Source: Hyphomicrobiales bacterium (GTDB lineage Bacteria; Pseudomonadota; Alphaproteobacteria; Rickettsiales; JACKKO01). From it: DNA of 64,000 nt. Under the pieces are notes generated by a model. The model was not told the DNA's origin and searched no databases. It worked only from the letters and a program-made list of their open reading frames with translations. The position numbers and the translations under genes were made by a program. How positions within the stretch are numbered: the first letter of the stretch is position 1; every line of letters starts with the position of its first letter. Positions 1 to 64,000 of this stretch are shown here, piece by piece. The DNA lies in NCBI GenBank assembly GCA_024236395.1, contig JACKKO010000001.1, positions 576,937 to 640,936 on the forward strand, given 5' to 3'.

Positions 1-1
1 T

Positions 2-1561
2 AGCGGCGATGACACGTTAGAGGGTCATGCCGGTAATGATGTGCTTTATGGCGGCAGCGGCAACGACAGTGTGAATGGCGGCAGCGGAAACGATTCCCTC
101 TGGGGTGGTTCCGGTAACGACACACTTGCCTCCGGGGATAATATATTGGCTGGAAAAGCAGGGAATGACATCTATTTCCACAATGGCAACGGCATCACTA
201 CAATTTCGGAATCCAGTGGCGCGGATACGGTAAAATTCACGGAATCCGAAGAATTTTATTTTGACAGGGTGGATGATGATTTGGTCATTCGTGATATTAA
301 CGACCACAACAGTGATATCTTCACAAACGATGTTGTAATTGCAGATTATTTTTCCAGTAGTAATTCTGTAGTCGAATACCTACAGGATAAATATGGCAAT
401 ACACTTGATATCAGCAACATCCAGATTGGGACATCCAGCAGTGAAACCATCACCGGGACGGGCCAATCCGATATCATCTTCGGGCGCGATGGCGATGATG
501 TCATTCATGCGCTGGCTGGGAACGATATCATCTTTGGTGAAGACGGGAATGACCATATTACTGGTGGTAACGACAGTGATTCAATCGTTGGCGGTGCCGG
601 GAATGATACGATTTACGGGGCTAATGGCAGTGGGGGCGACCCGGATGGCAGCGACACGATCTATGGCGGAACCGGCAATGACGTAATCCAGGCCCAGAAT
701 AGCGACGATACGATCTATGGTGATGATGGTGATGATACCCTCTCCGGTGCAGTGGGCCACGATGTCATCTTTGGCGGTGAAGGCAATGATCTGCTGAACG
801 GCGACCACGGGAATGACCACCTCGCCGCTGGGAACGGGGATGACACCGTTTATGGTGGTGAAGGCAACGATACCATCTATGGGGCCAATGGTACGGGTGG
901 AGAGACCGATGGCAATGATGAACTGCACGGAGGTGACGGAAACGATACCATCCAGGCACAGAATGGAAACGACTCCCTTTATGGCGATGATGGCGACGAT
1001 ACGCTTGCGGGTGCGGTGGGCCATGACGTGCTGGATGGTGGGGCAGGTAATGATGTCCTGAAGGGTGATTACGGCAATGACACACTCACTGGCGGTACGG
1101 GGGATGATGCCTTTACCTATAACAATGCCAATGAGTATGGCGATGTCATTATGGACTTTGAACAAAATGCGGATAATGACGCACTGGATTACAATATTGC
1201 TAATCTGGTGGCCAATAACGGTACGGCGGTGGATACGTCCGGGGCCACGGTCAATACGCTCAGTGGCTCGCAGACCGGCGGGACGCACGTCTATCTGGTA
1301 CAGACCACTGCATCAGGCAGTACGGCGGCCAATGCCGTCACGGCCATCAACAGTGCTGCCGATGGCACCTTTGCCGCCCAGAATGCGGCAGATGCCCTGC
1401 TCTTTGCCGTCTATGACGGGACGGATACCCATCTCTGGTTCGCGGATTTCTCCCTGAATACCAACAGCACGGCATTGGAATCCGGAGATTTCAGTCTGGT
1501 AGCCACACTCAGCGGTATTGACGTCACCAGCGGTGAACTGGTGGCCGGAGATTTCATGTGA
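2..1561 (+). CDS. RTX-family calcium-binding repeat protein (hemolysin-type GGxGxD nonapeptides), 5' end outside window
   Basis: The frame stays open back to nt 2 (SGDDTLEGHAGNDVLYGGSGND...), so the GTG at 41 in the ORF track is not the real start. Dozens of GGxGxDx[LIY] repeats are followed by a non-repeat C-terminal ~150 aa (GDVIMDFE...DALDY), as in type I secretion substrates. Confidence 0.85.
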   Translation, partial: SGDDTLEGHAGNDVLYGGSGNDSVNGGSGNDSLWGGSGNDTLASGDNILAGKAGNDIYFHNGNGITTISESSGADTVKFTESEEFYFDRVDDDLVIRDINDHNSDIFTNDVVIADYFSSSNSVVEYLQDKYGNTLDISNIQIGTSSSETITGTGQSDIIFGRDGDDVIHALAGNDIIFGEDGNDHITGGNDSDSIVGGAGNDTIYGANGSGGDPDGSDTIYGGTGNDVIQAQNSDDTIYGDDGDDTLSGAVGHDVIFGGEGNDLLNGDHGNDHLAAGNGDDTVYGGEGNDTIYGANGTGGETDGNDELHGGDGNDTIQAQNGNDSLYGDDGDDTLAGAVGHDVLDGGAGNDVLKGDYGNDTLTGGTGDDAFTYNNANEYGDVIMDFEQNADNDALDYNIANLVANNGTAVDTSGATVNTLSGSQTGGTHVYLVQTTASGSTAANAVTAINSAADGTFAAQNAADALLFAVYDGTDTHLWFADFSLNTNSTALESGDFSLVATLSGIDVTSGELVAGDFM

Positions 1562-1645
1562 TGTAATGTGGCACATGTATGTGCCTATGTGGTGCCTGCA
1601 TAAAATCGTAGAAACAGGCAAATGCCAATAACCTATTGAGGAATA

Positions 1646-1721
1646 TGGTGGAGCCAAGCGGGATCGAACCGCTGACCTCCTGCTTGCAAAGCAGGCGCTC
1701 TCCCAGCTGAGCTATGGCCCC
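1646..1721 (-). tRNA. tRNA-Ala (anticodon UGC)
   Basis: Minus-strand cloverleaf read by eye: acceptor GGGGCCA/TGGCTCC with a G3:U70 pair, anticodon loop CTTTGCAAG, T-arm GGTTCGATCC, and an encoded CCA. Confidence 0.9.
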
Positions 1722-1935
1722 ACAAAAAGAATCCGGGAAATGGGGGAGATACCTACCACCCACCCGGCGGCGCGCATCTTACTGAAGCAACACAGGAATG
1801 TCAAACGACATTGTAAGACGCAACCCACGGGAAAATAACGGTTTGCTTGACATCCCCCCCAAAAAGCGCCATAACCATGCCACCCGAAAGGGTGGATAGG
1901 AATTTTCAACCCAACGATAACGAACAGGCATCATC

Positions 1936-2547
1936 ATGACATTGCCCTTAATGCCCAAGGCAACGGCCGTCTGGCTGGTAGAAAACACCGCACTGACCTT
2001 TGATCAGATTGCACAATTCTGTGGAATGCACCCGCTGGAAGTGCAGGGGATTGCCGATGGCGAGGTGGCGGTGGGGATCATCGGGCAGGATCCGATCACC
2101 AGTGGCCTGCTCGCGAAGGAAAACCTGGAAGCCGCCGAGAAAGACGCTTCCGTCAAGCTGAAACTGCGTGAAAGCGTCCAGGAATATATTATCACCCAGC
2201 AGAAACAGAAAAAGCGCTATACCCCGGTGGCACGCCGTCAGGATAAGCCCGATGCGGTGGCCTGGCTGATCAAGCATCACCCGGAGCTCACCGATGCGCA
2301 GATCGTCAAGCTGGTAGGGACCACCAAAAGTACGATCGCCGGTATCCGTGACCGCTCGCACTGGAATATGCAGAATATTCGCCCGCGTGACCCGGTGCTG
2401 TTGGGCCTGTGCCAGCAAACCGAGCTACAAATGGCTGTGGATAAAGCCCTGGCTGCCAAAGAGCGCGGTGAGAAAAAAGTGACCAAGGCCCAAAAAGCTG
2501 AAGCGAAGAATCAAAAGGAAGCGCCCGACGCGGCGGCTTCTGCCTAG
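1936..2547 (+). CDS. DUF1013-domain protein (alphaproteobacteria-specific family)
   Basis: The N-terminus MTLPLMPKATAVWLVENTALTFDQIAQFCGMHPLEVQGIADGEVA matches my memory of the conserved DUF1013 N-terminus. The C-terminal tail is Lys/Ala-rich. Confidence 0.75.
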   Translation: MTLPLMPKATAVWLVENTALTFDQIAQFCGMHPLEVQGIADGEVAVGIIGQDPITSGLLAKENLEAAEKDASVKLKLRESVQEYIITQQKQKKRYTPVARRQDKPDAVAWLIKHHPELTDAQIVKLVGTTKSTIAGIRDRSHWNMQNIRPRDPVLLGLCQQTELQMAVDKALAAKERGEKKVTKAQKAEAKNQKEAPDAAASA

Positions 2548-2558
2548 CGGTTGTCCCC

Positions 2559-4028
2559 ATGAATCCCCCGGACCGGGAGGCACTCTCCGCCACGATTGAA
2601 TCGCTGGCTGAGGGGCGCGTACTGTGCCTGGGTGACCTGATGCTCGATACGTTTGTCTATGGCAGTGTCGACCGGCTTTCGCCCGAAGCACCGGTGCCTG
2701 TGCTCAATGCCGCCTATGAAGAGCGGATGCTGGGCGGGGCAGGGAATGTTATCCGGAATATCGCCGCGCTGGGAGCCAAGGCCTGCCTGATTGCCGCCAT
2801 TGGGGATGACCCGACCGGCAAGGTACTCACCCGTGCGATTGCCGAGGAAGTCCAGGTGGAGCCGTATCTTATTACCGAGCGTGATCGGATTTCCACTGTC
2901 AAAACCCGCTATATCTCCGGCGCACAGCAGCTTCTGCGGGTGGATCAGGAAAAATCTGATCCGGTATCCGAGGTGACGGAAGAGCGTATTTTCAATGTGC
3001 TGGATAGCGTGATCCCTGAGGTGGATGTGGTGGTGCTTTCGGATTATGCCAAGGGCTTGCTGACGCTGCGTGTGGTATGTGGCGCGCTGGAACGTGCCAA
3101 ATCTTCCGGGAAGCCTACGGTAGTGGATCCAAAACACCGTGATCTTTCCCGTTATGCCGGGGCGACAGTGATTACGCCGAATCTGCGTGAACTAATGGAA
3201 GCAACCAGCCAGCGCCTGCAAAGCGATGAAGAGATTATTGATGCTGCGCGGGCACTGGCCAAACAGCACGATTTTGCCAATGTATTGGTCACCCGCAGCC
3301 GCCGTGGCATGACATTGGTGCCGCGGGAAGGCGAAGTCAGCCATTTTAACGCGGTCACGCAGGAGGTGTTTGATGTTTCCGGCGCAGGGGATACGGTGGT
3401 GGCCTGTGTGGCACTGGGAATTGCGGCCGGTTTGCCGCTGAAGGATGCCGCGTATATTGCCAATCTGGCGGCGGGAGTGGTGGTGACACGTATCGGCACA
3501 TCCGTGGTGCACCGTACTGATCTGAAAACGGCACTCCTGACGCATGATATGCTTTCCAGCACGCGCAAAATCCTGCCGGAAAATGTAGCGCTGACGCACA
3601 TTCGCCGCTGGCGGGAACAGGGGCAGAAAATTGGCTTTACCAACGGGTGTTTTGATTTGATCCACCCCGGTCATGTGTCGCTGATGGAGCAGGCAAAGGC
3701 GGCCTGTGACCGGTTGGTGGTAGGGCTTAACAGTGATGATTCGGTACGCCGCCTGAAGGGTAGTACCCGTCCGGTACAGTCGGAGATGGCACGGGCGATG
3801 GTGTTGGCTTCGCTGGAGCCGGTGGATGCAATTGTTATCTTCCGTGAAGATACCCCGGAAAAACTGATTGAGGCCGTGCGCCCGGATGTGCTGGTGAAGG
3901 GCGCAGATTACACAGTGGACGAAGTGGTGGGCGGAGCATTCGTACAGAGTTATGGTGGGCAGGTGGTACTGGCCAAACTTTCGGAAGGCATGAGTACCTC
4001 AAACCTGATTCGCCGTGCAAATAGCTAG
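2559..4028 (+). CDS. hldE: bifunctional D-beta-D-heptose 7-phosphate kinase / D-beta-D-heptose 1-phosphate adenylyltransferase
   Basis: 489 aa. The N-terminal part is a ribokinase-like domain (GGAGNV..., DVSGAGDTV). The C-terminal part is a cytidylyltransferase domain (GFTNGCFDLIHPGHVSLM). Confidence 0.92.
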   Translation: MNPPDREALSATIESLAEGRVLCLGDLMLDTFVYGSVDRLSPEAPVPVLNAAYEERMLGGAGNVIRNIAALGAKACLIAAIGDDPTGKVLTRAIAEEVQVEPYLITERDRISTVKTRYISGAQQLLRVDQEKSDPVSEVTEERIFNVLDSVIPEVDVVVLSDYAKGLLTLRVVCGALERAKSSGKPTVVDPKHRDLSRYAGATVITPNLRELMEATSQRLQSDEEIIDAARALAKQHDFANVLVTRSRRGMTLVPREGEVSHFNAVTQEVFDVSGAGDTVVACVALGIAAGLPLKDAAYIANLAAGVVVTRIGTSVVHRTDLKTALLTHDMLSSTRKILPENVALTHIRRWREQGQKIGFTNGCFDLIHPGHVSLMEQAKAACDRLVVGLNSDDSVRRLKGSTRPVQSEMARAMVLASLEPVDAIVIFREDTPEKLIEAVRPDVLVKGADYTVDEVVGGAFVQSYGGQVVLAKLSEGMSTSNLIRRANS

Positions 4029-4031
4029 CGC

Positions 4032-5135
4032 TTACCAGATTCCGCTATTATCCATATCCAACCCTGCTAACGGGCTGAAATGCCAGAGAGCGCTGCTATC
4101 TTCTGTGCTGTCCGTTGGTGATGGTGCGGGAGAGGTGGAGTCTTCCTCCAGTGGCATTCTGTCCTTGCAGATGCTGAGGTCACCGGCATGTTTGGTGAAG
4201 GAAACGGCACCTTCTGTATCCAGATAATCGCCGCTTTTGGGTGTGATATCATAGATACCTTTGAGATTTGCTTCCGGCATGACCATATAGACTTTGTAAT
4301 TGGTGGGGTCGATCATGCCATCCAACGGACGGTTGCCAATGAAGGGAATGAACCCTTCCTGCGCAGCCTTATAAATGAATTCCTGTTGGTGCGCTTCCTT
4401 GGTAGGGTAATCAATCGCTAACACAAATTTTCCTGCATCGGTGGCATTTTTCAGGTGTAGCAGATCATAATTTTTCCAGGTAGTCCGTTCGTCGTCCACG
4501 AACCATGTGTCTTCCTTTCCTATGCCGTCAATCGCATCAAGGTAACGTTCGTTAGGTACAGGCAGGCCTTCTTTGGGTAGTTCATCAGCGGTACTGAGCA
4601 GCCCTACGGCATTCTGTGGGATGATTTTGAATTCCGGGTTGATGGCTTTGGTATGTTCAGAAATACGCACAACAAAATCGATCATCTTCTCACGCAACTC
4701 GGCCTTATCGCCGGGATAGGCTTTAATAACCTGTTCCACCATGTAACCATCCACAATGTCCAGGTAGACACCTTCATACCCGGCTTTAACGATCTCTGTG
4801 AGCTTTTGTAATATTATTTCCTGCCAGTTCTTATCCCAGAATTTGACATTGAAATTGCCTTTCCAGTTGGGGTTCTCGCCCAGCAGGAACGGGGGAGGAG
4901 TTTGATCCCAGCCGCCATCCTGCCAGTAATCCCGGTAATTTTCCGCTTCACCGATGCTGAGATAGGCGAACAGTACCTTGCCCTGCGCTTTTAAGGCTTC
5001 CAGTTCGGCGCAGTTCATTTCCACATCGTCCATATCCACGACGGCAGCCTTGAATTCCGTACCGACGAGTGTGCCGAACGAGGCTTTCTGCAGCTGGTAA
5101 AGGTAGGGTAGTTCCTTGGTTTTTTCCGTGGGCAT
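4032..5135 (-). CDS. MJ1477/TM1410-family putative glycoside hydrolase (GH114-like)
   Basis: Motifs VVDMDD, KVLFAYLSIGEAENYRDYW and GYEGVYLDIVD resemble the TIM-barrel endo-alpha-1,4-polygalactosaminidase-like family. Assigned from memory of the family pattern only. Confidence 0.55.
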   Translation of the reverse strand: MPTEKTKELPYLYQLQKASFGTLVGTEFKAAVVDMDDVEMNCAELEALKAQGKVLFAYLSIGEAENYRDYWQDGGWDQTPPPFLLGENPNWKGNFNVKFWDKNWQEIILQKLTEIVKAGYEGVYLDIVDGYMVEQVIKAYPGDKAELREKMIDFVVRISEHTKAINPEFKIIPQNAVGLLSTADELPKEGLPVPNERYLDAIDGIGKEDTWFVDDERTTWKNYDLLHLKNATDAGKFVLAIDYPTKEAHQQEFIYKAAQEGFIPFIGNRPLDGMIDPTNYKVYMVMPEANLKGIYDITPKSGDYLDTEGAVSFTKHAGDLSICKDRMPLEEDSTSPAPSPTDSTEDSSALWHFSPLAGLDMDNSGIW

Positions 5136-5212
5136 AATGACGCAATACGATAATGTTACCGCGTCTATCTCTAGCGCATTTTGGGTTCCCGCGCCAGCGA
5201 AAGCTGAGGGGG

Positions 5213-6883
5213 TTAGCGGTTAAATTGGGGAGAAGCTTGTTGGCGGTTTTGTATGGAAGGGATTTTCTGATCCGACGAGCGTTGTGCTCCCGGCTGCTGT
5301 TCCAGACCAAATGTTCTAGCCTGTTTCTCAATGGCATTGAGTTGCTCGTTCAGTGCATCAAAGAAACTATTGGCCTCGTTTCCCCAGCCGGTGATCTGCA
5401 TGCGTTGCCTGAGGAATGTTTCATTTTCCCGGATCTCAGTCATGACGTTTTCGATCCGGGCATAGTGTTCCCGTGTCAGGTCCTTGCCAGAGTCCAGCAC
5501 CGTGCTTAGTTCCGTGCTCAGTGCATATAGGCGGGAGAAGGGACCATGGATATTATCGACCTGCTCCAGCGCCTTATTTCCAATGTCCTGAATTTTTTTG
5601 ATTTCTTCCGGGTTTGGCTGGCTATCGGCGCTGATAAAGGGAAGGTTCTGCAGGGAGTCTGCCACTTGTATGATGGAATTCTGGAACGCACTAGTTGAGG
5701 GGAGATTCGCCACCATTTCCGGAATGAGCTTCTGTTCACGCGGTATGTTCAATGTCTCGCTTCCCGTGGTCATTTCTGATGGAATGTCGGTCCGTATTGA
5801 TGGTGCGGTCACGCCATACTTTACAAGCAGTGATTCAACGTTCTCAAATGCATCCTTCAAAACGGTTTCCGGGCTGCCATTCTGGGAGGCAACATCTCCG
5901 GTGGGTGTGCCGAATTGCTGACGTAACGGGTGATTTGGCGTACCTGCAACCGTCATCAGGTCTTTTGCTTTTTGCGGAACTGTATTGGCCATTTCCTGTA
6001 TTTGCTGAGCCGTTTTCTCCGGGTTGTCATTTCCCGAAAGTGGGCCGGGTTTCAGGCTGGTATCCTCCCGCTTGGCAAGCGTGGGATGCCTCTGCATGGC
6101 TTCCTCAAGGATGGTGCTTAACGTGTTGACCGTATTCTGATTTCCTCGTGTAATACGTTCCCACCCTTCCTTGATGCTTTTCACATCTTCTGGCGTTAAT
6201 GTAGAAAGCGCTTCCTTATTATTCTGGTTGTTCAGGAAGATACGTAACTGCATGGGGTTGAGTCTGATGAGCGTGGTTACTAACTTTTGATTTCCGGGTG
6301 CATCATTGCCTGCGTGTTTTTTTCTCAGGTTTTCTGTTGATTGCCTATGCCGTATGGCCTGTTCACCGGTGGAAAGGGATGGTGTAGTTTCGGTATCGTT
6401 GGTCTGCTGCGGTGCGGGATGTGGTGCCGTTGCGGTAGCGGATTGCTGATTGCCAATACCACCAATCTGTTTTCCCACTTCCTGCAGGGCAGGGTCATTA
6501 GACTGGCTGAGAATGTTGCTTACTTCTTGATTGATCGCAGGATTTGTGGCTGCCCAGGCCATGACGCGTTGTACGTTTTGTGAAATCATATTAAGTGGCG
6601 CCACTCTCAGCTCAGGATTACGTTTATCTTCCGGTGTAGTATTTGGCTGGGCGCTTGCTGCAGACAGGACACCTGTTTCATCACTGGGCGGGAGGACATT
6701 GATCCCATTCCACGCATTGACAATGCTAGCCTTAACGGTGGATTGCAATGCCCGGATGTTGGTTGCCAGCTGTTCTTTTTGAGCAGGGGATAGCCTGGAT
6801 AGGTTTCCTTCCTCTGAGGTGGTGAGCGCTGTAATATACGCTTCAACGACCTCGTTTGCTTGTTTGGCACTTAAATTGCCCAT
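5213..6883 (-). CDS. hypothetical protein, Q/N/S/T/P-rich, 556 aa
   Basis: A long uninterrupted ORF with no competing ORF of similar length. I recognise no motif. Confidence 0.6.
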   Translation of the reverse strand: MGNLSAKQANEVVEAYITALTTSEEGNLSRLSPAQKEQLATNIRALQSTVKASIVNAWNGINVLPPSDETGVLSAASAQPNTTPEDKRNPELRVAPLNMISQNVQRVMAWAATNPAINQEVSNILSQSNDPALQEVGKQIGGIGNQQSATATAPHPAPQQTNDTETTPSLSTGEQAIRHRQSTENLRKKHAGNDAPGNQKLVTTLIRLNPMQLRIFLNNQNNKEALSTLTPEDVKSIKEGWERITRGNQNTVNTLSTILEEAMQRHPTLAKREDTSLKPGPLSGNDNPEKTAQQIQEMANTVPQKAKDLMTVAGTPNHPLRQQFGTPTGDVASQNGSPETVLKDAFENVESLLVKYGVTAPSIRTDIPSEMTTGSETLNIPREQKLIPEMVANLPSTSAFQNSIIQVADSLQNLPFISADSQPNPEEIKKIQDIGNKALEQVDNIHGPFSRLYALSTELSTVLDSGKDLTREHYARIENVMTEIRENETFLRQRMQITGWGNEANSFFDALNEQLNAIEKQARTFGLEQQPGAQRSSDQKIPSIQNRQQASPQFNR

Positions 6884-6994
6884 AATGATCTTTTTTCCTG
6901 CCTCTTATAGACTATTCTAAGCTCAAATGGTTAACGCGGCGTTAATAAAATGATGAAAAATGCACGGTTTTTGCCATTTTTCCGTTTTCGTGTT

Positions 6995-8512
6995 TCAGGC
7001 GACGGCTTTTTGCAGGGCGGGGAGGCGGTAACTGAGGGCTTCAGCGAGGTGGGTGCGGGTGATGGTTTGTGCGCCGGCAAGGTCGGCAATCGTCCGGGCG
7101 ACGCGCAACACGCGGTTATGGCCGCGCATGGAAAGGCCAAACTGATCCACTGCCTGTAGCAGCATGGCGCGGGCATCGTCTTCCGGGGTGGCGTGCTGAA
7201 TGAGTAAATCGCCCTCCAACGCACGGTTACAGCGGACGTTAGCGTCAGCATAGCGCGATTGCTGAATCTTCCGCGCTGCCAGCACCCGGGTGGCGATCGT
7301 TGCGCTGGATTCTTCCTTTTCCCCGGTGGCGATTTCCGCCGGAGAGAGCGCCGGGACTTCCACATGCAGGTCTATCCTATCGAGCAGGGGGCCGGAAAGC
7401 CGCGCCTGGTAATCCTCACCACAGCGCGGGGCTTTATTGCAGGCCCGTGCCGGGTCTCCCAGATAGCCGCAGCGGCAGGGGTTCATGGCCGCGACCAGCT
7501 GGAAATCCGCCGGGAAGGTGGTGTGTGATTGCACGCGGGCCACGGTAACGTTGCGGGTTTCCAGTGGTTGACGCAGGCTTTCCAGCACCTGGCGAGGGAA
7601 TTCCGGTAGTTCGTCCAGGAACAGCACCCCGCGATGCGCCAGCGTGACCTCGCCGGGCTTTACGCGTGTCCCGCCGCCGATCATCGCGGCCATGGAACAA
7701 TTATGGTGCGGGGCGCGGAAGGGGCGCTGCTGAGTCAGTTTGCCGCCTTCCAGTAGCCCGGCAACACTCTGCACCACGCTGATATCCAGAATTTCCTCCG
7801 CACCAAGTGGTGGCAGGATACCGGGCAGGCGCGATGCCAGCATGGATTTCCCACTACCGGGCGGCCCCACCATCAGCACGTTATGCCCACCCGCGGCGGC
7901 AATTTCCAGCGCACGCTTGGCGGTATGCTGGCCGCGAATATCGCTGAAATCCGGGTATTGTGGCGGTGCTTCCTCCAGTGCTGGCTTGGGGGTGGAAAGC
8001 AGTTGCGTACCTTTGAAGTGGTTAATCAGGCTCAGCAAATGCCGTGGCGCCAGGATTTCCAGTTCACCTGCCCAGGCCGCTTCCGGCCCGTTGGCATGGG
8101 GGCAGATGATGCCGCATTCCCGTGCCACGGCGGCCATCGCGGCCGGCAGGATGCCGCTGACCGGGGCAATGGCTCCATCCAGCGCCAATTCGCCGAGGAC
8201 GATCTGCTGCTCCACGGCATCGGCGGGAATCACCTGCATCTCCGCCAGCAAGCCGAGTGTGATGGGTAAGTCGTAATGGCTGCCTTCCTTGGGCATATCG
8301 GCGGGGGAGAGGTTGACGGTCACGCGTTTAGGCGGCAGGGAAAGCCCCATGGAACTGAGCGCCGAGCGAATACGCTCGCGGGATTCGACCACCGCCTTAT
8401 CCGCCATCCCCACAATGGCAAAGGCCGGCATCCCGGCGGCAATATGCACCTGTACGTCAATGTCGGAGGTTTCAATACCTGAAAAGGCTAAGGTTCTTAC
8501 ACGCGCAACCAT
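6995..8512 (-). CDS. yifB: YifB/ComM-family Mg-chelatase-like AAA ATPase
   Basis: Walker A GPPGSGKS, Walker B VLFLDELPEF, and a family-typical N-terminus MVARVRTLAFSGIE. The start is moved to the ATG at 8512. Confidence 0.9.
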   Translation of the reverse strand: MVARVRTLAFSGIETSDIDVQVHIAAGMPAFAIVGMADKAVVESRERIRSALSSMGLSLPPKRVTVNLSPADMPKEGSHYDLPITLGLLAEMQVIPADAVEQQIVLGELALDGAIAPVSGILPAAMAAVARECGIICPHANGPEAAWAGELEILAPRHLLSLINHFKGTQLLSTPKPALEEAPPQYPDFSDIRGQHTAKRALEIAAAGGHNVLMVGPPGSGKSMLASRLPGILPPLGAEEILDISVVQSVAGLLEGGKLTQQRPFRAPHHNCSMAAMIGGGTRVKPGEVTLAHRGVLFLDELPEFPRQVLESLRQPLETRNVTVARVQSHTTFPADFQLVAAMNPCRCGYLGDPARACNKAPRCGEDYQARLSGPLLDRIDLHVEVPALSPAEIATGEKEESSATIATRVLAARKIQQSRYADANVRCNRALEGDLLIQHATPEDDARAMLLQAVDQFGLSMRGHNRVLRVARTIADLAGAQTITRTHLAEALSYRLPALQKAVA

Positions 8513-8570
8513 GACGCGACTCCCCAATCAAAATAGCACGTGCCGACTATAGGGAAGAACCGGGGAAGAC

Positions 8571-8750
8571 TCAACTGCTAAGCCGCCGCGCCTCATCAGG
8601 TAACATGATAGGGATACCATCCCGTACGGGGTAGGCCAGCCCGGCTTTTTCGCTGATGAGTTCGCTTGCCTTGCGGTTATAGCGCAACGGACCCTTGGTG
8701 ACGGGGCAGACCAGAATTTCCAACAGTTGTGGGTCGGGATATTTTTTCAT
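8571..8750 (-). CDS. Trm112/UPF0434-family small protein
   Basis: 59-aa ORF, below the ORF-track cutoff: [59 protein letters not shown]. The LVCPxxKGxL...YPIxDGIPxML pattern is diagnostic. Confidence 0.75.
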
Positions 8751-8829
8751 GGAAGTATCATAGCGCGTGCAAAAGAGACTTGAAAAGAAAAAAACTTCGC
8801 CTATTATGCGCTTTCCTTAAGGCAAGTGA

Positions 8830-8904
8830 GCGGGTGTAGCTCAGGGGTAGAGCACAACCTTGCCAAGGTTGGGGTCGCGCGTTCGAATCGCGTCACCCGC
8901 TCCA
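8830..8904 (+). tRNA. tRNA-Gly (anticodon GCC)
   Basis: GCGGGTG acceptor, D-arm GCTCAGGGGTAGAGC, anticodon loop CTTGCCAAG, T-arm GCGCGTTCGAATCGCGT, CACCCGC-T-CCA. Confidence 0.92.
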
Positions 8905-9051
8905 AAAAAAGTCTCTGTTTTATTTCCTATTACTCTGTAACTATCTGATAAAATGCTTAATATTTTGTGTGCCGAAGGCCATACGTTATTATGGCTTACT
9001 AACTATTGTTAATAATTTATTAATGTCAATGTGTTAGTGTAGGGCGCAGGA

Positions 9052-10890
9052 ATGTTAATGGAACAAGATATAGATATCACTGATTATTATCAGAAAGTTG
9101 TTACCTATAGGGTCAAAGACTTTCTGAATGCGTATATTGGCAAACATGGAAAAAAGCCGGATTTTGCAAAACCATCAAATTTAAGTGATCCTGAATTACA
9201 CGCCCTCTTGGTTGAAATAACAGATATCGTGGCTAATACATTCCCTTTAGGAATGGAGGTAAGACAGGAAAGTCGGGCAGAAAATGTTATTGGCAGTTAT
9301 ATTGATTCCATTCGGTCTGGAGATCCTATCAAAATAAGATACGAAGAGCTTTCTGCGTTTATTCATCATAAGGCCTATGAAGTGATTATAGCAGCTGTGG
9401 ATGCATTTATTAAGGGTACATCCATTAAGGATGGGTCCGATAAGATATTACGTAAAATGTATACGGATCTGAGTGAAATTGAATTTGAAATGACCGGAAA
9501 GCTGACAGGCAAGTATGGCTTTAAGAACGCTGAAGAGAGTCAACGGAAGGCCAAAAGATATATAACGGAGACTCTCGATAGTATTCTAGACAGCTTATCC
9601 CAAGGCGATCAGTTTACTTTGGATAATTACTCCAGCTTTAAGAATAATATACGCAAAATAATTAATGAAGAATATGTCAGAGCCGTTGAAGAGGTTATTG
9701 GGTACACATTTGCAAACAAAGAAATACTCATAAGAGCGCTAACCCATCCGAATATTGATAATAATCCCAATAAGAATTATGAACGTCTGGAGTTTATCGG
9801 GGATGGGGTATTAAATTTTGTTGTGTCGCAAAACATAGACCCTTTGGCTCCACAAAGGGTAATTCTGCGGGATAATAAAATCAAAAGTTCAAATCTTGCT
9901 AAGGCACAGAAAGAACTGTCCATTGATCATTCTGTATGGAAAATAGGTGTTCTCACACAAAAAGATCGTGAAGATAATTTTGAAGCAATTATTGGTGCTA
10001 TCTATGAAGACGGTGGCATTGAGGCGGCACAGAAATTTGTTCTTAAGCGACTTCGAATGGATGAATTAAATACACGTGTCAAACCCGATGTAACAGGGTT
10101 GCCTACAGATTCTACAAACGAAACACAAGCTAGGCTAAAGCATCGATTTCATCATCCGGAGTATGTAACGGCAGTTTTTGCCTCCCAAGAAAACACTGCG
10201 CGCAAAGCACTGCTCAGCATGGGAACGGAAACGCTGAATTTTGTGGTTTACCGGTACATATTTGAACACCGGGAGGACCTGACAATCACGGAGATGGGAT
10301 TAGCCAGAGATGCGTTGATCAATAACCATAATATTGTTGCTATCATGAAGCAGCAGGGAGTTATAGCATCTGTCCCACCTGCAGAAGCGAGTAAAGGTTA
10401 TACAAAGCAAAGCGCAGACACGTTCCGGGCATTGACGGAGGCTGTGTATCAAGATGCTAGCCAAAAAAATGCAATGCCTGAGGCACTGGAAGAAGCCTAC
10501 CGTTTTATCAAGAAACAACTGATCCTACCCTTAACACAGGACAAACCACTTAAAGAACTAATGGTGCCAAACTACAAAAATATTTTAAACGCATTCGAAA
10601 ATGCGATCCCCACTATGCATGTTTCAATAAAATACTCTGGTGAAGCAGGAAACTATGTAACAGACCTTACAATTACACATGAAGAGCAAGAGGTATTAAA
10701 AATAAACATGGAGACAGAGTATTCGAGCCGTACAAGACGCAGTGAAGAAATTGCAAAATTGGCGGTGGAAGAATTGCAGCGGTCAGAAATTCGTGGCCAG
10801 CAGAATCCATTCTTCCATACTGTTCAACAGCTGATGCAGAAAGACACAATAGCCAACCAGATACGCATGACGACGAGTTTGGAGCGCTAG
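9052..10890 (+). CDS. tandem RNase III-domain protein: unknown N-terminal region + intact RNase III domain + degenerate RNase III-like domain + dsRBD-like C-terminus
   Basis: aa 244-251 ERLEFIGD and aa 308-320 DNFEAIIGAIYED form a complete RNase III signature. aa 385-400 KALLSMGTETLNFVV and aa 455-468 ADTFRALTEAVYQD have the same pattern with the acidic residues replaced. aa 506-577 fit a dsRBD-like alpha-beta3-alpha pattern. The gene is A+T-rich. Confidence 0.75.
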   Translation: MLMEQDIDITDYYQKVVTYRVKDFLNAYIGKHGKKPDFAKPSNLSDPELHALLVEITDIVANTFPLGMEVRQESRAENVIGSYIDSIRSGDPIKIRYEELSAFIHHKAYEVIIAAVDAFIKGTSIKDGSDKILRKMYTDLSEIEFEMTGKLTGKYGFKNAEESQRKAKRYITETLDSILDSLSQGDQFTLDNYSSFKNNIRKIINEEYVRAVEEVIGYTFANKEILIRALTHPNIDNNPNKNYERLEFIGDGVLNFVVSQNIDPLAPQRVILRDNKIKSSNLAKAQKELSIDHSVWKIGVLTQKDREDNFEAIIGAIYEDGGIEAAQKFVLKRLRMDELNTRVKPDVTGLPTDSTNETQARLKHRFHHPEYVTAVFASQENTARKALLSMGTETLNFVVYRYIFEHREDLTITEMGLARDALINNHNIVAIMKQQGVIASVPPAEASKGYTKQSADTFRALTEAVYQDASQKNAMPEALEEAYRFIKKQLILPLTQDKPLKELMVPNYKNILNAFENAIPTMHVSIKYSGEAGNYVTDLTITHEEQEVLKINMETEYSSRTRRSEEIAKLAVEELQRSEIRGQQNPFFHTVQQLMQKDTIANQIRMTTSLER

Positions 10891-10901
10891 GATGGTTTAG
10901 C

Positions 10902-11978
10902 CTATAGCGGGGTGAGGGTGTTCACATGCCCCATACGGCGATGTTCCCATGTTTCATGTTTCCCATATAAATGCAGCTTGCTTTTGGGGTTTTTAAGGAT
11001 GGTTGCCCACGCGGCGGCATCCTTATCAAACAGGATCTGTGTTTCAACATGCGTATGGCACACGGTTGAACCCAAAGGCAGGCCGCATATAGCACGTACC
11101 AACTGCTCAAACTGGCTGGTAACGCATCCATCCTGTGTCCACAGCCCGGAATTATGCAGGCGTGGCGTGAGCTCATTTACAAGCAAATCACCATTCTCAA
11201 GCAGAAAAAACTCTACCGTACAGATACCCACAAAATGCAGTTTGTCCAAGATAATACGGGTTATTTCATTGGCCCGGTCGGTAATGCTGGCAGGGATACT
11301 GGCGGGTGCGGTGGAATGATGAAATCGCTCATTAACGGTTTGGTATTCTGTAGGGGGATAAAACGCGACGTTTGTATGCAGATCCCGCGCAGCGATAATA
11401 GAGAATTCCCTGGTAAAGGGGACATACTCTTCCAGGATGCCATGAGGGGTATCAAACGCTGTCCAGATAGCGTGATAGTCCGGCAGTGTATCGTCAATTA
11501 CCGCGTATTTCTTGTCCGCATCGTTCAACTCGGTGGTTTTAAGAATGGCTTTATGCAGCCCAAGCTTCTGATGGGCATCGGTCAGTTCCAGGGAAGAAGT
11601 AATGTGATAATGGGCACTGGTGGGGATATTTAGGCTATGCAGAAACTGCTTTTCTCTTAGTCGATTATGGGTGATATAAAGCTCCTGCTGCCGGGGGCGC
11701 ACGACGGTGAATTTCTCCAGAAAAAGTATGGTATCATTCGGTATATCTTCGTTCTCAAACGTGATGACATCCACCTCACGGGCAAACCGTTCTAATTCAG
11801 AGTGATTATGGATGTCTGCGATAACAGAATAGGAACAAACCTGTGCAGCAGGGCTATCGGCGTTGGCACAGAATATATGTACTTTGTACCCCAGGTTCGC
11901 CGCTGCCAGGGTAGTCATACGCCCTAGTTGGCCGCCACCGACAATACCTATTGTGCTGCCTGGGGGGATGGGTTTCAT
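10902..11978 (-). CDS. purK: N5-carboxyaminoimidazole ribonucleotide synthase
   Basis: N-terminus IGIVGGGQLGRM, ATP-grasp layout, 358 aa. Confidence 0.92.
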   Translation of the reverse strand: MKPIPPGSTIGIVGGGQLGRMTTLAAANLGYKVHIFCANADSPAAQVCSYSVIADIHNHSELERFAREVDVITFENEDIPNDTILFLEKFTVVRPRQQELYITHNRLREKQFLHSLNIPTSAHYHITSSLELTDAHQKLGLHKAILKTTELNDADKKYAVIDDTLPDYHAIWTAFDTPHGILEEYVPFTREFSIIAARDLHTNVAFYPPTEYQTVNERFHHSTAPASIPASITDRANEITRIILDKLHFVGICTVEFFLLENGDLLVNELTPRLHNSGLWTQDGCVTSQFEQLVRAICGLPLGSTVCHTHVETQILFDKDAAAWATILKNPKSKLHLYGKHETWEHRRMGHVNTLTPL

Positions 11979-11981
11979 GAA

Positions 11982-12218
11982 TTACTTTTCTTTCAGATCT
12001 TCTTCCACAATCACATATTCCGCCTCAATGACCTGCTTCTTGCGGGCATGTGGGGTGGGGGATTTTCCCATCGCCTGCCGGATACGGATCCAGATGAGCA
12101 GTCCACCTATGATTACGGCACCAATGACCAATGCTACAAAGCCAGCAGCCAGCAGTCCGGCCACGACAGCAAATGCTATGATAGAACCCAGAACAATACG
12201 GAAATATGCGCCAAACAT
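11982..12218 (-). CDS. small membrane protein (one long hydrophobic segment, acidic C-terminus)
   Basis: The ORF was trimmed to the ATG at 12218 (MFGAYFRIVLG...) because the longer ORF would run through the porin terminator hairpin at 12251-12282. It abuts the purK start. Confidence 0.45.
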   Translation of the reverse strand: MFGAYFRIVLGSIIAFAVVAGLLAAGFVALVIGAVIIGGLLIWIRIRQAMGKSPTPHARKKQVIEAEYVIVEEDLKEK

Positions 12219-12250
12219 AGCGGGTACTCTAGCGGAATTGGCGGGATAGG

Positions 12251-12282
12251 TAAATAAAAAGGGCCACCTGTGCAGGTGGCCC
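12251..12282 (-). terminator. rho-independent terminator of the porin gene
   Basis: GGGCCACCTG / CAGGTGGCCC stem 23 nt after the porin stop codon (12305-12307), followed on the minus strand by TTTTTATTTA. Confidence 0.7.
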
Positions 12283-12304
12283 TTTTCGTTAGGCATTTGT
12301 TCGC

Positions 12305-13426
12305 TTAGAAGGACAGGTACGTACCCACCAGTACGACGGTACCGTCGTTATCCGTGGCAGTACCACTCTGATCCGCATCGAAGAAGCTCACTTCCACATA
12401 CGGGGTCAGGCCCGGTGCCAGTGCATAATCCGCACCCACCACCAGGTTGGTGAAGTCGTCATTACCACGCTCACTGTCCAGATAGGTGACACTGACACCC
12501 ATTGGTCCGTTCTCATAGGCGGCACCCAGTGTCCAGAAGCTGGTATCCAGGTTGGAGCCCACGGCCATGGTGCTGTCATCCCAGTCACCATAGGAACCCG
12601 CCAGCGAGAAGCCTTCAAAGGTAAGCGCTGTCCCCAGTTGCCATGCGGCGAGGTCTTCCGTAGTGGCGAGCTCAGATTGCCCGAAAGCACCCACCAGACC
12701 GACATTGACATCCACACTTTCAAGTGTGCCGGCATAGTTCAGCCCCAGCCCGAAGACGTTCTCTTGGTCGCCATTGAGTTCGCCGGTGAATCCTGCTGCC
12801 GTCCCACCATCACCTTCATCCGGCGTGTAGCTCACACCCAGTTGAATGCCGCTGAAAGAAGGAGAATAGTAGGTGATCTTGGTAGCATCTTCCGTGGCAC
12901 CACCGGTATCTGCTGTCGGCAGGTCAGGGTGGATCAGGAATGTTGCACCCGGTGCTACGCCGCCGGAGTTGATATAAAACTCATCGTCACCATCAATACC
13001 GCCAGTGGCACGGGCAATCGTAGCAGCATTGACAGCCATGGCTGCTTCTGCCCCTTCGTTGTTCCCCAGTTCCACACGACCCAGATCACTTTCTAACCAG
13101 ATGAACGTTTTATCGGCATTGGTACCCTCTCCACGGTTATCGGCAGAAACGTCTGCTTCCAGATCAATTACCGCACCATATTTCAGGCCGTTATCCGCTT
13201 CCCCGGAAACGTTGAAATGGATTTCTGTATCATTGGCAAACTTCACATCACGGGTGAACGCACCTGTTGTATCAAATGGGGAGTCCTGATCAGAAAAACC
13301 GGCCTGGAAATTAATTTCCCCGCCGATGGACAGGTCCAACCCTTCAGCCAGGGCGTTGCTGGCAGTCATAATACCAACAACACCAGCAAGTGCGGTTGTT
13401 GTGAGAATAGTTTGCTTCATTGTCAT
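12305..13426 (-). CDS. outer-membrane porin (alphaproteobacterial porin family)
   Basis: Signal peptide ...TTALAGVVGIMTASNALA|EG, alternating beta-strand pattern rich in G/D/N/T/Y, and C-terminal ...VLVGTYLSF. The start is ambiguous between the ATGs at 13426 and 13420. The TTG at 13444 is unlikely. Confidence 0.8.
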   Translation of the reverse strand: MTMKQTILTTTALAGVVGIMTASNALAEGLDLSIGGEINFQAGFSDQDSPFDTTGAFTRDVKFANDTEIHFNVSGEADNGLKYGAVIDLEADVSADNRGEGTNADKTFIWLESDLGRVELGNNEGAEAAMAVNAATIARATGGIDGDDEFYINSGGVAPGATFLIHPDLPTADTGGATEDATKITYYSPSFSGIQLGVSYTPDEGDGGTAAGFTGELNGDQENVFGLGLNYAGTLESVDVNVGLVGAFGQSELATTEDLAAWQLGTALTFEGFSLAGSYGDWDDSTMAVGSNLDTSFWTLGAAYENGPMGVSVTYLDSERGNDDFTNLVVGADYALAPGLTPYVEVSFFDADQSGTATDNDGTVVLVGTYLSF

Positions 13427-13575
13427 TACTTCCTTTCGTTTCAAATTGATAATGTGTAATATGTATAATTCTTGTCAAAATTATACATATTGTCCATTAT
13501 TCAGCTGATGTAGGAAAAAACTGGGAATGATTCCCCTCGGAGCAGTGTGACATTTGTGCAATGATAATATGACAT

Positions 13576-15084
13576 TTATGTCATGACGGTGGCTTTTACA
13601 GGCATGCTCTTTATCTCAGGCAATGGTACGGTTGAGCGGCCATAATAATCATCTACGCGGATAATATCATCCTCACCAATGTAGCTGCCAGATTGAATTT
13701 CCACCAGTTCCAGTAATTTCTCTCCGGGGTTCTCCAACCGGTGCAGAGTGTTGGGGGAAATAGTGATCGAGTCGTAACGATGTAACTGTTGTATTTTTGT
13801 GTCATATGTGACCTGAGCAGTACCACGGAGGATAATCCAGTGTTCTGATCGGTACTGGTGTTTCTGTAAGGAAAGTCGGCCCTGCGGAAAAACGTGAATA
13901 TGTTTAATGCAATAGCCAGGCTGCTCATGCAATATTGTGTAATAGCCCCAGGGACGGTCTACCCGTGGGTGCTTTTTAATGAGTTCAGGATGGGTCTGTT
14001 CAAGCTGGGTGAGAAGGGGTTTGAGGTACTGTGCTTTGTGACGGTCAGCCACCAGCACAGCGTCTTCTGTGGCGATGATTGCCAGATTACGGACCCCTAA
14101 TGTCGTAATCACCGGCCCCGTGCTGTGTAGGTAACTGTTTTGGGTTGCTTCGGTATGGCATGCTCCCTCGCAGACATTCCCGTCTTTATCCTGCCCCGTA
14201 AGCTGCCAGATGCTATCCCAGGAACCGGCATCTGCCCAACCACAGGCGAACGGCATAACCACCGCCTGTTTTGTGTGTTCCATCACGGCGTAATCAAAGG
14301 AAATTGCTGGCATGGTACCAAAATGTTCTGCGTTAAGCCGTAGAAAATCCCTATCGTGAACAGCAGTGCCATAAGCCAGTCTTGCTCCTGAGGCAATATT
14401 GGGAGCATGTGTTTCAATTTCTGACCGAAAGGTAGAAACACTACCCATGAAGATTCCACTGTTCCAAAGATACTTATCAGATGCGGCCATTTCTTCGGCC
14501 AGCCCTTTGGAAGGCTTCTCTGTAAAAGCATAAACCGGGGCAGTGCTTTTGTCGTTTCCGTTCTGTTGGTGGCGTTCTATATACCCATAGCCAGTCTCAG
14601 GCCGGGTGGGAGGGATGCCAAATGTAACAAGCTTGCCCGCAAGGGCATCCCCCATCGCCTGCTCAATGGCTTTACAAAACGCTATATCATCCAGGATGAC
14701 GTGGTCCGCCGGGGTAATAAATATGATGGCATCCGGTGCCACGGTATGAATATGTTCTACTGCTGTGGCAATGGCTGGTGCGGTATTACGGCCTTCCGGT
14801 TCCAGGATAATGGCAGGAACATACCCCAGTGCCTGCACTGCTTGCTCTGCCACCGTGAAACGATGCACGTCGTTGGCAATAATGATGGGAGGGTGAAATA
14901 AGTCAGGATGCAGCAGACGCCGGAGTGTCTGTACAAAAAGGGTTTGCTCCATGCCAGGAAAACGATGAAAAGGTTTTGGCCGATCATGCCGGGAAAGTGG
15001 CCATAGACGGTTACCGGCCCCGCCACACAAAATCACTGGATAAATGCACCCACTGCCCATCTGAAACATCCCCAGTACCAGCAT
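13576..15084 (-). CDS. manC: mannose-1-phosphate guanylyltransferase / mannose-6-phosphate isomerase
   Basis: PVILCGGAGNRLWPLSR nucleotidyltransferase motif and a C-terminal cupin (RPWGYY...LSLQKHQYRSEHWIIL). The true start is probably an internal ATG at 15069 or 15060. Confidence 0.9.
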   Translation of the reverse strand: MLVLGMFQMGSGCIYPVILCGGAGNRLWPLSRHDRPKPFHRFPGMEQTLFVQTLRRLLHPDLFHPPIIIANDVHRFTVAEQAVQALGYVPAIILEPEGRNTAPAIATAVEHIHTVAPDAIIFITPADHVILDDIAFCKAIEQAMGDALAGKLVTFGIPPTRPETGYGYIERHQQNGNDKSTAPVYAFTEKPSKGLAEEMAASDKYLWNSGIFMGSVSTFRSEIETHAPNIASGARLAYGTAVHDRDFLRLNAEHFGTMPAISFDYAVMEHTKQAVVMPFACGWADAGSWDSIWQLTGQDKDGNVCEGACHTEATQNSYLHSTGPVITTLGVRNLAIIATEDAVLVADRHKAQYLKPLLTQLEQTHPELIKKHPRVDRPWGYYTILHEQPGYCIKHIHVFPQGRLSLQKHQYRSEHWIILRGTAQVTYDTKIQQLHRYDSITISPNTLHRLENPGEKLLELVEIQSGSYIGEDDIIRVDDYYGRSTVPLPEIKSMPVKATVMT

Positions 15085-15120
15085 ACGTTGTACTGGCAGG
15101 GAATCAATAGCGTTTATGGT

Positions 15121-16389
15121 TTATTTTGTTGGGTAATCAAAAAATGCGAGCGCGTCTTTCAGATTGTTATTTAGTTTTTTTTGTACAGGTTTTGGTAAAT
15201 CTTTCCGCCATCGCCCAATAGAAGCAGTCGCGGATTGACTGGTTTTGTGATCATTACTCCAGTCTTTATCATGATTAAGCGAACCCAGAAGTTTCTTGTT
15301 AGTGTCTAAACCGAGAAACTTAAAAATCTTCCGGAACGTTTTTTGTGGAGTGCTGACAATATCCTCATATTTCACCAGAATTTTATTATCGCTGTTAAAA
15401 TGTGTAAAACGCTCGAAAGTTTGTTGATTTTCCTGAATGAAGAAGTCCAGAAATTGGCTGTTATTATCAAAAAACTCACGTCCGAAAGAATAAAACCCAC
15501 GCTTCTTATTAAACGATAGAATGGAACTATAAACATCCCGGTAATCACGCACGACAAAAATGAATTTTGTCTTTTCGATATAGTGATGAGCGGTTTCAAA
15601 GTAGCAGGCAGATCCTTTCATTTTCTCCAGAAAATAACGGGAGCCAGAGGGATCCAATGCTCCATACATATTTACTATCTGACGCGCCAAAGCAGTGCGG
15701 GTGGTTTCAGTAAAAGCATCGAAGTTCCACATCAGTGCGCCGAGGTTATAGCTGGCATAAAAGAATGGAGCAGGGAGCTGCTTTTTGTGTTCAAAAAAAC
15801 TATCTGTAATCACGGTATCGTTTATTGTCGGCATGCTGTTCAGTGTATCAAATGCCTGCAGATAATATTGGGAACCATAAAATTCATACGGGTAACCGGG
15901 TTGGCAAAAAATATCCGTATGCTGCTGTAATACATGGCAGATATGTGTGCTTCCGCAACGTCCACGCGAGAGCATGACCAGATAAACCGGTGTGTGTTGG
16001 GCTGTTGGGAAAGGAGTATGATGGTTATTAATTGTGATACCTGCGGCGGTGCGTTCACCGATTTTCTTGAAATTTACAATAATCTCCACATGAAGGTTTT
16101 CTGGAAAAACGGAGAGGTTCAGGAACGACTCAAAGCCATTTTTTTCTATATATATCGTGCCCGGATGTTGTTCATAGATATCCTGACGTGCATAGCGGGT
16201 AACCGGATAGTCTTCCCCATTAAGGCGTATATGTAACGAAAGTACGTGTTCTTTTTTTGAAGCAAACCAGCCGCGAATGTGTAAAATGTTTCCTTCTGTC
16301 CCCTTTTTTTCCTGCGGGGATTCCAGCCAGCAGATCAAGTGCTTTTCATTTTCTTCGTTAAAATAACGAATGGATTCGATGGTGTGCAT
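15121..16389 (-). CDS. sulfotransferase-family protein with an N-terminal ~125-aa extra module
   Basis: A PAPS 5'-phosphosulfate-binding-like loop (VMLSRGRCGSTHICH) and a 3'-phosphate-binding-like motif (FIFVVRDYRDVYSSILSF). The N-terminal module carries LHIRGW...RYARQDI, which is also seen at the WbsX C-terminus. Confidence 0.65.
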   Translation of the reverse strand: MHTIESIRYFNEENEKHLICWLESPQEKKGTEGNILHIRGWFASKKEHVLSLHIRLNGEDYPVTRYARQDIYEQHPGTIYIEKNGFESFLNLSVFPENLHVEIIVNFKKIGERTAAGITINNHHTPFPTAQHTPVYLVMLSRGRCGSTHICHVLQQHTDIFCQPGYPYEFYGSQYYLQAFDTLNSMPTINDTVITDSFFEHKKQLPAPFFYASYNLGALMWNFDAFTETTRTALARQIVNMYGALDPSGSRYFLEKMKGSACYFETAHHYIEKTKFIFVVRDYRDVYSSILSFNKKRGFYSFGREFFDNNSQFLDFFIQENQQTFERFTHFNSDNKILVKYEDIVSTPQKTFRKIFKFLGLDTNKKLLGSLNHDKDWSNDHKTSQSATASIGRWRKDLPKPVQKKLNNNLKDALAFFDYPTK

Positions 16390-16536
16390 AGTTTCTCTCC
16401 TGAAGACATACCATTATAATCCTGTTGAAGTGCGTGTAAATCACTGCACTTAATTTATTTATGTGTCGCTCTCATATAATCGCCTTGCGTCATTCCGTAC
16501 ATTAGTATCTAATGCGGCAATTAGAAGGGGGGATTT

Positions 16537-17541
16537 ATGGCACAAACAGCAGTTCGTACACGTAAAAAAACTACCGCAAAAGCAAAACCTAAAAAAACAG
16601 TAACTCCACGCAGGAAGCAGTCAGCGCTAAAGGCAGTTGCTGCTCCGTCAGCGGCACAGGTAGCGGTCGCTACGCCGGGTTCTGTATTGCCAGCAGTGGA
16701 TGTACATGATTCACTGGAACAATTTGACCGCGATGGTTTTCTGATTCTTGAGAAGTACCTTAGCGATGACCTGATTGAAAAAATCAATGCTGAGGCGCGG
16801 CATTTTTATGAAAAGCAGGGTGCGCATATCAATAATGTGGGCCGTACCATGAACATGCATCGGGAATCACCGACTATTCAGCAGGTACTGCATGATCCCA
16901 ATCTTTTTAAACTACTAGGTACGTTGCTGAAGGCAGAGCCGTATTTCCTGCAGTCCATCTATTTCTTCCGTGGTTCACAGCAGCCGCTCCATACCGATTA
17001 TCTTTATATGTCTACGGAGCCACATCTACAGCTTTGTGGAATCTGGTTTGCTTTGGAGGATGTTGATCTGGATAATGGTCCACTGATGTATGTGCCAGGT
17101 TCGCATAAACTGCCGATTGCCTCGGTGAAAGACCGGTATGATACGCACTTCAAAATGATTTCCGATTACGTGGAAAAACACCGTGAGGAACTAGAGATAC
17201 AGTACCGTGATCGTATTAGTGTGACCAATGAATCGCTGGAAAGCTGTGTTTTCTTTGATCGCTGGCTGGATGAAATCAATAACAACTGGAAATCAGCTGG
17301 GATGGAAGTGAAATGGTTCCAGCCGAAGAAGGGTGATGTGCTCGTCTGGCATGCGAATCTCATGCATGGCGGGGATATGATTCGTGACCATAACCGGACG
17401 CGGAAATCTTTTGTAGCACACTACTTAACGCAAGCGGTGGAGACATACTACGATATGAATTACCCGGACAAGAAGAACCCGATGAAGCTCAGTGAGATTG
17501 ATGTGAATCGTCCGGCCGTGCTGCAGATTCATAATCGCTAG
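16537..17541 (+). CDS. phytanoyl-CoA dioxygenase (PhyH)-family Fe(II)/2-oxoglutarate oxygenase with a basic N-terminal tail
   Basis: H-x-D (PLHTDYL), distal His (WHANLMHGGD) and Arg (RKSFVAHY). The first ~45 aa are Lys/Ala/Pro/Thr-rich. Confidence 0.8.
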   Translation: MAQTAVRTRKKTTAKAKPKKTVTPRRKQSALKAVAAPSAAQVAVATPGSVLPAVDVHDSLEQFDRDGFLILEKYLSDDLIEKINAEARHFYEKQGAHINNVGRTMNMHRESPTIQQVLHDPNLFKLLGTLLKAEPYFLQSIYFFRGSQQPLHTDYLYMSTEPHLQLCGIWFALEDVDLDNGPLMYVPGSHKLPIASVKDRYDTHFKMISDYVEKHREELEIQYRDRISVTNESLESCVFFDRWLDEINNNWKSAGMEVKWFQPKKGDVLVWHANLMHGGDMIRDHNRTRKSFVAHYLTQAVETYYDMNYPDKKNPMKLSEIDVNRPAVLQIHNR

Positions 17542-17567
17542 AAGTTTTCTGGTATTGCTCAGGTAAT

Positions 17568-17603
17568 AAAAGAAACCCCCGCAGCTGCTGGGGTTTCTTT
17601 TTG
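17568..17603. terminator. bidirectional rho-independent terminator between the convergent PhyH genes
   Basis: AAAAGAAACCCC-cgcagctgct-GGGGTTTCTTTTT: a GC-rich stem with an A-run on one side and a T-run on the other. Confidence 0.7.
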
Positions 17604-17616
17604 GAGTCTAATTCTT

Positions 17617-18684
17617 TTACCACTTGGTCTCTTTGTTGCGTACGGTGTGTTTCACTTCGCGCCCGCAATAATACTGCTTCACTTCCTTCTGCGTGGCGAT
17701 ATTGTAGATATCACGCCACCGTATACGCCCCTCATCCATGTAGGGATCGGAGAGCATGGGGGTATAATAGGTGCACTGGTCGAAGTAATAGTGCGTGACC
17801 TGACTCAGCCGCGTGCGTGTATTATCACTGATAGCATCGCCGCCATGGAACAAATTGGCTGACCAGACCAGCGCCTTGCCTTTGGGAACATAAAGGTGTT
17901 TCTTTTCAAACCCCTGCGCTTCCATGAGTGCCTGCACCAACTGCTCGTATTTTTTGTACTCCGTCATGTTAATTTCTTCTTCCCGTCCTTCCAGCATGTA
18001 GTCACTGCCCACTACGCCAAGGGTTGCCATGTCATAGACGGGGAGTTTATGGCTGCCCGGATAGTAGTGCAGCGCGCCATTGGTCTCATCAATGTCTTCC
18101 AGTGCAATCCAGACGCCGCACATAAAGCGTTCCGGGTAGCAATAGAAGTGAATCGCATCGCTGTGTGTTCCCTGTTCTGTGCCATAGAGGAAATTCAATG
18201 TTTGGAAGGGAATCGGCTCACGCTGATAGAGTAGCTGCAGCAGATCCATGATCTTGGGATGCGCCGCCAGCATGCGTGCATCCTCACTGAAGGCAAACGC
18301 ATCATGGATACGTCGCGGTGGATTGTCTTTATCAAACAGATTCTGGATATTTTGCGCCAGCGTATCAAAATTCGGGATATCCAGATCCACCACCACAAAT
18401 CCATCATCAGAATAGGCCTGCACCAGTTTCTTGGTTTCGCTATCCAGGCCGGATTTCTCAAGAATTTGCTTAAAGAACGGCGATTCCGTCCACGGCAACT
18501 GAAGATTCATTCCCTGATAGGAAGTATCAATTTTTGTAATTTTCAGATCAGATGCATCATGTGATTTGGTTTTGGCACTTCCCGGCTTAATTGCTGCTTT
18601 CGTCACGCGCTTCGCAGGTTTACGCGTGACAGGTTTGCGAGGTTTAACGGCTTTTTTTGTTTTTGTTGCAACGGCAGTTGGCAT
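17617..18684 (-). CDS. PhyH-family Fe(II)/2-oxoglutarate oxygenase, paralog of 16537-17541, with a basic N-terminal tail
   Basis: GTHSDAIHF (H-x-D), WSANLFHGGD, RLSQVTHYY. It shares ALED[VI]D..NG.L.Y.PGSHKLP with the neighbouring paralog. The N-terminal ~45 aa are KKAVKPRKPVTRKPAKRVTKAAIKPGSAKTK. Confidence 0.8.
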   Translation of the reverse strand: MPTAVATKTKKAVKPRKPVTRKPAKRVTKAAIKPGSAKTKSHDASDLKITKIDTSYQGMNLQLPWTESPFFKQILEKSGLDSETKKLVQAYSDDGFVVVDLDIPNFDTLAQNIQNLFDKDNPPRRIHDAFAFSEDARMLAAHPKIMDLLQLLYQREPIPFQTLNFLYGTEQGTHSDAIHFYCYPERFMCGVWIALEDIDETNGALHYYPGSHKLPVYDMATLGVVGSDYMLEGREEEINMTEYKKYEQLVQALMEAQGFEKKHLYVPKGKALVWSANLFHGGDAISDNTRTRLSQVTHYYFDQCTYYTPMLSDPYMDEGRIRWRDIYNIATQKEVKQYYCGREVKHTVRNKETKW

Positions 18685-18698
18685 AACATTATCCTTTG

Positions 18699-19559
18699 CT
18701 AGCTGTTGAGGTAGACATCTTTTAACCCGGTATGATCAATATACGCGATAAACAGGCCGGGCCAGTTGGATTCACACGGGCAAAGCGGATTCTCCGGTTT
18801 TCCCGTTTTAATCATACCAAAGAAATTCTGTACCAGATTCTCGCCCTCTTTACGGCCATCATCGTCAATATCAGAAATGGTATTGGAGAGATGAAGGCGG
18901 TAAAAATATAGCGGCCTTTCAATAAAAACCGGCTCAGTATAAAACAGGCAACGGAGCAGGAAATCATAATCGTGACAATAGCGATAATCCTTAAATATAC
19001 CCACTTTCTCGAAAAGGCTGCGTGTAAACAGAAAATTCCCCGTGGTGAGTGCTACGTTACGGGTAATTGTGGAAAAGCCGACGCTGGGATAGCGGCGGAT
19101 CGTATCCTGGTAGTGCTTTAAAGTATGTACATAGGTGCTCTGGGTGGGGTAGAGCGGCTTATTTTTCTCATCCACATACTCCACACCGCTGAAGACAAGA
19201 TCAGTCTTTCCTTGCTCAACAGGAACCAGCATCTCCGCAAAACGTGCCGGGTGAAAATAATCATCGGAATTGAGAATGGCCATAGCATCACCGGTGGCCT
19301 GCTTTAACCCATAATTAATTGCATTGTGGGCACCCTGGTTTTCCTTGAATTTGGTGAATTTCGTACCATCTTTACCAAAACGCGCTTTCCATTCCTTACT
19401 GGAAATAATCGCATCTACTACGGCAACGGACTGGTCTTTGGAAAAATCATCTACCAAAACAACTTCAATATCTTTGTGCGTTTGGGCATAGACAGACTGT
19501 AAGGCCTTTGCCACATACTCTTCGTGGTTATAGACCGGGATAATAACGGAAACACGCAT
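18699..19559 (-). CDS. family 2 glycosyltransferase
   Basis: MRVSVIIPVYNHEEYVAKALQSVYAQTH...VVLVDDFSKD...NSDD. The start is set at the ATG at 19559, which is preceded by GGAGGTGG. Confidence 0.85.
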   Translation of the reverse strand: MRVSVIIPVYNHEEYVAKALQSVYAQTHKDIEVVLVDDFSKDQSVAVVDAIISSKEWKARFGKDGTKFTKFKENQGAHNAINYGLKQATGDAMAILNSDDYFHPARFAEMLVPVEQGKTDLVFSGVEYVDEKNKPLYPTQSTYVHTLKHYQDTIRRYPSVGFSTITRNVALTTGNFLFTRSLFEKVGIFKDYRYCHDYDFLLRCLFYTEPVFIERPLYFYRLHLSNTISDIDDDGRKEGENLVQNFFGMIKTGKPENPLCPCESNWPGLFIAYIDHTGLKDVYLNS

Positions 19560-19569
19560 TACCACCTCC

Positions 19570-21333
19570 TTATAGGATTTGCAGGACTTTATTGGTCCAG
19601 CCGATGACGTATTTTTGTGTATCGTATACAGCAAGCGCCAGCTTATATTGTCCCTTAGGCAGGCCTGCCAGGTTGAAGCGGGCATCGAAGCCAGCAAGGC
19701 AAACCGTTTCCGGAGTACATTCACGGAAAATTTGTACCACATCACTACGCTCAAACCCACCCCAGATCAGTGCATGAAAGGTTTGTTTGGTTTCGATGTT
19801 TTGTAAGATCGCGGCCCGATAGGGATCCTCTACCTTCGCAGCAATATTCTCAGAAAACAACCAACCACGCAGGTGCAGTAGTTCCTGATTTTTGACCTGT
19901 ACCAGGTTGGTGCGGTTATCTGGTTTGTGGAAGATATCAATATGGAATGCAATGCGGTGCATTTGTGGCAGGGACTGTATAAAACCCGGCCACCCCGGCA
20001 TGAAGCTCAAACTATCTAGTAGCTCATTGAAGCCGTAGCGATCTTTGACCAGTTTCAACAGTGACTGAATGGTGCGGTCACGGATTTCCAGCTCTTTCTG
20101 ATAACGGTCAATGAGCTTGGAAACAGGCTCCGGTAATGGAATATCGCTGGCCAATACCAGCGCAGCCTGTTTATCCACAGGGACATCCCCCTGTTTTGCG
20201 CGTTTGGTGGCCTCCAGGTAGGCGTGGCCATATTTTTGATCAGGCTCCAGATGTGCGCCTTCGGCCCATTCGTTCCAGGCGTTGATGAACAACAGCCGGT
20301 TGCCGGGTTCCAGGCGATGCCGGGTTTCCTCTACAATGGTGGCCAGCCAGCTCTCATAGGCTTCCGGCGAAGAATCGAGGAAGATATACCCATTATTCTT
20401 ACGCCGGGCGGTATTATCCCAACTGGGCATGACCCCACGGTAAAGCGGAAAGGAGGGTAGTTTGCGCGTGAGGCTTAAGGAAACGATTTCATTATAGTCA
20501 TAAAGTTTTCCGCCAAATTCTTCGGACATGTCCTCCAACTCTTCTGTTTCCACATGGGAGAGGTCATACTGCAGCGGTGGAAACTCAATCATCGCGTCAA
20601 TGCCAAAGCTGGTCAAATCATGCTCCGGCTGTGTCATCACAGCGCAGATCTGTACCTCGTCAATGCCTTCATTCTGCCAAACTTTACGCCATAACTTGAG
20701 GGTATCCTGCAGGTTGGGAATATCAGTGGCCTTATAAACAATGAATAAAGGTTTACCCTGCACACGGATGTAACGCTCATCCTTAAGGATAGGTGCCACT
20801 TCTTTCGCAAAGAGTTCCGGGTCTTCCTTGCGGTATTTCTGCTCAATCAGGATATCGTCATCCATACCATCCCAGCGGCGCGTCCAGTTTTCATTGGCCC
20901 AACAAATGCAAAACGGAAAGTCGCTATCCGAAGCCAACATATTTTCTAAGGGCTTTTCCAACAGTTTTTTGCCACTGAACCAATAATAGTAATAACAGAA
21001 TGCATCCACACCATGTGCTTTGGCAAGACGTGCCTGTTCTTTCTGAATCTCACCCATACGCAAATCATAAAAACCCAGGTCAGAGGGGACATGCGGCTGG
21101 TAGTGTCCTTCAAACTGTGGCTGCCCTTTGGCAACGTTAGACCACTCGGTGAAACCTTTACCCCACCATTTGTCATTCTCTGGAATCGGGTGGTATTGTG
21201 GCAGGTAGAATGCAATCAGAAACGGATCTTCCTGCACATTTGCCAGAGGCCTGCTGCTTTGCTTATCCTCAATCTTAACAACAGCCTTTGGTGCGGTGGC
21301 GATTGCCTTTTTCTTTGCGGATGCACGTGCCAT
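19570..21333 (-). CDS. WbsX-like (GH99-like) glycan biosynthesis protein with a C-terminal extra module
   Basis: AFYLPQYHPIPENDKWWGKGFTEWSNV is the WbsX-family hallmark. The C-terminal ~120 aa carry LHLRGW...FERSDV. The start is set at the ATG at 21333. Confidence 0.8.
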   Translation of the reverse strand: MARASAKKKAIATAPKAVVKIEDKQSSRPLANVQEDPFLIAFYLPQYHPIPENDKWWGKGFTEWSNVAKGQPQFEGHYQPHVPSDLGFYDLRMGEIQKEQARLAKAHGVDAFCYYYYWFSGKKLLEKPLENMLASDSDFPFCICWANENWTRRWDGMDDDILIEQKYRKEDPELFAKEVAPILKDERYIRVQGKPLFIVYKATDIPNLQDTLKLWRKVWQNEGIDEVQICAVMTQPEHDLTSFGIDAMIEFPPLQYDLSHVETEELEDMSEEFGGKLYDYNEIVSLSLTRKLPSFPLYRGVMPSWDNTARRKNNGYIFLDSSPEAYESWLATIVEETRHRLEPGNRLLFINAWNEWAEGAHLEPDQKYGHAYLEATKRAKQGDVPVDKQAALVLASDIPLPEPVSKLIDRYQKELEIRDRTIQSLLKLVKDRYGFNELLDSLSFMPGWPGFIQSLPQMHRIAFHIDIFHKPDNRTNLVQVKNQELLHLRGWLFSENIAAKVEDPYRAAILQNIETKQTFHALIWGGFERSDVVQIFRECTPETVCLAGFDARFNLAGLPKGQYKLALAVYDTQKYVIGWTNKVLQIL

Positions 21334-21596
21334 ATATTCCCCCCCTAGCAAATGGATACTGAAGCAATATGTATTGTTCTAAAGGAAGAATGTGTAAAAA
21401 AAAACTGTCTTTTTACATATAACAATGCATCAGAAAGATTTGCTATGAAGTTGCCTTTGTTTCTTTACATATGGAATTGCACGTATCATTTTAAAAATTA
21501 AACGAAAGTATTTCTTGTGGTAAGAAGTGGCTGGCGAAAATTAAGATAATTATTAACATATGCTCTAAACAACATAAACCCCCTAGAATTGATGTA

Positions 21597-22109
21597 ATGG
21601 AAAAGCTAAAAGATATCGATAACTTATTTGAAGTTGATTTTCGAAGTCAGATAAGGGCACGCGAAGGCTTAGAAAAACTTCATGCTGAGATAAAACAATG
21701 CCTTCTCGATGAAGTGGTGCCGGAAGATATCCGTACTAACTTTGTTAGTGCATGCAATACATTGCTTTACTCTTGGTTCGCATATGCGATTTCTACAACA
21801 GCATTAATTCATGCGATAAGTACTTTGGAGTATGCATTAAAAAAAAGGATTTGTATTCAGAACAAAAAAAATCTTGGTTTAAATAAACTGCTAAGACAAG
21901 CAGAAGAAAAAGGACTAATACACGATGGTGTTTTTCGACACAGCTTTCCTGAAAAAACCAAACGTTTTATAGAGAGTATATCCCAAATTAGAAATGAACT
22001 CATGCATGGCACTTCGTTTCTTACTGATCAGGGGCAAATATTGCCCTTCTTCCGGAATATTTCGGAAGTAATAAATTGTTTGTTTCTGGAAGGGAAGGTT
22101 GAAAACTAG
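21597..22109 (+). CDS. hypothetical protein with a HEPN-like R-x4-H motif
   Basis: 170-aa A+T-rich ORF, predicted helical, with the motif SQIRNELMHG near the C-terminus. The stop lies 17 nt from the 3' end of tRNA-Met. Confidence 0.5.
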   Translation: MEKLKDIDNLFEVDFRSQIRAREGLEKLHAEIKQCLLDEVVPEDIRTNFVSACNTLLYSWFAYAISTTALIHAISTLEYALKKRICIQNKKNLGLNKLLRQAEEKGLIHDGVFRHSFPEKTKRFIESISQIRNELMHGTSFLTDQGQILPFFRNISEVINCLFLEGKVEN

Positions 22110-22125
22110 TATCAACAAAGATGAT

Positions 22126-22201
22126 TGGTAGGGGGTGAGGGACTTGAACCCCCGACCAAGGCGTTATGAGCGCCCTGCTCTAACCACTGAGCTAACCCCC
22201 C
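22126..22201 (-). tRNA. tRNA-Met or tRNA-Ile2 (anticodon CAU), elongator type
   Basis: Minus strand: GGGGGGT acceptor, TAGCTCAGTGGTTAGAGC D-arm, loop CTCATAA, T-arm GGGGGTTCAAGTCCCTC, ACCCCCT-A-CCA. It lacks the initiator hallmarks. Confidence 0.85.
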
Positions 22202-22259
22202 ACGGAAAAAGCTCCATAGCTATACCCACAGACGGGTCAGGAATCAAGCAAAGGAAACG

Positions 22260-22784
22260 TTATCGATATTCCGGGGTGCGGCCTAGCCAGTCAGTTTGGT
22301 ATTTGCCGTCACGACCCAGCCAATCGCCTTCCCCGCCCCAGTAATTCTGGTTGTAACCTTCGATACCTGAGGGAAGATCACCATCTTCCCGGTTCGCTGT
22401 CCACCACAAGCCAAGTCCTGCACCCAGCATGGGCTTACGATTACGCAGATTGACGCTGGAACTGAAACCATCCGTTCCCCAGAAGCCGTCCCCCAGGTAA
22501 CGGTTGATGAAGCTCCGGCAATATTGGTAGCCATCAGTCCAGGCACGGAAGTAAAGCGGGTGGCGCACCATTTTTAGATCCTGTTTGAATTTGTAGAAAG
22601 CGCGGTAATAATCGTTCCCATAGGCATGTAACCCGGATTCGCACCCGTCATCCCAACCCTGTTTAAATTCCGGGGCGGCATCGGCCGGGGCATGGGCCAT
22701 GGACCATGGGCGTGGTTTGCATGCCGAACCCAGGACTGTGGTAATGCATAACGTTATGATCAATACTGTAAAACGCTTCATCAT
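22260..22784 (-). CDS. secreted/lipoprotein paralog 1 of the GW-DGC module family, with a G/W/D-rich C-terminal extension
   Basis: Signal MMKRFTVLIITLCITTVLGSAC, then module FKQGWDDGCESG...YFRAWTDGYQYC. The extension contains two DWLGR repeats. The start could be 22793, 22784 or 22781. Confidence 0.65.
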   Translation of the reverse strand: MMKRFTVLIITLCITTVLGSACKPRPWSMAHAPADAAPEFKQGWDDGCESGLHAYGNDYYRAFYKFKQDLKMVRHPLYFRAWTDGYQYCRSFINRYLGDGFWGTDGFSSSVNLRNRKPMLGAGLGLWWTANREDGDLPSGIEGYNQNYWGGEGDWLGRDGKYQTDWLGRTPEYR

Positions 22785-22797
22785 CCTCTCCATTTTA

Positions 22798-23127
22798 CTA
22801 CCATGGCCGCAACCATGTCCACACATACCAGCGGCAATAGGTATAGGCATCTTTCCATGCGCGGTAATATTCCGGGTTACTCAGCAGGGTCATATCCTGT
22901 TTGTACGTATAGGCCCATTTATAGCGGTCATTGCCATATACTCCCAGTCCAGTATCACAGCCGTCATTCCAGCCTTGCTTGAAGATGGTGCTACCCTCCG
23001 GGGTTTCGCCCATTCCCCATGGGCGCGGACGCACCAACTGCTGGTACATTGCCTGGCAGCCGGATAATATTAGACAGGCTCCCATCAGCAGGCAGAGTGT
23101 TCGGAATGTGATGTGTTGTTGTTTCAT
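22798..23127 (-). CDS. lipoprotein paralog 2 of the GW-DGC module family
   Basis: Lipobox LILSGC|Q and module FKQGWNDGCDTG...YYRAWKDAYTYC. The start at 23127 is preceded by GAGGTGG. Confidence 0.7.
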   Translation of the reverse strand: MKQQHITFRTLCLLMGACLILSGCQAMYQQLVRPRPWGMGETPEGSTIFKQGWNDGCDTGLGVYGNDRYKWAYTYKQDMTLLSNPEYYRAWKDAYTYCRWYVWTWLRPW

Positions 23128-23134
23128 ACCACCT

Positions 23135-23455
23135 CTACAACACATGCCGCCGGTAATACTGGTAAAAATAACGCTGGCAATACTTAAACGCATCACGCCA
23201 GCCCTTATGGTATACGGGATCCTGTGCCTTAGACCAGTCCTGTTTGAAACCATAGAAAAACATGTACCACATATTCACTGTACTGCTGGCACCCGTTTCG
23301 CACCCATGCTGCCAGCCTTCCACATAAAGCGGTGTATATTCCCGTCCCGGCGGGGGGCCTTTAAACATCCATTGCGCCCAGGGCGGTCCGGCACGACACC
23401 CGCTGAGTGCGATGACCAGCGCCAGAAGTAACAAACACGGGCGGAACATACGCAT
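23135..23455 (-). CDS. lipoprotein paralog 3 of the GW-DGC module family
   Basis: Lipobox VIALSGC|R and module YVEGWQHGCETG...YHKGWRDAFKYC. The start codon overlaps the stop of paralog 4 (TGATG). Confidence 0.7.
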   Translation of the reverse strand: MRMFRPCLLLLALVIALSGCRAGPPWAQWMFKGPPPGREYTPLYVEGWQHGCETGASSTVNMWYMFFYGFKQDWSKAQDPVYHKGWRDAFKYCQRYFYQYYRRHVL

Positions 23456-23790
23456 CAGTAGGGCATCCGTTTAATGGTTTCACCATAACCGGCACAATAC
23501 AGAAATGCGTCCTTCCAGATATTGTAGTACATTTTGTTATTCCGCAGCTTGGGATCCATCTTTAGATCGAATGCGCGGATCAGCTTGTAAAAAGTTCCCA
23601 CGTAAGAATTTAGCCCGGATTCACAGCCATCGCTCCAGCCCTGGCGGTATTCCGGTGGTCCAGGAGGTGGCTCCAGGTTAAGTGAAACGGGTTTGCGCAG
23701 ATCCAGTGTACCGCCTTTACCCGTACAGGCAGGTACTGCCAGTATGATAACCAGCGGGAGTAAAACAATGCTGCTGTAACGCTTTTTCAT
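23455..23790 (-). CDS. lipoprotein paralog 4 of the GW-DGC module family
   Basis: Signal MKKRYSSIVLLPLVIILAVPAC|T and module YRQGWSDGCESG...YYNIWKDAFLYC. Confidence 0.7.
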   Translation of the reverse strand: MKKRYSSIVLLPLVIILAVPACTGKGGTLDLRKPVSLNLEPPPGPPEYRQGWSDGCESGLNSYVGTFYKLIRAFDLKMDPKLRNNKMYYNIWKDAFLYCAGYGETIKRMPY

Positions 23791-23792
23791 AC

Positions 23793-24125
23793 TTAGTGCG
23801 GGTCCACGTCAATCATATACATGCAATGGTTACGGCCAATCACATAACCGCGGTAATACTCACGATCCTCAATGGCACGGTTGGGGTCGTAAGTGAATGG
23901 GTGCAGGCGTTGCAGTGCCATGCCCGCGCTACCAATCTGAGTGGTGCAGCCATCTACCAGCCCCTGCGAGTAGCTGCTGCCATCGTCCGGGAACTTTCCG
24001 GCAAAGGCAATATTCGGTGCCCAGAATGAGTTCAAGGGGGGTGGTTTACATCCAGCTAGTGTCAGGATGGGGATGGCTAGTAGCATTGCTTTACAGACTG
24101 TATATATGGGGGAGCGGTATACCAT
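23793..24125 (-). CDS. lipoprotein paralog 5 (most divergent) of the GW-DGC module family
   Basis: Lipobox ILTLAGC|K and module YSQGLVDGCTTQ...YYRGYVIGRNHC, with both cysteines conserved. Confidence 0.6.
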   Translation of the reverse strand: MVYRSPIYTVCKAMLLAIPILTLAGCKPPPLNSFWAPNIAFAGKFPDDGSSYSQGLVDGCTTQIGSAGMALQRLHPFTYDPNRAIEDREYYRGYVIGRNHCMYMIDVDPH

Positions 24126-24201
24126 ACTGTTATTATAAGGGATAAACCTTAACAGAGGGTAAACAAAACACAGATAACGTTAAGACTTATAGGGCAAAAG
24201 G

Positions 24202-25191
24202 TTAAAGATGCATAAAGCCCTGTTTTGTAATACTTATTGACGATCCGGAGACATCCAGAAGTCGGGGGGCATGTTTACTCTTCGTTGCTATGCCAATCCG
24301 GGTGATGGGCAGGGCAAGTGTTTGAGAAAAATTCTTTATTTCTGCCAATTTGTCTTCTGGCGCGGTAAAAAGCAGTTCATAATCATCCCCGGCGCTAAAG
24401 ACCTGTTGCCAGATTTTCGGCCAGATTTCCGGATAGCGGGTTTCAAGGGCATGGGCAGCGGCAGACCGGGGCAGGGCGTTATACTGCACATCCGCCCCCA
24501 CCCCGGAAGCATGGCAGAGGTGCTGGAGATCGGCCAGTAACCCATCGGAAATATCCATGGCGCTGGTGGCAATTCCACGTAACTGTTGCCCCAGTGCGAT
24601 GCGTGGTTCCGGTAGTAAGTAACGGTGCAGCAGATAGTCCCGGTCGGTTTCCGGGAGATCGGGCAACTGACCCTTGCGCAGCATTAAGCCCAGTGCGGCA
24701 TCCCCCAGCGTGCCGGAGACATAAATCACATCGCCCGGCTGTGCCCCGCTACGCTGCAGGCAGGCGCCTTTCTCACACTGTCCCAGCATCGTAATAGAAG
24801 CAACCAATGTTCCATCATGTGCCGTGGTATCGCCGCCGGAAAGATAAATGTTATAGCGCAACTGCGTATCACCCAGACCGTTGGCAAATGCTTCCAGCCA
24901 TGCTGCGGTAACATTGCGTGGTAGTGTCAGACACAGTTGATAACTATGCGGTGTGGCGCCCATCGCCGCCATATCAGAAAGGTTTATGGCGAGTAGTTTG
25001 GCGGCAATATGCTGCGGTGCGTCATCCGGGAAGCAATGTACCCCTGCAATGAGTGTGTCACTGGCAATCAGCCATTCCTGGCCCTTCGGGCAGGGCGGTA
25101 GGCGGGCGGCATCATCGGTGAGGGCAAAGGTTTCCGGATGCTGCCGGGTCAGCGGGGTGAGCAAGATGTTGATGAAGTTGAATTCATCCAT
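24202..25191 (-). CDS. thiL: thiamine-monophosphate kinase
   Basis: 329 aa with an AIR-synthase-like fold pattern (ALTDDAARL..., LINLSDMAAMGA, GGDT). Confidence 0.9.
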   Translation of the reverse strand: MDEFNFINILLTPLTRQHPETFALTDDAARLPPCPKGQEWLIASDTLIAGVHCFPDDAPQHIAAKLLAINLSDMAAMGATPHSYQLCLTLPRNVTAAWLEAFANGLGDTQLRYNIYLSGGDTTAHDGTLVASITMLGQCEKGACLQRSGAQPGDVIYVSGTLGDAALGLMLRKGQLPDLPETDRDYLLHRYLLPEPRIALGQQLRGIATSAMDISDGLLADLQHLCHASGVGADVQYNALPRSAAAHALETRYPEIWPKIWQQVFSAGDDYELLFTAPEDKLAEIKNFSQTLALPITRIGIATKSKHAPRLLDVSGSSISITKQGFMHL

Positions 25192-25197
25192 GGGTAG

Positions 25198-25689
25198 CTA
25201 GACAAAGTCGGTGGAGCGAAGTTCCCGCGCCAAGCGATTGAGGATGCCATTGAGCAGCCCGGCTTCTTCCGGCTCCATAAACATATGTGCCAGCGTGACA
25301 TATTCATTCACAATTGCACGCGAGGGGGTTTCCTGCAACATCGCCAGCTCATACGCGGCGCAGTAAAGCACGGCGCGTTGTACGGCTAGCAGGCGTTCTG
25401 GTCGGTGCTGAGATTCCAGCGCACCGGCGATCATACCATCCAGCGTATCGCGATGCGTCATGACGCCTTCCAGTACCTGGCGCAGCAGCGTATTATTGGG
25501 GCGGGTGGCCAGCACAGATTCCAGTCCCTCTGTTGGGTCCTTATAAAAATCCATAGCCAGTGCGATCAGGTGCTCCACCATGGGCAATGGAGATTCTGGT
25601 TCCAGAGAGGTGCCATAAAGCGCCTGCACGGCCAGCAGGCGTGACGCGCGCTTACGCAGCATACCGGGTGCAAGAGGGGAATCAGCCAT
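25198..25689 (-). CDS. nusB: transcription antitermination factor NusB
   Basis: RLLAVQALY...AVLYCAAYEL... The start is set at the ATG at 25689 and overlaps the end of ribH by 8 nt, giving the usual ribH-nusB order. Confidence 0.9.
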   Translation of the reverse strand: MADSPLAPGMLRKRASRLLAVQALYGTSLEPESPLPMVEHLIALAMDFYKDPTEGLESVLATRPNNTLLRQVLEGVMTHRDTLDGMIAGALESQHRPERLLAVQRAVLYCAAYELAMLQETPSRAIVNEYVTLAHMFMEPEEAGLLNGILNRLARELRSTDFV

Positions 25690-26122
25690 GTTTCTTTTTC
25701 GATTTGGCAAACTGGGTTTGCAGGTTAAGCATGTCCAGGCAGGCCTGCGCAACGGCGGCCCCTTTATTACCCTGATCAGTATGCGCGCGAGCCTCGGCCT
25801 GAGCACGGTTTTCACAGGTGAGGATGCCATAGCCCAGCGCAATGCGCTTACGCATGCTCAGATCCATCAGGGCGCGGGCACTTTCCCCGGCTACGTAATC
25901 ATAATGGGTTGTTTCTCCGCGAATGACACAACCCAGTGCGATATAGCCATCATATTTCTTGGTTTTCATAGCCATGCTGAGTGCGGCGGGGATTTCAAAC
26001 GCCCCCGGCACATACACGCATTCATACGCTATTCCAGCACTTTCCAGCGCCTGTTTTGCACCATTTTCCAGCGCATCGGCAATGTCATCATAAAACCGGG
26101 CAGAGAGAATGAGGATTTTCAT
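25682..26122 (-). CDS. ribH: 6,7-dimethyl-8-ribityllumazine synthase
   Basis: 146 aa: VPGAFEIP, GCVIRGETTHYDYV. Confidence 0.93.
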   Translation of the reverse strand: MKILILSARFYDDIADALENGAKQALESAGIAYECVYVPGAFEIPAALSMAMKTKKYDGYIALGCVIRGETTHYDYVAGESARALMDLSMRKRIALGYGILTCENRAQAEARAHTDQGNKGAAVAQACLDMLNLQTQFAKSKKKHG

Positions 26123-27228
26123 TATGTTTTTTGCATGCCTATTGAAGGGTTGTTACTGGTGGCAAGTACCTTACTGGCCGCCACATTCTGATTAAGATAG
26201 TTAAATAGTGCCTGTGCCAAATCATTTCCTATCTGTATACTATTGCTTCCATCAAACAACCCAAGAACCAACGTCTGATCTTTTGACGGGGTATTAAGAT
26301 TAACAACTAAGGCCGTTATATTATCATAATTGGAAGAGGAATAGTTAAAAGCTGCATCAGTAAAAAGCTTTGCAGGGTTTTTTGCATACATTTGCCATTG
26401 TATACTGTCTGGTTCCCTTTTTAACAATATGTCTTTCTGTTGCTGCCATGTTTGCCATAAACGCGCGTAATAGTTTTCGTGAAGGTCTTTTGTTATCGTT
26501 CCTGTTTCAAATAACCCATCGGTTGCCAAAATGAGCATTCTTTGTCCTGTTGGAGGAATATTCTGCATGGATATTTGAAGAATATCGGGTTGCCAGCCTT
26601 CCTCGCATTCTCCAAACCGCCGGGAAGGCTTGGTAGGGTCTGCTGTGCTTCGGTGAATAAGATTAAGACGCTCATAATTTAGAGCACTATCGGAACTATT
26701 CTGAGAAAGCAAAAAACTTCGACTATCCCCTGCGTTACCAACAGTTATGGTACCATCCGGCGAAAGTACTACGATGCAAGCTGTACAGGCTGAAGTGGTG
26801 GAGTACTTTTCTGCAAACGTTTTCTGCATCTGCGCAAATATTTCTCCTACATGGGTAACGGCATCACGTTCTGAAAGTATTTTTGGTACAGAAAGAACCG
26901 TATAGGCATCTTCCTGTTCGCCCTTCCTCCCTGCTGTTTGTGCAAGATGGATGTGAGGAAAGTTTGGGCTGATAACGGTCTGGTAGATGTCATCTTTCTT
27001 AACGGGTATGGTGCGCAGGCCGCCGGGTTCGCCCAACTCATCGGGTGGTTCATAAATCTGTGGGCCTTTAGTGGCACCGGGGGTACCTGCAGGTTCTTGC
27101 TTAAAGTGAATATACGGAATATCCGTTAGATTGATGACAGGGAGCACTTGCATAGTATCCGCTGCACATTGGCGGTGTACTGCTGCCAGATCGATGATAT
27201 GCGGGGCAGTTAGGATGCTACTATTCAC
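26122..27228 (-). CDS. PP2C-family Ser/Thr protein phosphatase-like protein with an unknown ~100-aa N-terminal region
   Basis: RKGEQEDAY, TACIVVLSPDGTITVGNAGDSRSFLL, MLILATDGLFE and DNITALVVNL match PP2C motifs, but the canonical DGHGG motif is absent. GTG start inside GTGA with the ribBA stop. The stop overlaps the ribH ATG. Confidence 0.7.
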   Translation of the reverse strand: MNSSILTAPHIIDLAAVHRQCAADTMQVLPVINLTDIPYIHFKQEPAGTPGATKGPQIYEPPDELGEPGGLRTIPVKKDDIYQTVISPNFPHIHLAQTAGRKGEQEDAYTVLSVPKILSERDAVTHVGEIFAQMQKTFAEKYSTTSACTACIVVLSPDGTITVGNAGDSRSFLLSQNSSDSALNYERLNLIHRSTADPTKPSRRFGECEEGWQPDILQISMQNIPPTGQRMLILATDGLFETGTITKDLHENYYARLWQTWQQQKDILLKREPDSIQWQMYAKNPAKLFTDAAFNYSSSNYDNITALVVNLNTPSKDQTLVLGLFDGSNSIQIGNDLAQALFNYLNQNVAASKVLATSNNPSIGMQKT

Positions 27229-28337
27229 ACAATCTCCTTTCGGCCCGTGATGATCAGGCCGTAGCCTTCCAGGCCGACAGGGGTGCGGTCGGAATTCGTC
27301 AGCAGCAGCATTTCATGCACGCCCAGATCCAGCAGGATTTGCGCGCCGATACCGTAATCCCGTAGAGGGGCCGGGCTATTGGCCTCCTGTTCTTCGCCCA
27401 TACGGTGACGGATGAGATTGGAAAGCCCGGCGCGGTTCGGTTCACGTAGCAGCACAATGACACCGCTACCATGATCACCAATCATTTGCATGGCGCGTTG
27501 CAGTTCGCCATCCTTACCACTTTCCGCATCGCCCAGCACATCATTCAGTACATGCATGGCATGCATCCGTACCCATACCGGGTGATCCTGGATTGCCGGG
27601 CCTTTTACCAGCACCACATGCTCGGCATATTCCACGGTGTTGGTATAGACATAGAGGCGGAATTCCCCGCCGTAACGGCTGGTGAAGGTGGTTTCCAGCG
27701 TACGTTCCACCAGCTTATCCTGCTTGCGCCGCCAGGCGATGAGGTCGGCAATCGTGCCGATTTTTAGCTGGTGCTTCCTGGCAAAGTTGATGAGGTCGGG
27801 CAGGCGGGCCATGGTGCCATCATCATTCATAATCTCGCAGATCACGCCGGAGGGATTCATCCCGGCCATGCGAGCGATATCCACTGCGGCCTCGGTATGC
27901 CCGGCACGTACCAGCACGCCGCCTTCGCGGGCAACCAAAGGGAAGATGTGCCCCGGCGTGGTGATATCCCCGGCGTGGCAGTCCGGGTTGATGGCCACCT
28001 GCACGGTACGTGCACGGTCCGCCGCAGAAATACCGGTCGTCACGCCCTCACGGGCCTCGATGGAAACGGTGAAAGCAGTCTGATGACGGGTGCCGTTATG
28101 ACGCGACATCAGCGGCAGCCCCAATTGTTCCACCCGCTCCCCGGTCAGCGCCAGGCAGATCAGCCCCCGCCCGTGTTTGGCCATGAAGTTGATGGCATGG
28201 GCATCGGCTTTTTCCGCCGGGATGACGAGATCGCCCTCATTCTCGCGGTTTTCATCGTCGATGAGGATAAACATGCGGCCCTGCCGGGCTTCCTCGATAA
28301 TTTCCGGGATGGAGGAGAGGCTATTGCGATGCGGCAT
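27225..28337 (-). CDS. ribBA: bifunctional 3,4-dihydroxy-2-butanone-4-phosphate synthase / GTP cyclohydrolase II
   Basis: [20 protein letters not shown], followed by a RibA-like C-terminal half. The start is at the ATG at 28337. Confidence 0.93.
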
Positions 28338-28929
28338 GGGTGTCTCCGTATTCCTGCAGCCGGGCGACATAACGCGCCAGCAGATCAACCTCCAGATTGA
28401 GCCGGGTGCCTGCCGTGGCGGTATGCAACGTGGTATGCTGCCAGGTATGGGGGATAATCATCACGGTAAACGCATCCGGCGTCACATGATTGACCGTCAG
28501 CGAAATACCGTCGAGCGTTACCGACCCTTTGGGCGCAATAAAGCGCAGGAGCTCGATCGGCGGGGTGATGGTCAGGTTGTAAGCATCGCCCGCCGGAGTG
28601 ATTTCATGTAAGGAAGCAACGCCATCCACATGGCCGCTGACCAGGTGCCCACCCAGTTCATCGCCCATTTTCAGGGCGCGTTCCAGGTTGAGTTTCGTGC
28701 CGGTCTGCCAGTATTGTGCGGTGGTGCAGGCCAACGTCTCGGCGGAAAGATCAGCAGTAAACCCGCCTTCTTCCATGCCCGTCACCGTCAGGCAGATGCC
28801 GCTGCACGCCACCGATTGCCCGAGCGAGAAAGTCTTCGCAGTGGCGGGTGCAATCTGCACCTGCATGCCGCTGTCCTGCCGTTCGCAGCTTGTGATGGTG
28901 CCAATATCCGTGACAATACCGGTAAACAT
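28321..28929 (-). CDS. ribE: riboflavin synthase (alpha chain)
   Basis: [12 protein letters not shown]... with the duplicated lumazine-binding repeat ([14 protein letters not shown]). The start is at the ATG at 28929. Confidence 0.9.
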
Positions 28930-28974
28930 GGCTAATGATGTACTGGTTCTTTGGCCAAAAGAAAAGGAGGAAAA

Positions 28975-29223
28975 ATGCCGGAATTCAAGAAATGTCCGCC
29001 CGAAAAGCCCTATTACCTGATGACAGTGGAGCCGGGGAAGACCTATTGGTGGTGCGCCTGCGGCAAAAGCAAGAGGCAGCCCTTCTGCGACGGTTCCCAT
29101 AGCGGGACGGAATTTTCCCCGGTGGCATATGAGGCCACGGAGGCCAGGGATATCTTTTTCTGCGGTTGCAAAAAGACAGGCGAACAGCCCTTTTGTGACG
29201 GATCGCACAAGCAGGGCCAATAA
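28975..29223 (+). CDS. CDGSH-type iron-sulfur domain protein (two CDGSH motifs)
   Basis: WWCACGKSKRQPFCDGSHSG and FFCGCKKTGEQPFCDGSHKQ. The ATG at 28975 is preceded by AAGGAGG. Confidence 0.85.
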   Translation: MPEFKKCPPEKPYYLMTVEPGKTYWWCACGKSKRQPFCDGSHSGTEFSPVAYEATEARDIFFCGCKKTGEQPFCDGSHKQGQ

Positions 29224-29225
29224 TT

Positions 29226-29885
29226 ATGGCAGATTGGCTGAGTCTTCTATTGCGTACTTCCCGGGCGGTATTCGACCCGTTTTTCCTCAAGCTGCTGCTG
29301 CTTTCCGCGTTGATGTGTGCGGCGGGGTTTGCCGCGTTTGCCGGGCTGGCGTGGCTGGGCATCAGCTGGCTGGATCTGGCGGATAGCTGGTGGGCCGGGT
29401 GGCTTTTCCGCTGGGTGGGGCCGGGTGTTGCGGTATTTGCCGGGTATTTCCTGTTCCCGGTGGTGTTCCCGCTGGTTACCCTGCTATTCCTGGAGCCGGT
29501 GGCGGCGCATATTGAGCGCAGGCACTACCCGGAGGCGACCCCCGGTACGGCACCCTCACTAAAGGCAGAATTGCCCAATACGCTGCGTTTTGTGGCGCTT
29601 TCCCTGCTGATTAACCTGATGGCGCTGCCGTGGTACCTGATTCCCGGCGTGTATTACATCGTGAACGGGTATCTGTTTGGTCGTGAGTATTTTGAGCTGA
29701 TCGCGCTGCGCCATATGCCCGCCCGCGACATGCGCGAGAAGCGGCTGGATCACCGCGGAACCGTCTGGATGGCCGGGTTGCTGATTGCGGTGATGTTCAC
29801 CGTGCCGTTTGTGAACCTGGTTGCCCCCATCCTGGCCACGGTTTTTATGGTGCATCTGTGGCACCGGCGGGTAAGGAGTTGTTAA
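29226..29885 (+). CDS. EI24/CysZ-like membrane protein
   Basis: Multi-pass hydrophobic protein with ...IERRHYPEA...LRFVALSLLINLMALPWYLIPG...NGYLFGREYFELIALRH, matching my memory of alphaproteobacterial EI24-domain proteins. Confidence 0.65.
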   Translation: MADWLSLLLRTSRAVFDPFFLKLLLLSALMCAAGFAAFAGLAWLGISWLDLADSWWAGWLFRWVGPGVAVFAGYFLFPVVFPLVTLLFLEPVAAHIERRHYPEATPGTAPSLKAELPNTLRFVALSLLINLMALPWYLIPGVYYIVNGYLFGREYFELIALRHMPARDMREKRLDHRGTVWMAGLLIAVMFTVPFVNLVAPILATVFMVHLWHRRVRSC

Positions 29886-29992
29886 TAAACTCATGGTATT
29901 CGCAAAAAAAACGGCATAGAGTTAAGGACCTGTTAATAATTCGGTGCTATGCTAAGGGGTAAATATCCCACTATAAACTAAAGGAGAGTATC

Positions 29993-30535
29993 ATGGGTGA
30001 AAAAGCAGAGAAGTTAAGGGAAAAGTTTGGGAAGGACGAATATAAACCATCACTAGATGCGTTATTGGAAGAGCTTAAAGAAGTTTATACAGAGGAGTAT
30101 ATGAAGCTCAGTGATGCTACCAATGGTATTACAAAAGAGGATGTTGAAAAAATCATAAATGCGGCAACGGTGAATACAAAAAAAGCCATCGAAGCAGTTA
30201 GCCAAACGAGCATAGGAAAAGGACTCATCAATACAGACGCTTTGGATAAAGTAGGGAAATTATTGGTGTTAAACACATACGAGTTAGAGTTAGATATAGT
30301 CTCTAAATTAACAGTACAAATGTATAATCTGAAAGAGGCGCAGGAGAAAGCCCAACCTGAACGGCAGGTGCCAAAAGGTGAAGGCACTCCGGGTAAAGAG
30401 AAGAAAACAGATCCTAAGGGTAGTGTGCTTGATAGTGGTGGTCCTATGTCTGTTTTAGGTCAATTTCTGCAGTTTACAGGAGGTGATCTTGCTGTGGTAC
30501 CCTATCCCCAAGGTGGGGGACAGTTTCTTTCTTAA
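29993..30535 (+). CDS. hypothetical protein (K/E-rich, A+T-rich gene)
   Basis: 180-aa ORF preceded by AAAGGAGAG. No motif recognised. Confidence 0.5.
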   Translation: MGEKAEKLREKFGKDEYKPSLDALLEELKEVYTEEYMKLSDATNGITKEDVEKIINAATVNTKKAIEAVSQTSIGKGLINTDALDKVGKLLVLNTYELELDIVSKLTVQMYNLKEAQEKAQPERQVPKGEGTPGKEKKTDPKGSVLDSGGPMSVLGQFLQFTGGDLAVVPYPQGGGQFLS

Positions 30536-30572
30536 GAGAAATGCGTAGGTAAAATAGTCAGGGAACTAGACA

Positions 30573-31022
30573 ATGAGTGCATCTGTTAATGAAACAGTTT
30601 CTCTTGGATTAGAGAGATTACAAAACGTTATGCAATCCCTCACATCTGAAAAACTCGATGCGATTATGAGTAGCATTTATAATGGTAATACTCCGCCATC
30701 AGGCGTGTTAGGATTATTCAATTCTAAAGAAGAACTCTACCAGTTTATGGAAATAAAATCGCCAGACGATACAGTTCAGTTGGTACGTAGACAATTTGAG
30801 GAAGTATTTGATGGTGTTGATAAAAAGCTCCCGCTTATCGCAATGGTATTAGCAGTTATAGAATTTTTTGGTGGCAGAGAAGAGAAACGGAAAATAGATA
30901 AAGGTACGTATGTAGATGTAAGCGCCGCCATTATGGCACCAATTGCTGAGATTGATAATGATGGGAAAGTATACTCCACTCCTGCGTTGCCCAAAAGCAA
31001 AGAACAATCTCTTTACCTCTAG
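30573..31022 (+). CDS. hypothetical protein (A+T-rich gene)
   Basis: 149-aa ORF 37 nt after the previous one. No motif recognised. Confidence 0.5.
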   Translation: MSASVNETVSLGLERLQNVMQSLTSEKLDAIMSSIYNGNTPPSGVLGLFNSKEELYQFMEIKSPDDTVQLVRRQFEEVFDGVDKKLPLIAMVLAVIEFFGGREEKRKIDKGTYVDVSAAIMAPIAEIDNDGKVYSTPALPKSKEQSLYL

Positions 31023-31039
31023 TTTATGTCTATTAGCTG

Positions 31040-34000
31040 CTAACGCCACAGTTCCACGTTGCCGCCAATGGCGGTGGTGTTGAGGGTGCAGGTGCGCTCG
31101 GTGGCGTAGCGCAGCAGGGTATAGGGGCTGCCTGCTTTGGGTCCGGTGCCGGAGAGACCTTCGCCGCCGAAGGGCTGTACGCCGACAACCGCCCCGGTCA
31201 TGGAGCGGTTGATATAAAGATTCCCCGCACGGATTTCCCGGCAGAGATACTCCGACCGTTCGGCAATACGGCTCTGTACGCCGAAGGTCAGGCCATAGCC
31301 GGTGGCGTTGATGTCGGCGATGACGCTGTCCAGTGCTTCCGCTGCATACCGAATGACATGCAATACGGGACCGAACACTTCGCGTGTTAGCATCCCGATC
31401 TCCGGAATTTCAAAACAGTGCGGGGCAACATAATACCCGGTTTTAGCCAGTGCCCTGGGCAGCGGGGTGGTGGCAATGTGTTTTGCCCGGCGGTGCATGG
31501 TGCGGATATGTTTTTCCAGTGTGGTTTGTGCTTCGGCATCAATCACCGGGCCGATATCGGTTGTGGTGAGAAGCGTATCCCCCATCTGAAGTTCCTGCAT
31601 TGCCCCGGCCAGCATGGTCAGCAATGCATCGGCGATATCCTCCTGCACATAAAGGACGCGTAGCGCGGAGCACCGTTGCCCGGCACTGCCAAAAGCGGAA
31701 ACGATAATATCATCCACTGCCTGTTCCAGCAGCGCGGTGGAATCCACGATCATCGCATTTTGCCCGCCGGTCTCCGCGATCAGCGGGACAATGGGGCCAT
31801 CTTTTTCTGCCAGTGCGCGCTGGATGTGCTTGGCGGTTTCCGTGGAGCCGGTGAAGGCAACCCCGGCAATGCGCGGGTCAGATACCAGTGCGGCCCCGGC
31901 TTTGCCATCGCCCGGCAGCAGGTGCAGGGCTTCAGTGGGGATACCGGCCTGGTGCAGTAATTGCACGGCGCGGAAAGCAATCAGCGGTGTTTGCTCGGCA
32001 GGTTTGGCAAGCACGGTATTCCCGGCGGCGAGTGCAGCGGTGATTTGCCCCATGAAAATGGCCAGCGGGAAATTCCACGGGCTGATGCAGACAAACGGGC
32101 CACGGCCATGCAGGCTGAGCTGGTTCTGTTCCCCCGTATAGCCGGGCAGGGGCAGGGGGGTGGCAAACAACCGGCGTGCCTCTGCCGCGTAATAGCGACA
32201 GAAATCCGCTGCTTCGCGGACTTCGGCGATAGCGTCAGACAGTGTTTTCCCAGCCTCACGCTGGCACAGGGTAATCAGCTCGCCGCGATGGGTTTCCAGC
32301 AAATCGGCGGCGCTTTCCAGTGCACGGGCACGGGTTTCCACCTCGGTGTGGTTCCAGCCATGAAAGGCGCTGGCCGCGGCAGTAACGGCATGCTGGCAGG
32401 TTCCCACATCAGCGTGTACCACGCTGCCGACGATGTGTTTTTTCTGGCAGGGGGTATAAACGGGCAGGGCCTTCCCACGTTGCATATCTCCACTCAGGAG
32501 GGGGGCGGCCCGCCAGGTTTTTTCCTGCCATGGGCTGGTTGCTTCCTGCAATATGTTCAGGTGGTGTTGACTGCCCAGGTCCAGTCCGGTGGCGTTCTTG
32601 CGGTTTTTAAATATGGCGACCGGCAACGGCAGATCCGGGCGGCCCAGCCCTTGTGTTTCACGCACACGCGTCAGCGGATCCCGCAGCAGGGCACGGATCG
32701 GCTGTTCGCGGTCGGTCAGCTGGTGAACAAACGATGTGTTGGCGGTATTTTCCAACAGGCGGCGAATGAGATAGGGGAGCAGCTCGGCATGGCCTCCCAC
32801 CGGGGCATAGACGCGGCAGGTTTGCTCTTTCACCACGGTATCATAAAAATCTTCGCCCATTCCATATAAACGCTGGAACTCGTAGGGTACATCCCCGGCC
32901 ACTTCCATGATGCTGGCCACGGTGAGGGCATTATGGGTAGCAAATTGCGGGTAGAATTGCTGCGGTTTCCCCAGCAGGCGCGCCGCGCAGGCCAGGTAGG
33001 AAACATCGGTATGGCTCTTGCGGGTGAAGACAGGGTAATCCGGCAGGCCCAGCTGCTGTGCGCGTTTGATTTCGCTGTCCCAGTAGGCTCCCTTCACCAG
33101 CCGGACGGGCAGGCGGCAGCCGCGTTCGCGTGCCAGATCGCCCAGGTAATCCAGCAGCGGCAGGGCGCGTTTGTGATAGGCCTGCACCACGCAGCCCAGC
33201 CCTTCATACGATTTCAGGGAAAGCAGGCGCGCCAGCGTGGCGAACACCTCCACGGCGATATCCAGCCGCCAGCTTTCCTCGGCATCAATGGCCAGGCTGA
33301 TGCCGGCTTCTTTCGCTGCGAGGGCTATGGTTTCCATGCGTGGTACCAGTTCATGGAGTACGCGTTCGCGCTGCAAAAGCTCGTAGCGGGGATGCAGCGC
33401 CGAAAGTTTGACCGAGACACTCGGCCGTTCAAACAGCGCGGTGTTTGTATCCACGGTCTTGCCAATGGTACGGATCGCGTGCAGGTAAGATTCCAGGAAA
33501 TGCCCGGCCTGCGCCAGCGTACGTGCGCCTTCGCCCAGCATATCGTAAGAGAAGCGATAGCCTCGTTTTTCGGCATCGCGGGCTTTATCCAGCGCATCCT
33601 CAATCGTTTCTGCCAGCACAAATTGCCGTCCCATCCAACGCATCGCTTGCTTGAGCGCCGCGCGTACCACCGGTTCTCCCACACGTGCCGTCAGGCGGCC
33701 GAGATAACCACCAATCCCTTCGGGAAGGTCATTCAGTTCCAGGAAGCGCCCGGAAAGCATCAGCCCCCAGGTGGAGGCATTGACGAACACGGACTGGCTC
33801 TTGCCAAGATAGCGTTCCCAATCGGCATCCTTCAGCTTATCCTGAATCAGGGCATCAGCAGTGGCGTTATCCGGCACCCGCAGCAATGCTTCGGCCAGAC
33901 ACATCAGTGTGACGCCCTCGCGCGTATCCAGCCCATATTCTTTCAGGAATTCGGTGATAGAAAATTCCGGTTCCTGCGCGCGCAGGGTTTCCACATAGGC

Positions 34001-34120
34001 CTCCGCGCGACGAAACACGGCCTCGGAATGTTTTTGAAATAAATGCGTATGCGGTAATAATCGCTCAATGGATTCGGCTTCCGGCGCGTAGGAGGCCTCT
34101 AAATATACTTGGGATACCAT
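31040..34120 (-). CDS. putA: bifunctional proline dehydrogenase / L-glutamate gamma-semialdehyde dehydrogenase
   Basis: 1026 aa, with a PRODH TIM barrel followed by an aldehyde dehydrogenase domain (FTGSTETAK, ETGGQNAMIVD, GQRCSALR). Confidence 0.95.
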   Translation of the reverse strand: MVSQVYLEASYAPEAESIERLLPHTHLFQKHSEAVFRRAEAYVETLRAQEPEFSITEFLKEYGLDTREGVTLMCLAEALLRVPDNATADALIQDKLKDADWERYLGKSQSVFVNASTWGLMLSGRFLELNDLPEGIGGYLGRLTARVGEPVVRAALKQAMRWMGRQFVLAETIEDALDKARDAEKRGYRFSYDMLGEGARTLAQAGHFLESYLHAIRTIGKTVDTNTALFERPSVSVKLSALHPRYELLQRERVLHELVPRMETIALAAKEAGISLAIDAEESWRLDIAVEVFATLARLLSLKSYEGLGCVVQAYHKRALPLLDYLGDLARERGCRLPVRLVKGAYWDSEIKRAQQLGLPDYPVFTRKSHTDVSYLACAARLLGKPQQFYPQFATHNALTVASIMEVAGDVPYEFQRLYGMGEDFYDTVVKEQTCRVYAPVGGHAELLPYLIRRLLENTANTSFVHQLTDREQPIRALLRDPLTRVRETQGLGRPDLPLPVAIFKNRKNATGLDLGSQHHLNILQEATSPWQEKTWRAAPLLSGDMQRGKALPVYTPCQKKHIVGSVVHADVGTCQHAVTAAASAFHGWNHTEVETRARALESAADLLETHRGELITLCQREAGKTLSDAIAEVREAADFCRYYAAEARRLFATPLPLPGYTGEQNQLSLHGRGPFVCISPWNFPLAIFMGQITAALAAGNTVLAKPAEQTPLIAFRAVQLLHQAGIPTEALHLLPGDGKAGAALVSDPRIAGVAFTGSTETAKHIQRALAEKDGPIVPLIAETGGQNAMIVDSTALLEQAVDDIIVSAFGSAGQRCSALRVLYVQEDIADALLTMLAGAMQELQMGDTLLTTTDIGPVIDAEAQTTLEKHIRTMHRRAKHIATTPLPRALAKTGYYVAPHCFEIPEIGMLTREVFGPVLHVIRYAAEALDSVIADINATGYGLTFGVQSRIAERSEYLCREIRAGNLYINRSMTGAVVGVQPFGGEGLSGTGPKAGSPYTLLRYATERTCTLNTTAIGGNVELWR

Positions 34121-34214
34121 AAGACTAAGCTAGCGGAACTTGAAAAAATATCAAAGCGCTTAGTCAATTCTAAAGGGATAGAAAGGAATTACGTATGGTG
34201 CGCGTGTTTGGCAA

Positions 34215-35438
34215 TCAACGGAAGAAGGTGAGCTTCAGCCTTGCACCCGCATTTGCCTGATCAACGTTTTGCGGTAGTTCTGTGACAAGTGGTGGCGCAA
34301 ATGACTCCGGGAGTATTCCTGCTTCTAAGGAGATATTACCTTGTTCGCCTAGCTTCCTTGAGAACGTGGCAAGAACCTTCTGGAGTTCTCCTTGTGTGTT
34401 CACACTAGCATTAATCCCGGTAACGATGCCCAGCTCTTCTATGAAGGGACGCGTAATGTGGCCGCCAAGTACAAATGTATTTCCTTCAGAGTCAGATTGA
34501 TAGGTAAAAGATACACCGGTATCTTTATTTTTAGAGGTTATCTCTGTGTCTAACGAGAACAATTTATAATTACTACGATTCGGCATATCAGCATGTGTAT
34601 ACGATGTGTTAAGGCTTGTTAGGGTAGAGTAAGCGGTAGGTATTTCAAAGGTTGCGTCACTATGGAAATGCGGAACAGGCGTATCATTACCTGTAAAAGA
34701 TACATTGCCCCGAAGTGTTTTATAATGTGCGTTAGCTGCCAGGAAATCCTCAGAGAATGCGGCATCTGCTCCCCAGTTTGGCTTGTGATAGGAAGCACCC
34801 AGATAGGGGGAAACATGGGTGCCGTCTGGCGTAAATGTTACCAGTGTTCCCGGTGAGAAATCTAATGATGGATAATGAATATTAAGTTGTAAGCGTGTAT
34901 AATTATCTTGTGTGACTTCTCCACTATTTGTGCCGGTGCTTCCGGCAAATTCCCACCCTATGCCGCCGGATGGGCTGGTAGCTTTGGCCTCACTCTCCTT
35001 GGATGTTTTATTTGCAATGACTTCAATGGCATCCATGCTATAATACGTAATGTTTTCGCCGTAGAAATCACTCTTTTTAGCTGCTGAAGGGGCAATAGAT
35101 TTTGTATCATCCAAACCTAAAGCTTTTGGCTCTTTTCCTGTATCAAAATACTCTGTTTGCGAATCGGTGAGTTCACTATTCACGCTGATATTATACACAA
35201 TTGCCGCGTAAACCGGACGACTGGCATCCAGAATGTCATATTTAAAAGGTGCCCGTACAAAATGTCCGTCTGCTGTTTGAAGGACAAGCTGACAGATATT
35301 CGTATTATGCAATTCCCCTTTTGTATCAACGTAATAGCTAACACCTTCTTGGTCTTTTATGACGCCATCAATATCGGTGCGCTTATAATCGCCAGAGTTT
35401 ACTAACGTATCGATAGTGTCTTTTCGATCCTGAGACAT
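34215..35438 (-). CDS. hypothetical protein, 407 aa, T/S/N/Y-rich (beta-rich appearance)
   Basis: A long A+T-rich ORF with no obvious signal peptide and no recognised motif. Confidence 0.55.
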   Translation of the reverse strand: MSQDRKDTIDTLVNSGDYKRTDIDGVIKDQEGVSYYVDTKGELHNTNICQLVLQTADGHFVRAPFKYDILDASRPVYAAIVYNISVNSELTDSQTEYFDTGKEPKALGLDDTKSIAPSAAKKSDFYGENITYYSMDAIEVIANKTSKESEAKATSPSGGIGWEFAGSTGTNSGEVTQDNYTRLQLNIHYPSLDFSPGTLVTFTPDGTHVSPYLGASYHKPNWGADAAFSEDFLAANAHYKTLRGNVSFTGNDTPVPHFHSDATFEIPTAYSTLTSLNTSYTHADMPNRSNYKLFSLDTEITSKNKDTGVSFTYQSDSEGNTFVLGGHITRPFIEELGIVTGINASVNTQGELQKVLATFSRKLGEQGNISLEAGILPESFAPPLVTELPQNVDQANAGARLKLTFFR

Positions 35439-35526
35439 GTGATGGGCCTTAGATTTAGTGGATGTAATTTATTCAGTATATCCCTAAAATGCTAACAATT
35501 CGTTAATATCCTAACTATTCTTCGAT

Positions 35527-35811
35527 TTAAAGAGTTGGGAGACTACGAAAACCCTCTATTTCCAAGGCAGGCACTTCCTCTGTTGTCTGTACGGCGGAAA
35601 CGCGCGCGGCGGGCGGGCCATCCCGGCAGGAATCCAGCATTTTCTGTACGTGCGCGGTGGGGCCGGAAAACAGTGCTTCCACCCAGCCATCGCGGCGGTT
35701 GCGTACCCAGCCGGAAAGCCCCAGCTCCCGTGCCTTGGCTACCGTCCACGCACGGTACCCCACACCCTGCACCCGGCCTTCAATGCGGATATGGATGGTA
35801 TAATGGGGCAT
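35527..35811 (-). CDS. acyP: acylphosphatase
   Basis: IRIEGRVQGVGYRAWTVAKARELGLSGWVRNRRDGWVEALFSG. The ATG at 35811 overlaps the upstream stop (TAATG). Confidence 0.85.
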   Translation of the reverse strand: MPHYTIHIRIEGRVQGVGYRAWTVAKARELGLSGWVRNRRDGWVEALFSGPTAHVQKMLDSCRDGPPAARVSAVQTTEEVPALEIEGFRSLPTL

Positions 35812-36605
35812 TAACGCCCAATGCTGGGTTGATTTTCTCTCCATGCACTAACCGCTTTTTCCAGTTCTTCGATAATAGCAAATGCCCGATTCATATTTGC
35901 TATTTCTACTGCTATATCATCAACGGCACCGCTAAGTGCATTAGATTTATTTATAAATGCACTGGGACTCATTGGTTTTCCGGCTTTTTTAAATGCATCT
36001 TTATGATTAGCGGAAACATACTCATACACACTTTTATAGCATGAAGTAAGCTGTTCTAGTGGATCTTGAGAATCGTGAGGGCGGACTGCATAGCGCGGAT
36101 TGGTCATATTCACCAGTAAGGTGCTTGCGCTTCCATCGCGTTTCTTAATCGCTGCGAAAAATTCTTCAGGCTGTTTCTTTAATGTAAGCAATGCTTCCCT
36201 GAGGGCATTGAACGTTTCTTCCTGAGGCAACTCCGGAAGTTGTTCCGTAGCGGCTATTAGTGTATTTACTTCTTGTTGAAGTTTAGAAAATGCGTTGGGG
36301 AAGAATGTATGTATTTCCAGAACATATATGGGCAGGTCTGCTTTATACTTACTAATGATTTGTGAAATCACTGATTTGTTCTTTACAATTGTTTCACAAT
36401 TTGCATTAACGGTGCCTGTACCCGTTTCTTTAGAATTTGCTAGGGTGCTGGCGGGAGTAGAAATCTTTGTAAGATCATCTTTAGTAGATGAATCAAATAA
36501 TTGATTAAAGATCTTTAGAGTCCTGAGTCGTGTTACTAAATCATACAGCACCTGCATTTCATCTTTATTGTATTTTATTTCACTTCTAGCGATGTTATGT
36601 GCCAC
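35811..36605 (-). CDS. hypothetical protein, 264 aa (A+T-rich), packed between ffh and acyP
   Basis: The GTG start lies 2 nt after the ffh stop, with AGGAGG inside the ffh tail. Its stop overlaps the acyP ATG. No motif recognised. Confidence 0.5.
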   Translation of the reverse strand: MAHNIARSEIKYNKDEMQVLYDLVTRLRTLKIFNQLFDSSTKDDLTKISTPASTLANSKETGTGTVNANCETIVKNKSVISQIISKYKADLPIYVLEIHTFFPNAFSKLQQEVNTLIAATEQLPELPQEETFNALREALLTLKKQPEEFFAAIKKRDGSASTLLVNMTNPRYAVRPHDSQDPLEQLTSCYKSVYEYVSANHKDAFKKAGKPMSPSAFINKSNALSGAVDDIAVEIANMNRAFAIIEELEKAVSAWRENQPSIGR

Positions 36606-36607
36606 TC

Positions 36608-37963
36608 CTACATTCCTCCTTTTAACATGTTGCCGAGGCCGCTGCGCATCAGGGCTTTTTTATCCATACCGCCCAGTTTCTTAAGCATCCCGGCCATTTG
36701 TTTAAATTGCTTGAGCAGACGATTGACGTCCTGCACGCTGGTGCCGCTGCCGCTGGCCACACGTCGCTTGCGTGAGCCGTTCATCAGCGTGGGGTTGGTG
36801 CGTTCTTTCGCCGTCATGGAGCGGATGATGGCGATCTGCCGATCCAGCATGCGTTCATCCACCTGCGCATCGCCCAGCTGTTGCTTCATTTTGCCGATGC
36901 CGGGGATCATGTTCATAATGCCGCCCATGCCGCCCATCTTCTTGATGGTTTGCAGCTGCTTTGCCAGATCATCCAGCGAGAACTGACCCTTGCGGAGCTT
37001 TTTCTCCAGCCTGGCGGCTTCGTCTTTATCCACTTCCTCGGCGGCGCGTTCCACCAGTGAGACAATATCGCCCATATCCAGGATACGGGCGGCGATCCGT
37101 TCCGGGTGAAAGACCTCAAATTCCGAGAGTTTTTCACCCACACCGATAAATTTAATCGGCTGCCCGGTGACAGCACGCATACTCAGTGCCGCCCCGCCGC
37201 GGGCATCGCCATCCACCCGGGTGAGGATAATTCCGGAAATCCCCACTTTCTCATGGAACTGGCTGGCGATGGTGACGGCGTCCTGCCCGGTGAGGCTATC
37301 GGCGACCAGCAGGGTTTCCACCGGCTTGGCCAGCGTGCGCACCTCCTGCAATTCCTGCATCAGCGGTTCATCGATATGCAGCCGACCGGCCGTATCCAGG
37401 ATGAGGAGATCGTAGGCCGCCAGCTTTGCCTGTTCCAGTGCCCGCTTGGTAATGGCGACCGGCTTTTCACTAGGGACGATGGGCAGCGTATCAATCTGTA
37501 CCTGTTTGCCCACGGTGGCGAGCTGTTCCTGTGCCGCCGGGCGGTATATATCCAGCGAGGCCAGCAGTACTTTCTTATGCTGTTTCTGCTTGAGCCACAG
37601 GCCCAGCTTACCGCTGCTGGTGGTTTTCCCGGAGCCTTGCAGCCCCACCATCATGATAACGGCGGGCGGCGTGGTGGCCAGGTTGATCTCCTGCGCTTCA
37701 CTGCCCAGCATGTCGGTGAGCGCATCCTGTACGATCTTCACGACCATCTGACCGGGGGAAACGCTGCGGATAACTTCCTCACCCACGGCCTTTTCCTTCA
37801 CCTTCTGGATGAAATCCTTGGCTACGGGCAGGGCAACATCGGCTTCCAGCAGGGCGATCCGCACCTCGCGCATGGCAGCGTTGACGTCGTCCTCCGTCAG
37901 CAGGCCTTTGCCGCGTAACCGCTGGAAAACCCCGCCTAATTTCTCGCTTAAACTTTCAAACAT
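36608..37963 (-). CDS. ffh: signal recognition particle protein Ffh
   Basis: MFESLSEKL..., GLQGSGKTT, DTAGR, and a Met-rich M domain ending GGMGGIMNMIPGIGKM. Confidence 0.95.
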   Translation of the reverse strand: MFESLSEKLGGVFQRLRGKGLLTEDDVNAAMREVRIALLEADVALPVAKDFIQKVKEKAVGEEVIRSVSPGQMVVKIVQDALTDMLGSEAQEINLATTPPAVIMMVGLQGSGKTTSSGKLGLWLKQKQHKKVLLASLDIYRPAAQEQLATVGKQVQIDTLPIVPSEKPVAITKRALEQAKLAAYDLLILDTAGRLHIDEPLMQELQEVRTLAKPVETLLVADSLTGQDAVTIASQFHEKVGISGIILTRVDGDARGGAALSMRAVTGQPIKFIGVGEKLSEFEVFHPERIAARILDMGDIVSLVERAAEEVDKDEAARLEKKLRKGQFSLDDLAKQLQTIKKMGGMGGIMNMIPGIGKMKQQLGDAQVDERMLDRQIAIIRSMTAKERTNPTLMNGSRKRRVASGSGTSVQDVNRLLKQFKQMAGMLKKLGGMDKKALMRSGLGNMLKGGM

Positions 37964-37990
37964 GGCGCTATTTATTACCTTCATTGCCTT

Positions 37991-38059
37991 TGTCACCCCG
38001 TCGCATGACGGGGTCCGGAGATGCCTGTTCCAGACCCCGTTATAAAAACGGGGTGACAG
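37991..38059. repeat. composite palindromic repeat element (double hairpin)
   Basis: TGTCACCCCGTC-gcat-GACGGGGTC ... GACCCCGT-tataaaa-ACGGGGTGACA. The outer arms are inverted copies. The left half recurs at 45298-45330. Confidence 0.65.
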
Positions 38060-38112
38060 TGAATGGCGCTATTGTGCAAAATTTCAGAATAAAGTACAAT
38101 ACTTTAACATTT

Positions 38113-38379
38113 ATGCAGTGGGTTAACAGAAAAATAAATGAGGCCATAGCAAGGAATCCTGGGATTCCTGCGTGGTTTTTTCAGGCAAAGGCGGAGAACT
38201 GGCCTGAGGATAAGATCATGGCGGCGATGGACGATTTCTATCAGGGGGTCTATGACTTCCTGTCTAAGTGCGTATCGGAACAACGGCTGCAGGAATTATG
38301 TCCGGAGGCAGGGGATGTTGCGATGCGTAATGCCGTGCTTAAGAATATACTGACCAGTTGGAATCATGATGTGAGGTGA
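38113..38379 (+). CDS. hypothetical small protein
   Basis: The ORF was trimmed to the ATG at 38113, because the upstream part of the track ORF is encoded by the palindromic repeat. A+T-rich. Confidence 0.4.
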   Translation: MQWVNRKINEAIARNPGIPAWFFQAKAENWPEDKIMAAMDDFYQGVYDFLSKCVSEQRLQELCPEAGDVAMRNAVLKNILTSWNHDVR

Positions 38380-38382
38380 TAA

Positions 38383-38613
38383 ATGGCAAATGCTTGGGAA
38401 GAGGCGAAGAGAAAAAATGAAGCGCAGCAAGAATACGATGAGTTAATGATGGATATTACCAACCGGGATGATCCAAATTCCCGGCAAATTAATACGCCGA
38501 CACTTCAGGCACTTCGAGGGTTATATATGGAAGCCAATGAGGTGGATTTAAAAACAGCCGACAGTGCCGTAAAAGATGCGTTAAAAAGAAATAATATAAA
38601 ACTAATACCGTAA
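38383..38613 (+). CDS. hypothetical small protein
   Basis: 76-aa ORF starting 3 nt after the previous stop. A+T-rich. Confidence 0.4.
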   Translation: MANAWEEAKRKNEAQQEYDELMMDITNRDDPNSRQINTPTLQALRGLYMEANEVDLKTADSAVKDALKRNNIKLIP

Positions 38614-38620
38614 CAATAAC

Positions 38621-40981
38621 CTAACTATTCAAAAAGCCACGCAATTTGCGGGAGCGGCTGGGGTGTTTCAGCTTGCGTAGCGCTTTGGCTTCAATCTGGC
38701 GGATACGCTCACGGGTGACCGAGAACTGTTGGCCGACTTCTTCCAGTGTATGGTCGGTATTCATCCCGATACCAAAGCGCATACGCAGCACCCGTTCCTC
38801 ACGCGGGGTGAGGCTGGACAGGATGCGTGTGGTGGTTTCCCGCAGGTTGCCCTGAATGGCGGCGTCAATCGGCAGGATGGCGTTCTTATCCTCGATAAAA
38901 TCACCGAGGAAACTGCCTTCCTCATCCCCCACCGGGGTTTCCAGGCTGACCGGTTCTTTGGCGATCTTCATCACTTTCCGTACCTTATCCAGCGGCATGG
39001 AGAGGCGCTTGGCTAATTCTTCCGGGGTGGGTTCGCGGCCGATTTCGTGCATCATCTGGCGGCTGGTACGGACGATTTTGTTAATCGTTTCAATCATATG
39101 CACCGGGATACGGATGGTGCGGGCCTGATCCGCAATGGAGCGGGTAATAGCCTGCCGGATCCACCAGGTGGCATAGGTGGAAAACTTGTAACCACGGCGG
39201 TATTCAAACTTATCCACAGCTTTCATCAGGCCAATATTGCCTTCCTGAATCAGGTCCAGGAACTGCAGGCCGCGGTTGGTGTACTTCTTGGCGATGGAAA
39301 TCACCAGGCGCAGGTTGGCCTCGATCATTTCCTTTTTTGCCTTATTCGTTTCGCGTTCGCCCTTCTGCACCGCGGAGACGATACCCTTAAAGGTTGAAAT
39401 ATCAATGGCCATACGATCGGCAATGGCTTCCACTTCCGCCTGTAGCTCATTGAGCTTATCCATGCCGGTTTCCACCAGTGCTTTCCAGCCTTTTTCCTTG
39501 CCCTTGGCCATGGCATACACCCAGTCCAGGCTCATCTCATTGCCTTCGTAGTTGGTAATGAAGCTTTCGCGTGAGACTTTATAGTACTCTGAGTGACGCA
39601 CCATTTTACCCTGTGCAGCAATGAGGCGCTTATTCACATCATACAGGTCTTCCATCATCAACAGGATGCAGGCTTCGCTGAGGTGAAGATCCTGTACAAG
39701 CTCTACCAGTTCTTCGCGGAGTTTATCGAATTCTTTCAGTTGCTTGTCGCCATAACTTCCTTTGCTGCGTGAGGCATGGAGGCGCTTTTCATGATGCGCA
39801 ATAAGTTTTTTGGATATCTTGCTGATTTTATCTAATGTTTCCAAAACGCCAGGGAGGAGGGTACTTTCCATGTTCGCCATGGAAACATTCCCCCGTGCAA
39901 ATTCATCCATATCGTCGCCGGAATTGCCTTCACCCCCTTCTGCATCTTCTTCATTTTCTTCTGCTTCATCTTCATCAGAATCTTCTGACTCGTCATCGGA
40001 GGAGAGTAGGGTACGTTCAAATTCCTCGTCATCGGCATCTTCGCTGCCCTCGATATTAATGCCCAGCTCCGCAGCATAGGCAGTATCCAGGTCGATAATA
40101 TCCCGCAACAGCATGGTGCCGGAAGAAAGTTCGTCGTACCAGAGGATAAAATTATGCATGGCCACAGGGCTTTCACACAGGGCACGCATCAGTGTATGGC
40201 GGCCTGCTTCAATGCGCTTGGCGATTTCCACCTCGCCCTCACGGGAGAGCAGTTCTACATTACCCATTTCCCGCAGGTACATGCGAACCGGGTCATCCGT
40301 ACGGTTAAGGGTTTCTTCACTGCCGCTATCATCATCATCCGGTGTGACGTCATCCTGCTCGCGCACGGTAATGCCTGCATCACCAAGCATGGAAAGCAGC
40401 TGATCCATCTGATCCGTGGGGAAGCCTTCTTTGGGCAGACGTTGCTGGATTTCGTCATAGGTAACGTAGCCATTTTCCTTGGAAAGCAGCACCAACTTGC
40501 GGAACAGATCACGAATCACGCTGGTAATAGCGGGTTTGGCTGTATCAGAACTGGTTGTGGGTTGCTCTTCTGATTTAGCTTCTGGCGTGTTTGTCTGCTT
40601 TTTATTGGCTGAGGCAGATGAACCCTTCTTGGCTGGCTTGCTGGATGCAGAAGATTTGGCCTTTGCAGGTTTTTTCTCCGCCGTTTTAGCAGGCGCCTTG
40701 GTGGCCTTTTTAGCGGGCGCTTTGGTCGCGGTCTTCTTTACCGGGTTTTTTTTAGCGGGTGCTTTGGTCGCTGCCTTCTTTGTTGTGGCTTTTTTAGGAG
40801 CGGCCTTTTTGGTGGCGACCTTTTTTGCTGTCGTTTTTGTTGCCGTTGGCTTTTTCACCGCCGCCTTCTTCGTGCTGGCCTTGGCCGTTGCTTTTTTAAC
40901 GGCTGGCTTGGCGGCAGGTTTGCGTGAATTTTTAGCGGTGGTTGTCTTTTTTTTGCTGGATGCAGGTTTCTTAGTTGCCAT
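38621..40981 (-). CDS. rpoD: RNA polymerase sigma-70 factor RpoD with a ~130-aa Lys/Ala/Pro/Thr-rich N-terminal extension
   Basis: Regions 1.1 to 4.2 are present ([64 protein letters not shown]). The N-terminus consists of AKKx/PAKK repeats. Confidence 0.95.
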
Positions 40982-41092
40982 AGCTGCAAATATGTCCGTT
41001 TGTTATGGTTAGGGTGCCGGAACGCTAACCGCGCAGTGATAGACTAGTTCTTTTTGAAATACAAGTGGTTTCTGGGAAATATACGCCTTTTT

Positions 41093-42901
41093 CTAGCCTT
41101 CCAGGATCATTTCCAGCGCATCCTTGGTGACTGCCAGTTTCCGGGCGCATCGGTCCAGCTCTTGCTTCATGGCGAAGACCTGTTCGGCATTAGAGGCCGA
41201 TTCCCGGGCGACAACCTCCTGATATTCCTCTTCCATTCGCATGTGTTCGTAGCAGGCAATCAGGTATTCCCAGTTGGCTTTTTCACTCCCAGGGGTGCAG
41301 GAAAGGCTGAGGAATCCTTCACGCTCAAGGTGAGAAATTTCAGAGGAACCATCTGATTCTCTTATCTTATTTAGGATAGAGTCTGTGGAGCCGGGGAGGG
41401 TGTTGCTGCTAATCAACATCAGCAAGCGATCATGCAATGCGCGGATGGTAGGATGCTGCAGTTCCAGCTGCATAAACGTGTCTTCAATTTCCGGCTGCAC
41501 GAGGAGAGAGGGGTGCTCCAGCACCAATGCCATCAGGCGGTGTTCCACGCGGTCGCGGGGGGAAATCGTGCGGCGACTGGTATCCAGGATTTTAGGGTTG
41601 CGCAGTGTTGTGGAGGTATTCTTGCCCTGAATCTGTCGCTGCCATTGCCACAGCCGGTCACGGAAAAACCGCTGATAATGCTGACGTACGGTAGCGTGAC
41701 GAATCATTTCGGCAAAACCCATTAGCGTTTGTTCAAAGGCGGCGCGTTGCTCTGGTGTTTTGGGGTGCATCTGTCGGAGCGTGGTTTCAAACAGGGTTTC
41801 GCCCAGCGGTAGTGGTTGGTTCAGTAACTCCCGGAAATAACTGGGGCCATACTCCTGTAACACATCATCCGGATCTTTGCCGGAGGGTAGGGTAAGAAAA
41901 CGCAGGGAACGGCCGGGTTCCAGCAAGGGGATGGCACGTTCAGCGGCGCGCATCATGGCGCGCTGTCCGGCGGTATCCCCATCAAAACAGAGAATGGGCT
42001 CTGGTACGATCTGCCACATGATTTGGAGCTGATCTTCGGTGACAGCAGTGCCCAGCGGGGCCACGGCATACGGAAACCCGGCGCGGTAAAGGGCAAGTGC
42101 GTCCATGTAGCCTTCCACTACGATTAGTGTTTTCTCACGGTAAGCCTGATCCCGTGCGGCATGTAACCCATAAAGCTGGCGGCCTTTGTGGAATAACTCG
42201 GTTTCCGGGGAATTGAGGTATTTCGGCTCACCATCCCCCAGAATCCGTCCGCCAAACGCGACAATACGTCCACGCATATCCAGGATGGGGAACATAACGC
42301 GGCCACGGAACCGGTCGTAACTTTCTCCATTATCCGGGGTGATGATGAGGCCGACATCCTCCATCTGCTGCAGGGTAAATCCTTCCTTCAGGAGGTACTG
42401 CTTCAGGCCCTGGCGCTGATCCGGCGCATAGCCCAGCCGGAATTGCTTGCGGATGGTTTCCGGCAGGCCGCGGCGTTCCAGATACGCCAGTGCAGGTCGG
42501 CCAACTGCGCTATGGAGTTGCTGTTCAAACCATGCGGTGGCGGCTTCGGTGACATCAAACAATGTCCGGCGTTTCTGCTCCCGACGGGTGAATTGCGGGT
42601 CAGGCGAGGGCAGTGGTAACCCGGCTTCCTGCGCCAGCTGGGTAACGGCATCGGTGAAGCTCAGGCCTTTGTACTGCGTGAGGAAGGTGATGATATCGCC
42701 ATGCGCCCCACAGGCGAAGCAGTGGTAAAACCCCTTACGATCGCTGATGGTCAGCGAAGGCTTGGAGTCATTGTGGAACGGGCAGAGCGCCAGATGTTCG
42801 CCGCCCGGCTTGGATTGCAGGCGCAAATGACGGCCCAGCACCTGTGACGGTGTCAGCCGTGCCCGAATCTGATCCAGGAAGCCCGGTGGAAATTGCATCA
42901 T
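41093..42901 (-). CDS. dnaG: DNA primase
   Basis: Zinc ribbon CPFHNDSKPSLTI...YHCFACGAHGD and a TOPRIM domain (VVEGYMD...DGDTAG). It forms the usual dnaG-rpoD pair. Confidence 0.95.
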   Translation of the reverse strand: MMQFPPGFLDQIRARLTPSQVLGRHLRLQSKPGGEHLALCPFHNDSKPSLTISDRKGFYHCFACGAHGDIITFLTQYKGLSFTDAVTQLAQEAGLPLPSPDPQFTRREQKRRTLFDVTEAATAWFEQQLHSAVGRPALAYLERRGLPETIRKQFRLGYAPDQRQGLKQYLLKEGFTLQQMEDVGLIITPDNGESYDRFRGRVMFPILDMRGRIVAFGGRILGDGEPKYLNSPETELFHKGRQLYGLHAARDQAYREKTLIVVEGYMDALALYRAGFPYAVAPLGTAVTEDQLQIMWQIVPEPILCFDGDTAGQRAMMRAAERAIPLLEPGRSLRFLTLPSGKDPDDVLQEYGPSYFRELLNQPLPLGETLFETTLRQMHPKTPEQRAAFEQTLMGFAEMIRHATVRQHYQRFFRDRLWQWQRQIQGKNTSTTLRNPKILDTSRRTISPRDRVEHRLMALVLEHPSLLVQPEIEDTFMQLELQHPTIRALHDRLLMLISSNTLPGSTDSILNKIRESDGSSEISHLEREGFLSLSCTPGSEKANWEYLIACYEHMRMEEEYQEVVARESASNAEQVFAMKQELDRCARKLAVTKDALEMILEG

Positions 42902-42957
42902 ACCCCTCGTGAAAGGGTAGTATTAGCGCAGAGTGGGAATGGGTGCAAGTGTCAGGG

Positions 42958-43947
42958 CTAATGCGCGGTTTCGGCCGCGATGAGCGGGCGGAAGAAATGC
43001 TCCATCTCGGTGATGACAGCGTCCGGATCGGGCAGGCGCATGGAGGTGTTGCGGAATGCGGCAGAACCGGGCAGGCCGGCACTGTACCAGCCCAGATGCT
43101 TGCGTGCCATGCGCACGCCCTCGGTTTTACCGTAATGCTCCAGCATGGCATCGTAATGCTCGCGCAGCAGGGCATAACGTTCGGCCAGTGTGGGGTCGGG
43201 CAGGCGCTCGCCGGTTTCCAGGAAATGGGCAGCCTGCTGGATAAACCACGGGCGGCCATAGGCTCCGCGGCCAATCATCACGCCATCCGCGCCGGAGGTT
43301 TCCAGGCAGGCGGCGGCATCGTCCAGCGTGGTGATATCACCATTGGCAATCACCGGGATGTTGACCACATCTTTGACCTGCTGAATAAACGCCCAGTCAG
43401 CGCGGCCATTATACATCTGGCAACGGGTGCGGCCATGCACGGTTAACATCTGGATGCCGATATCTTCGGCGATGCGGGCCAGTTCCGGCGCGTTGCGGTT
43501 TTCATGGTTCCAGCCGGTACGCATCTTCAACGTGACCGGGACATCCACTGCTTTTACCACGGCTTCCAGGATTTTTGTGGCGAGCGGTACATCCTTCATC
43601 AGCGCCGAACCGGCATACCCGTTGACGACCTTCTTCACCGGGCAGCCGTAATTAATATCGATCATCGCTGCGCCGCGGTCGACATTGAGCTTTGCCGCTT
43701 CCGCCATCACATCCGGCTCGCACCCGGCGATCTGCACCGACATCGGGTGTTCCTCCGGTGTATGGCTGGCTTTGCGCAGGCTTTCGCGGGTTTCCAGGAT
43801 CATCGCCCGGCTGGCGATCATCTCCGAAACCACCATGCCAGCGCCGTAGCGCTTGACCAGCGAACGGAACGGACGGTCGGTCACCCCTGACATCGGGGCG
43901 AGCAATACCCGGTTTTCCAGCGTTATATCACCAATGCGTATGGACAT
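42958..43947 (-). CDS. dusB: tRNA-dihydrouridine synthase (DusB-like)
   Basis: [31 protein letters not shown]. The start is at the ATG at 43947. Confidence 0.85.
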
Positions 43948-43975
43948 TACAGTAAAACACTCTATTCTCTTGGAA

Positions 43976-45211
43976 ATGCAGGGGGATATAGCAAAATCCA
44001 AACGGAAAGGCAAGGCCGGGGCGCAGGTGCCGGTGGTGGCGGTGCTGATCGCGGCGGCCGGGGATAGTACGCGTATGGGCAGAAATGTGCCCAAACCCTA
44101 CCAGAAGCTGGGCGATCAGGCCATCCTGCGCCGTAGCGTGAAGGCCTTTCTCGATCATCCGCAGGTCACCGCCGTACGGGTGATTCAGCGCAAAGGTGAT
44201 GACCGGTATTACCGCGAGGCCATGCAGGGTGTGCATTTGCTGCCGCCGGTGACGGGTGGTGCAACCCGGCAGGAGTCAGTCTATCTGGGCTTAAAAAGCC
44301 TGGAGCATCTGGCGCCGGATTATGTACTGATCCACGATGCGGCGCGCCCGTTGGTAAGTGCGGCACTGATCCGCCGGGTGATTGAGGCGCTTGCGGAATA
44401 TCCGGCAGTAATTCCCGGTATCCCGGAAGTGGATACGGTAAAGGAAGTGATTGATGGGCAGGTGACACAGACGCTCCGGCGGGAAACACTGGTACGCGCG
44501 CAGACGCCGCAAGGGTTCCACTTCGCTACGATTTGGGACGCACACCAGCGTGCGCAGGGGCAAAACCTGACAGATGATGCTGCGATTGCGGAAGCGGCGG
44601 GGATAAATGTGCAGGTGGTGCAAGGGGAAGTATCGAATTTCAAACTCACCGGGCCGGAAGACATTAAGGAGGCAGAACGGATGATACAGGCATCAAAAGC
44701 AGCAGCGGCTATGGCTCAGGAAACCCGTATGGGGATGGGGGTGGATGTTCACGCCTATGCGGAAATAAACGAAGATTGGGACGGAATGCTAAAACTCTGC
44801 GGGGTGGAGGTGCCATACGAGCGGGCGCTGCGTGGTCATTCCGATGCCGATGTGGGGCTGCATGCGCTGGTGGATGCGCTGCTGGGCGCGGTGGCTGCCG
44901 GGGATATCGGGCAGCACTTCCCGCCGTCTGACCCTCAGTGGGAAGGCGCAGATTCCGCTGTGTTTGTGGCGGGGGCGCTGGAGCAGGTGAAGGCAAAAGG
45001 TGGCCGGGTGCAGCAGGTGGATATTACGCTTATCTGTGAAGCGCCTAAAATCAGCCCGTACCGGGAGGCCATGCAGCAGCGCGTGGCAGCATTGCTGGGA
45101 GTTGCTCCGGAGCGTGTGAATATCAAGGCGACGACCACCGAGGGGCTGGGCTTTACCGGCCGCCGCGAAGGCATCGCCGCGCAGGCGATAGCAACGGTGG
45201 TGATGGGGTGA
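43976..45211 (+). CDS. ispDF: bifunctional 2-C-methyl-D-erythritol 4-phosphate cytidylyltransferase / 2-C-methyl-D-erythritol 2,4-cyclodiphosphate synthase
   Basis: N-terminal IspD ([15 protein letters not shown]) fused to IspF (GVDVHA..., GHSDADV, DIG). The start is at the ATG at 43976. Confidence 0.93.
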
Positions 45212-45275
45212 ATCGTGAAAGCGTGAAACGGTGATGTCGTGAAATCGAGAAACCGTGATGCCTTGAAATCGATCC
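45212..45275 (+). repeat. tandem array of an 8-bp unit (consensus a-N-C-G-T-G-A-a), 7-8 copies
   Basis: atcgtgaa agcgtgaa acggtgat gtcgtgaa atcgagaa accgtgat gccttgaa atcgatcc, at a strict 8-nt period, beginning 1 nt after the ispDF stop. Confidence 0.85.
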
Positions 45276-45297
45276 CTGTTATCCTGTTCTTTCCCCC

Positions 45298-45330
45298 TGT
45301 CACCCCGTCTTTATGACGGGGTCTGGATGC
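45298..45330. repeat. half copy of the TGTCACCCCGTC hairpin repeat
   Basis: TGTCACCCCGTC-tttat-GACGGGGTC-tggatgcc, nearly identical to 37991-38024. Confidence 0.65.
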
Positions 45331-45390
45331 CATTATAAAGGCGGTATGATATTATGAGTAACTGCTAACTGGCAACCAACATTACCCTCT

Positions 45391-45455
45391 GTCATTCCTG
45401 CGCAGGCAGGGATCCAGAACATAATAACTGGATTCCCAGCTTTTGCTGGGATGAC
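45391..45455. repeat. composite palindromic repeat element (GTCATTCC...GGATCCAG family)
   Basis: GTCATTCCTGCGCAGGCAGGGATCCAG and, inverted, CTGGATTCCCAGCTTTTGCTGGGATGAC. Each arm is itself a hairpin. Confidence 0.65.
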
Positions 45456-45470
45456 GGAATAAAGCAAAGG

Positions 45471-46082
45471 CTAGCCCTGCTGGCGCCCGCCATCTTTTTC
45501 ACCAAGCTTTGGAAAATTTTCTTTTGCTAACCCGTCTACGGTTCTTTTAACAGCAGTAACAAGCTCTTTGGCAGTTGGTTTGCGATCATCGGGTGTTGAA
45601 ACAAAACGGTTTATAAGTGTTTTGCGAATTATTTCCGCATTTTCCAGAGCCATATCGTAACGGGTATCATGATCTGGATCACCACGTTTTGGCCAATCAA
45701 GTGTTCTTATTAATTCATTGATAAAAACCCTACGCCCTTCACCACTAACGGCAACCATTTCCGGGAGTTTGGTTTTGAGGCGATCATCAAAATAGATATG
45801 ACACAAAGCTTCTGCATATGAAGTGGATTGATTTGGGGCACTCTTGCTCATTTTAACACCATTATCCACCAGCGCAATGGCAAAAGGTTTTTCGGTGGGT
45901 TCCGTGGCGGAATATTTTGGGTCATAATGCTTTCCTGTAACGCCTGTAACGGCAATGCCAATGGCATTCAGGAACGTTTCCAGATACGGCGTGGTTACCA
46001 CCTCATGGCCTGCCTGTTCCAGTGCTTCTTTCCATTCCGATGATTTTGATTCATCGTCTTCCAGTATAAGGATTCTGACCAT
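45471..46082 (-). CDS. receiver-like (CheY-fold) stand-alone protein with insertions, paralog A
   Basis: MVRILILEDDE (beta1 acidic pair), IALVDNGV (candidate phospho-Asp strand), MVAVSGEG (Ser/Thr strand), RFVSTPDDRKP (Lys-Pro). The ATG at 46082 is preceded by GGGAGAA. Confidence 0.5.
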   Translation of the reverse strand: MVRILILEDDESKSSEWKEALEQAGHEVVTTPYLETFLNAIGIAVTGVTGKHYDPKYSATEPTEKPFAIALVDNGVKMSKSAPNQSTSYAEALCHIYFDDRLKTKLPEMVAVSGEGRRVFINELIRTLDWPKRGDPDHDTRYDMALENAEIIRKTLINRFVSTPDDRKPTAKELVTAVKRTVDGLAKENFPKLGEKDGGRQQG

Positions 46083-46136
46083 ACGGTTCTCCCTGCTGCC
46101 CCTCTCAATCATTAAAAAAGGTTATATCTGTTATAG

Positions 46137-46796
46137 TTATCGCGCCTTACCATCAGGACTGGTTGCCAACGCCTGCCGTGCATGATGGTTATTCCCATTG
46201 TTCTCCAGGCTTAACCCCTCCAGCGTTTGGTTGACCATTTCCACGACCGTCTCTGGCAGGGGCTTGCCACTTGCCGGGCGGGGAGCCTCGAGAAACCGGT
46301 CAACAAGCCGGTAAATGTCATTTCGTGCGGTTTCAATATCCATGTCCTCAGGTGGGTTACGCTGGAGAGCATCGAGTAGTTTGCTGACGATTCCGGCGGT
46401 TCCGCCATTGGATAGGGAAATAGTTTCGGGAAACCGGGATTTTAGCGCGTCATTCTCCTGAATCTTGGCAAAGGCATGGCTGGATTCTATTTCCAATATC
46501 TCTCTCTCCCCGATCAATGTCAGTTCTCTTGAATAAAGTACTTTATTATCCAAGAGCACGATATCATAGTGCTTGCTGGATGGAAGATTGATGGGCGCAA
46601 GTGTGTAGTTACCTTCCTTGATGGATTTTATTTGGTCGTCCTTATTGTCATTCGGAAAAGTAACCTGTATTCCCAGTTTGTTCAGGAATTCTTCCAGAAG
46701 AAAAGTAGCCGTCACGGTATGCCCTTTCGCTTCAAGCGCGGCGACCAGTGCTTCCCGGTACTCTTTATTGTCTTCAAGAATAAGGATATTTGCCAT
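46137..46796 (-). CDS. receiver-like stand-alone protein, paralog B
   Basis: MANILILEDNKEYREALVAALEAKGHTV, IVLLDNKV, ISLSNGG, FLEAPRPASGKP. Confidence 0.5.
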   Translation of the reverse strand: MANILILEDNKEYREALVAALEAKGHTVTATFLLEEFLNKLGIQVTFPNDNKDDQIKSIKEGNYTLAPINLPSSKHYDIVLLDNKVLYSRELTLIGEREILEIESSHAFAKIQENDALKSRFPETISLSNGGTAGIVSKLLDALQRNPPEDMDIETARNDIYRLVDRFLEAPRPASGKPLPETVVEMVNQTLEGLSLENNGNNHHARQALATSPDGKAR

Positions 46797-46854
46797 GATG
46801 AACTTCCAAATCTTCGATAGGTACGTAGTTTTTGCTAATGGTGCTGGCTTATAC

Positions 46855-47481
46855 TCATCGTGTTTTATCCCCTATACCGGGATTAATATTCATTAGGATA
46901 GGCCTTAATGCATCGGCAACGTCCGTGCCTGAGGGCTTGGCACTTATTGCTGTTGACCGAATTTTTATAATCTGTGGGCGATCCGGGAAAGGAACGTCTT
47001 CAGATACAAATGCACCTTCAAAGCCCTTCGTTCCTTTAGAACTACAGCTCAGTATCTTAGGGGGTAGAAAATCTTTAGGGTAACCGGCGGCAAGTGCTTT
47101 TGCTATGAGTATACTGGTTTTCGATATAGTATAATCAAATTTATCCCTTTCGGATGAAATCCATACATCATCATCCAGAACGAGCGCGGCATAACCCAGT
47201 TTCTTAGGGCCTTCATCAGAAAACACAATACTATATTGAGGAATATATTGATTAGCAGCCAACCCCATTAGCGATCTTTGATGGTTAATATCTTGGTGGT
47301 CATAGGGCTTGCCATCAATCATAATGACTAAACCCATTCCTTCAGCCAGTTCTAACAAAGACGTCATTACGGTTACATCGCATAACGGGGCACTGTCTTT
47401 ACCTTTTAGATTTCCTACTTTACTCTGATAATCCCGGAAATTATTTTCTTCATCTTCAACAATAAGTACATTGAGTGCCAT
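46855..47481 (-). CDS. receiver-like stand-alone protein, paralog C (most divergent)
   Basis: MALNVLIVEDEEN, ALVLDDDV, ILSCSSKG, ISAKPSG. The ATG at 47481 is preceded by AGGAGAGG. Confidence 0.45.
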   Translation of the reverse strand: MALNVLIVEDEENNFRDYQSKVGNLKGKDSAPLCDVTVMTSLLELAEGMGLVIMIDGKPYDHQDINHQRSLMGLAANQYIPQYSIVFSDEGPKKLGYAALVLDDDVWISSERDKFDYTISKTSILIAKALAAGYPKDFLPPKILSCSSKGTKGFEGAFVSEDVPFPDRPQIIKIRSTAISAKPSGTDVADALRPILMNINPGIGDKTR

Positions 47482-47584
47482 ATCCTCTCCTGTGGCTGAT
47501 GGGTAGCATGATGCAACCATATGCCAGCGTCTGTGCTACTCGGCAGATGACATACAACTACGATTCATAGTATAGTCTATCATT

Positions 47585-48226
47585 ATGGATTCAAAGCAGA
47601 AATTTAACAAAAAACTTCCATTCTATCACCCGGCGGCGGTGATTGGGACGTTCTTTTGGGTGGGGAAAATTCCCTTCGCATCGGGTACGTTTGGCTCGCT
47701 GGCGGCGTGTATCCTGCTGATTATACTGGTATTTATTCCGCGTGAGCTGGGTTGGTACGGGGAAAATATGCTGCTTTCGGTGATTGCGGGGCTGACCTTC
47801 CTGTTCACGCTTATGGGGCTGTGGGCCTCGGATGTGTATCATAAGCACGGCTATCAGGATCCGAGCGAAGTGGTGATTGACGAGGTGGCCGGGCAGTTTG
47901 TGGCGTTTACCCTCACCGGGATTGGCTATTACTTCCTGATGGAGTGGGATGAGCCGACTTTCCTGGGGGTGATTATCTTCGCGCCGCAATACCTGATTGC
48001 ATTGTTCCTGCTGTTCCGCCTGTTCGATATCTGGAAGCCGGGGCCGGTGGGGCGGGCCGATCGGATGCATAACGGGCTGGGTATTATGCTGGATGATCTG
48101 ATTGCCGGGGCCTTTGCTGCCGGGGTCTTCTTTGTGCTGTTGTTTATTTTGCTCTATAGCGGGGCGCTGTTATGGGCCGTGGAGACGTTCTTCCCCGATC
48201 ATCTGGAATTCATGCAGCAGCGATGA
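47585..48226 (+). CDS. pgpA: phosphatidylglycerophosphatase A
   Basis: [27 protein letters not shown]. Confidence 0.85.
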
Positions 48227-48711
48227 GCATAAGCACTTATCAGAAAGCGGAGTCATTACTCACCATCTGCCGGGCAAACGGCTGGAAGCTGGCAACAGCG
48301 GAATCCTGCACCGGGGGGTTGGTTGCCGGGGCGCTGACGGATGTGCCGGGTTCGTCGGATGTGTTTGACCGTGGTTTTGTGACCTACAGTAATATCGCCA
48401 AGCAGGAAATGCTGGGGGTACCTGCCGCATTGCTGGAAGCGCATGGGGCGGTGAGTGAGGAAGTGGCGCGGGCAATGGCGGAAGGCGCACTTGCGCAGAG
48501 TGAGGCTGATATGGCGGTGGCGCTGACGGGCATCGCCGGACCAGATGGCGGTACGGAAGCCAAGCCGGTGGGGTTGGTATTTATTGCGGTAGCTAAATTA
48601 TCCGGAGCAATGCTCTGTGAAAAGTGTATTTTTCCAAATGATAGAGCGGCAGTGCGTGCGGCTGCGGTAGAAAAAGCACTGGATCTGTTTATTTTGCAGT
48701 GCAATAATTAA
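48223..48711 (+). CDS. pncC: CinA C-terminal-domain protein / nicotinamide-nucleotide amidohydrolase
   Basis: [35 protein letters not shown]...GIAGPDGG. There is an ATGA overlap with the pgpA stop. Confidence 0.85.
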
Positions 48712-48762
48712 GTTTGTCGGTTTTTATTTCGTACTTGCTGGGTAAATCGGTAAGATGCCTGT

Positions 48763-50049
48763 GTGATGAACGCACAGCAACCAATGACGCAGCCCATGTT
48801 TTCCCATACAGATTTTACGAATAATCACCACCTTTATGGTCTGGTGGAATTTCAGCGTGCCATGATGGCCCCTACGAATATGTTGGCCAGGATGGGGGTG
48901 GAAATGTTTGCCAGCCCGTTTAATCCGCTGGCACACAGTAAGCACGGACGAACCATGGCAGCCGGGTTTGAGCTTTTGGAGCGCCTGACCCGCCAGTATG
49001 AGCAGCCGGATTTCCATATTTATGATATCGAAATCAATGGTAAAACCTATGGAGTGAAGGAGCGCATTGCCAAGCGCCTGCCATTTTGCAACCTGTTGCA
49101 CTTCAAGAAAGATTATACTAAAGAGCAGCCGCGCCTGCTGATTGTGGCGCCGCTTTCCGGGCATTTTTCTACGTTGCTGCGGGGAACGGTGCGCGGCTTC
49201 CTACCGCATTTTGATGTGTATATTACCGACTGGATTAATGCACGGGATATCCCACTTTCGCTGGGACCATTTGATCTGGACGATTATATTGATTACATCA
49301 TCCAATTCCTGCGTAAGCTGGGCAAAGGAACGCATGTCATGGGGGTATGCCAGCCTTCCGTGCCGGTGATGGCGGCAACGTCCATTCTGGCAGCAGAAAA
49401 AGATGAGGCGGCTCCGGCGTCGATGATTCTGATCGGGGGGCCGATTGATACGCGTAAAAGCCCCACGGAAGTTAACAGACTTGCCTATGAAAAGCCGATT
49501 GAATGGTTTGAGCAAAATGTGATTTGCCACGTGCCAATGAATTATCCCGGCTTCATGCGGAAGGTCTATCCCGGCTTTATCCAGCTGACCGGTTTTATGA
49601 CGATGAACCTTGACCGGCATCTGGGTGCGCATCTGAACCTGTTTAATCACTTGATTGAAGGGGACGGGGATAGTGCCCAGGCACACCGGAAATTCTATAA
49701 TGAATATCTGGCCGTGATGGATTTACCCGCGGAATTCTACCTGCAAACGGTGAAGACGGTCTTTAAAGATCACTCCTTACCGCTGGGGACGATGAAATCC
49801 CGCGAGCGTAAGGTACGCCCGGAAACCATCACCAAAACGGCGGTGCTGGCGATTGAAGGGGAACGGGATGATATTTCCGGTCTGAGTCAGACCAAAGCGG
49901 CGCTGACACTATGTACAAATCTGCCGGACAGTAAAAAACAATATTATTTGCAGAAAGATGTCGGACATTATGGTACCTTCAACGGAAGGCGCTTCCGTGA
50001 GCAGGTGGTACCAACAGTTTGTGATTTTGTCCGAAAGCATGACCGCTAA
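48763..50049 (+). CDS. phaZ: intracellular polyhydroxyalkanoate depolymerase
   Basis: 428 aa. LLIVAPLSGHFSTLLR, DVYITDW and GVCQP fit the PhaZ (TIGR01849-like) pattern as I remember it. Confidence 0.8.
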   Translation: MMNAQQPMTQPMFSHTDFTNNHHLYGLVEFQRAMMAPTNMLARMGVEMFASPFNPLAHSKHGRTMAAGFELLERLTRQYEQPDFHIYDIEINGKTYGVKERIAKRLPFCNLLHFKKDYTKEQPRLLIVAPLSGHFSTLLRGTVRGFLPHFDVYITDWINARDIPLSLGPFDLDDYIDYIIQFLRKLGKGTHVMGVCQPSVPVMAATSILAAEKDEAAPASMILIGGPIDTRKSPTEVNRLAYEKPIEWFEQNVICHVPMNYPGFMRKVYPGFIQLTGFMTMNLDRHLGAHLNLFNHLIEGDGDSAQAHRKFYNEYLAVMDLPAEFYLQTVKTVFKDHSLPLGTMKSRERKVRPETITKTAVLAIEGERDDISGLSQTKAALTLCTNLPDSKKQYYLQKDVGHYGTFNGRRFREQVVPTVCDFVRKHDR

Positions 50050-51412
50050 GTTATTTCTAAATCGATTCTGGACAGTGTTACGCTGGCTTTTATTGCTGGT
50101 GTGGGTGCTGTGGGTTGGGATAGTCTATCTGAACCAGATTGATGCCGCGCTGCATAGCTGCCAGGAGCAGAAAGCTATTTCTGACGCACCATGCTTCTTT
50201 TCCCTGTGGTTTTATACCAGCTTTGTGGTGGTGTTGGTGGTGCCAGCGTTGCTTTTTGCCGTGCGTAACGTGGTTGTGCGGGCGGTATTATTAGGAATGC
50301 TTGGGGTAAGCATTCTTTATGATGCGCAGTTGGAGGCACTAAGCATCGTAGGCGATATTCGTACATTCGGTTATCAGAAATTTATCGTGCTATTTTATGT
50401 CTGGTCGGCACTGTACCTGACGTTAATGTGGGCAGCACTTTTACTTGCAAAATATCAGCGTATTCTATGGCTGATGTTTGGGATGACAGTCCTGTTCAAC
50501 CTTGGCTTTGTCTGGTATGGCCGTGGCAGTGTGGAGCAGTATTATGCCATTTCCGGTACGTGGTTTGTACAAGGGTTCAGTTGGGACAGCCTGATGCAAA
50601 GTGCGATTTTCGGCAAGATGTGGCGTTGGTTGCTATTTGTGCCATTAGTGTTTTTGATAGTTGGCGGGACGGTGCAATGGGTACGTTCCGGTGCCGTACA
50701 GAGTCTTTATCTGAAGCGTATGCTGCTGATTTTTTTTGGTGGGCTGCTGATTTCCTTGTTGCCACTGGTATCGCTCCCACTGGGAAATCTCCTGAACCGG
50801 CAGGATGTGAATGAAGCGAAATCCTATATCAGTCAGCTATTACCCAAACTTCAGGCGTTTGCGGTGAAGAATGACAATGCTTACCCACCCACGCTGGAGC
50901 ATAGTGTGGAAGAGGAAGGGATAACCCTGCCAAGGCTGCTAAGGCTTTTTGATTTCCTCGCCTATAACCAACATGGGGCCTATTATATCAGCCGTCCGGA
51001 AAAATATTGCTTTCTGGTTTATAACCCAGGTGCGGTGGATTATGGCTATTATTCGCTGACTAGTGAACGTGGTTGGAAGTTTCATCCCTATGCCGGGAAG
51101 TCGTTAGAAGAAATCTATCTGGAATATTGCGATGAGCCGCAGTCGTTCAAGCAGCGTATCAAGAAGCACTTGGGCCTGCAGGAAGACCCGAATGACCCGG
51201 ATCACATTCTTGAACCTTCCGAGTTGTTCAAACAACAATGGAAAACACCAGATGTGAAAGGCTTCCCTGAATTCCTGCCTAATGAAGAGCAGCGTGAGCA
51301 CTTTCTGAAAGACCAGTTCCCATACCTATTTGAAGGCAAAGAAGGTCAGGAGAAGAAAATCCTGGAAGAGATGCAGAAACGCGGCGCATTGTCCGAACTG
51401 CCTGAAAAATAG
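50039..51412 (+). CDS. hypothetical multi-pass membrane protein with a soluble C-terminal domain
   Basis: About 8 hydrophobic segments followed by ~190 hydrophilic aa. The start is set at the ATG at 50039, overlapping the phaZ end by 11 nt. Confidence 0.55.
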   Translation: MTAKLFLNRFWTVLRWLLLLVWVLWVGIVYLNQIDAALHSCQEQKAISDAPCFFSLWFYTSFVVVLVVPALLFAVRNVVVRAVLLGMLGVSILYDAQLEALSIVGDIRTFGYQKFIVLFYVWSALYLTLMWAALLLAKYQRILWLMFGMTVLFNLGFVWYGRGSVEQYYAISGTWFVQGFSWDSLMQSAIFGKMWRWLLFVPLVFLIVGGTVQWVRSGAVQSLYLKRMLLIFFGGLLISLLPLVSLPLGNLLNRQDVNEAKSYISQLLPKLQAFAVKNDNAYPPTLEHSVEEEGITLPRLLRLFDFLAYNQHGAYYISRPEKYCFLVYNPGAVDYGYYSLTSERGWKFHPYAGKSLEEIYLEYCDEPQSFKQRIKKHLGLQEDPNDPDHILEPSELFKQQWKTPDVKGFPEFLPNEEQREHFLKDQFPYLFEGKEGQEKKILEEMQKRGALSELPEK

Positions 51413-51467
51413 CCGACTGTGCTCTGTTATCGCCTGAATCCGCAAGGACTCTAGGGCGTTCATGTTT

Positions 51468-51495
51468 CTGGATTCCTGCTTCCACAGGAATGACG
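51468..51495. repeat. single-arm copy of the GTCATTCC/GGAATCCAG hairpin repeat
   Basis: CTGGATTCCTG-cttcca-CAGGAATGACG, the same family as 45391-45455. Confidence 0.55.
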
Positions 51496-51539
51496 TAGGG
51501 TGGTTTACGTTATGCGCCAGCGCAGGCTGGGTCCAGGAG

Positions 51540-53120
51540 CTAAACAGCGAAATGCAGAACCTTCACCTGTTTGACGCTTGGGAGCTTACTGATCTTTTCG
51601 GCCAGTGCCTTATCCACATCCTGATCTACCTCCACCAGGGCGATGGCATCGGTGCGATCCTTATTCCGCCCCAGGCTGAAGTTGGCAATGTTGATCCCGG
51701 TATCCCCCAGCAGTTTCCCCAGATTCCCAATCAGACCCGGCTTATCTTCGTTATTGATATACAGCATACGGGCACCCAGACCGGCCTCCAGCTTCACACC
51801 ACCCACTTCCACGATGCGTGGTTCCTGGCCAAACAGCGTACCGGATACCATACGCTCCTGACGGTCCGTGGTGACGGTGAGGCGGATCAGGCTATGGTAA
51901 TCCACGGCACGGGCATGACGCACTTCACTGATGTCAATATTGCGTTCCTTGGCGATGACCGGGGCATTGACCATATTGGCCGCATCGGTGATCGGGGTCA
52001 GTAGCCCTTTGAGGATGGCGGAGGTGACCGGACGCGTGTTCAGGCCGGTAATTGCTCCTTCAAATTCAATCTTCACCGCGTTCAGACCGGTGGCTGCCAG
52101 CTGACCAATAAAGCTACCCAGCTGTTCACCCAGATTCAGGTAGGGGCGTAGTTTGGCGGCATCTTCTGCGGAGACGGACGGGATGTTGATCGCGTTCACC
52201 ACCGTACCGTTATTCAGGAAATCCGACATTTGCTCGGCAACCTGTACGGCCACGTTCTCCTGGGCTTCCAGCGTAGACGCGCCCAGATGCGGCGTGCAGA
52301 TGACGTTCTCATTGCCAAACAGGACATTCTCGTTGGCAGGCTCTTCTTCAAATACGTCCAGCGCCGCTCCGGCAATGTGCCCGGATTTAATCAGTTCATT
52401 TAATGCAGTCTCATCAATCAGACCACCACGGGCACAGTTGATAATGCGAACACCTTTCTTGGTTTTTTTCAGATTTTCCTCACCTAGTATATTACGGGTG
52501 GAGTCGGTGAGTGGGGTGTGCAGCGAAATGAAATCCGCGCGTTTTAGCAGCTCATCCAGTTCCACTTTTTCAATGTTCAGCTCGTCGGCACGTTTTTCCG
52601 AGAGATACGGATCATAGACGATCACGCGCATTTTCAGACCGTGGGCACGGTCTGCCACGATGGAGCCAATATTCCCGCAGCCAATCAGTCCCAGCGTTTT
52701 TGAGGAGACTTCCACGCCCATGAACTTGGATTTTTCCCATTTTCCGGCATGGGTAGAGGCATTGGCCTGTGGCAACTGGCGGGCGGAGGCAAACATCAGC
52801 GCAATCGCATGTTCTGCCGTGGTAATGGAGTTCCCAAACGGGGTATTCATCACCACCACACCCTTGGCCGTAGCAGCGGGGATATCCACGTTATCCACCC
52901 CAATCCCGGCGCGACCGACCACTTTCAGGTTGGTGGCCTTTTCCAGAATTTCCTGCGTGACCTTGGTGGCAGAACGAATGGCCAGCCCGTCATATTCCCC
53001 GATGCAGGCGGCGAGCTCTTCCGGGCTCATACCGGTTTTGACATCCACTTCCAGCCCTGCTTCCTTAAAAATTTCGACCGCGCGGGGGCTTAATTTATCG
53101 GAGATAAGTACCTTTGCCAT
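51540..53120 (-). CDS. serA: D-3-phosphoglycerate dehydrogenase (long form with ASB and ACT domains)
   Basis: 526 aa: GLIGCGNIG, NCARGG, and a C-terminal ACT-like end. Confidence 0.95.
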   Translation of the reverse strand: MAKVLISDKLSPRAVEIFKEAGLEVDVKTGMSPEELAACIGEYDGLAIRSATKVTQEILEKATNLKVVGRAGIGVDNVDIPAATAKGVVVMNTPFGNSITTAEHAIALMFASARQLPQANASTHAGKWEKSKFMGVEVSSKTLGLIGCGNIGSIVADRAHGLKMRVIVYDPYLSEKRADELNIEKVELDELLKRADFISLHTPLTDSTRNILGEENLKKTKKGVRIINCARGGLIDETALNELIKSGHIAGAALDVFEEEPANENVLFGNENVICTPHLGASTLEAQENVAVQVAEQMSDFLNNGTVVNAINIPSVSAEDAAKLRPYLNLGEQLGSFIGQLAATGLNAVKIEFEGAITGLNTRPVTSAILKGLLTPITDAANMVNAPVIAKERNIDISEVRHARAVDYHSLIRLTVTTDRQERMVSGTLFGQEPRIVEVGGVKLEAGLGARMLYINNEDKPGLIGNLGKLLGDTGINIANFSLGRNKDRTDAIALVEVDQDVDKALAEKISKLPSVKQVKVLHFAV

Positions 53121-53140
53121 GTTATCCTCTTAGTGCGTTA

Positions 53141-53180
53141 ATGCGTGATATCGTGAATTCGTGAAAACGTGAATTCGTCA
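53141..53180. repeat. array of five 8-bp units NNNCGTGA between serA and the four-helix-bundle gene
   Basis: atgcgtga tatcgtga attcgtga aaacgtga attcgtca, at a strict 8-nt period. The last unit contains the stop codon of the four-helix-bundle gene. Confidence 0.75.
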
Positions 53181-53537
53181 TAATTTCTTTTTTAGTGCCT
53201 GCTGGAGGCGATACATCATTTTGCTAATGTCTTCAATCATTGAAAACGCTTTTTCCAGATATAGTTCCGCTACAAATTTCCGACGGCCTGCAATGATAAG
53301 CTGGGTTTCTACTTCTGCCAGTGATCCGCGTGCGATACCAATATACTGAATAAATTCTTTTGTGTTATTGCGCGCCGCACCTTCCGCAATGTTGGAAGCA
53401 ATGGAAACGACAGCCCGCCTGAGCTGTGGAGATAAAGCATATTGCTCACTTTTAGGGAACGTATCGGTAATCGTGTAAATCATATCACTCAAATCGATTG
53501 CTTTTTTCCAGACATCTAACTCTTTATGCGTTGCCAT
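53178..53537 (-). CDS. four-helix-bundle protein (23S rRNA intervening-sequence protein family)
   Basis: LDVWKKAIDL...FPKSEQYALSPQLRRAVVSIASNIAEGAARNNTKEFIQYIGIARGSLAEVETQLIIA is the family consensus almost residue for residue. Confidence 0.9.
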   Translation of the reverse strand: MATHKELDVWKKAIDLSDMIYTITDTFPKSEQYALSPQLRRAVVSIASNIAEGAARNNTKEFIQYIGIARGSLAEVETQLIIAGRRKFVAELYLEKAFSMIEDISKMMYRLQQALKKKL

Positions 53538-53544
53538 TCCTGCT

Positions 53545-53576
53545 TCGCGCTTTCACGTTGTCACGCCTTCACGGAA
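53545..53576. repeat. array of ~4 inverted 8-bp units (TCACGNNN) between the four-helix-bundle gene and serC
   Basis: tcgcgctt tcacgttg tcacgcct tcacggaa, the reverse complement of the CGTGA unit at the same 8-nt period. It overlaps the last codons and stop of serC. Confidence 0.65.
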
Positions 53577-54718
53577 GCAAATGCCCAGTCCAGCCAGGGG
53601 AGCAGGGCTTCAATATCGGATGTTTCTACCGTGGCACCGCCCCAGATACGCAGCCCCGGCGGAGCGTCGCGGTAGGCACCCAGGTCATAGGCTACACCTT
53701 CCTTATCCAGCAGGGAAACCAGTGCCTTGGCCTTTGCCGCCTGATCCTCCGCGGAAAGTCCCTGATACCAGTCATCCACAATTTTCAGGCAGATGGAGGT
53801 ATTGGAGCGCACGGCCTTATCTTCCGCCAGAAACGCGGCCCAGGGTGATTTTTCCACCCAGGCTTCGATGGCAGCCAGATTGGCCTCCGAACGTTGTTTC
53901 AGCCCGTTCAACCCACCGACGGATTCCGCCCAGCGCAATCCGTCCAGCGCATCTTCCACGCACAGCATGGAGGGCGTGTTGATGGTTTCCCCGACAAAAA
54001 TCCCGTCAATCAGTTTGCCGCCTTTGGTCATACGGAAAATCTTCGGCATTGGCCATGGCGGGCTGTAACGCTCCAGCCGTTCGACGGCGCGCGGGCTTAA
54101 AACCAGCATGCCGTGCGCGGCTTCTCCACCCATGACTTTCTGCCAGGAATAGGTGACTGCATCCAGCTTGTTCCACGGCAGATCCATGGCGAAGACAGCG
54201 CTGGTGGCATCGCACAGCGTAAGCCCCAGACGGTTCTCCTTGATCCAGTCCCCGTTGGGTACTTTGGCACCGGAGGTGGTGCCGTTCCAGGTGAAGACCA
54301 CGTCGCGGTCGGTATCCACCTCGGCCATATTCGGGATCGTGCCATATTCGGCTTTGAACACCCGGACATCCTTCAGTTTCAGTTGCTTTTCAATATCCGA
54401 GACCCAGCCCTGACCAAAGCTTTCCCAGGCCAGCGCATCCACCCCGCGTTCGCCCAGCAGGCTCCACATGGCCATTTCAAATGCCCCGGTATCGGAGGCG
54501 GGGACAATCCCGATATGGTAATCTGCGGGGATACCCAGCACGGCGCGCGTCCGGTCGATTACTTCTTTCAGCGCGGCTTTTCCCGGCTTGGAACGGTGAG
54601 AACGCCCAACCAGCGCCTTGCTGAGGCTTTCCGGTGTCCAGCCCGGGCGCTTGGCGCAGGGGCCGGAAGAAAAGTTCGGGTTCTGTGGCTTTGCCGTGGG
54701 TTGCGTGGCTGGTTGCAT
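53561..54718 (-). CDS. serC: phosphoserine aminotransferase
   Basis: 385 aa of the alphaproteobacterial/archaeal-type SerC pattern ([13 protein letters not shown]..., [10 protein letters not shown]). Confidence 0.93.
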
Positions 54719-54791
54719 GGTTCGTCCTCGTCTGCGGTCTGAAAATGTGCGCGGATACTAGGCAGCACGGGGGTGTAAGTCAAGCGTGATC

Positions 54792-55562
54792 CTAGGGTTG
54801 CGCTGGAGCCGGGCGGGTGAGGTCGGTGGCGGGGGTGCCGTCTTCACACACACAGGTGCGGAAATTGGTGCCGCTGCAATAGCGTGCGCCGCCGGGGCAC
54901 ATCAGCAGCTTGGTGGGGTTGCCGCCGGGGCTGCGACTGCGATAGGCCCGGCTTTCACGCGGGTCAAACAGGCGGAACGCCTCGTTACGGATGACGGCAT
55001 GCTCCATTTCCTCCTGCGGTGAGAGTTTGGGGCCACTTTCCAGATACGTGTATTTCAGCGGGCCGAGGCAACGGTCATACACGCAGTGCCAGTAGCCATA
55101 GAGCAGGTCGGTGCAGACGGTTTCGGCATCCGGGCAGCCATCCAGTCCTTTGCAGACCTCGCGTACACAGTCGCTGTATTTATACATGGGGTTCAGGCAG
55201 GCTTTATGGCCGGATTCACAATTAGGCACGGCGGTTTCGGCGTCGGCGGCCAGGCATTCTGTTTTCATGCATGCCCAGTATTCGTCCTGCTGGTGCATCA
55301 GCCGCTCGCATTTATAGAGGCCTTTGTTACAGGTTGCGATGGGTTCCTGCTCGGTTTTGCCCGCTTGGCCGGCAGGGTGTAACGGGTCGGGGGGCTGAAT
55401 GGCAGGCTTGTCCTCACAGACGGTAATCATGCAGTGCAGGTAAGGCGATCCCTTGCCGGCATAGGGCTTGCATCGGGTAACGCCTTCCTCGCACACGCCG
55501 GCGGCCTGTGCCCCAGTGCTCAGGGTGATACATAGAATAGAGAAAATGAAAAGCCAGCGCAT
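54792..55562 (-). CDS. secreted cysteine-rich repeat protein (four to five C-x6-C-x9-12-C-x4-C modules)
   Basis: Signal peptide MRWLFIFSILCITLSTGAQA|AG, then a repeated 4-Cys module (see finding). Confidence 0.6.
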   Translation of the reverse strand: MRWLFIFSILCITLSTGAQAAGVCEEGVTRCKPYAGKGSPYLHCMITVCEDKPAIQPPDPLHPAGQAGKTEQEPIATCNKGLYKCERLMHQQDEYWACMKTECLAADAETAVPNCESGHKACLNPMYKYSDCVREVCKGLDGCPDAETVCTDLLYGYWHCVYDRCLGPLKYTYLESGPKLSPQEEMEHAVIRNEAFRLFDPRESRAYRSRSPGGNPTKLLMCPGGARYCSGTNFRTCVCEDGTPATDLTRPAPAQP

Positions 55563-55592
55563 AATATCAGTATAGCACAGCTTGTCCCCGGA

Positions 55593-56393
55593 TTATACCT
55601 CCGCCAGCAGGGCGAGTAATTCACGCTCCAGCAGGGCGAGGCTCTCCGGGGTGGACATGCGGTGATCTCCGGTTTTTTGTAATGTCACTGTAACGCGGGT
55701 ACTTTCCAGTTGCCCGGCCAGCCGGGTGGAAATGTGCCAGGGAACATCCGTATCCTGCATGCCGTGCAGCAGGCGTACCGGGCAGGTGAGTGGGATGGGC
55801 CTATCCAGCAGCAGATGCTTCCGGCCATCTTCGATGAGTGTGCGGGTGATGGGGAAATCCATCGCATCGGGATCGTGACAGTTTTCCTGCGGCAGGACAT
55901 AATAACCGTCCTGCAGAATAGTCTGGCGCTGGGTTTCGGTGAGCTGATCCCAGATCAGATGTTCGGTAAAATCCGGGGCGGATGCAATGCCCAGTAAGCC
56001 GCAGATACGCTCCCGGCGTGCCCGTGCCGTCAGCAGCATGATCCAGCCTCCCATGCTGGAACCCACCAGTATCTGCGGTCCTTCCGTGATCTGATCCAGC
56101 ACGCTCAGTACATCCTTGGCCCAGCGGCCGATACTGCCTTCTTCAAACTTCCCACCGGACTGGCCATGCCCGGTATAATCCATGCGGAGATACGGCACGT
56201 TCCATTCCCGGCAGCGGGCTTCTAGGAAGGTGGCTTTGCTGCCCTGCATATCGGAAAGATAGCCGCCCAGAAACATGACACCGGGTTTTTCTTTGGCGGC
56301 GGGAGCAAACCTGTGATAGGCAATATGGGTGCCGTCAGGCAAAGGAAGAATGGTTGGGGCGTTTGCGTTCATCACATGCATACTAAGAAACAA
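55593..56393 (-). CDS. alpha/beta-fold hydrolase
   Basis: Nucleophile elbow GSSMGG, and later HGMQD and GDH. The start is possibly the ATG at 56372. Confidence 0.75.
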   Translation of the reverse strand: MFLSMHVMNANAPTILPLPDGTHIAYHRFAPAAKEKPGVMFLGGYLSDMQGSKATFLEARCREWNVPYLRMDYTGHGQSGGKFEEGSIGRWAKDVLSVLDQITEGPQILVGSSMGGWIMLLTARARRERICGLLGIASAPDFTEHLIWDQLTETQRQTILQDGYYVLPQENCHDPDAMDFPITRTLIEDGRKHLLLDRPIPLTCPVRLLHGMQDTDVPWHISTRLAGQLESTRVTVTLQKTGDHRMSTPESLALLERELLALLAEV

Positions 56394-57521
56394 CTGGTGT
56401 TACTGCAAGTGTTGCCGCGTCTGGATTCCGGTGGGGTGGAACGCGGGACGCTGGAAGTGGCGAAGGCCGCGGTAGAGGAAGGGTTTACCTCGCTGGTAGC
56501 ATCCAGCGGTGGGGCAATGGTCACACAGCTGGAAGCCGAAGGAAGCCGGCATATCACCCTGCCGCTCAAGGGCCGTAACCCTTTGACGATTTTCCGCAAT
56601 GCTTCCCGTCTGACGGAAGTCATTCGCCGTGAAGGGGTGGATATTGTGCATGCCCGTTCCCGCGCACCGGGCTGGAGCGCCCTGATGGCGGCGCGCTGTG
56701 CCGGGGTGCCTTTCCTCACGACATTTCATGGCTACTATTCGCTGCGCTACCGCTACGGGCCGAAATACTGGTATAATAGTGTGATGGTACGTGGTGAACG
56801 GGTGATTGCGATCTCTGAATTTATCGCGGCGCATCTGAAGGAAGCGTATCATGTGCCGGAGGAGCGGATTCGTCTTATTCCGCGTGGCGCAGATACTGTG
56901 CTGTTTAATCCGGAACGGGTGCGTGAGGCTGAGATGGTGGCGCTGCGTCAACAATGGGGGCTGGCAGAACCGTGGCCGGTAATTTTTGTGCCGGGCCGGA
57001 TTGTCCGGCGCAAGGGGCAGGCATTGGTGCTGGAGGCGCTGAAGCATATGGCAGACCAGGACTGGCACTGCGTGATGGCCGGAAATGCCAAGGGGCATGA
57101 GGCCTATGCCGCGGAGTTATTGCAAAAAGCAGAGTCTTACGGGCTGAAAGACCGGGTGCGGATCGTGCCGCCCTGCAGCGCTATGTCGGCAGCTTATGCG
57201 CTGGCGGCGGTGACGATCAATGCGTCCACATTGCCGGAAGCCTTCGGGCGTATCCCGGTGGAGGCGCAGGCGATGGGGTGCCCCGTGGTGGCGACCGCGC
57301 TGGGCGGGGCGCTGGAAACCGTACAGGATGGTAAAACCGGCTGGCTGGTGGATGCCAAACGACCGGAAGCCATGGCGGAAGCTCTCAAAACGGCGCTGAC
57401 AATGGATGCATCTGCCCGGGCGGCGATGGCACATGCAGCGCGTACCCATGTGGAAAAGTATTTCTCCATGCATCAGATGTGCGGTAAAACATTAGAGTTA
57501 TACTATGAACTTCTGGCATAA
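56376..57521 (+). CDS. family 4 (GT-B) glycosyltransferase
   Basis: LQVLPRLDSGGVERGT N-terminus and C-terminal EAFGRIPVEAQAMGCPVVAT (E-x7-E motif). Confidence 0.85.
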   Translation: MHTKKQLVLLQVLPRLDSGGVERGTLEVAKAAVEEGFTSLVASSGGAMVTQLEAEGSRHITLPLKGRNPLTIFRNASRLTEVIRREGVDIVHARSRAPGWSALMAARCAGVPFLTTFHGYYSLRYRYGPKYWYNSVMVRGERVIAISEFIAAHLKEAYHVPEERIRLIPRGADTVLFNPERVREAEMVALRQQWGLAEPWPVIFVPGRIVRRKGQALVLEALKHMADQDWHCVMAGNAKGHEAYAAELLQKAESYGLKDRVRIVPPCSAMSAAYALAAVTINASTLPEAFGRIPVEAQAMGCPVVATALGGALETVQDGKTGWLVDAKRPEAMAEALKTALTMDASARAAMAHAARTHVEKYFSMHQMCGKTLELYYELLA

Positions 57522-58542
57522 ATTCAAACAGGCCGTTGACCGGTTTTTTCATTATGTACCGCACCCGGTGGGGATTTCCATTCGCAAAGTGCTGGTGATT
57601 AAGCATGGCGCGCTGGGGGATTTTATCCTGGCGACAGGGCCAATGCGCGCCATCCGCGAGCATCATAAAGATGCGCATATTACCCTACTAACAACACCGC
57701 CTTATAAGACATTAGGCGAAGCCACCGGCTGGTTTGATGATGTGTGGGTAGATACACGGCCATCCTTCTGGAAAATTAGGGAAAATTTCAGAACCATCCA
57801 TCGTATCCGGGATGCGCAGTTTGACCGGGTGTATGATCTGCAGACCTCCAGCCGGAGTAACTTTTATTTCCGGGCACTGGGGCGGAAGAAGCCGCAATGG
57901 AACGGGATTATCGAATGGTGCTCGCACCCGCATCTGAACCCGGAGCGAAAGCATATGCATACGATAGAACGGCAGGCGGAGCAGCTCAGTATCGCGGGGA
58001 TTGAAACCGTGCCGCGTCCGAATGTGGGCTTCCTGAAAGCAGATATTTCCCGGTTTAACCTGCCGGAGCGTTATGCGCTGGTGGTGGCGGGTGGTTCCAA
58101 GCATCGTCCGGAAAAGCGCTGGAGTATGGACGGCTTCCAGAAACTGGGGAACTGGCTGCTGGAAAAGGAGATTACGCCTGTTTTCCTTGGCACCAAGGCA
58201 GAGAAATGGCATGTGCATGATATTGTGGGGAAGGTCAAGGGAGCGATCAATCTGACAGACGGTACCAGCTTTGCTGAAATCGCGGAGCTGGCGCGCCATG
58301 CGCAGTTAGCAGTGGGCAACGATACCGGGCCGATGCATCTAATCGCGGCAGCAAAATGCCCGTCCTTCGTGCTGTTTTCTGAGGCCTCCAAGCCAGAGCT
58401 ATGCGCGCCCTGGGGGAAACACGTCACCTCCATTCAGGAGCCTGACCTTAGCAAACTGGATGTGATGGATGTCCGCGACGTGATTGAAGACACGCTTGAC
58501 CTTGACAAGCCAGCAAATCAGAAAACCACCAATTTAAAGTAG
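57505..58542 (+). CDS. family 9 glycosyltransferase (LPS heptosyltransferase-like)
   Basis: KHGALGDFILATGPMRAIREHH..., VGNDTGPMHLIAA. Confidence 0.85.
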   Translation: MNFWHKFKQAVDRFFHYVPHPVGISIRKVLVIKHGALGDFILATGPMRAIREHHKDAHITLLTTPPYKTLGEATGWFDDVWVDTRPSFWKIRENFRTIHRIRDAQFDRVYDLQTSSRSNFYFRALGRKKPQWNGIIEWCSHPHLNPERKHMHTIERQAEQLSIAGIETVPRPNVGFLKADISRFNLPERYALVVAGGSKHRPEKRWSMDGFQKLGNWLLEKEITPVFLGTKAEKWHVHDIVGKVKGAINLTDGTSFAEIAELARHAQLAVGNDTGPMHLIAAAKCPSFVLFSEASKPELCAPWGKHVTSIQEPDLSKLDVMDVRDVIEDTLDLDKPANQKTTNLK

Positions 58543-59280
58543 TTCGATTTTATCGCTTTTCAGATGAGTCTCAACGTTATTTGAGGCTGGTTTTGGTAAT
58601 AGACCCAACTCCTCACTACCCATTGGAACGAGCTCTATGCCGGACGTTGGTATCTCCCCAAGTGGAACAGCTTCCCAGCCAGGATTCTGCTTTCTCAGCA
58701 TATCCACCACGTCTTTCCAATTGTGTTTTTTCTCAAGCTCAACAAAATCCGGTTCAGCAAGCTGTTGCTCTCTAATACGTTCCCGTAATTCTCCCAGTGT
58801 GTATTCTTTGTTGCCGCTTTGTATAGTAATGTAATCATCATCGGGTGCAATGATGATTTTACGCCCTGTTCCTTTAACAGTCAGCTCAATTTGTCCCCAT
58901 TCCAGATCTGTGTTGATTTCTGGGTCGAATTCGACGTCATCCCCTTTAACCATTCGCATACGCATTTCATACATGTCAAGACCATCAATAATAACTGTTG
59001 CTCCTTTAAATTTTGAGAATTCATCCCTGGCCGAAAGGCCATCAACATAATCGATTTCTCCCATTCTGGAGGGATTATTTGGATTTTCTCGAAGATCAAC
59101 AATTTCGGTGTTAACAATGTGGTCATTTACTCCGGGTGTCTGGATGACATGATCTTTCTCTGTACCGTCTTTTGCGCCGCCATCGTATTTATGTGGGTGG
59201 GGTTGTGTAACACCATTTGAAAGTTTCTCGTCGTTATAACTTTCGACAAAATTACCAGAGCCATTTTTAACCTGAACCAT
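58534..59280 (-). CDS. hypothetical protein, 248 aa (A+T-rich gene)
   Basis: A long ORF convergent with the GT9 gene, overlapping it by 9 nt. No motif recognised. Confidence 0.5.
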   Translation of the reverse strand: MVQVKNGSGNFVESYNDEKLSNGVTQPHPHKYDGGAKDGTEKDHVIQTPGVNDHIVNTEIVDLRENPNNPSRMGEIDYVDGLSARDEFSKFKGATVIIDGLDMYEMRMRMVKGDDVEFDPEINTDLEWGQIELTVKGTGRKIIIAPDDDYITIQSGNKEYTLGELRERIREQQLAEPDFVELEKKHNWKDVVDMLRKQNPGWEAVPLGEIPTSGIELVPMGSEELGLLPKPASNNVETHLKSDKIELL

Positions 59281-59486
59281 CGATTTATCCTTTAAATATA
59301 AATATAATTACTGGGCTTATACTACAGCTTAACAACATATCCTTAACAAATGGTTAAGGGTATGTTGTATTTTAGGTATAAGATTTGAAAACGTTATTCT
59401 GAAGTGAAATTGATCTTAATTATTGTATTATTTAGTAATTAGGATAAAAACGAGTCTCTGTTTTTTTAAAGAGATGAGAGTTCGTT

Positions 59487-61397
59487 ATGATCACGATCAC
59501 CCTGCCTGATGGCACCGCGCGCACCTATCCCACGCCGGTAACCGGGTTGGATGTGGCAGCCAGTATTGGCGAGGGGTTGAAAAAGGCTGCGCTGGCGGTG
59601 GAGCTGGATGGTGAACTGCGTGACCTGACGCGGGAAATTGAGCGCGATGCCCATATCCGCATCATCACCGCGCGTGATCCGGAAGGGCTGGAGCTGATTC
59701 GCCACGATGCCGCGCATATTCTGGCGGAGGCGGTGAAGGAGCTTTACCCTGATACGCAGGTGACGATTGGCCCGGCCATTGAAAACGGGTTCTATTATGA
59801 TTTTGCCCGTAAGGAACCGTTTACGCCCGACGATCTGGAAACGATCGAGAAGCGGATGCAGGAGATCATTGCCCGTGATGAGCCGATTGTCCGTGAAGTG
59901 TGGGATCGTGACGAGGCGGTAAAATTCTTCAAAGCGCAGGGAGAAGCCTATAAAGCTGAGATTATTGGCGATCTGCCGGAAGGTGAAGTGATTACGCTCT
60001 ATCGTCAGGGCGATTTTATTGATCTGTGCCGGGGGCCGCATGCGCCGTCCACCGGGCGGGTGCCTGCCATCAAGCTGATGAAAGTGGCCGGGGCGTACTG
60101 GCGCGGCGATCACCGCAATGAAATGCTGCAGCGGATATACGGAACGGCATGGCCGGATGCCAAGCAGCTGCGGCACTATCTCACCATGCTGGAAGAAGCC
60201 GAGAAGCGCGATCACCGGCGCTTAGGGCGTGAGCTGGATCTGTTCCATATCCAGGAAGAAGCCGTCGGGCAGGTGTTCTGGCACGATAAGGGCTGGACAC
60301 TCTATCAGGCTTTACAGCACTATATTCGCAATAAACTACGCGCCAATGATTACCAGGAGGTGAAAACACCGATCCTGGTGGATCGTGTGTTGTGGGAAGA
60401 ATCCGGGCATTGGGATAAGTTCCGGGAGCATATGTTCACGGCGGAATCCGAGGAAAAAATCCTCGCCATGAAGCCGATGAATTGCCCCTGCCATGTGCAG
60501 ATCTTTAAAATCGGCACTAAGAGCTACCGCGACCTGCCGCTCAGGATGGCGGAATTTGGGATGTGCCACCGTAACGAGCCCTCCGGGGCATTACATGGGC
60601 TGATGCGGGTGCGCGGCTTTACGCAGGACGATGCCCATATTTTCTGTACCGAAGACCAGATTACGTCGGAAACAGTGGCGTTCTGTCAGCTCCTGCTGGA
60701 AGTATACAGGGAGTTGGGCTTTGACGAGGTGCGGGTGAAATTCTCTGATCGGCCGGAAGTTCGTGCCGGGGATGATGCCATCTGGGATAAAGCGGAAAGC
60801 AGCCTGAAGGAAGCCGTGGAGGCCACGGGGCTGGAATATACGCTGAATCCGGGGGAAGGGGCGTTCTATGGCCCGAAGATTGAATTCGTCCTGCGCGACG
60901 CCATTGGCCGGGACTGGCAATGCGGGACGTTGCAGGTGGACTTTGTCCTGCCGGAACGGCTGGGTGCGGAATATATTGGGGCGGATGGGGCAAAACATCG
61001 CCCGGTCATGCTGCACCGTGCAATTCTTGGTTCGTTTGAACGGTTTATTGCCATCCTGATTGAGCAATATGCCGGAAAATTCCCACTATGGCTGGCACCA
61101 GTGCAGGCGGTGGTATCGCCCATTACCAGCGAGACAGACACCTATGCCGAGGAGGTGATGGCTCTGCTGCGCGAAGCTGGAATCCGTACGGAAATCGATT
61201 TGCGGAACGAAAAAATCAATTATAAGGTGCGGGAACATTCCCACCGGAAAATCCCGTATATCCTTGCCGTTGGCGCGCGGGAGGTACAGGAACGCACAGT
61301 TGCTGTGCGGGAACTGGGTAAGCAGGGACAAGAAACGCTTGCACTTGACGCTGTGGTAGCTAAACTAAAGGAACAGGCAACCGTACCGGGAGTCTGA
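59487..61397 (+). CDS. thrS: threonine--tRNA ligase
   Basis: TGS domain MITITLPDG, class II motifs (FRHE-like [33 protein letters not shown]), and an anticodon-binding C-terminus. Confidence 0.97.
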
Positions 61398-61433
61398 ACT
61401 TAGTACGCGTTAACAACAAACAGGAGAACTGGT

Positions 61434-61952
61434 ATATCTACCTCCAAAGACCAAGGGCCTCGTATCAACGAGGATATCCGATCCCCCACAGTCCGATTGA
61501 TTGATCACGAAGGAACGATGCTCGGCGATATGCCGGTTGCAAAAGCATTACAGAGTGCAGAAGCTGCAGGGCTGGATCTTGTAGAGCTGAATCCCAACGC
61601 AAACCCGCCGATCTGTAAGTTGCTGGATTACGGTAAATTCCGTTATGAAGCACAGAAAAAAGCTAAAGAAGCCAAGAAGCATCAGAAGGTTGTGCAGATT
61701 AAAGAAATCAAGCTGCGTCCCACCATCGATCAGCATGATTACGATGTGAAGCTGCGCAATACCCGCCGCTTTATTGAGGAAGGAAACAAGGTGAAAGTCA
61801 CCTTGCGATTCCGTGGCCGGGAAGTGGTACACGAGGAGCTGGGCTTTAATGTATTAAAACGTCTGGCAAAGGATGTGGAAGATATTGCCCGCGTGGAGGT
61901 GGCTCCGCGCCTCGATTCCCGCCAGATTACCATGATGCTGGCGGAGAAATAA
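61434..61952 (+). CDS. infC: translation initiation factor IF-3, probably with a non-canonical ATA start
   Basis: ...[23 protein letters not shown]... is conserved IF-3 N-terminus lying upstream of the TTG used by the ORF track. The frame is open from 61404. AGGAGA at 61422-61427 sits 6 nt before ATA at 61434. Confidence 0.85.
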
Positions 61953-61962
61953 GTAGCCTTCC

Positions 61963-62742
61963 TTACATACCCCGCTTACGTTGCTCTTTCAAAAACACCA
62001 TACCACTGACCGGGATGGAGAGGGTATATAGTACGCCCACACTCATCAGCGTTAACCAGGGTTCGCTGATAAACAGGATGAAAAGCAACCCAGCCGCTAC
62101 CAGCACCAGCGAAGCATATTCGCGCTTTACAACGGTTTTCTTGAAGGAGAACGTAGGGATACGGCTGACCATCATCAGTGCCACCACGGCGAGCCACAGG
62201 CAAACGAACCAGGGCTTCTGGAACAATACCATATGCGGTGCCAGATCCGGATAATCGGCGAGAACAAAGGTCAACATCAGGGGAGCGAGCGCCATCAATG
62301 CCCCTGCGGGTGCAGGAATGCCCACAAAATAGTGATCCGACCAGGGTGGAGTTTTTTCTTCGTCCAGTTCTGAGTTGAAGCGTGCCAGGCGGATGGCCCC
62401 GCATATGGCAAAGAATAATGCCAATGCCCATCCTACAGCCTTGATATCATGCGTGACCCATAAATAGCTGATGAAGCCCGGTGCAACCCCAAAGTTCATG
62501 AAATCCGAGAGCGAATCCAATTGTGCGCCGAAGTTACTGGTGGATTTCAACAGGCGCGCCAGCCGTCCATCCATGGCGTCAATACAGGCAGCAATCAGAA
62601 TAAATGCCACGGCCAGTTCCCAGCGGGCATCCAGCGCATAGCGCATACCTGTCATCCCGGCGCACAGGCCAAGCAATGTCAGCATATTGGGTGTTAGCCT
62701 TGCCAGATGAAGTGTACGGGAACTGTCCTGTGGTGTTTCCAT
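61963..62742 (-). CDS. pssA: CDP-diacylglycerol--serine O-phosphatidyltransferase
   Basis: CDP-alcohol phosphatidyltransferase motif DAMDGRLARLLKSTSNFGAQLDSLSD. Confidence 0.9.
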   Translation of the reverse strand: METPQDSSRTLHLARLTPNMLTLLGLCAGMTGMRYALDARWELAVAFILIAACIDAMDGRLARLLKSTSNFGAQLDSLSDFMNFGVAPGFISYLWVTHDIKAVGWALALFFAICGAIRLARFNSELDEEKTPPWSDHYFVGIPAPAGALMALAPLMLTFVLADYPDLAPHMVLFQKPWFVCLWLAVVALMMVSRIPTFSFKKTVVKREYASLVLVAAGLLFILFISEPWLTLMSVGVLYTLSIPVSGMVFLKEQRKRGM

Positions 62743-62774
62743 AGCCGTATTCTAGCAGTGCAGAAGGGTTCCGC

Positions 62775-63479
62775 CTAGTGCTTAATACCTTTGCGCTTTT
62801 TATGTTTGCCTTTCAGGTCTGCCAGCACAGTTTCGCCGCCGATCATACGCTGGCCTTCCAGTACCAGCGGGGTGATATCTTCTGGTAAATAAACGTCCAC
62901 ACGGCTGCCAAATCGAATAATGCCAAACACTTCGCCAGTATGGACTTTCTGTTCCTCTTGCAGATCGCATACAATGCGGCGGGCAATGAGTCCGGCAATC
63001 TGTACAAACACAATGTCTTTACCATCCTCGGTGGTGACCATGCACACTTGCCGCTCATTTTCCTCGCTGGCTTTATCCAGTGTGGCATTAAGGAACTTTC
63101 CGGCGTGGTAGACCAACTTACTGATTTTTCCGGAAACCGGCACACGGTTCACGTGTACGTCAAACACACTAAGGAAAATACTAATCCGGGTCAGTGGCTC
63201 TTCGCTCATTTCCAGCTCCGGTGGGGGCGGGGCATGCTCAATACGCGAAACGACACCATCGGCCGGACTGAGGACAAAACTGGGTTCATCCGGGCTAATG
63301 CGGTAGGGGTTACGGAAAAAATACACGCACCAGGCGGTGGCAATGAGTCCGAGTACACCCAGCGGTTCCAAAATAAGCGCTAAAATGACACTGACAACAG
63401 CAAAAATCGTGATGAACAGGTAGCCCTCACGGTGAATAGGCACCATGATGTGCCGAATTGTATCTTGAATGATATTCAT
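62775..63479 (-). CDS. psd: phosphatidylserine decarboxylase proenzyme (short type)
   Basis: 234 aa, with a GS cleavage-site context IRFGSRVDVYLP. Confidence 0.9.
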   Translation of the reverse strand: MNIIQDTIRHIMVPIHREGYLFITIFAVVSVILALILEPLGVLGLIATAWCVYFFRNPYRISPDEPSFVLSPADGVVSRIEHAPPPPELEMSEEPLTRISIFLSVFDVHVNRVPVSGKISKLVYHAGKFLNATLDKASEENERQVCMVTTEDGKDIVFVQIAGLIARRIVCDLQEEQKVHTGEVFGIIRFGSRVDVYLPEDITPLVLEGQRMIGGETVLADLKGKHKKRKGIKH

Positions 63480-63565
63480 TTTCCAGAATTTATTAGTTAA
63501 ATATTTACTTTTTCTAAGGTATTTGCCATACTCAGTATCTCAAACACCCTGCCATAGGAGGCATA

Positions 63566-63712
63566 ATGGCAAACACCACCCACGTCAATGAAGAAAGGGA
63601 TGCCGGTGAGGCACTTTTCATGGATCAGTTGATCTATTTGTTGCAGTTGGAGGGGCATACCATTACGCCTGAAATGCTGGATCAGGTGATGTACGGGCAG
63701 GTTGAACAATAA
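63566..63712 (+). CDS. hypothetical 48-aa protein
   Basis: The ATG is preceded by AGGAGG at 63556-63561. I prefer it over the antisense 70-aa track ORF, which lacks a ribosome-binding site. Confidence 0.35.
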   Translation: MANTTHVNEERDAGEALFMDQLIYLLQLEGHTITPEMLDQVMYGQVEQ

Positions 63713-63718
63713 CGCCGA

Positions 63719-64000
63719 ATGTCAATATTTAACCACCCTACTGAACATGAAACCCTGATGGCACTGGCCCGCGCACGGGATCTTTATAAAAAATTTGAGT
63801 TTGAATTTGGGCACGCGGATACCCAAAATGTCGGTATCTTGATCAAAACGTTTTATGATGTACATACGGCGTTATTTGGCAAAGAGACATTTATAGAACG
63901 TGAACAAAGGCCGGGTGAGGTAGTTGGTAGTCCTCAGAAATACATGCCTGATATACAAATAAAATCCAGCATCACGAATATTTTTTCAAACTTCATGGCG
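63719..64000 (+). CDS. hypothetical protein, 3' end outside window
   Basis: The ATG lies 6 nt after the previous stop, and the frame is open to the window edge (MSIFNHPTEHETLMALARARDLYKKF...). Confidence 0.4.
   Translation, partial: MSIFNHPTEHETLMALARARDLYKKFEFEFGHADTQNVGILIKTFYDVHTALFGKETFIEREQRPGEVVGSPQKYMPDIQIKSSITNIFSNFMA

Follow-up and report, generated by a model that had tools for sequence, protein, structure and literature searches.

What function would call for five related genes encoding very small predicted lipoproteins, set head to tail at a single locus? A sequence-only reading of the window (the whole stretch of DNA analysed here, 64,000 nucleotides) took them for a fivefold amplification under diversifying selection, concerned with host, phage or ligand contact or with inhibition. 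Conservation of the five-gene order in dozens of genomes suggests instead an undescribed envelope complex, not a fast-evolving surface family.

The open reading frame list and the sequence place five tandem genes, A to E, on the minus strand between positions 22260 and 24125, flanked, as first described, by tRNA-Met and thiL (Table 1). All the motif strings quoted in that reading, its gaps and both copies of DWLGR were located, and the genes are indeed tightly packed: A and B are separated by 2 nt, B and C overlap by 1 nt (TGATG), and gaps of 7 nt and 13 nt follow C and D, the former containing AGGTGG 3 nt upstream of the D ATG. Across the arrays from other genomes described below, median intergenic distance was ~1 nt and overlaps of −1 and −4 were the commonest values, as called by a crude lipobox-based start-codon caller that miscalls window genes D and E and so describes the overall distribution only. 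A scan for promoters and terminators yielded no terminator and 3 promoter-like sites where 4.5 were expected, none of the sites being convincing. Paralogy was significant by BLASTP (A versus D, E=1e-07; B versus C, E=2e-13), bearing out the description of a compact operon of five predicted lipoproteins that are paralogs; D and E matched at 86 bits, and identity among the paralogs outside the motif was 23–47%. Three other contigs with an identical E were 99.95–100% identical to the window.

Table 1. Positions in the window of the five genes, the tail of E and the flanking features.
Feature	Position	Strand	Details
tRNA-Met	22126-22201		beside array
Gene E	22260..22784 (or from 22781)	(-)	174/173 aa, M(M)KRF...; lipobox GSAC/K; RPRPW linker
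E C-terminal tail	22263..22517	(-)	residues 89-173; G 19%, R 9%, L 9%, D 8%, W 7%
DWLGR motifs of E tail	22311-22325, 22278-22292		near end of tail
Gene D	22798..23127	(-)	109 aa, MKQQH...; lipobox LSGC/Q; RPRPW linker; module GWNDGCDTG...YYRAWKDAYTYC
Gene C	23135..23455	(-)	106 aa; lipobox LSGC/R; linker RAGPPWxQWMFKGPPPG; module GWQHGCETG...GWRDAFKYC
Gene B	23455..23790	(-)	111 aa; lipobox VPAC/T; module GWSDGCESG...WKDAFLYC
Gene A	23793..24125	(-)	110 aa; signal peptide ...LTLAGC/K; module YSQGLVDGC...YYRGYVIGRNHC
Spacer	24126..24201	(-)	76 nt, thiL stop to A start
ThiL gene	24202-25191		AIRS/AIRS_C in L001, L003 orthologues

A common architecture runs through the five products, each of which opens with a signal peptide and its lipobox cysteine, continues through ~28 aa of proline-rich linker and leads into a helical module ~55 aa long. 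Each has the layout of a bacterial lipoprotein, for which a positively charged n-region, a hydrophobic core and then [LVI][ASTVI][GAS]C were sought, and all five are predicted to be of the Lgt/LspA type. The proposal that every gene encodes a lipobox stands for all five with a reservation for two: those of C and D (LSGC) are canonical and A has LAGC, but VPAC of B and GSAC of E depart from the usual pattern at −2 and −3, although B and E orthologues possess the cysteine within a canonical box (LSGC, LSAC, VAGC and similar). Conservation of lipobox and cysteines in homologues, on which the sequence-only reading had staked its case, was found for both, with a lipobox in 226/278 homologues starting with M and the two cysteines 41–45 residues apart in 273/276 modules. 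The +2 residue varied across the family (Asp in 13/226); the rule linking absence of Asp at +2 to outer-membrane sorting is that of E. coli, and the host here is alphaproteobacterial. That host is a diderm, because the same window encodes Porin_4 and an HldE-like protein.

The module is a real family absent from the catalogues. A profile built from it, as the initial reading had recommended, recovered 271 proteins at E≤0.01 and, among 1.84 billion representatives, 620 clusters (50% identity) at E≤1e-3. Against curated families (Pfam-A, 24,736 models; NCBIfam, 18,950; PHROGs; PADLOC), the five window proteins had no Pfam family at E≤1, only signal-peptide matches below threshold in NCBIfam, and zero matches in PHROGs and PADLOC. 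Lipobox models alone recurred when 99 family members were compared with Pfam (LPAM_1 being the sole recurrent match, in 17/99), and the precomputed Pfam column read ‘-’ for 271/271 homologues. Searches of PDB sequences with profiles from full-length and trimmed alignments yielded no matching chain, and Foldseek comparison of the single-module and B-C fusion models with PDB and BFVD gave no match at E≤0.001. Cluster members were all named ‘hypothetical protein’, and literature searches for tandem or paralogous lipoproteins in Rickettsiales found no account of the family. The impression that the module falls outside named families was therefore upheld by the Pfam, NCBIfam, PHROG, PADLOC and PDB sequence comparisons alike.

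A genome collection was scanned with the B orthogroup as query, and 50 loci were compared, 49 from uncultured Rickettsiales/Alphaproteobacteria MAGs together with the window. Exactly five modules were present in 39/50 loci and more than five in none; six of the shorter arrays were truncated by contig ends, and genuine partial arrays also occurred, with B-C only (L032) or A-B-C only (L039 and L023), so the full set is not required in every context. Best matches between loci fell at the same position index in 569/675 cases (84%), and position-specific HMMs typed most held-out arrays as A-B-C-D-E. Where duplicates occurred within a genome they were of whole arrays rather than single genes, and were ancient (32–50% identity). 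The five paralogs are therefore ancient, position-specific orthogroups in the fixed order A-B-C-D-E, each with its own conserved signature beyond the shared motif. A, whose window product scored 71.6 bits with the family HMM, is the most divergent and is acidic (orthogroup mean pI 4.8), and A-type orthologues occupy position 1 in arrays. B has a conserved linker, LDLRKPxSLxLxPPxGPPEY, and 21 invariant columns among 28 B orthologues, while C is basic (orthogroup mean pI 8.3). The window products of B, C and D are identical to P0014, P0023 and P0006, respectively.

Tentatively, and with confidence somewhat short of even, we read the five genes as encoding subunits of one conserved, stoichiometric hetero-oligomeric envelope lipoprotein complex with a B-C core. 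The genomic features looked for in such a complex, namely a one-of-each set, constant order, adjacent or overlapping start and stop codons and a B-C fusion, were all found. The fusion unites B and C in a single lipoprotein in one marine clade, represented by at least 17 clusters of proteins of roughly 225 aa with one lipobox each, and arrays bearing it have four genes and still five modules. An AlphaFold2 model of the fused protein had a pTM of 0.66, only suggestive as a sign of B-C contact, and a mean pLDDT of 73.5, a moderate confidence overall, with the signal helix free and the inter-module linker of low confidence.

Five parallel and independent lipoproteins, each binding its own ligand (host or predator lysozymes, proteases, nutrients) and co-transcribed through a shared need, would account for some of the same observations: every protein comes with a separate signal peptide, lipobox and lipid anchor, the orthogroup-specific signatures lie outside the shared motif, partial arrays (BC, ABC) occur, and MliC and LprI are known examples of small lipoproteins acting as periplasmic inhibitors. 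For independent binders one would, however, expect number and order to differ from lineage to lineage, contrary to the constancy and whole-array duplication described above, and fusion of B to C in one clade is likewise at odds with them. No similarity to MliC/PliC, Ivy, PliG or LprI (DUF1311) Pfam models was detected in 99 family members, with no match to MliC/PliC or LprI even at E≤10. We consider this explanation unlikely.

The surroundings of the array bear on whether the quintet serves some machine encoded elsewhere. In the window it follows ribBA-ribH-nusB-thiL, with which it shares a strand, an arrangement of rib-nusB-thiL and quintet found also in L001, L003 and L016, and a ThiL homologue, directly upstream in 8 loci, was the commonest neighbour. 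Other flanks included NfeD/SPFH (4–5 loci), tolB (1) and, elsewhere, Tad pilus genes; no recurrent functional neighbour and no fusion to a known domain was found among the loci. The flanking genes vary, and therefore the quintet is a self-contained unit. Adjacency to tolB, being confined to one genome, was dropped as a general argument for a Pal-like role.

An accessory to a known envelope machine (Tol-Pal, flagellar basal body, Tad pilus or a secretion system) might nevertheless be suspected from two settings. One is the complete MAG chromosome OZ244955.1, where the array comes straight after tolB, in the place normally taken by pal, with fliH and fliN 4–5 kb upstream; the other is that of L043 and its relatives, which have Tad ATPase and TadB/C-like genes upstream of the array. 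Each such association was seen in only 1–4 of about 50 loci, against the unrelated thiL as commonest neighbour, and the sole similarity to a machine component was that of protein C to VirB7, which was below threshold and confined to the signal peptide. An accessory role is accordingly rated improbable.

The two module cysteines are invariant in an alignment of 99 sequences, and probably form a disulfide. The AlphaFold2 model of D (pLDDT 93.9) is all-helical, with helices at residues 47–64, 67–72 and 85–106. Absolute invariance of both residues, and the extra conserved cysteine pair around DWLxR in several E tails, could also signify a redox pair or a metal site (e.g. for Cu(I)), the quintet then being a periplasmic thiol-disulfide or metal relay; lipoprotein metal and redox sensors do exist. 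Yet neither CxxC nor any other known redox or metal motif is present, no His/Met cluster is conserved, redox or metal genes do not recur in the flanks, and placement of the cysteines at their conserved spacing on different helices is the arrangement usual for a structural staple, making such a relay very unlikely.

Diversifying selection was contradicted by dN/dS, copy number and orthologue identity. For the three closest locus pairs, dN/dS was 0.04–0.09 (L015/L016), 0.08–0.12 (L025/L033) and 0.06–0.13 (L047/L048). Each paralog shared 50–70% identity with same-position orthologues in other genomes, and B, C and D were 53–70% identical in genome pairs in which ThiL reached 40–45% and NusB 27–43%. 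Neither copy-number variation nor relaxed or diversifying selection, the hallmarks of variable tandem lipoproteins, was seen. The amplification first proposed is thus refuted by fixed orthogroups, low dN/dS and conservation of B, C and D exceeding that of ThiL and NusB, and the phage, host or inhibitor role attached to it is left unsupported. Divergence of the paralogs outside the motif, and the fact that lipoproteins can serve as surface antigens, are what a recently amplified surface family selected for host, phage or ligand contact could claim, but that divergence is ancient, dN/dS is 0.04–0.13 in the closest pairs, copy number is constant and no PADLOC or PHROG relation was found, so that we regard it as extremely improbable.

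How a hetero-oligomeric complex might be built can be outlined. At the level of sequence, the proteins would pass through Sec, receive lipid on the lipobox cysteine and lose the signal peptide to signal peptidase II. The mature proteins would then hang from a membrane by the ~28-residue proline-rich linker, each folding as a small, highly aromatic (15–23% W/Y/F) three-helix module, in which a disulfide would staple the DGC cysteine, where helix 1 begins, to the YC cysteine of the last helix. Comparative genomics points to paralogs that are not interchangeable, one each of A to E perhaps assembling into a hetero-oligomer around the B-C core, which might be divisible into an A-B-C and a D-E sub-module. 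More speculatively, the tail of E, rich in Gly, Trp and Asp and bearing the short DWLxR motif, could be an adaptor to a partner, for instance peptidoglycan or an outer-membrane protein. The assembly would in that case support or tether the envelope of Rickettsiales-like alphaproteobacteria from the environment, as an element peculiar to their lineage, and would be neither an enzyme nor a variable surface antigen. The fuller picture of a hetero-pentameric, possibly ring-like, disulfide-stapled machine, lineage-specific and with a fold absent from the PDB, doing a tethering or scaffold job handled elsewhere by unrelated proteins, is doubtful.

Known envelope lipoproteins offer partial parallels. 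Lpp, Pal and LpoB are Lgt/LspA lipoproteins tethered by flexible or proline-rich linkers, and the quintet resembles them in its Sec signal and lipobox, small size, linker to a compact periplasmic domain and probable envelope-structural role; unlike these single genes, it is a fixed set of five paralogs, without sequence or fold similarity to them. In the BAM complex, the mutually unrelated lipoproteins BamB/C/D/E dock on the β-barrel BamA. Several lipoproteins at fixed stoichiometry in one envelope complex may serve as a working analogy for the quintet, although its subunits are paralogs of one helical module, its neighbourhood encodes no partner barrel and the two sets are not homologous. VirB7 of type IV secretion, which is disulfide-linked to a partner via a cysteine, and LptM are, like the quintet proteins, very small lipoproteins. 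Their NCBIfam models were the sole ones to yield any signal, protein C matching them at E=0.17 and 11.7 bits (VirB7, cutoff 60) and at E=0.2 and 11.8 bits (LptM, cutoff 27.7), signals that cover its signal peptide and lipobox only, the mature module being unrelated. Borrelia paralogous lipoprotein families form tandem clusters, and the nuSa-α lpl cluster of S. aureus consists of tandem paralogous lipoproteins (PMC4470592). These clusters share with the quintet the head-to-tail arrangement of related lipoprotein genes at one locus, but they are strain-variable in copy number and linked to host interaction, whereas the quintet is conserved in number, order and sequence over deeply diverging lineages, is under strong purifying selection and has no homology to them.

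The ~620 clusters of this family are unnamed, lack a Pfam domain and have no structural relative in the PDB or BFVD, although a distant one may exist elsewhere. The family is nevertheless under purifying selection at least as strong as that on neighbouring housekeeping genes, and a conserved quintet is what is usually seen in a multi-subunit machine that is essential or nearly so. To our knowledge, no five-paralog lipoprotein complex of this kind has been described. Its hosts are poorly known environmental relatives of Rickettsiales, whose envelope biology informs the origin of intracellular lifestyles. Confirmation of the complex would add a small protein fold and a Pfam family, both new, give access to envelope architecture specific to a lineage, and offer a clean test case for the evolution of paralog-based heteromers through duplication, specialisation, fusion and whole-operon duplication.

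The public annotation of gene E is also corrected. ENA/Logan gene callers annotate a product of 173 aa (P0283), and the NCBI model (P0001, 146 aa) uses a downstream start and so loses the signal peptide. The E module runs from GWDDGC(47) to YQYC(88) and is followed by a tail of 85 aa, which opens with a helix extension, RSFINRYLGDG, and carries its two DWLGR motifs near the end. Tails of 14 E orthologues were G-rich and of 49–126 aa; nine of the 14 contained DWL[GNW]R, in five of these nine between an extra pair of cysteines.

Five consecutive minus-strand genes, here lettered A to E in transcription order, were confirmed by ORF listing and by direct reading of the strand. The spacings proposed in the sequence-only reading held (A/B 2 nt; B/C a 1-nt overlap, TGATG; C/D 7 nt, within which lies AGGTGG; D/E 13 nt), the motif strings it quoted were all found in the proteins, including both DWLGR copies in the tail of E, and the paralogy it proposed was significant by BLASTP (A versus D, E-value 1e-07; B versus C, 2e-13; D versus E, 86 bits). 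Invariant columns in the alignment of A–E include the lipobox Cys, G-x-x-x-G-C, one Tyr and a second Cys. A tRNA-Met gene adjoins the array, and thiL lies upstream on the same strand, with nusB and ribH, also on that strand, further upstream. The NCBI model of E starts at MAHAP, without the signal peptide and lipobox; the 173-aa form is backed by the ENA and Logan gene callers and by orthologues.

Features of the array and of the rest of the window (window positions)
Feature	Position	Strand	Length	Lipobox	Basis
Gene A	24125..23793	-	110 aa	LAGC/K	ORF listing and minus-strand reading
Gene B	23790..23455	-	111 aa	VPAC/T	ORF listing and minus-strand reading
Gene C	23455..23135	-	106 aa	LSGC/R	ORF listing and minus-strand reading
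Gene D	23127..22798	-	109 aa	LSGC/Q	ORF listing and minus-strand reading
Gene E	22784/22781..22260	-	174/173 aa	GSAC/K	ORF listing and minus-strand reading
NCBI model of E (H6908_02825)	within 22260-22784	-	146 aa		
tRNA-Met	22126-22201				
thiL	24202-25191	-			
Glycan-modification island	13576-21351				
ORF between island and tRNA-Met	21597-22109	+	170 aa		
RTX-repeat ORF	41-1561	+	506 aa		
RNase III-domain protein	9052-10890	+	612 aa		

A single-sequence search with E recovered only 5 relatives. A profile of the trimmed modules, the ~55-aa domain carried once by each paralog, recovered 271 proteins at E≤0.01, all without names or Pfam domains, and an exhaustive HMMER search of 1.84 billion representatives recovered 620 clusters at E≤1e-3 (290 at E≤1e-10), the best 150 matches listed being all small (78–298 aa). 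For A–E, Pfam-A gave no match at E≤1, PHROGs and PADLOC gave none, and NCBIfam gave only sub-threshold matches on the signal peptide of C (VirB7, E=0.17; LptM, E=0.2); in 99 family members searched against Pfam at E≤10, the sole return was the lipoprotein attachment-site model LPAM_1 (17/99). Sequence profiles matched no PDB chain. The AlphaFold2 model of D (99-sequence alignment) was very confident (mean pLDDT 93.9, pTM 0.78), with the signal helix and then a short helix followed, across an extended Pro-rich stretch, by helices 47–64, 67–72 and 85–106; Foldseek comparison of the model found nothing significant in the PDB (best E=2.2, TM 0.2) or BFVD (best E=0.98). A–E are predicted lipoproteins, a known kind of protein, and stand outside every named family tested; the literature searched contained no counterpart of a fixed five-paralog lipoprotein operon.

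The set of five is fixed. When all ORFs of the window and of 49 array loci, from a scan with one genome per GTDB species, were translated and searched with the family HMM, exactly five modules were found in 39/50 loci, always on a single strand and tightly packed, and more than five in 0/50. Six of the shorter arrays were truncated by contig ends; genuine partial arrays comprised B-C (L032, 5992–6686) or A-B-C (L039, 5512–6601; L023, 5679–6641), which hints at a sub-module role for A-B-C or B-C. Both L032 and L039 occur as second copies, their genomes also carrying a five-module array, and other genomes have two whole arrays (for example L005 with L026, and L024 with L034), ancient duplicates that share 32–50% identity. 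Best-hit classification against the window's genes gave ABCDE for 21 loci and, for the more distant ones, noisy variants of that order; position-specific HMMs trained on 16 arrays called most held-out arrays A-B-C-D-E, and a module's three best cross-locus BLAST hits had the same position index in 569/675 cases (84%). Two loci were permuted (L044, 5020–6861; L045, 4620–6484), opening with an E-like long-tailed gene followed by A and three more modules. Orthogroups have their own conserved signatures, linker included: LDLRKPxSLxLxPPxGPPEY in B, CRAGPPWxxWM in C, and PRPW in D and E.

This one-of-each composition, together with the fixed order, counts as evidence that the paralogs work together. 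Intergenic distances, used only as a distribution since the start caller is crude, had a median of ~1 nt, the commonest values being overlaps of -1 and -4. Moreover, in a mostly marine clade of at least 17 clusters (51–70% identical, ~225 aa), B and C are fused into one polypeptide with one lipobox, in which each module and its Cys pair are conserved; arrays of this clade keep five modules, in four genes (as in L050). AlphaFold2 modelled the fusion with pTM 0.66 and mean pLDDT 73.5 (both modules >85–90, linker 125–134 low-confidence), the pTM lending slight support to a defined B-C arrangement. Flanks vary (thiL upstream in 8 loci; NfeD with SPFH/Band_7 in 4–5; Tad pilus genes, or a downstream two-component system, in a few; tolB in one complete chromosome), from which it follows that the five travel together as a self-contained unit. 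The best explanation, given slightly less than an even chance, is that the five lipoproteins would assemble into one hetero-oligomer of the cell envelope with B-C as its core. That they are independent, parallel binders or inhibitors is distinctly less probable, and it is less probable again that they belong, as accessory components, to a known machine whose genes lie elsewhere in the genome.

Two flanking arrangements were also recorded. In the 2.1-Mb MAG chromosome OZ244955.1 (L002/L006; L002 at 5367–9167), the array lies directly 3′ of tolB, with fliH and fliN 4–5 kb upstream. The position after tolB is usually occupied by pal; the adjacency, seen in this one genome, may be coincidence. In 4 loci (for example L028, 4507–5019, minus strand) a convergent ~170-aa Cys- and Tyr-rich predicted lipoprotein, without Pfam match, lies immediately downstream.

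A recognisable lipobox was present in 226/278 Met-starting homologues (commonest LSAC, LSGC, LSSC and LTSC), and all five products are probably lipidated, judging from their signal sequences. The +2 residue varies (T, S, N, E, G, K, D and others; Asp in 13), and an outer-membrane location, which we infer, leans on a +2 rule that is that of E. coli and not validated for this lineage. The lipid Cys precedes the glycine of GWxDGC by a median of 28 residues; mature modules are unusually aromatic (W+Y+F 15–23%), and mean pI is acidic for A (4.8) and basic for C (8.3). The tail of E is Gly-rich (49–126 aa), with DWL[GNW]R in 9/14 close orthologues, bracketed by an extra Cys pair in five and doubled in the window, L004 and L006; speculatively, the hetero-oligomer might have a structural or tethering role, with this tail as adaptor. 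Spacing between the two module cysteines was 41–45 residues in 273/276 modules, and the pair probably forms a structural disulfide; a redox or metal function for it is quite improbable.

Selection on all five positions is strong and purifying. B, C and D of the window were 44–70% identical (53–70% in most comparisons) to those of three other loci, L001, L003 and L016, with 40–45% for ThiL, 27–43% for NusB and 57–61% for RibH in the same pairs. Synonymous sites were saturated in more distant locus pairs; in the closest ones Nei-Gojobori dN/dS was 0.04–0.09 (L015/L016), 0.08–0.12 (L025/L033) and 0.06–0.13 (L047/L048), values that contradict the earlier proposal of amplification plus diversifying selection and leave a diversifying surface family very improbable.

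The family is robust, uncatalogued, strongly conserved and striking in architecture, but is known only from uncultured lineages, and its mechanism is read from comparison. The 49 loci all come from lake, groundwater and sea-water MAGs or SAGs that carry the label Rickettsiales, Rickettsiaceae, Alphaproteobacteria or Proteobacteria. The window's own source is a 734 kb NCBI MAG contig (locus tags H6908_02825–02840), which the assembly names ‘Hyphomicrobiales bacterium’ and nr ‘Rickettsiales bacterium’; three other datasets hold contigs 99.95–100% identical to the window. Since the window also encodes Porin_4, an HldE-like protein, PutA, PHB depolymerase and an RTX protein, the host is a metabolically capable diderm rather than a reduced obligate parasite.

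Just beyond the tRNA-Met gene lie glycan-modification genes (a ManC-like GDP-mannose enzyme, a sulfotransferase, two PhyH-family dioxygenases, a GT2 and a WbsX glycosyltransferase) of lower GC (0.44–0.47) than the lipoprotein/thiL region (0.52–0.54), which may be an island inserted beside the tRNA gene. The 170-aa ORF between them, which recurs in the identical ENA contigs, matches a Swt1-like HEPN model weakly and below threshold (E=5e-4; 20.7 bits, cutoff 27.5). The 506-aa ORF has a GTG start and nine stretches of RTX calcium-binding nonapeptide repeats, suggesting a type I secreted protein. The sole recognised domain of the 612-aa protein is a central RNase III (residues 222–334) between unannotated flanking regions, and the protein is much longer than bacterial Rnc.
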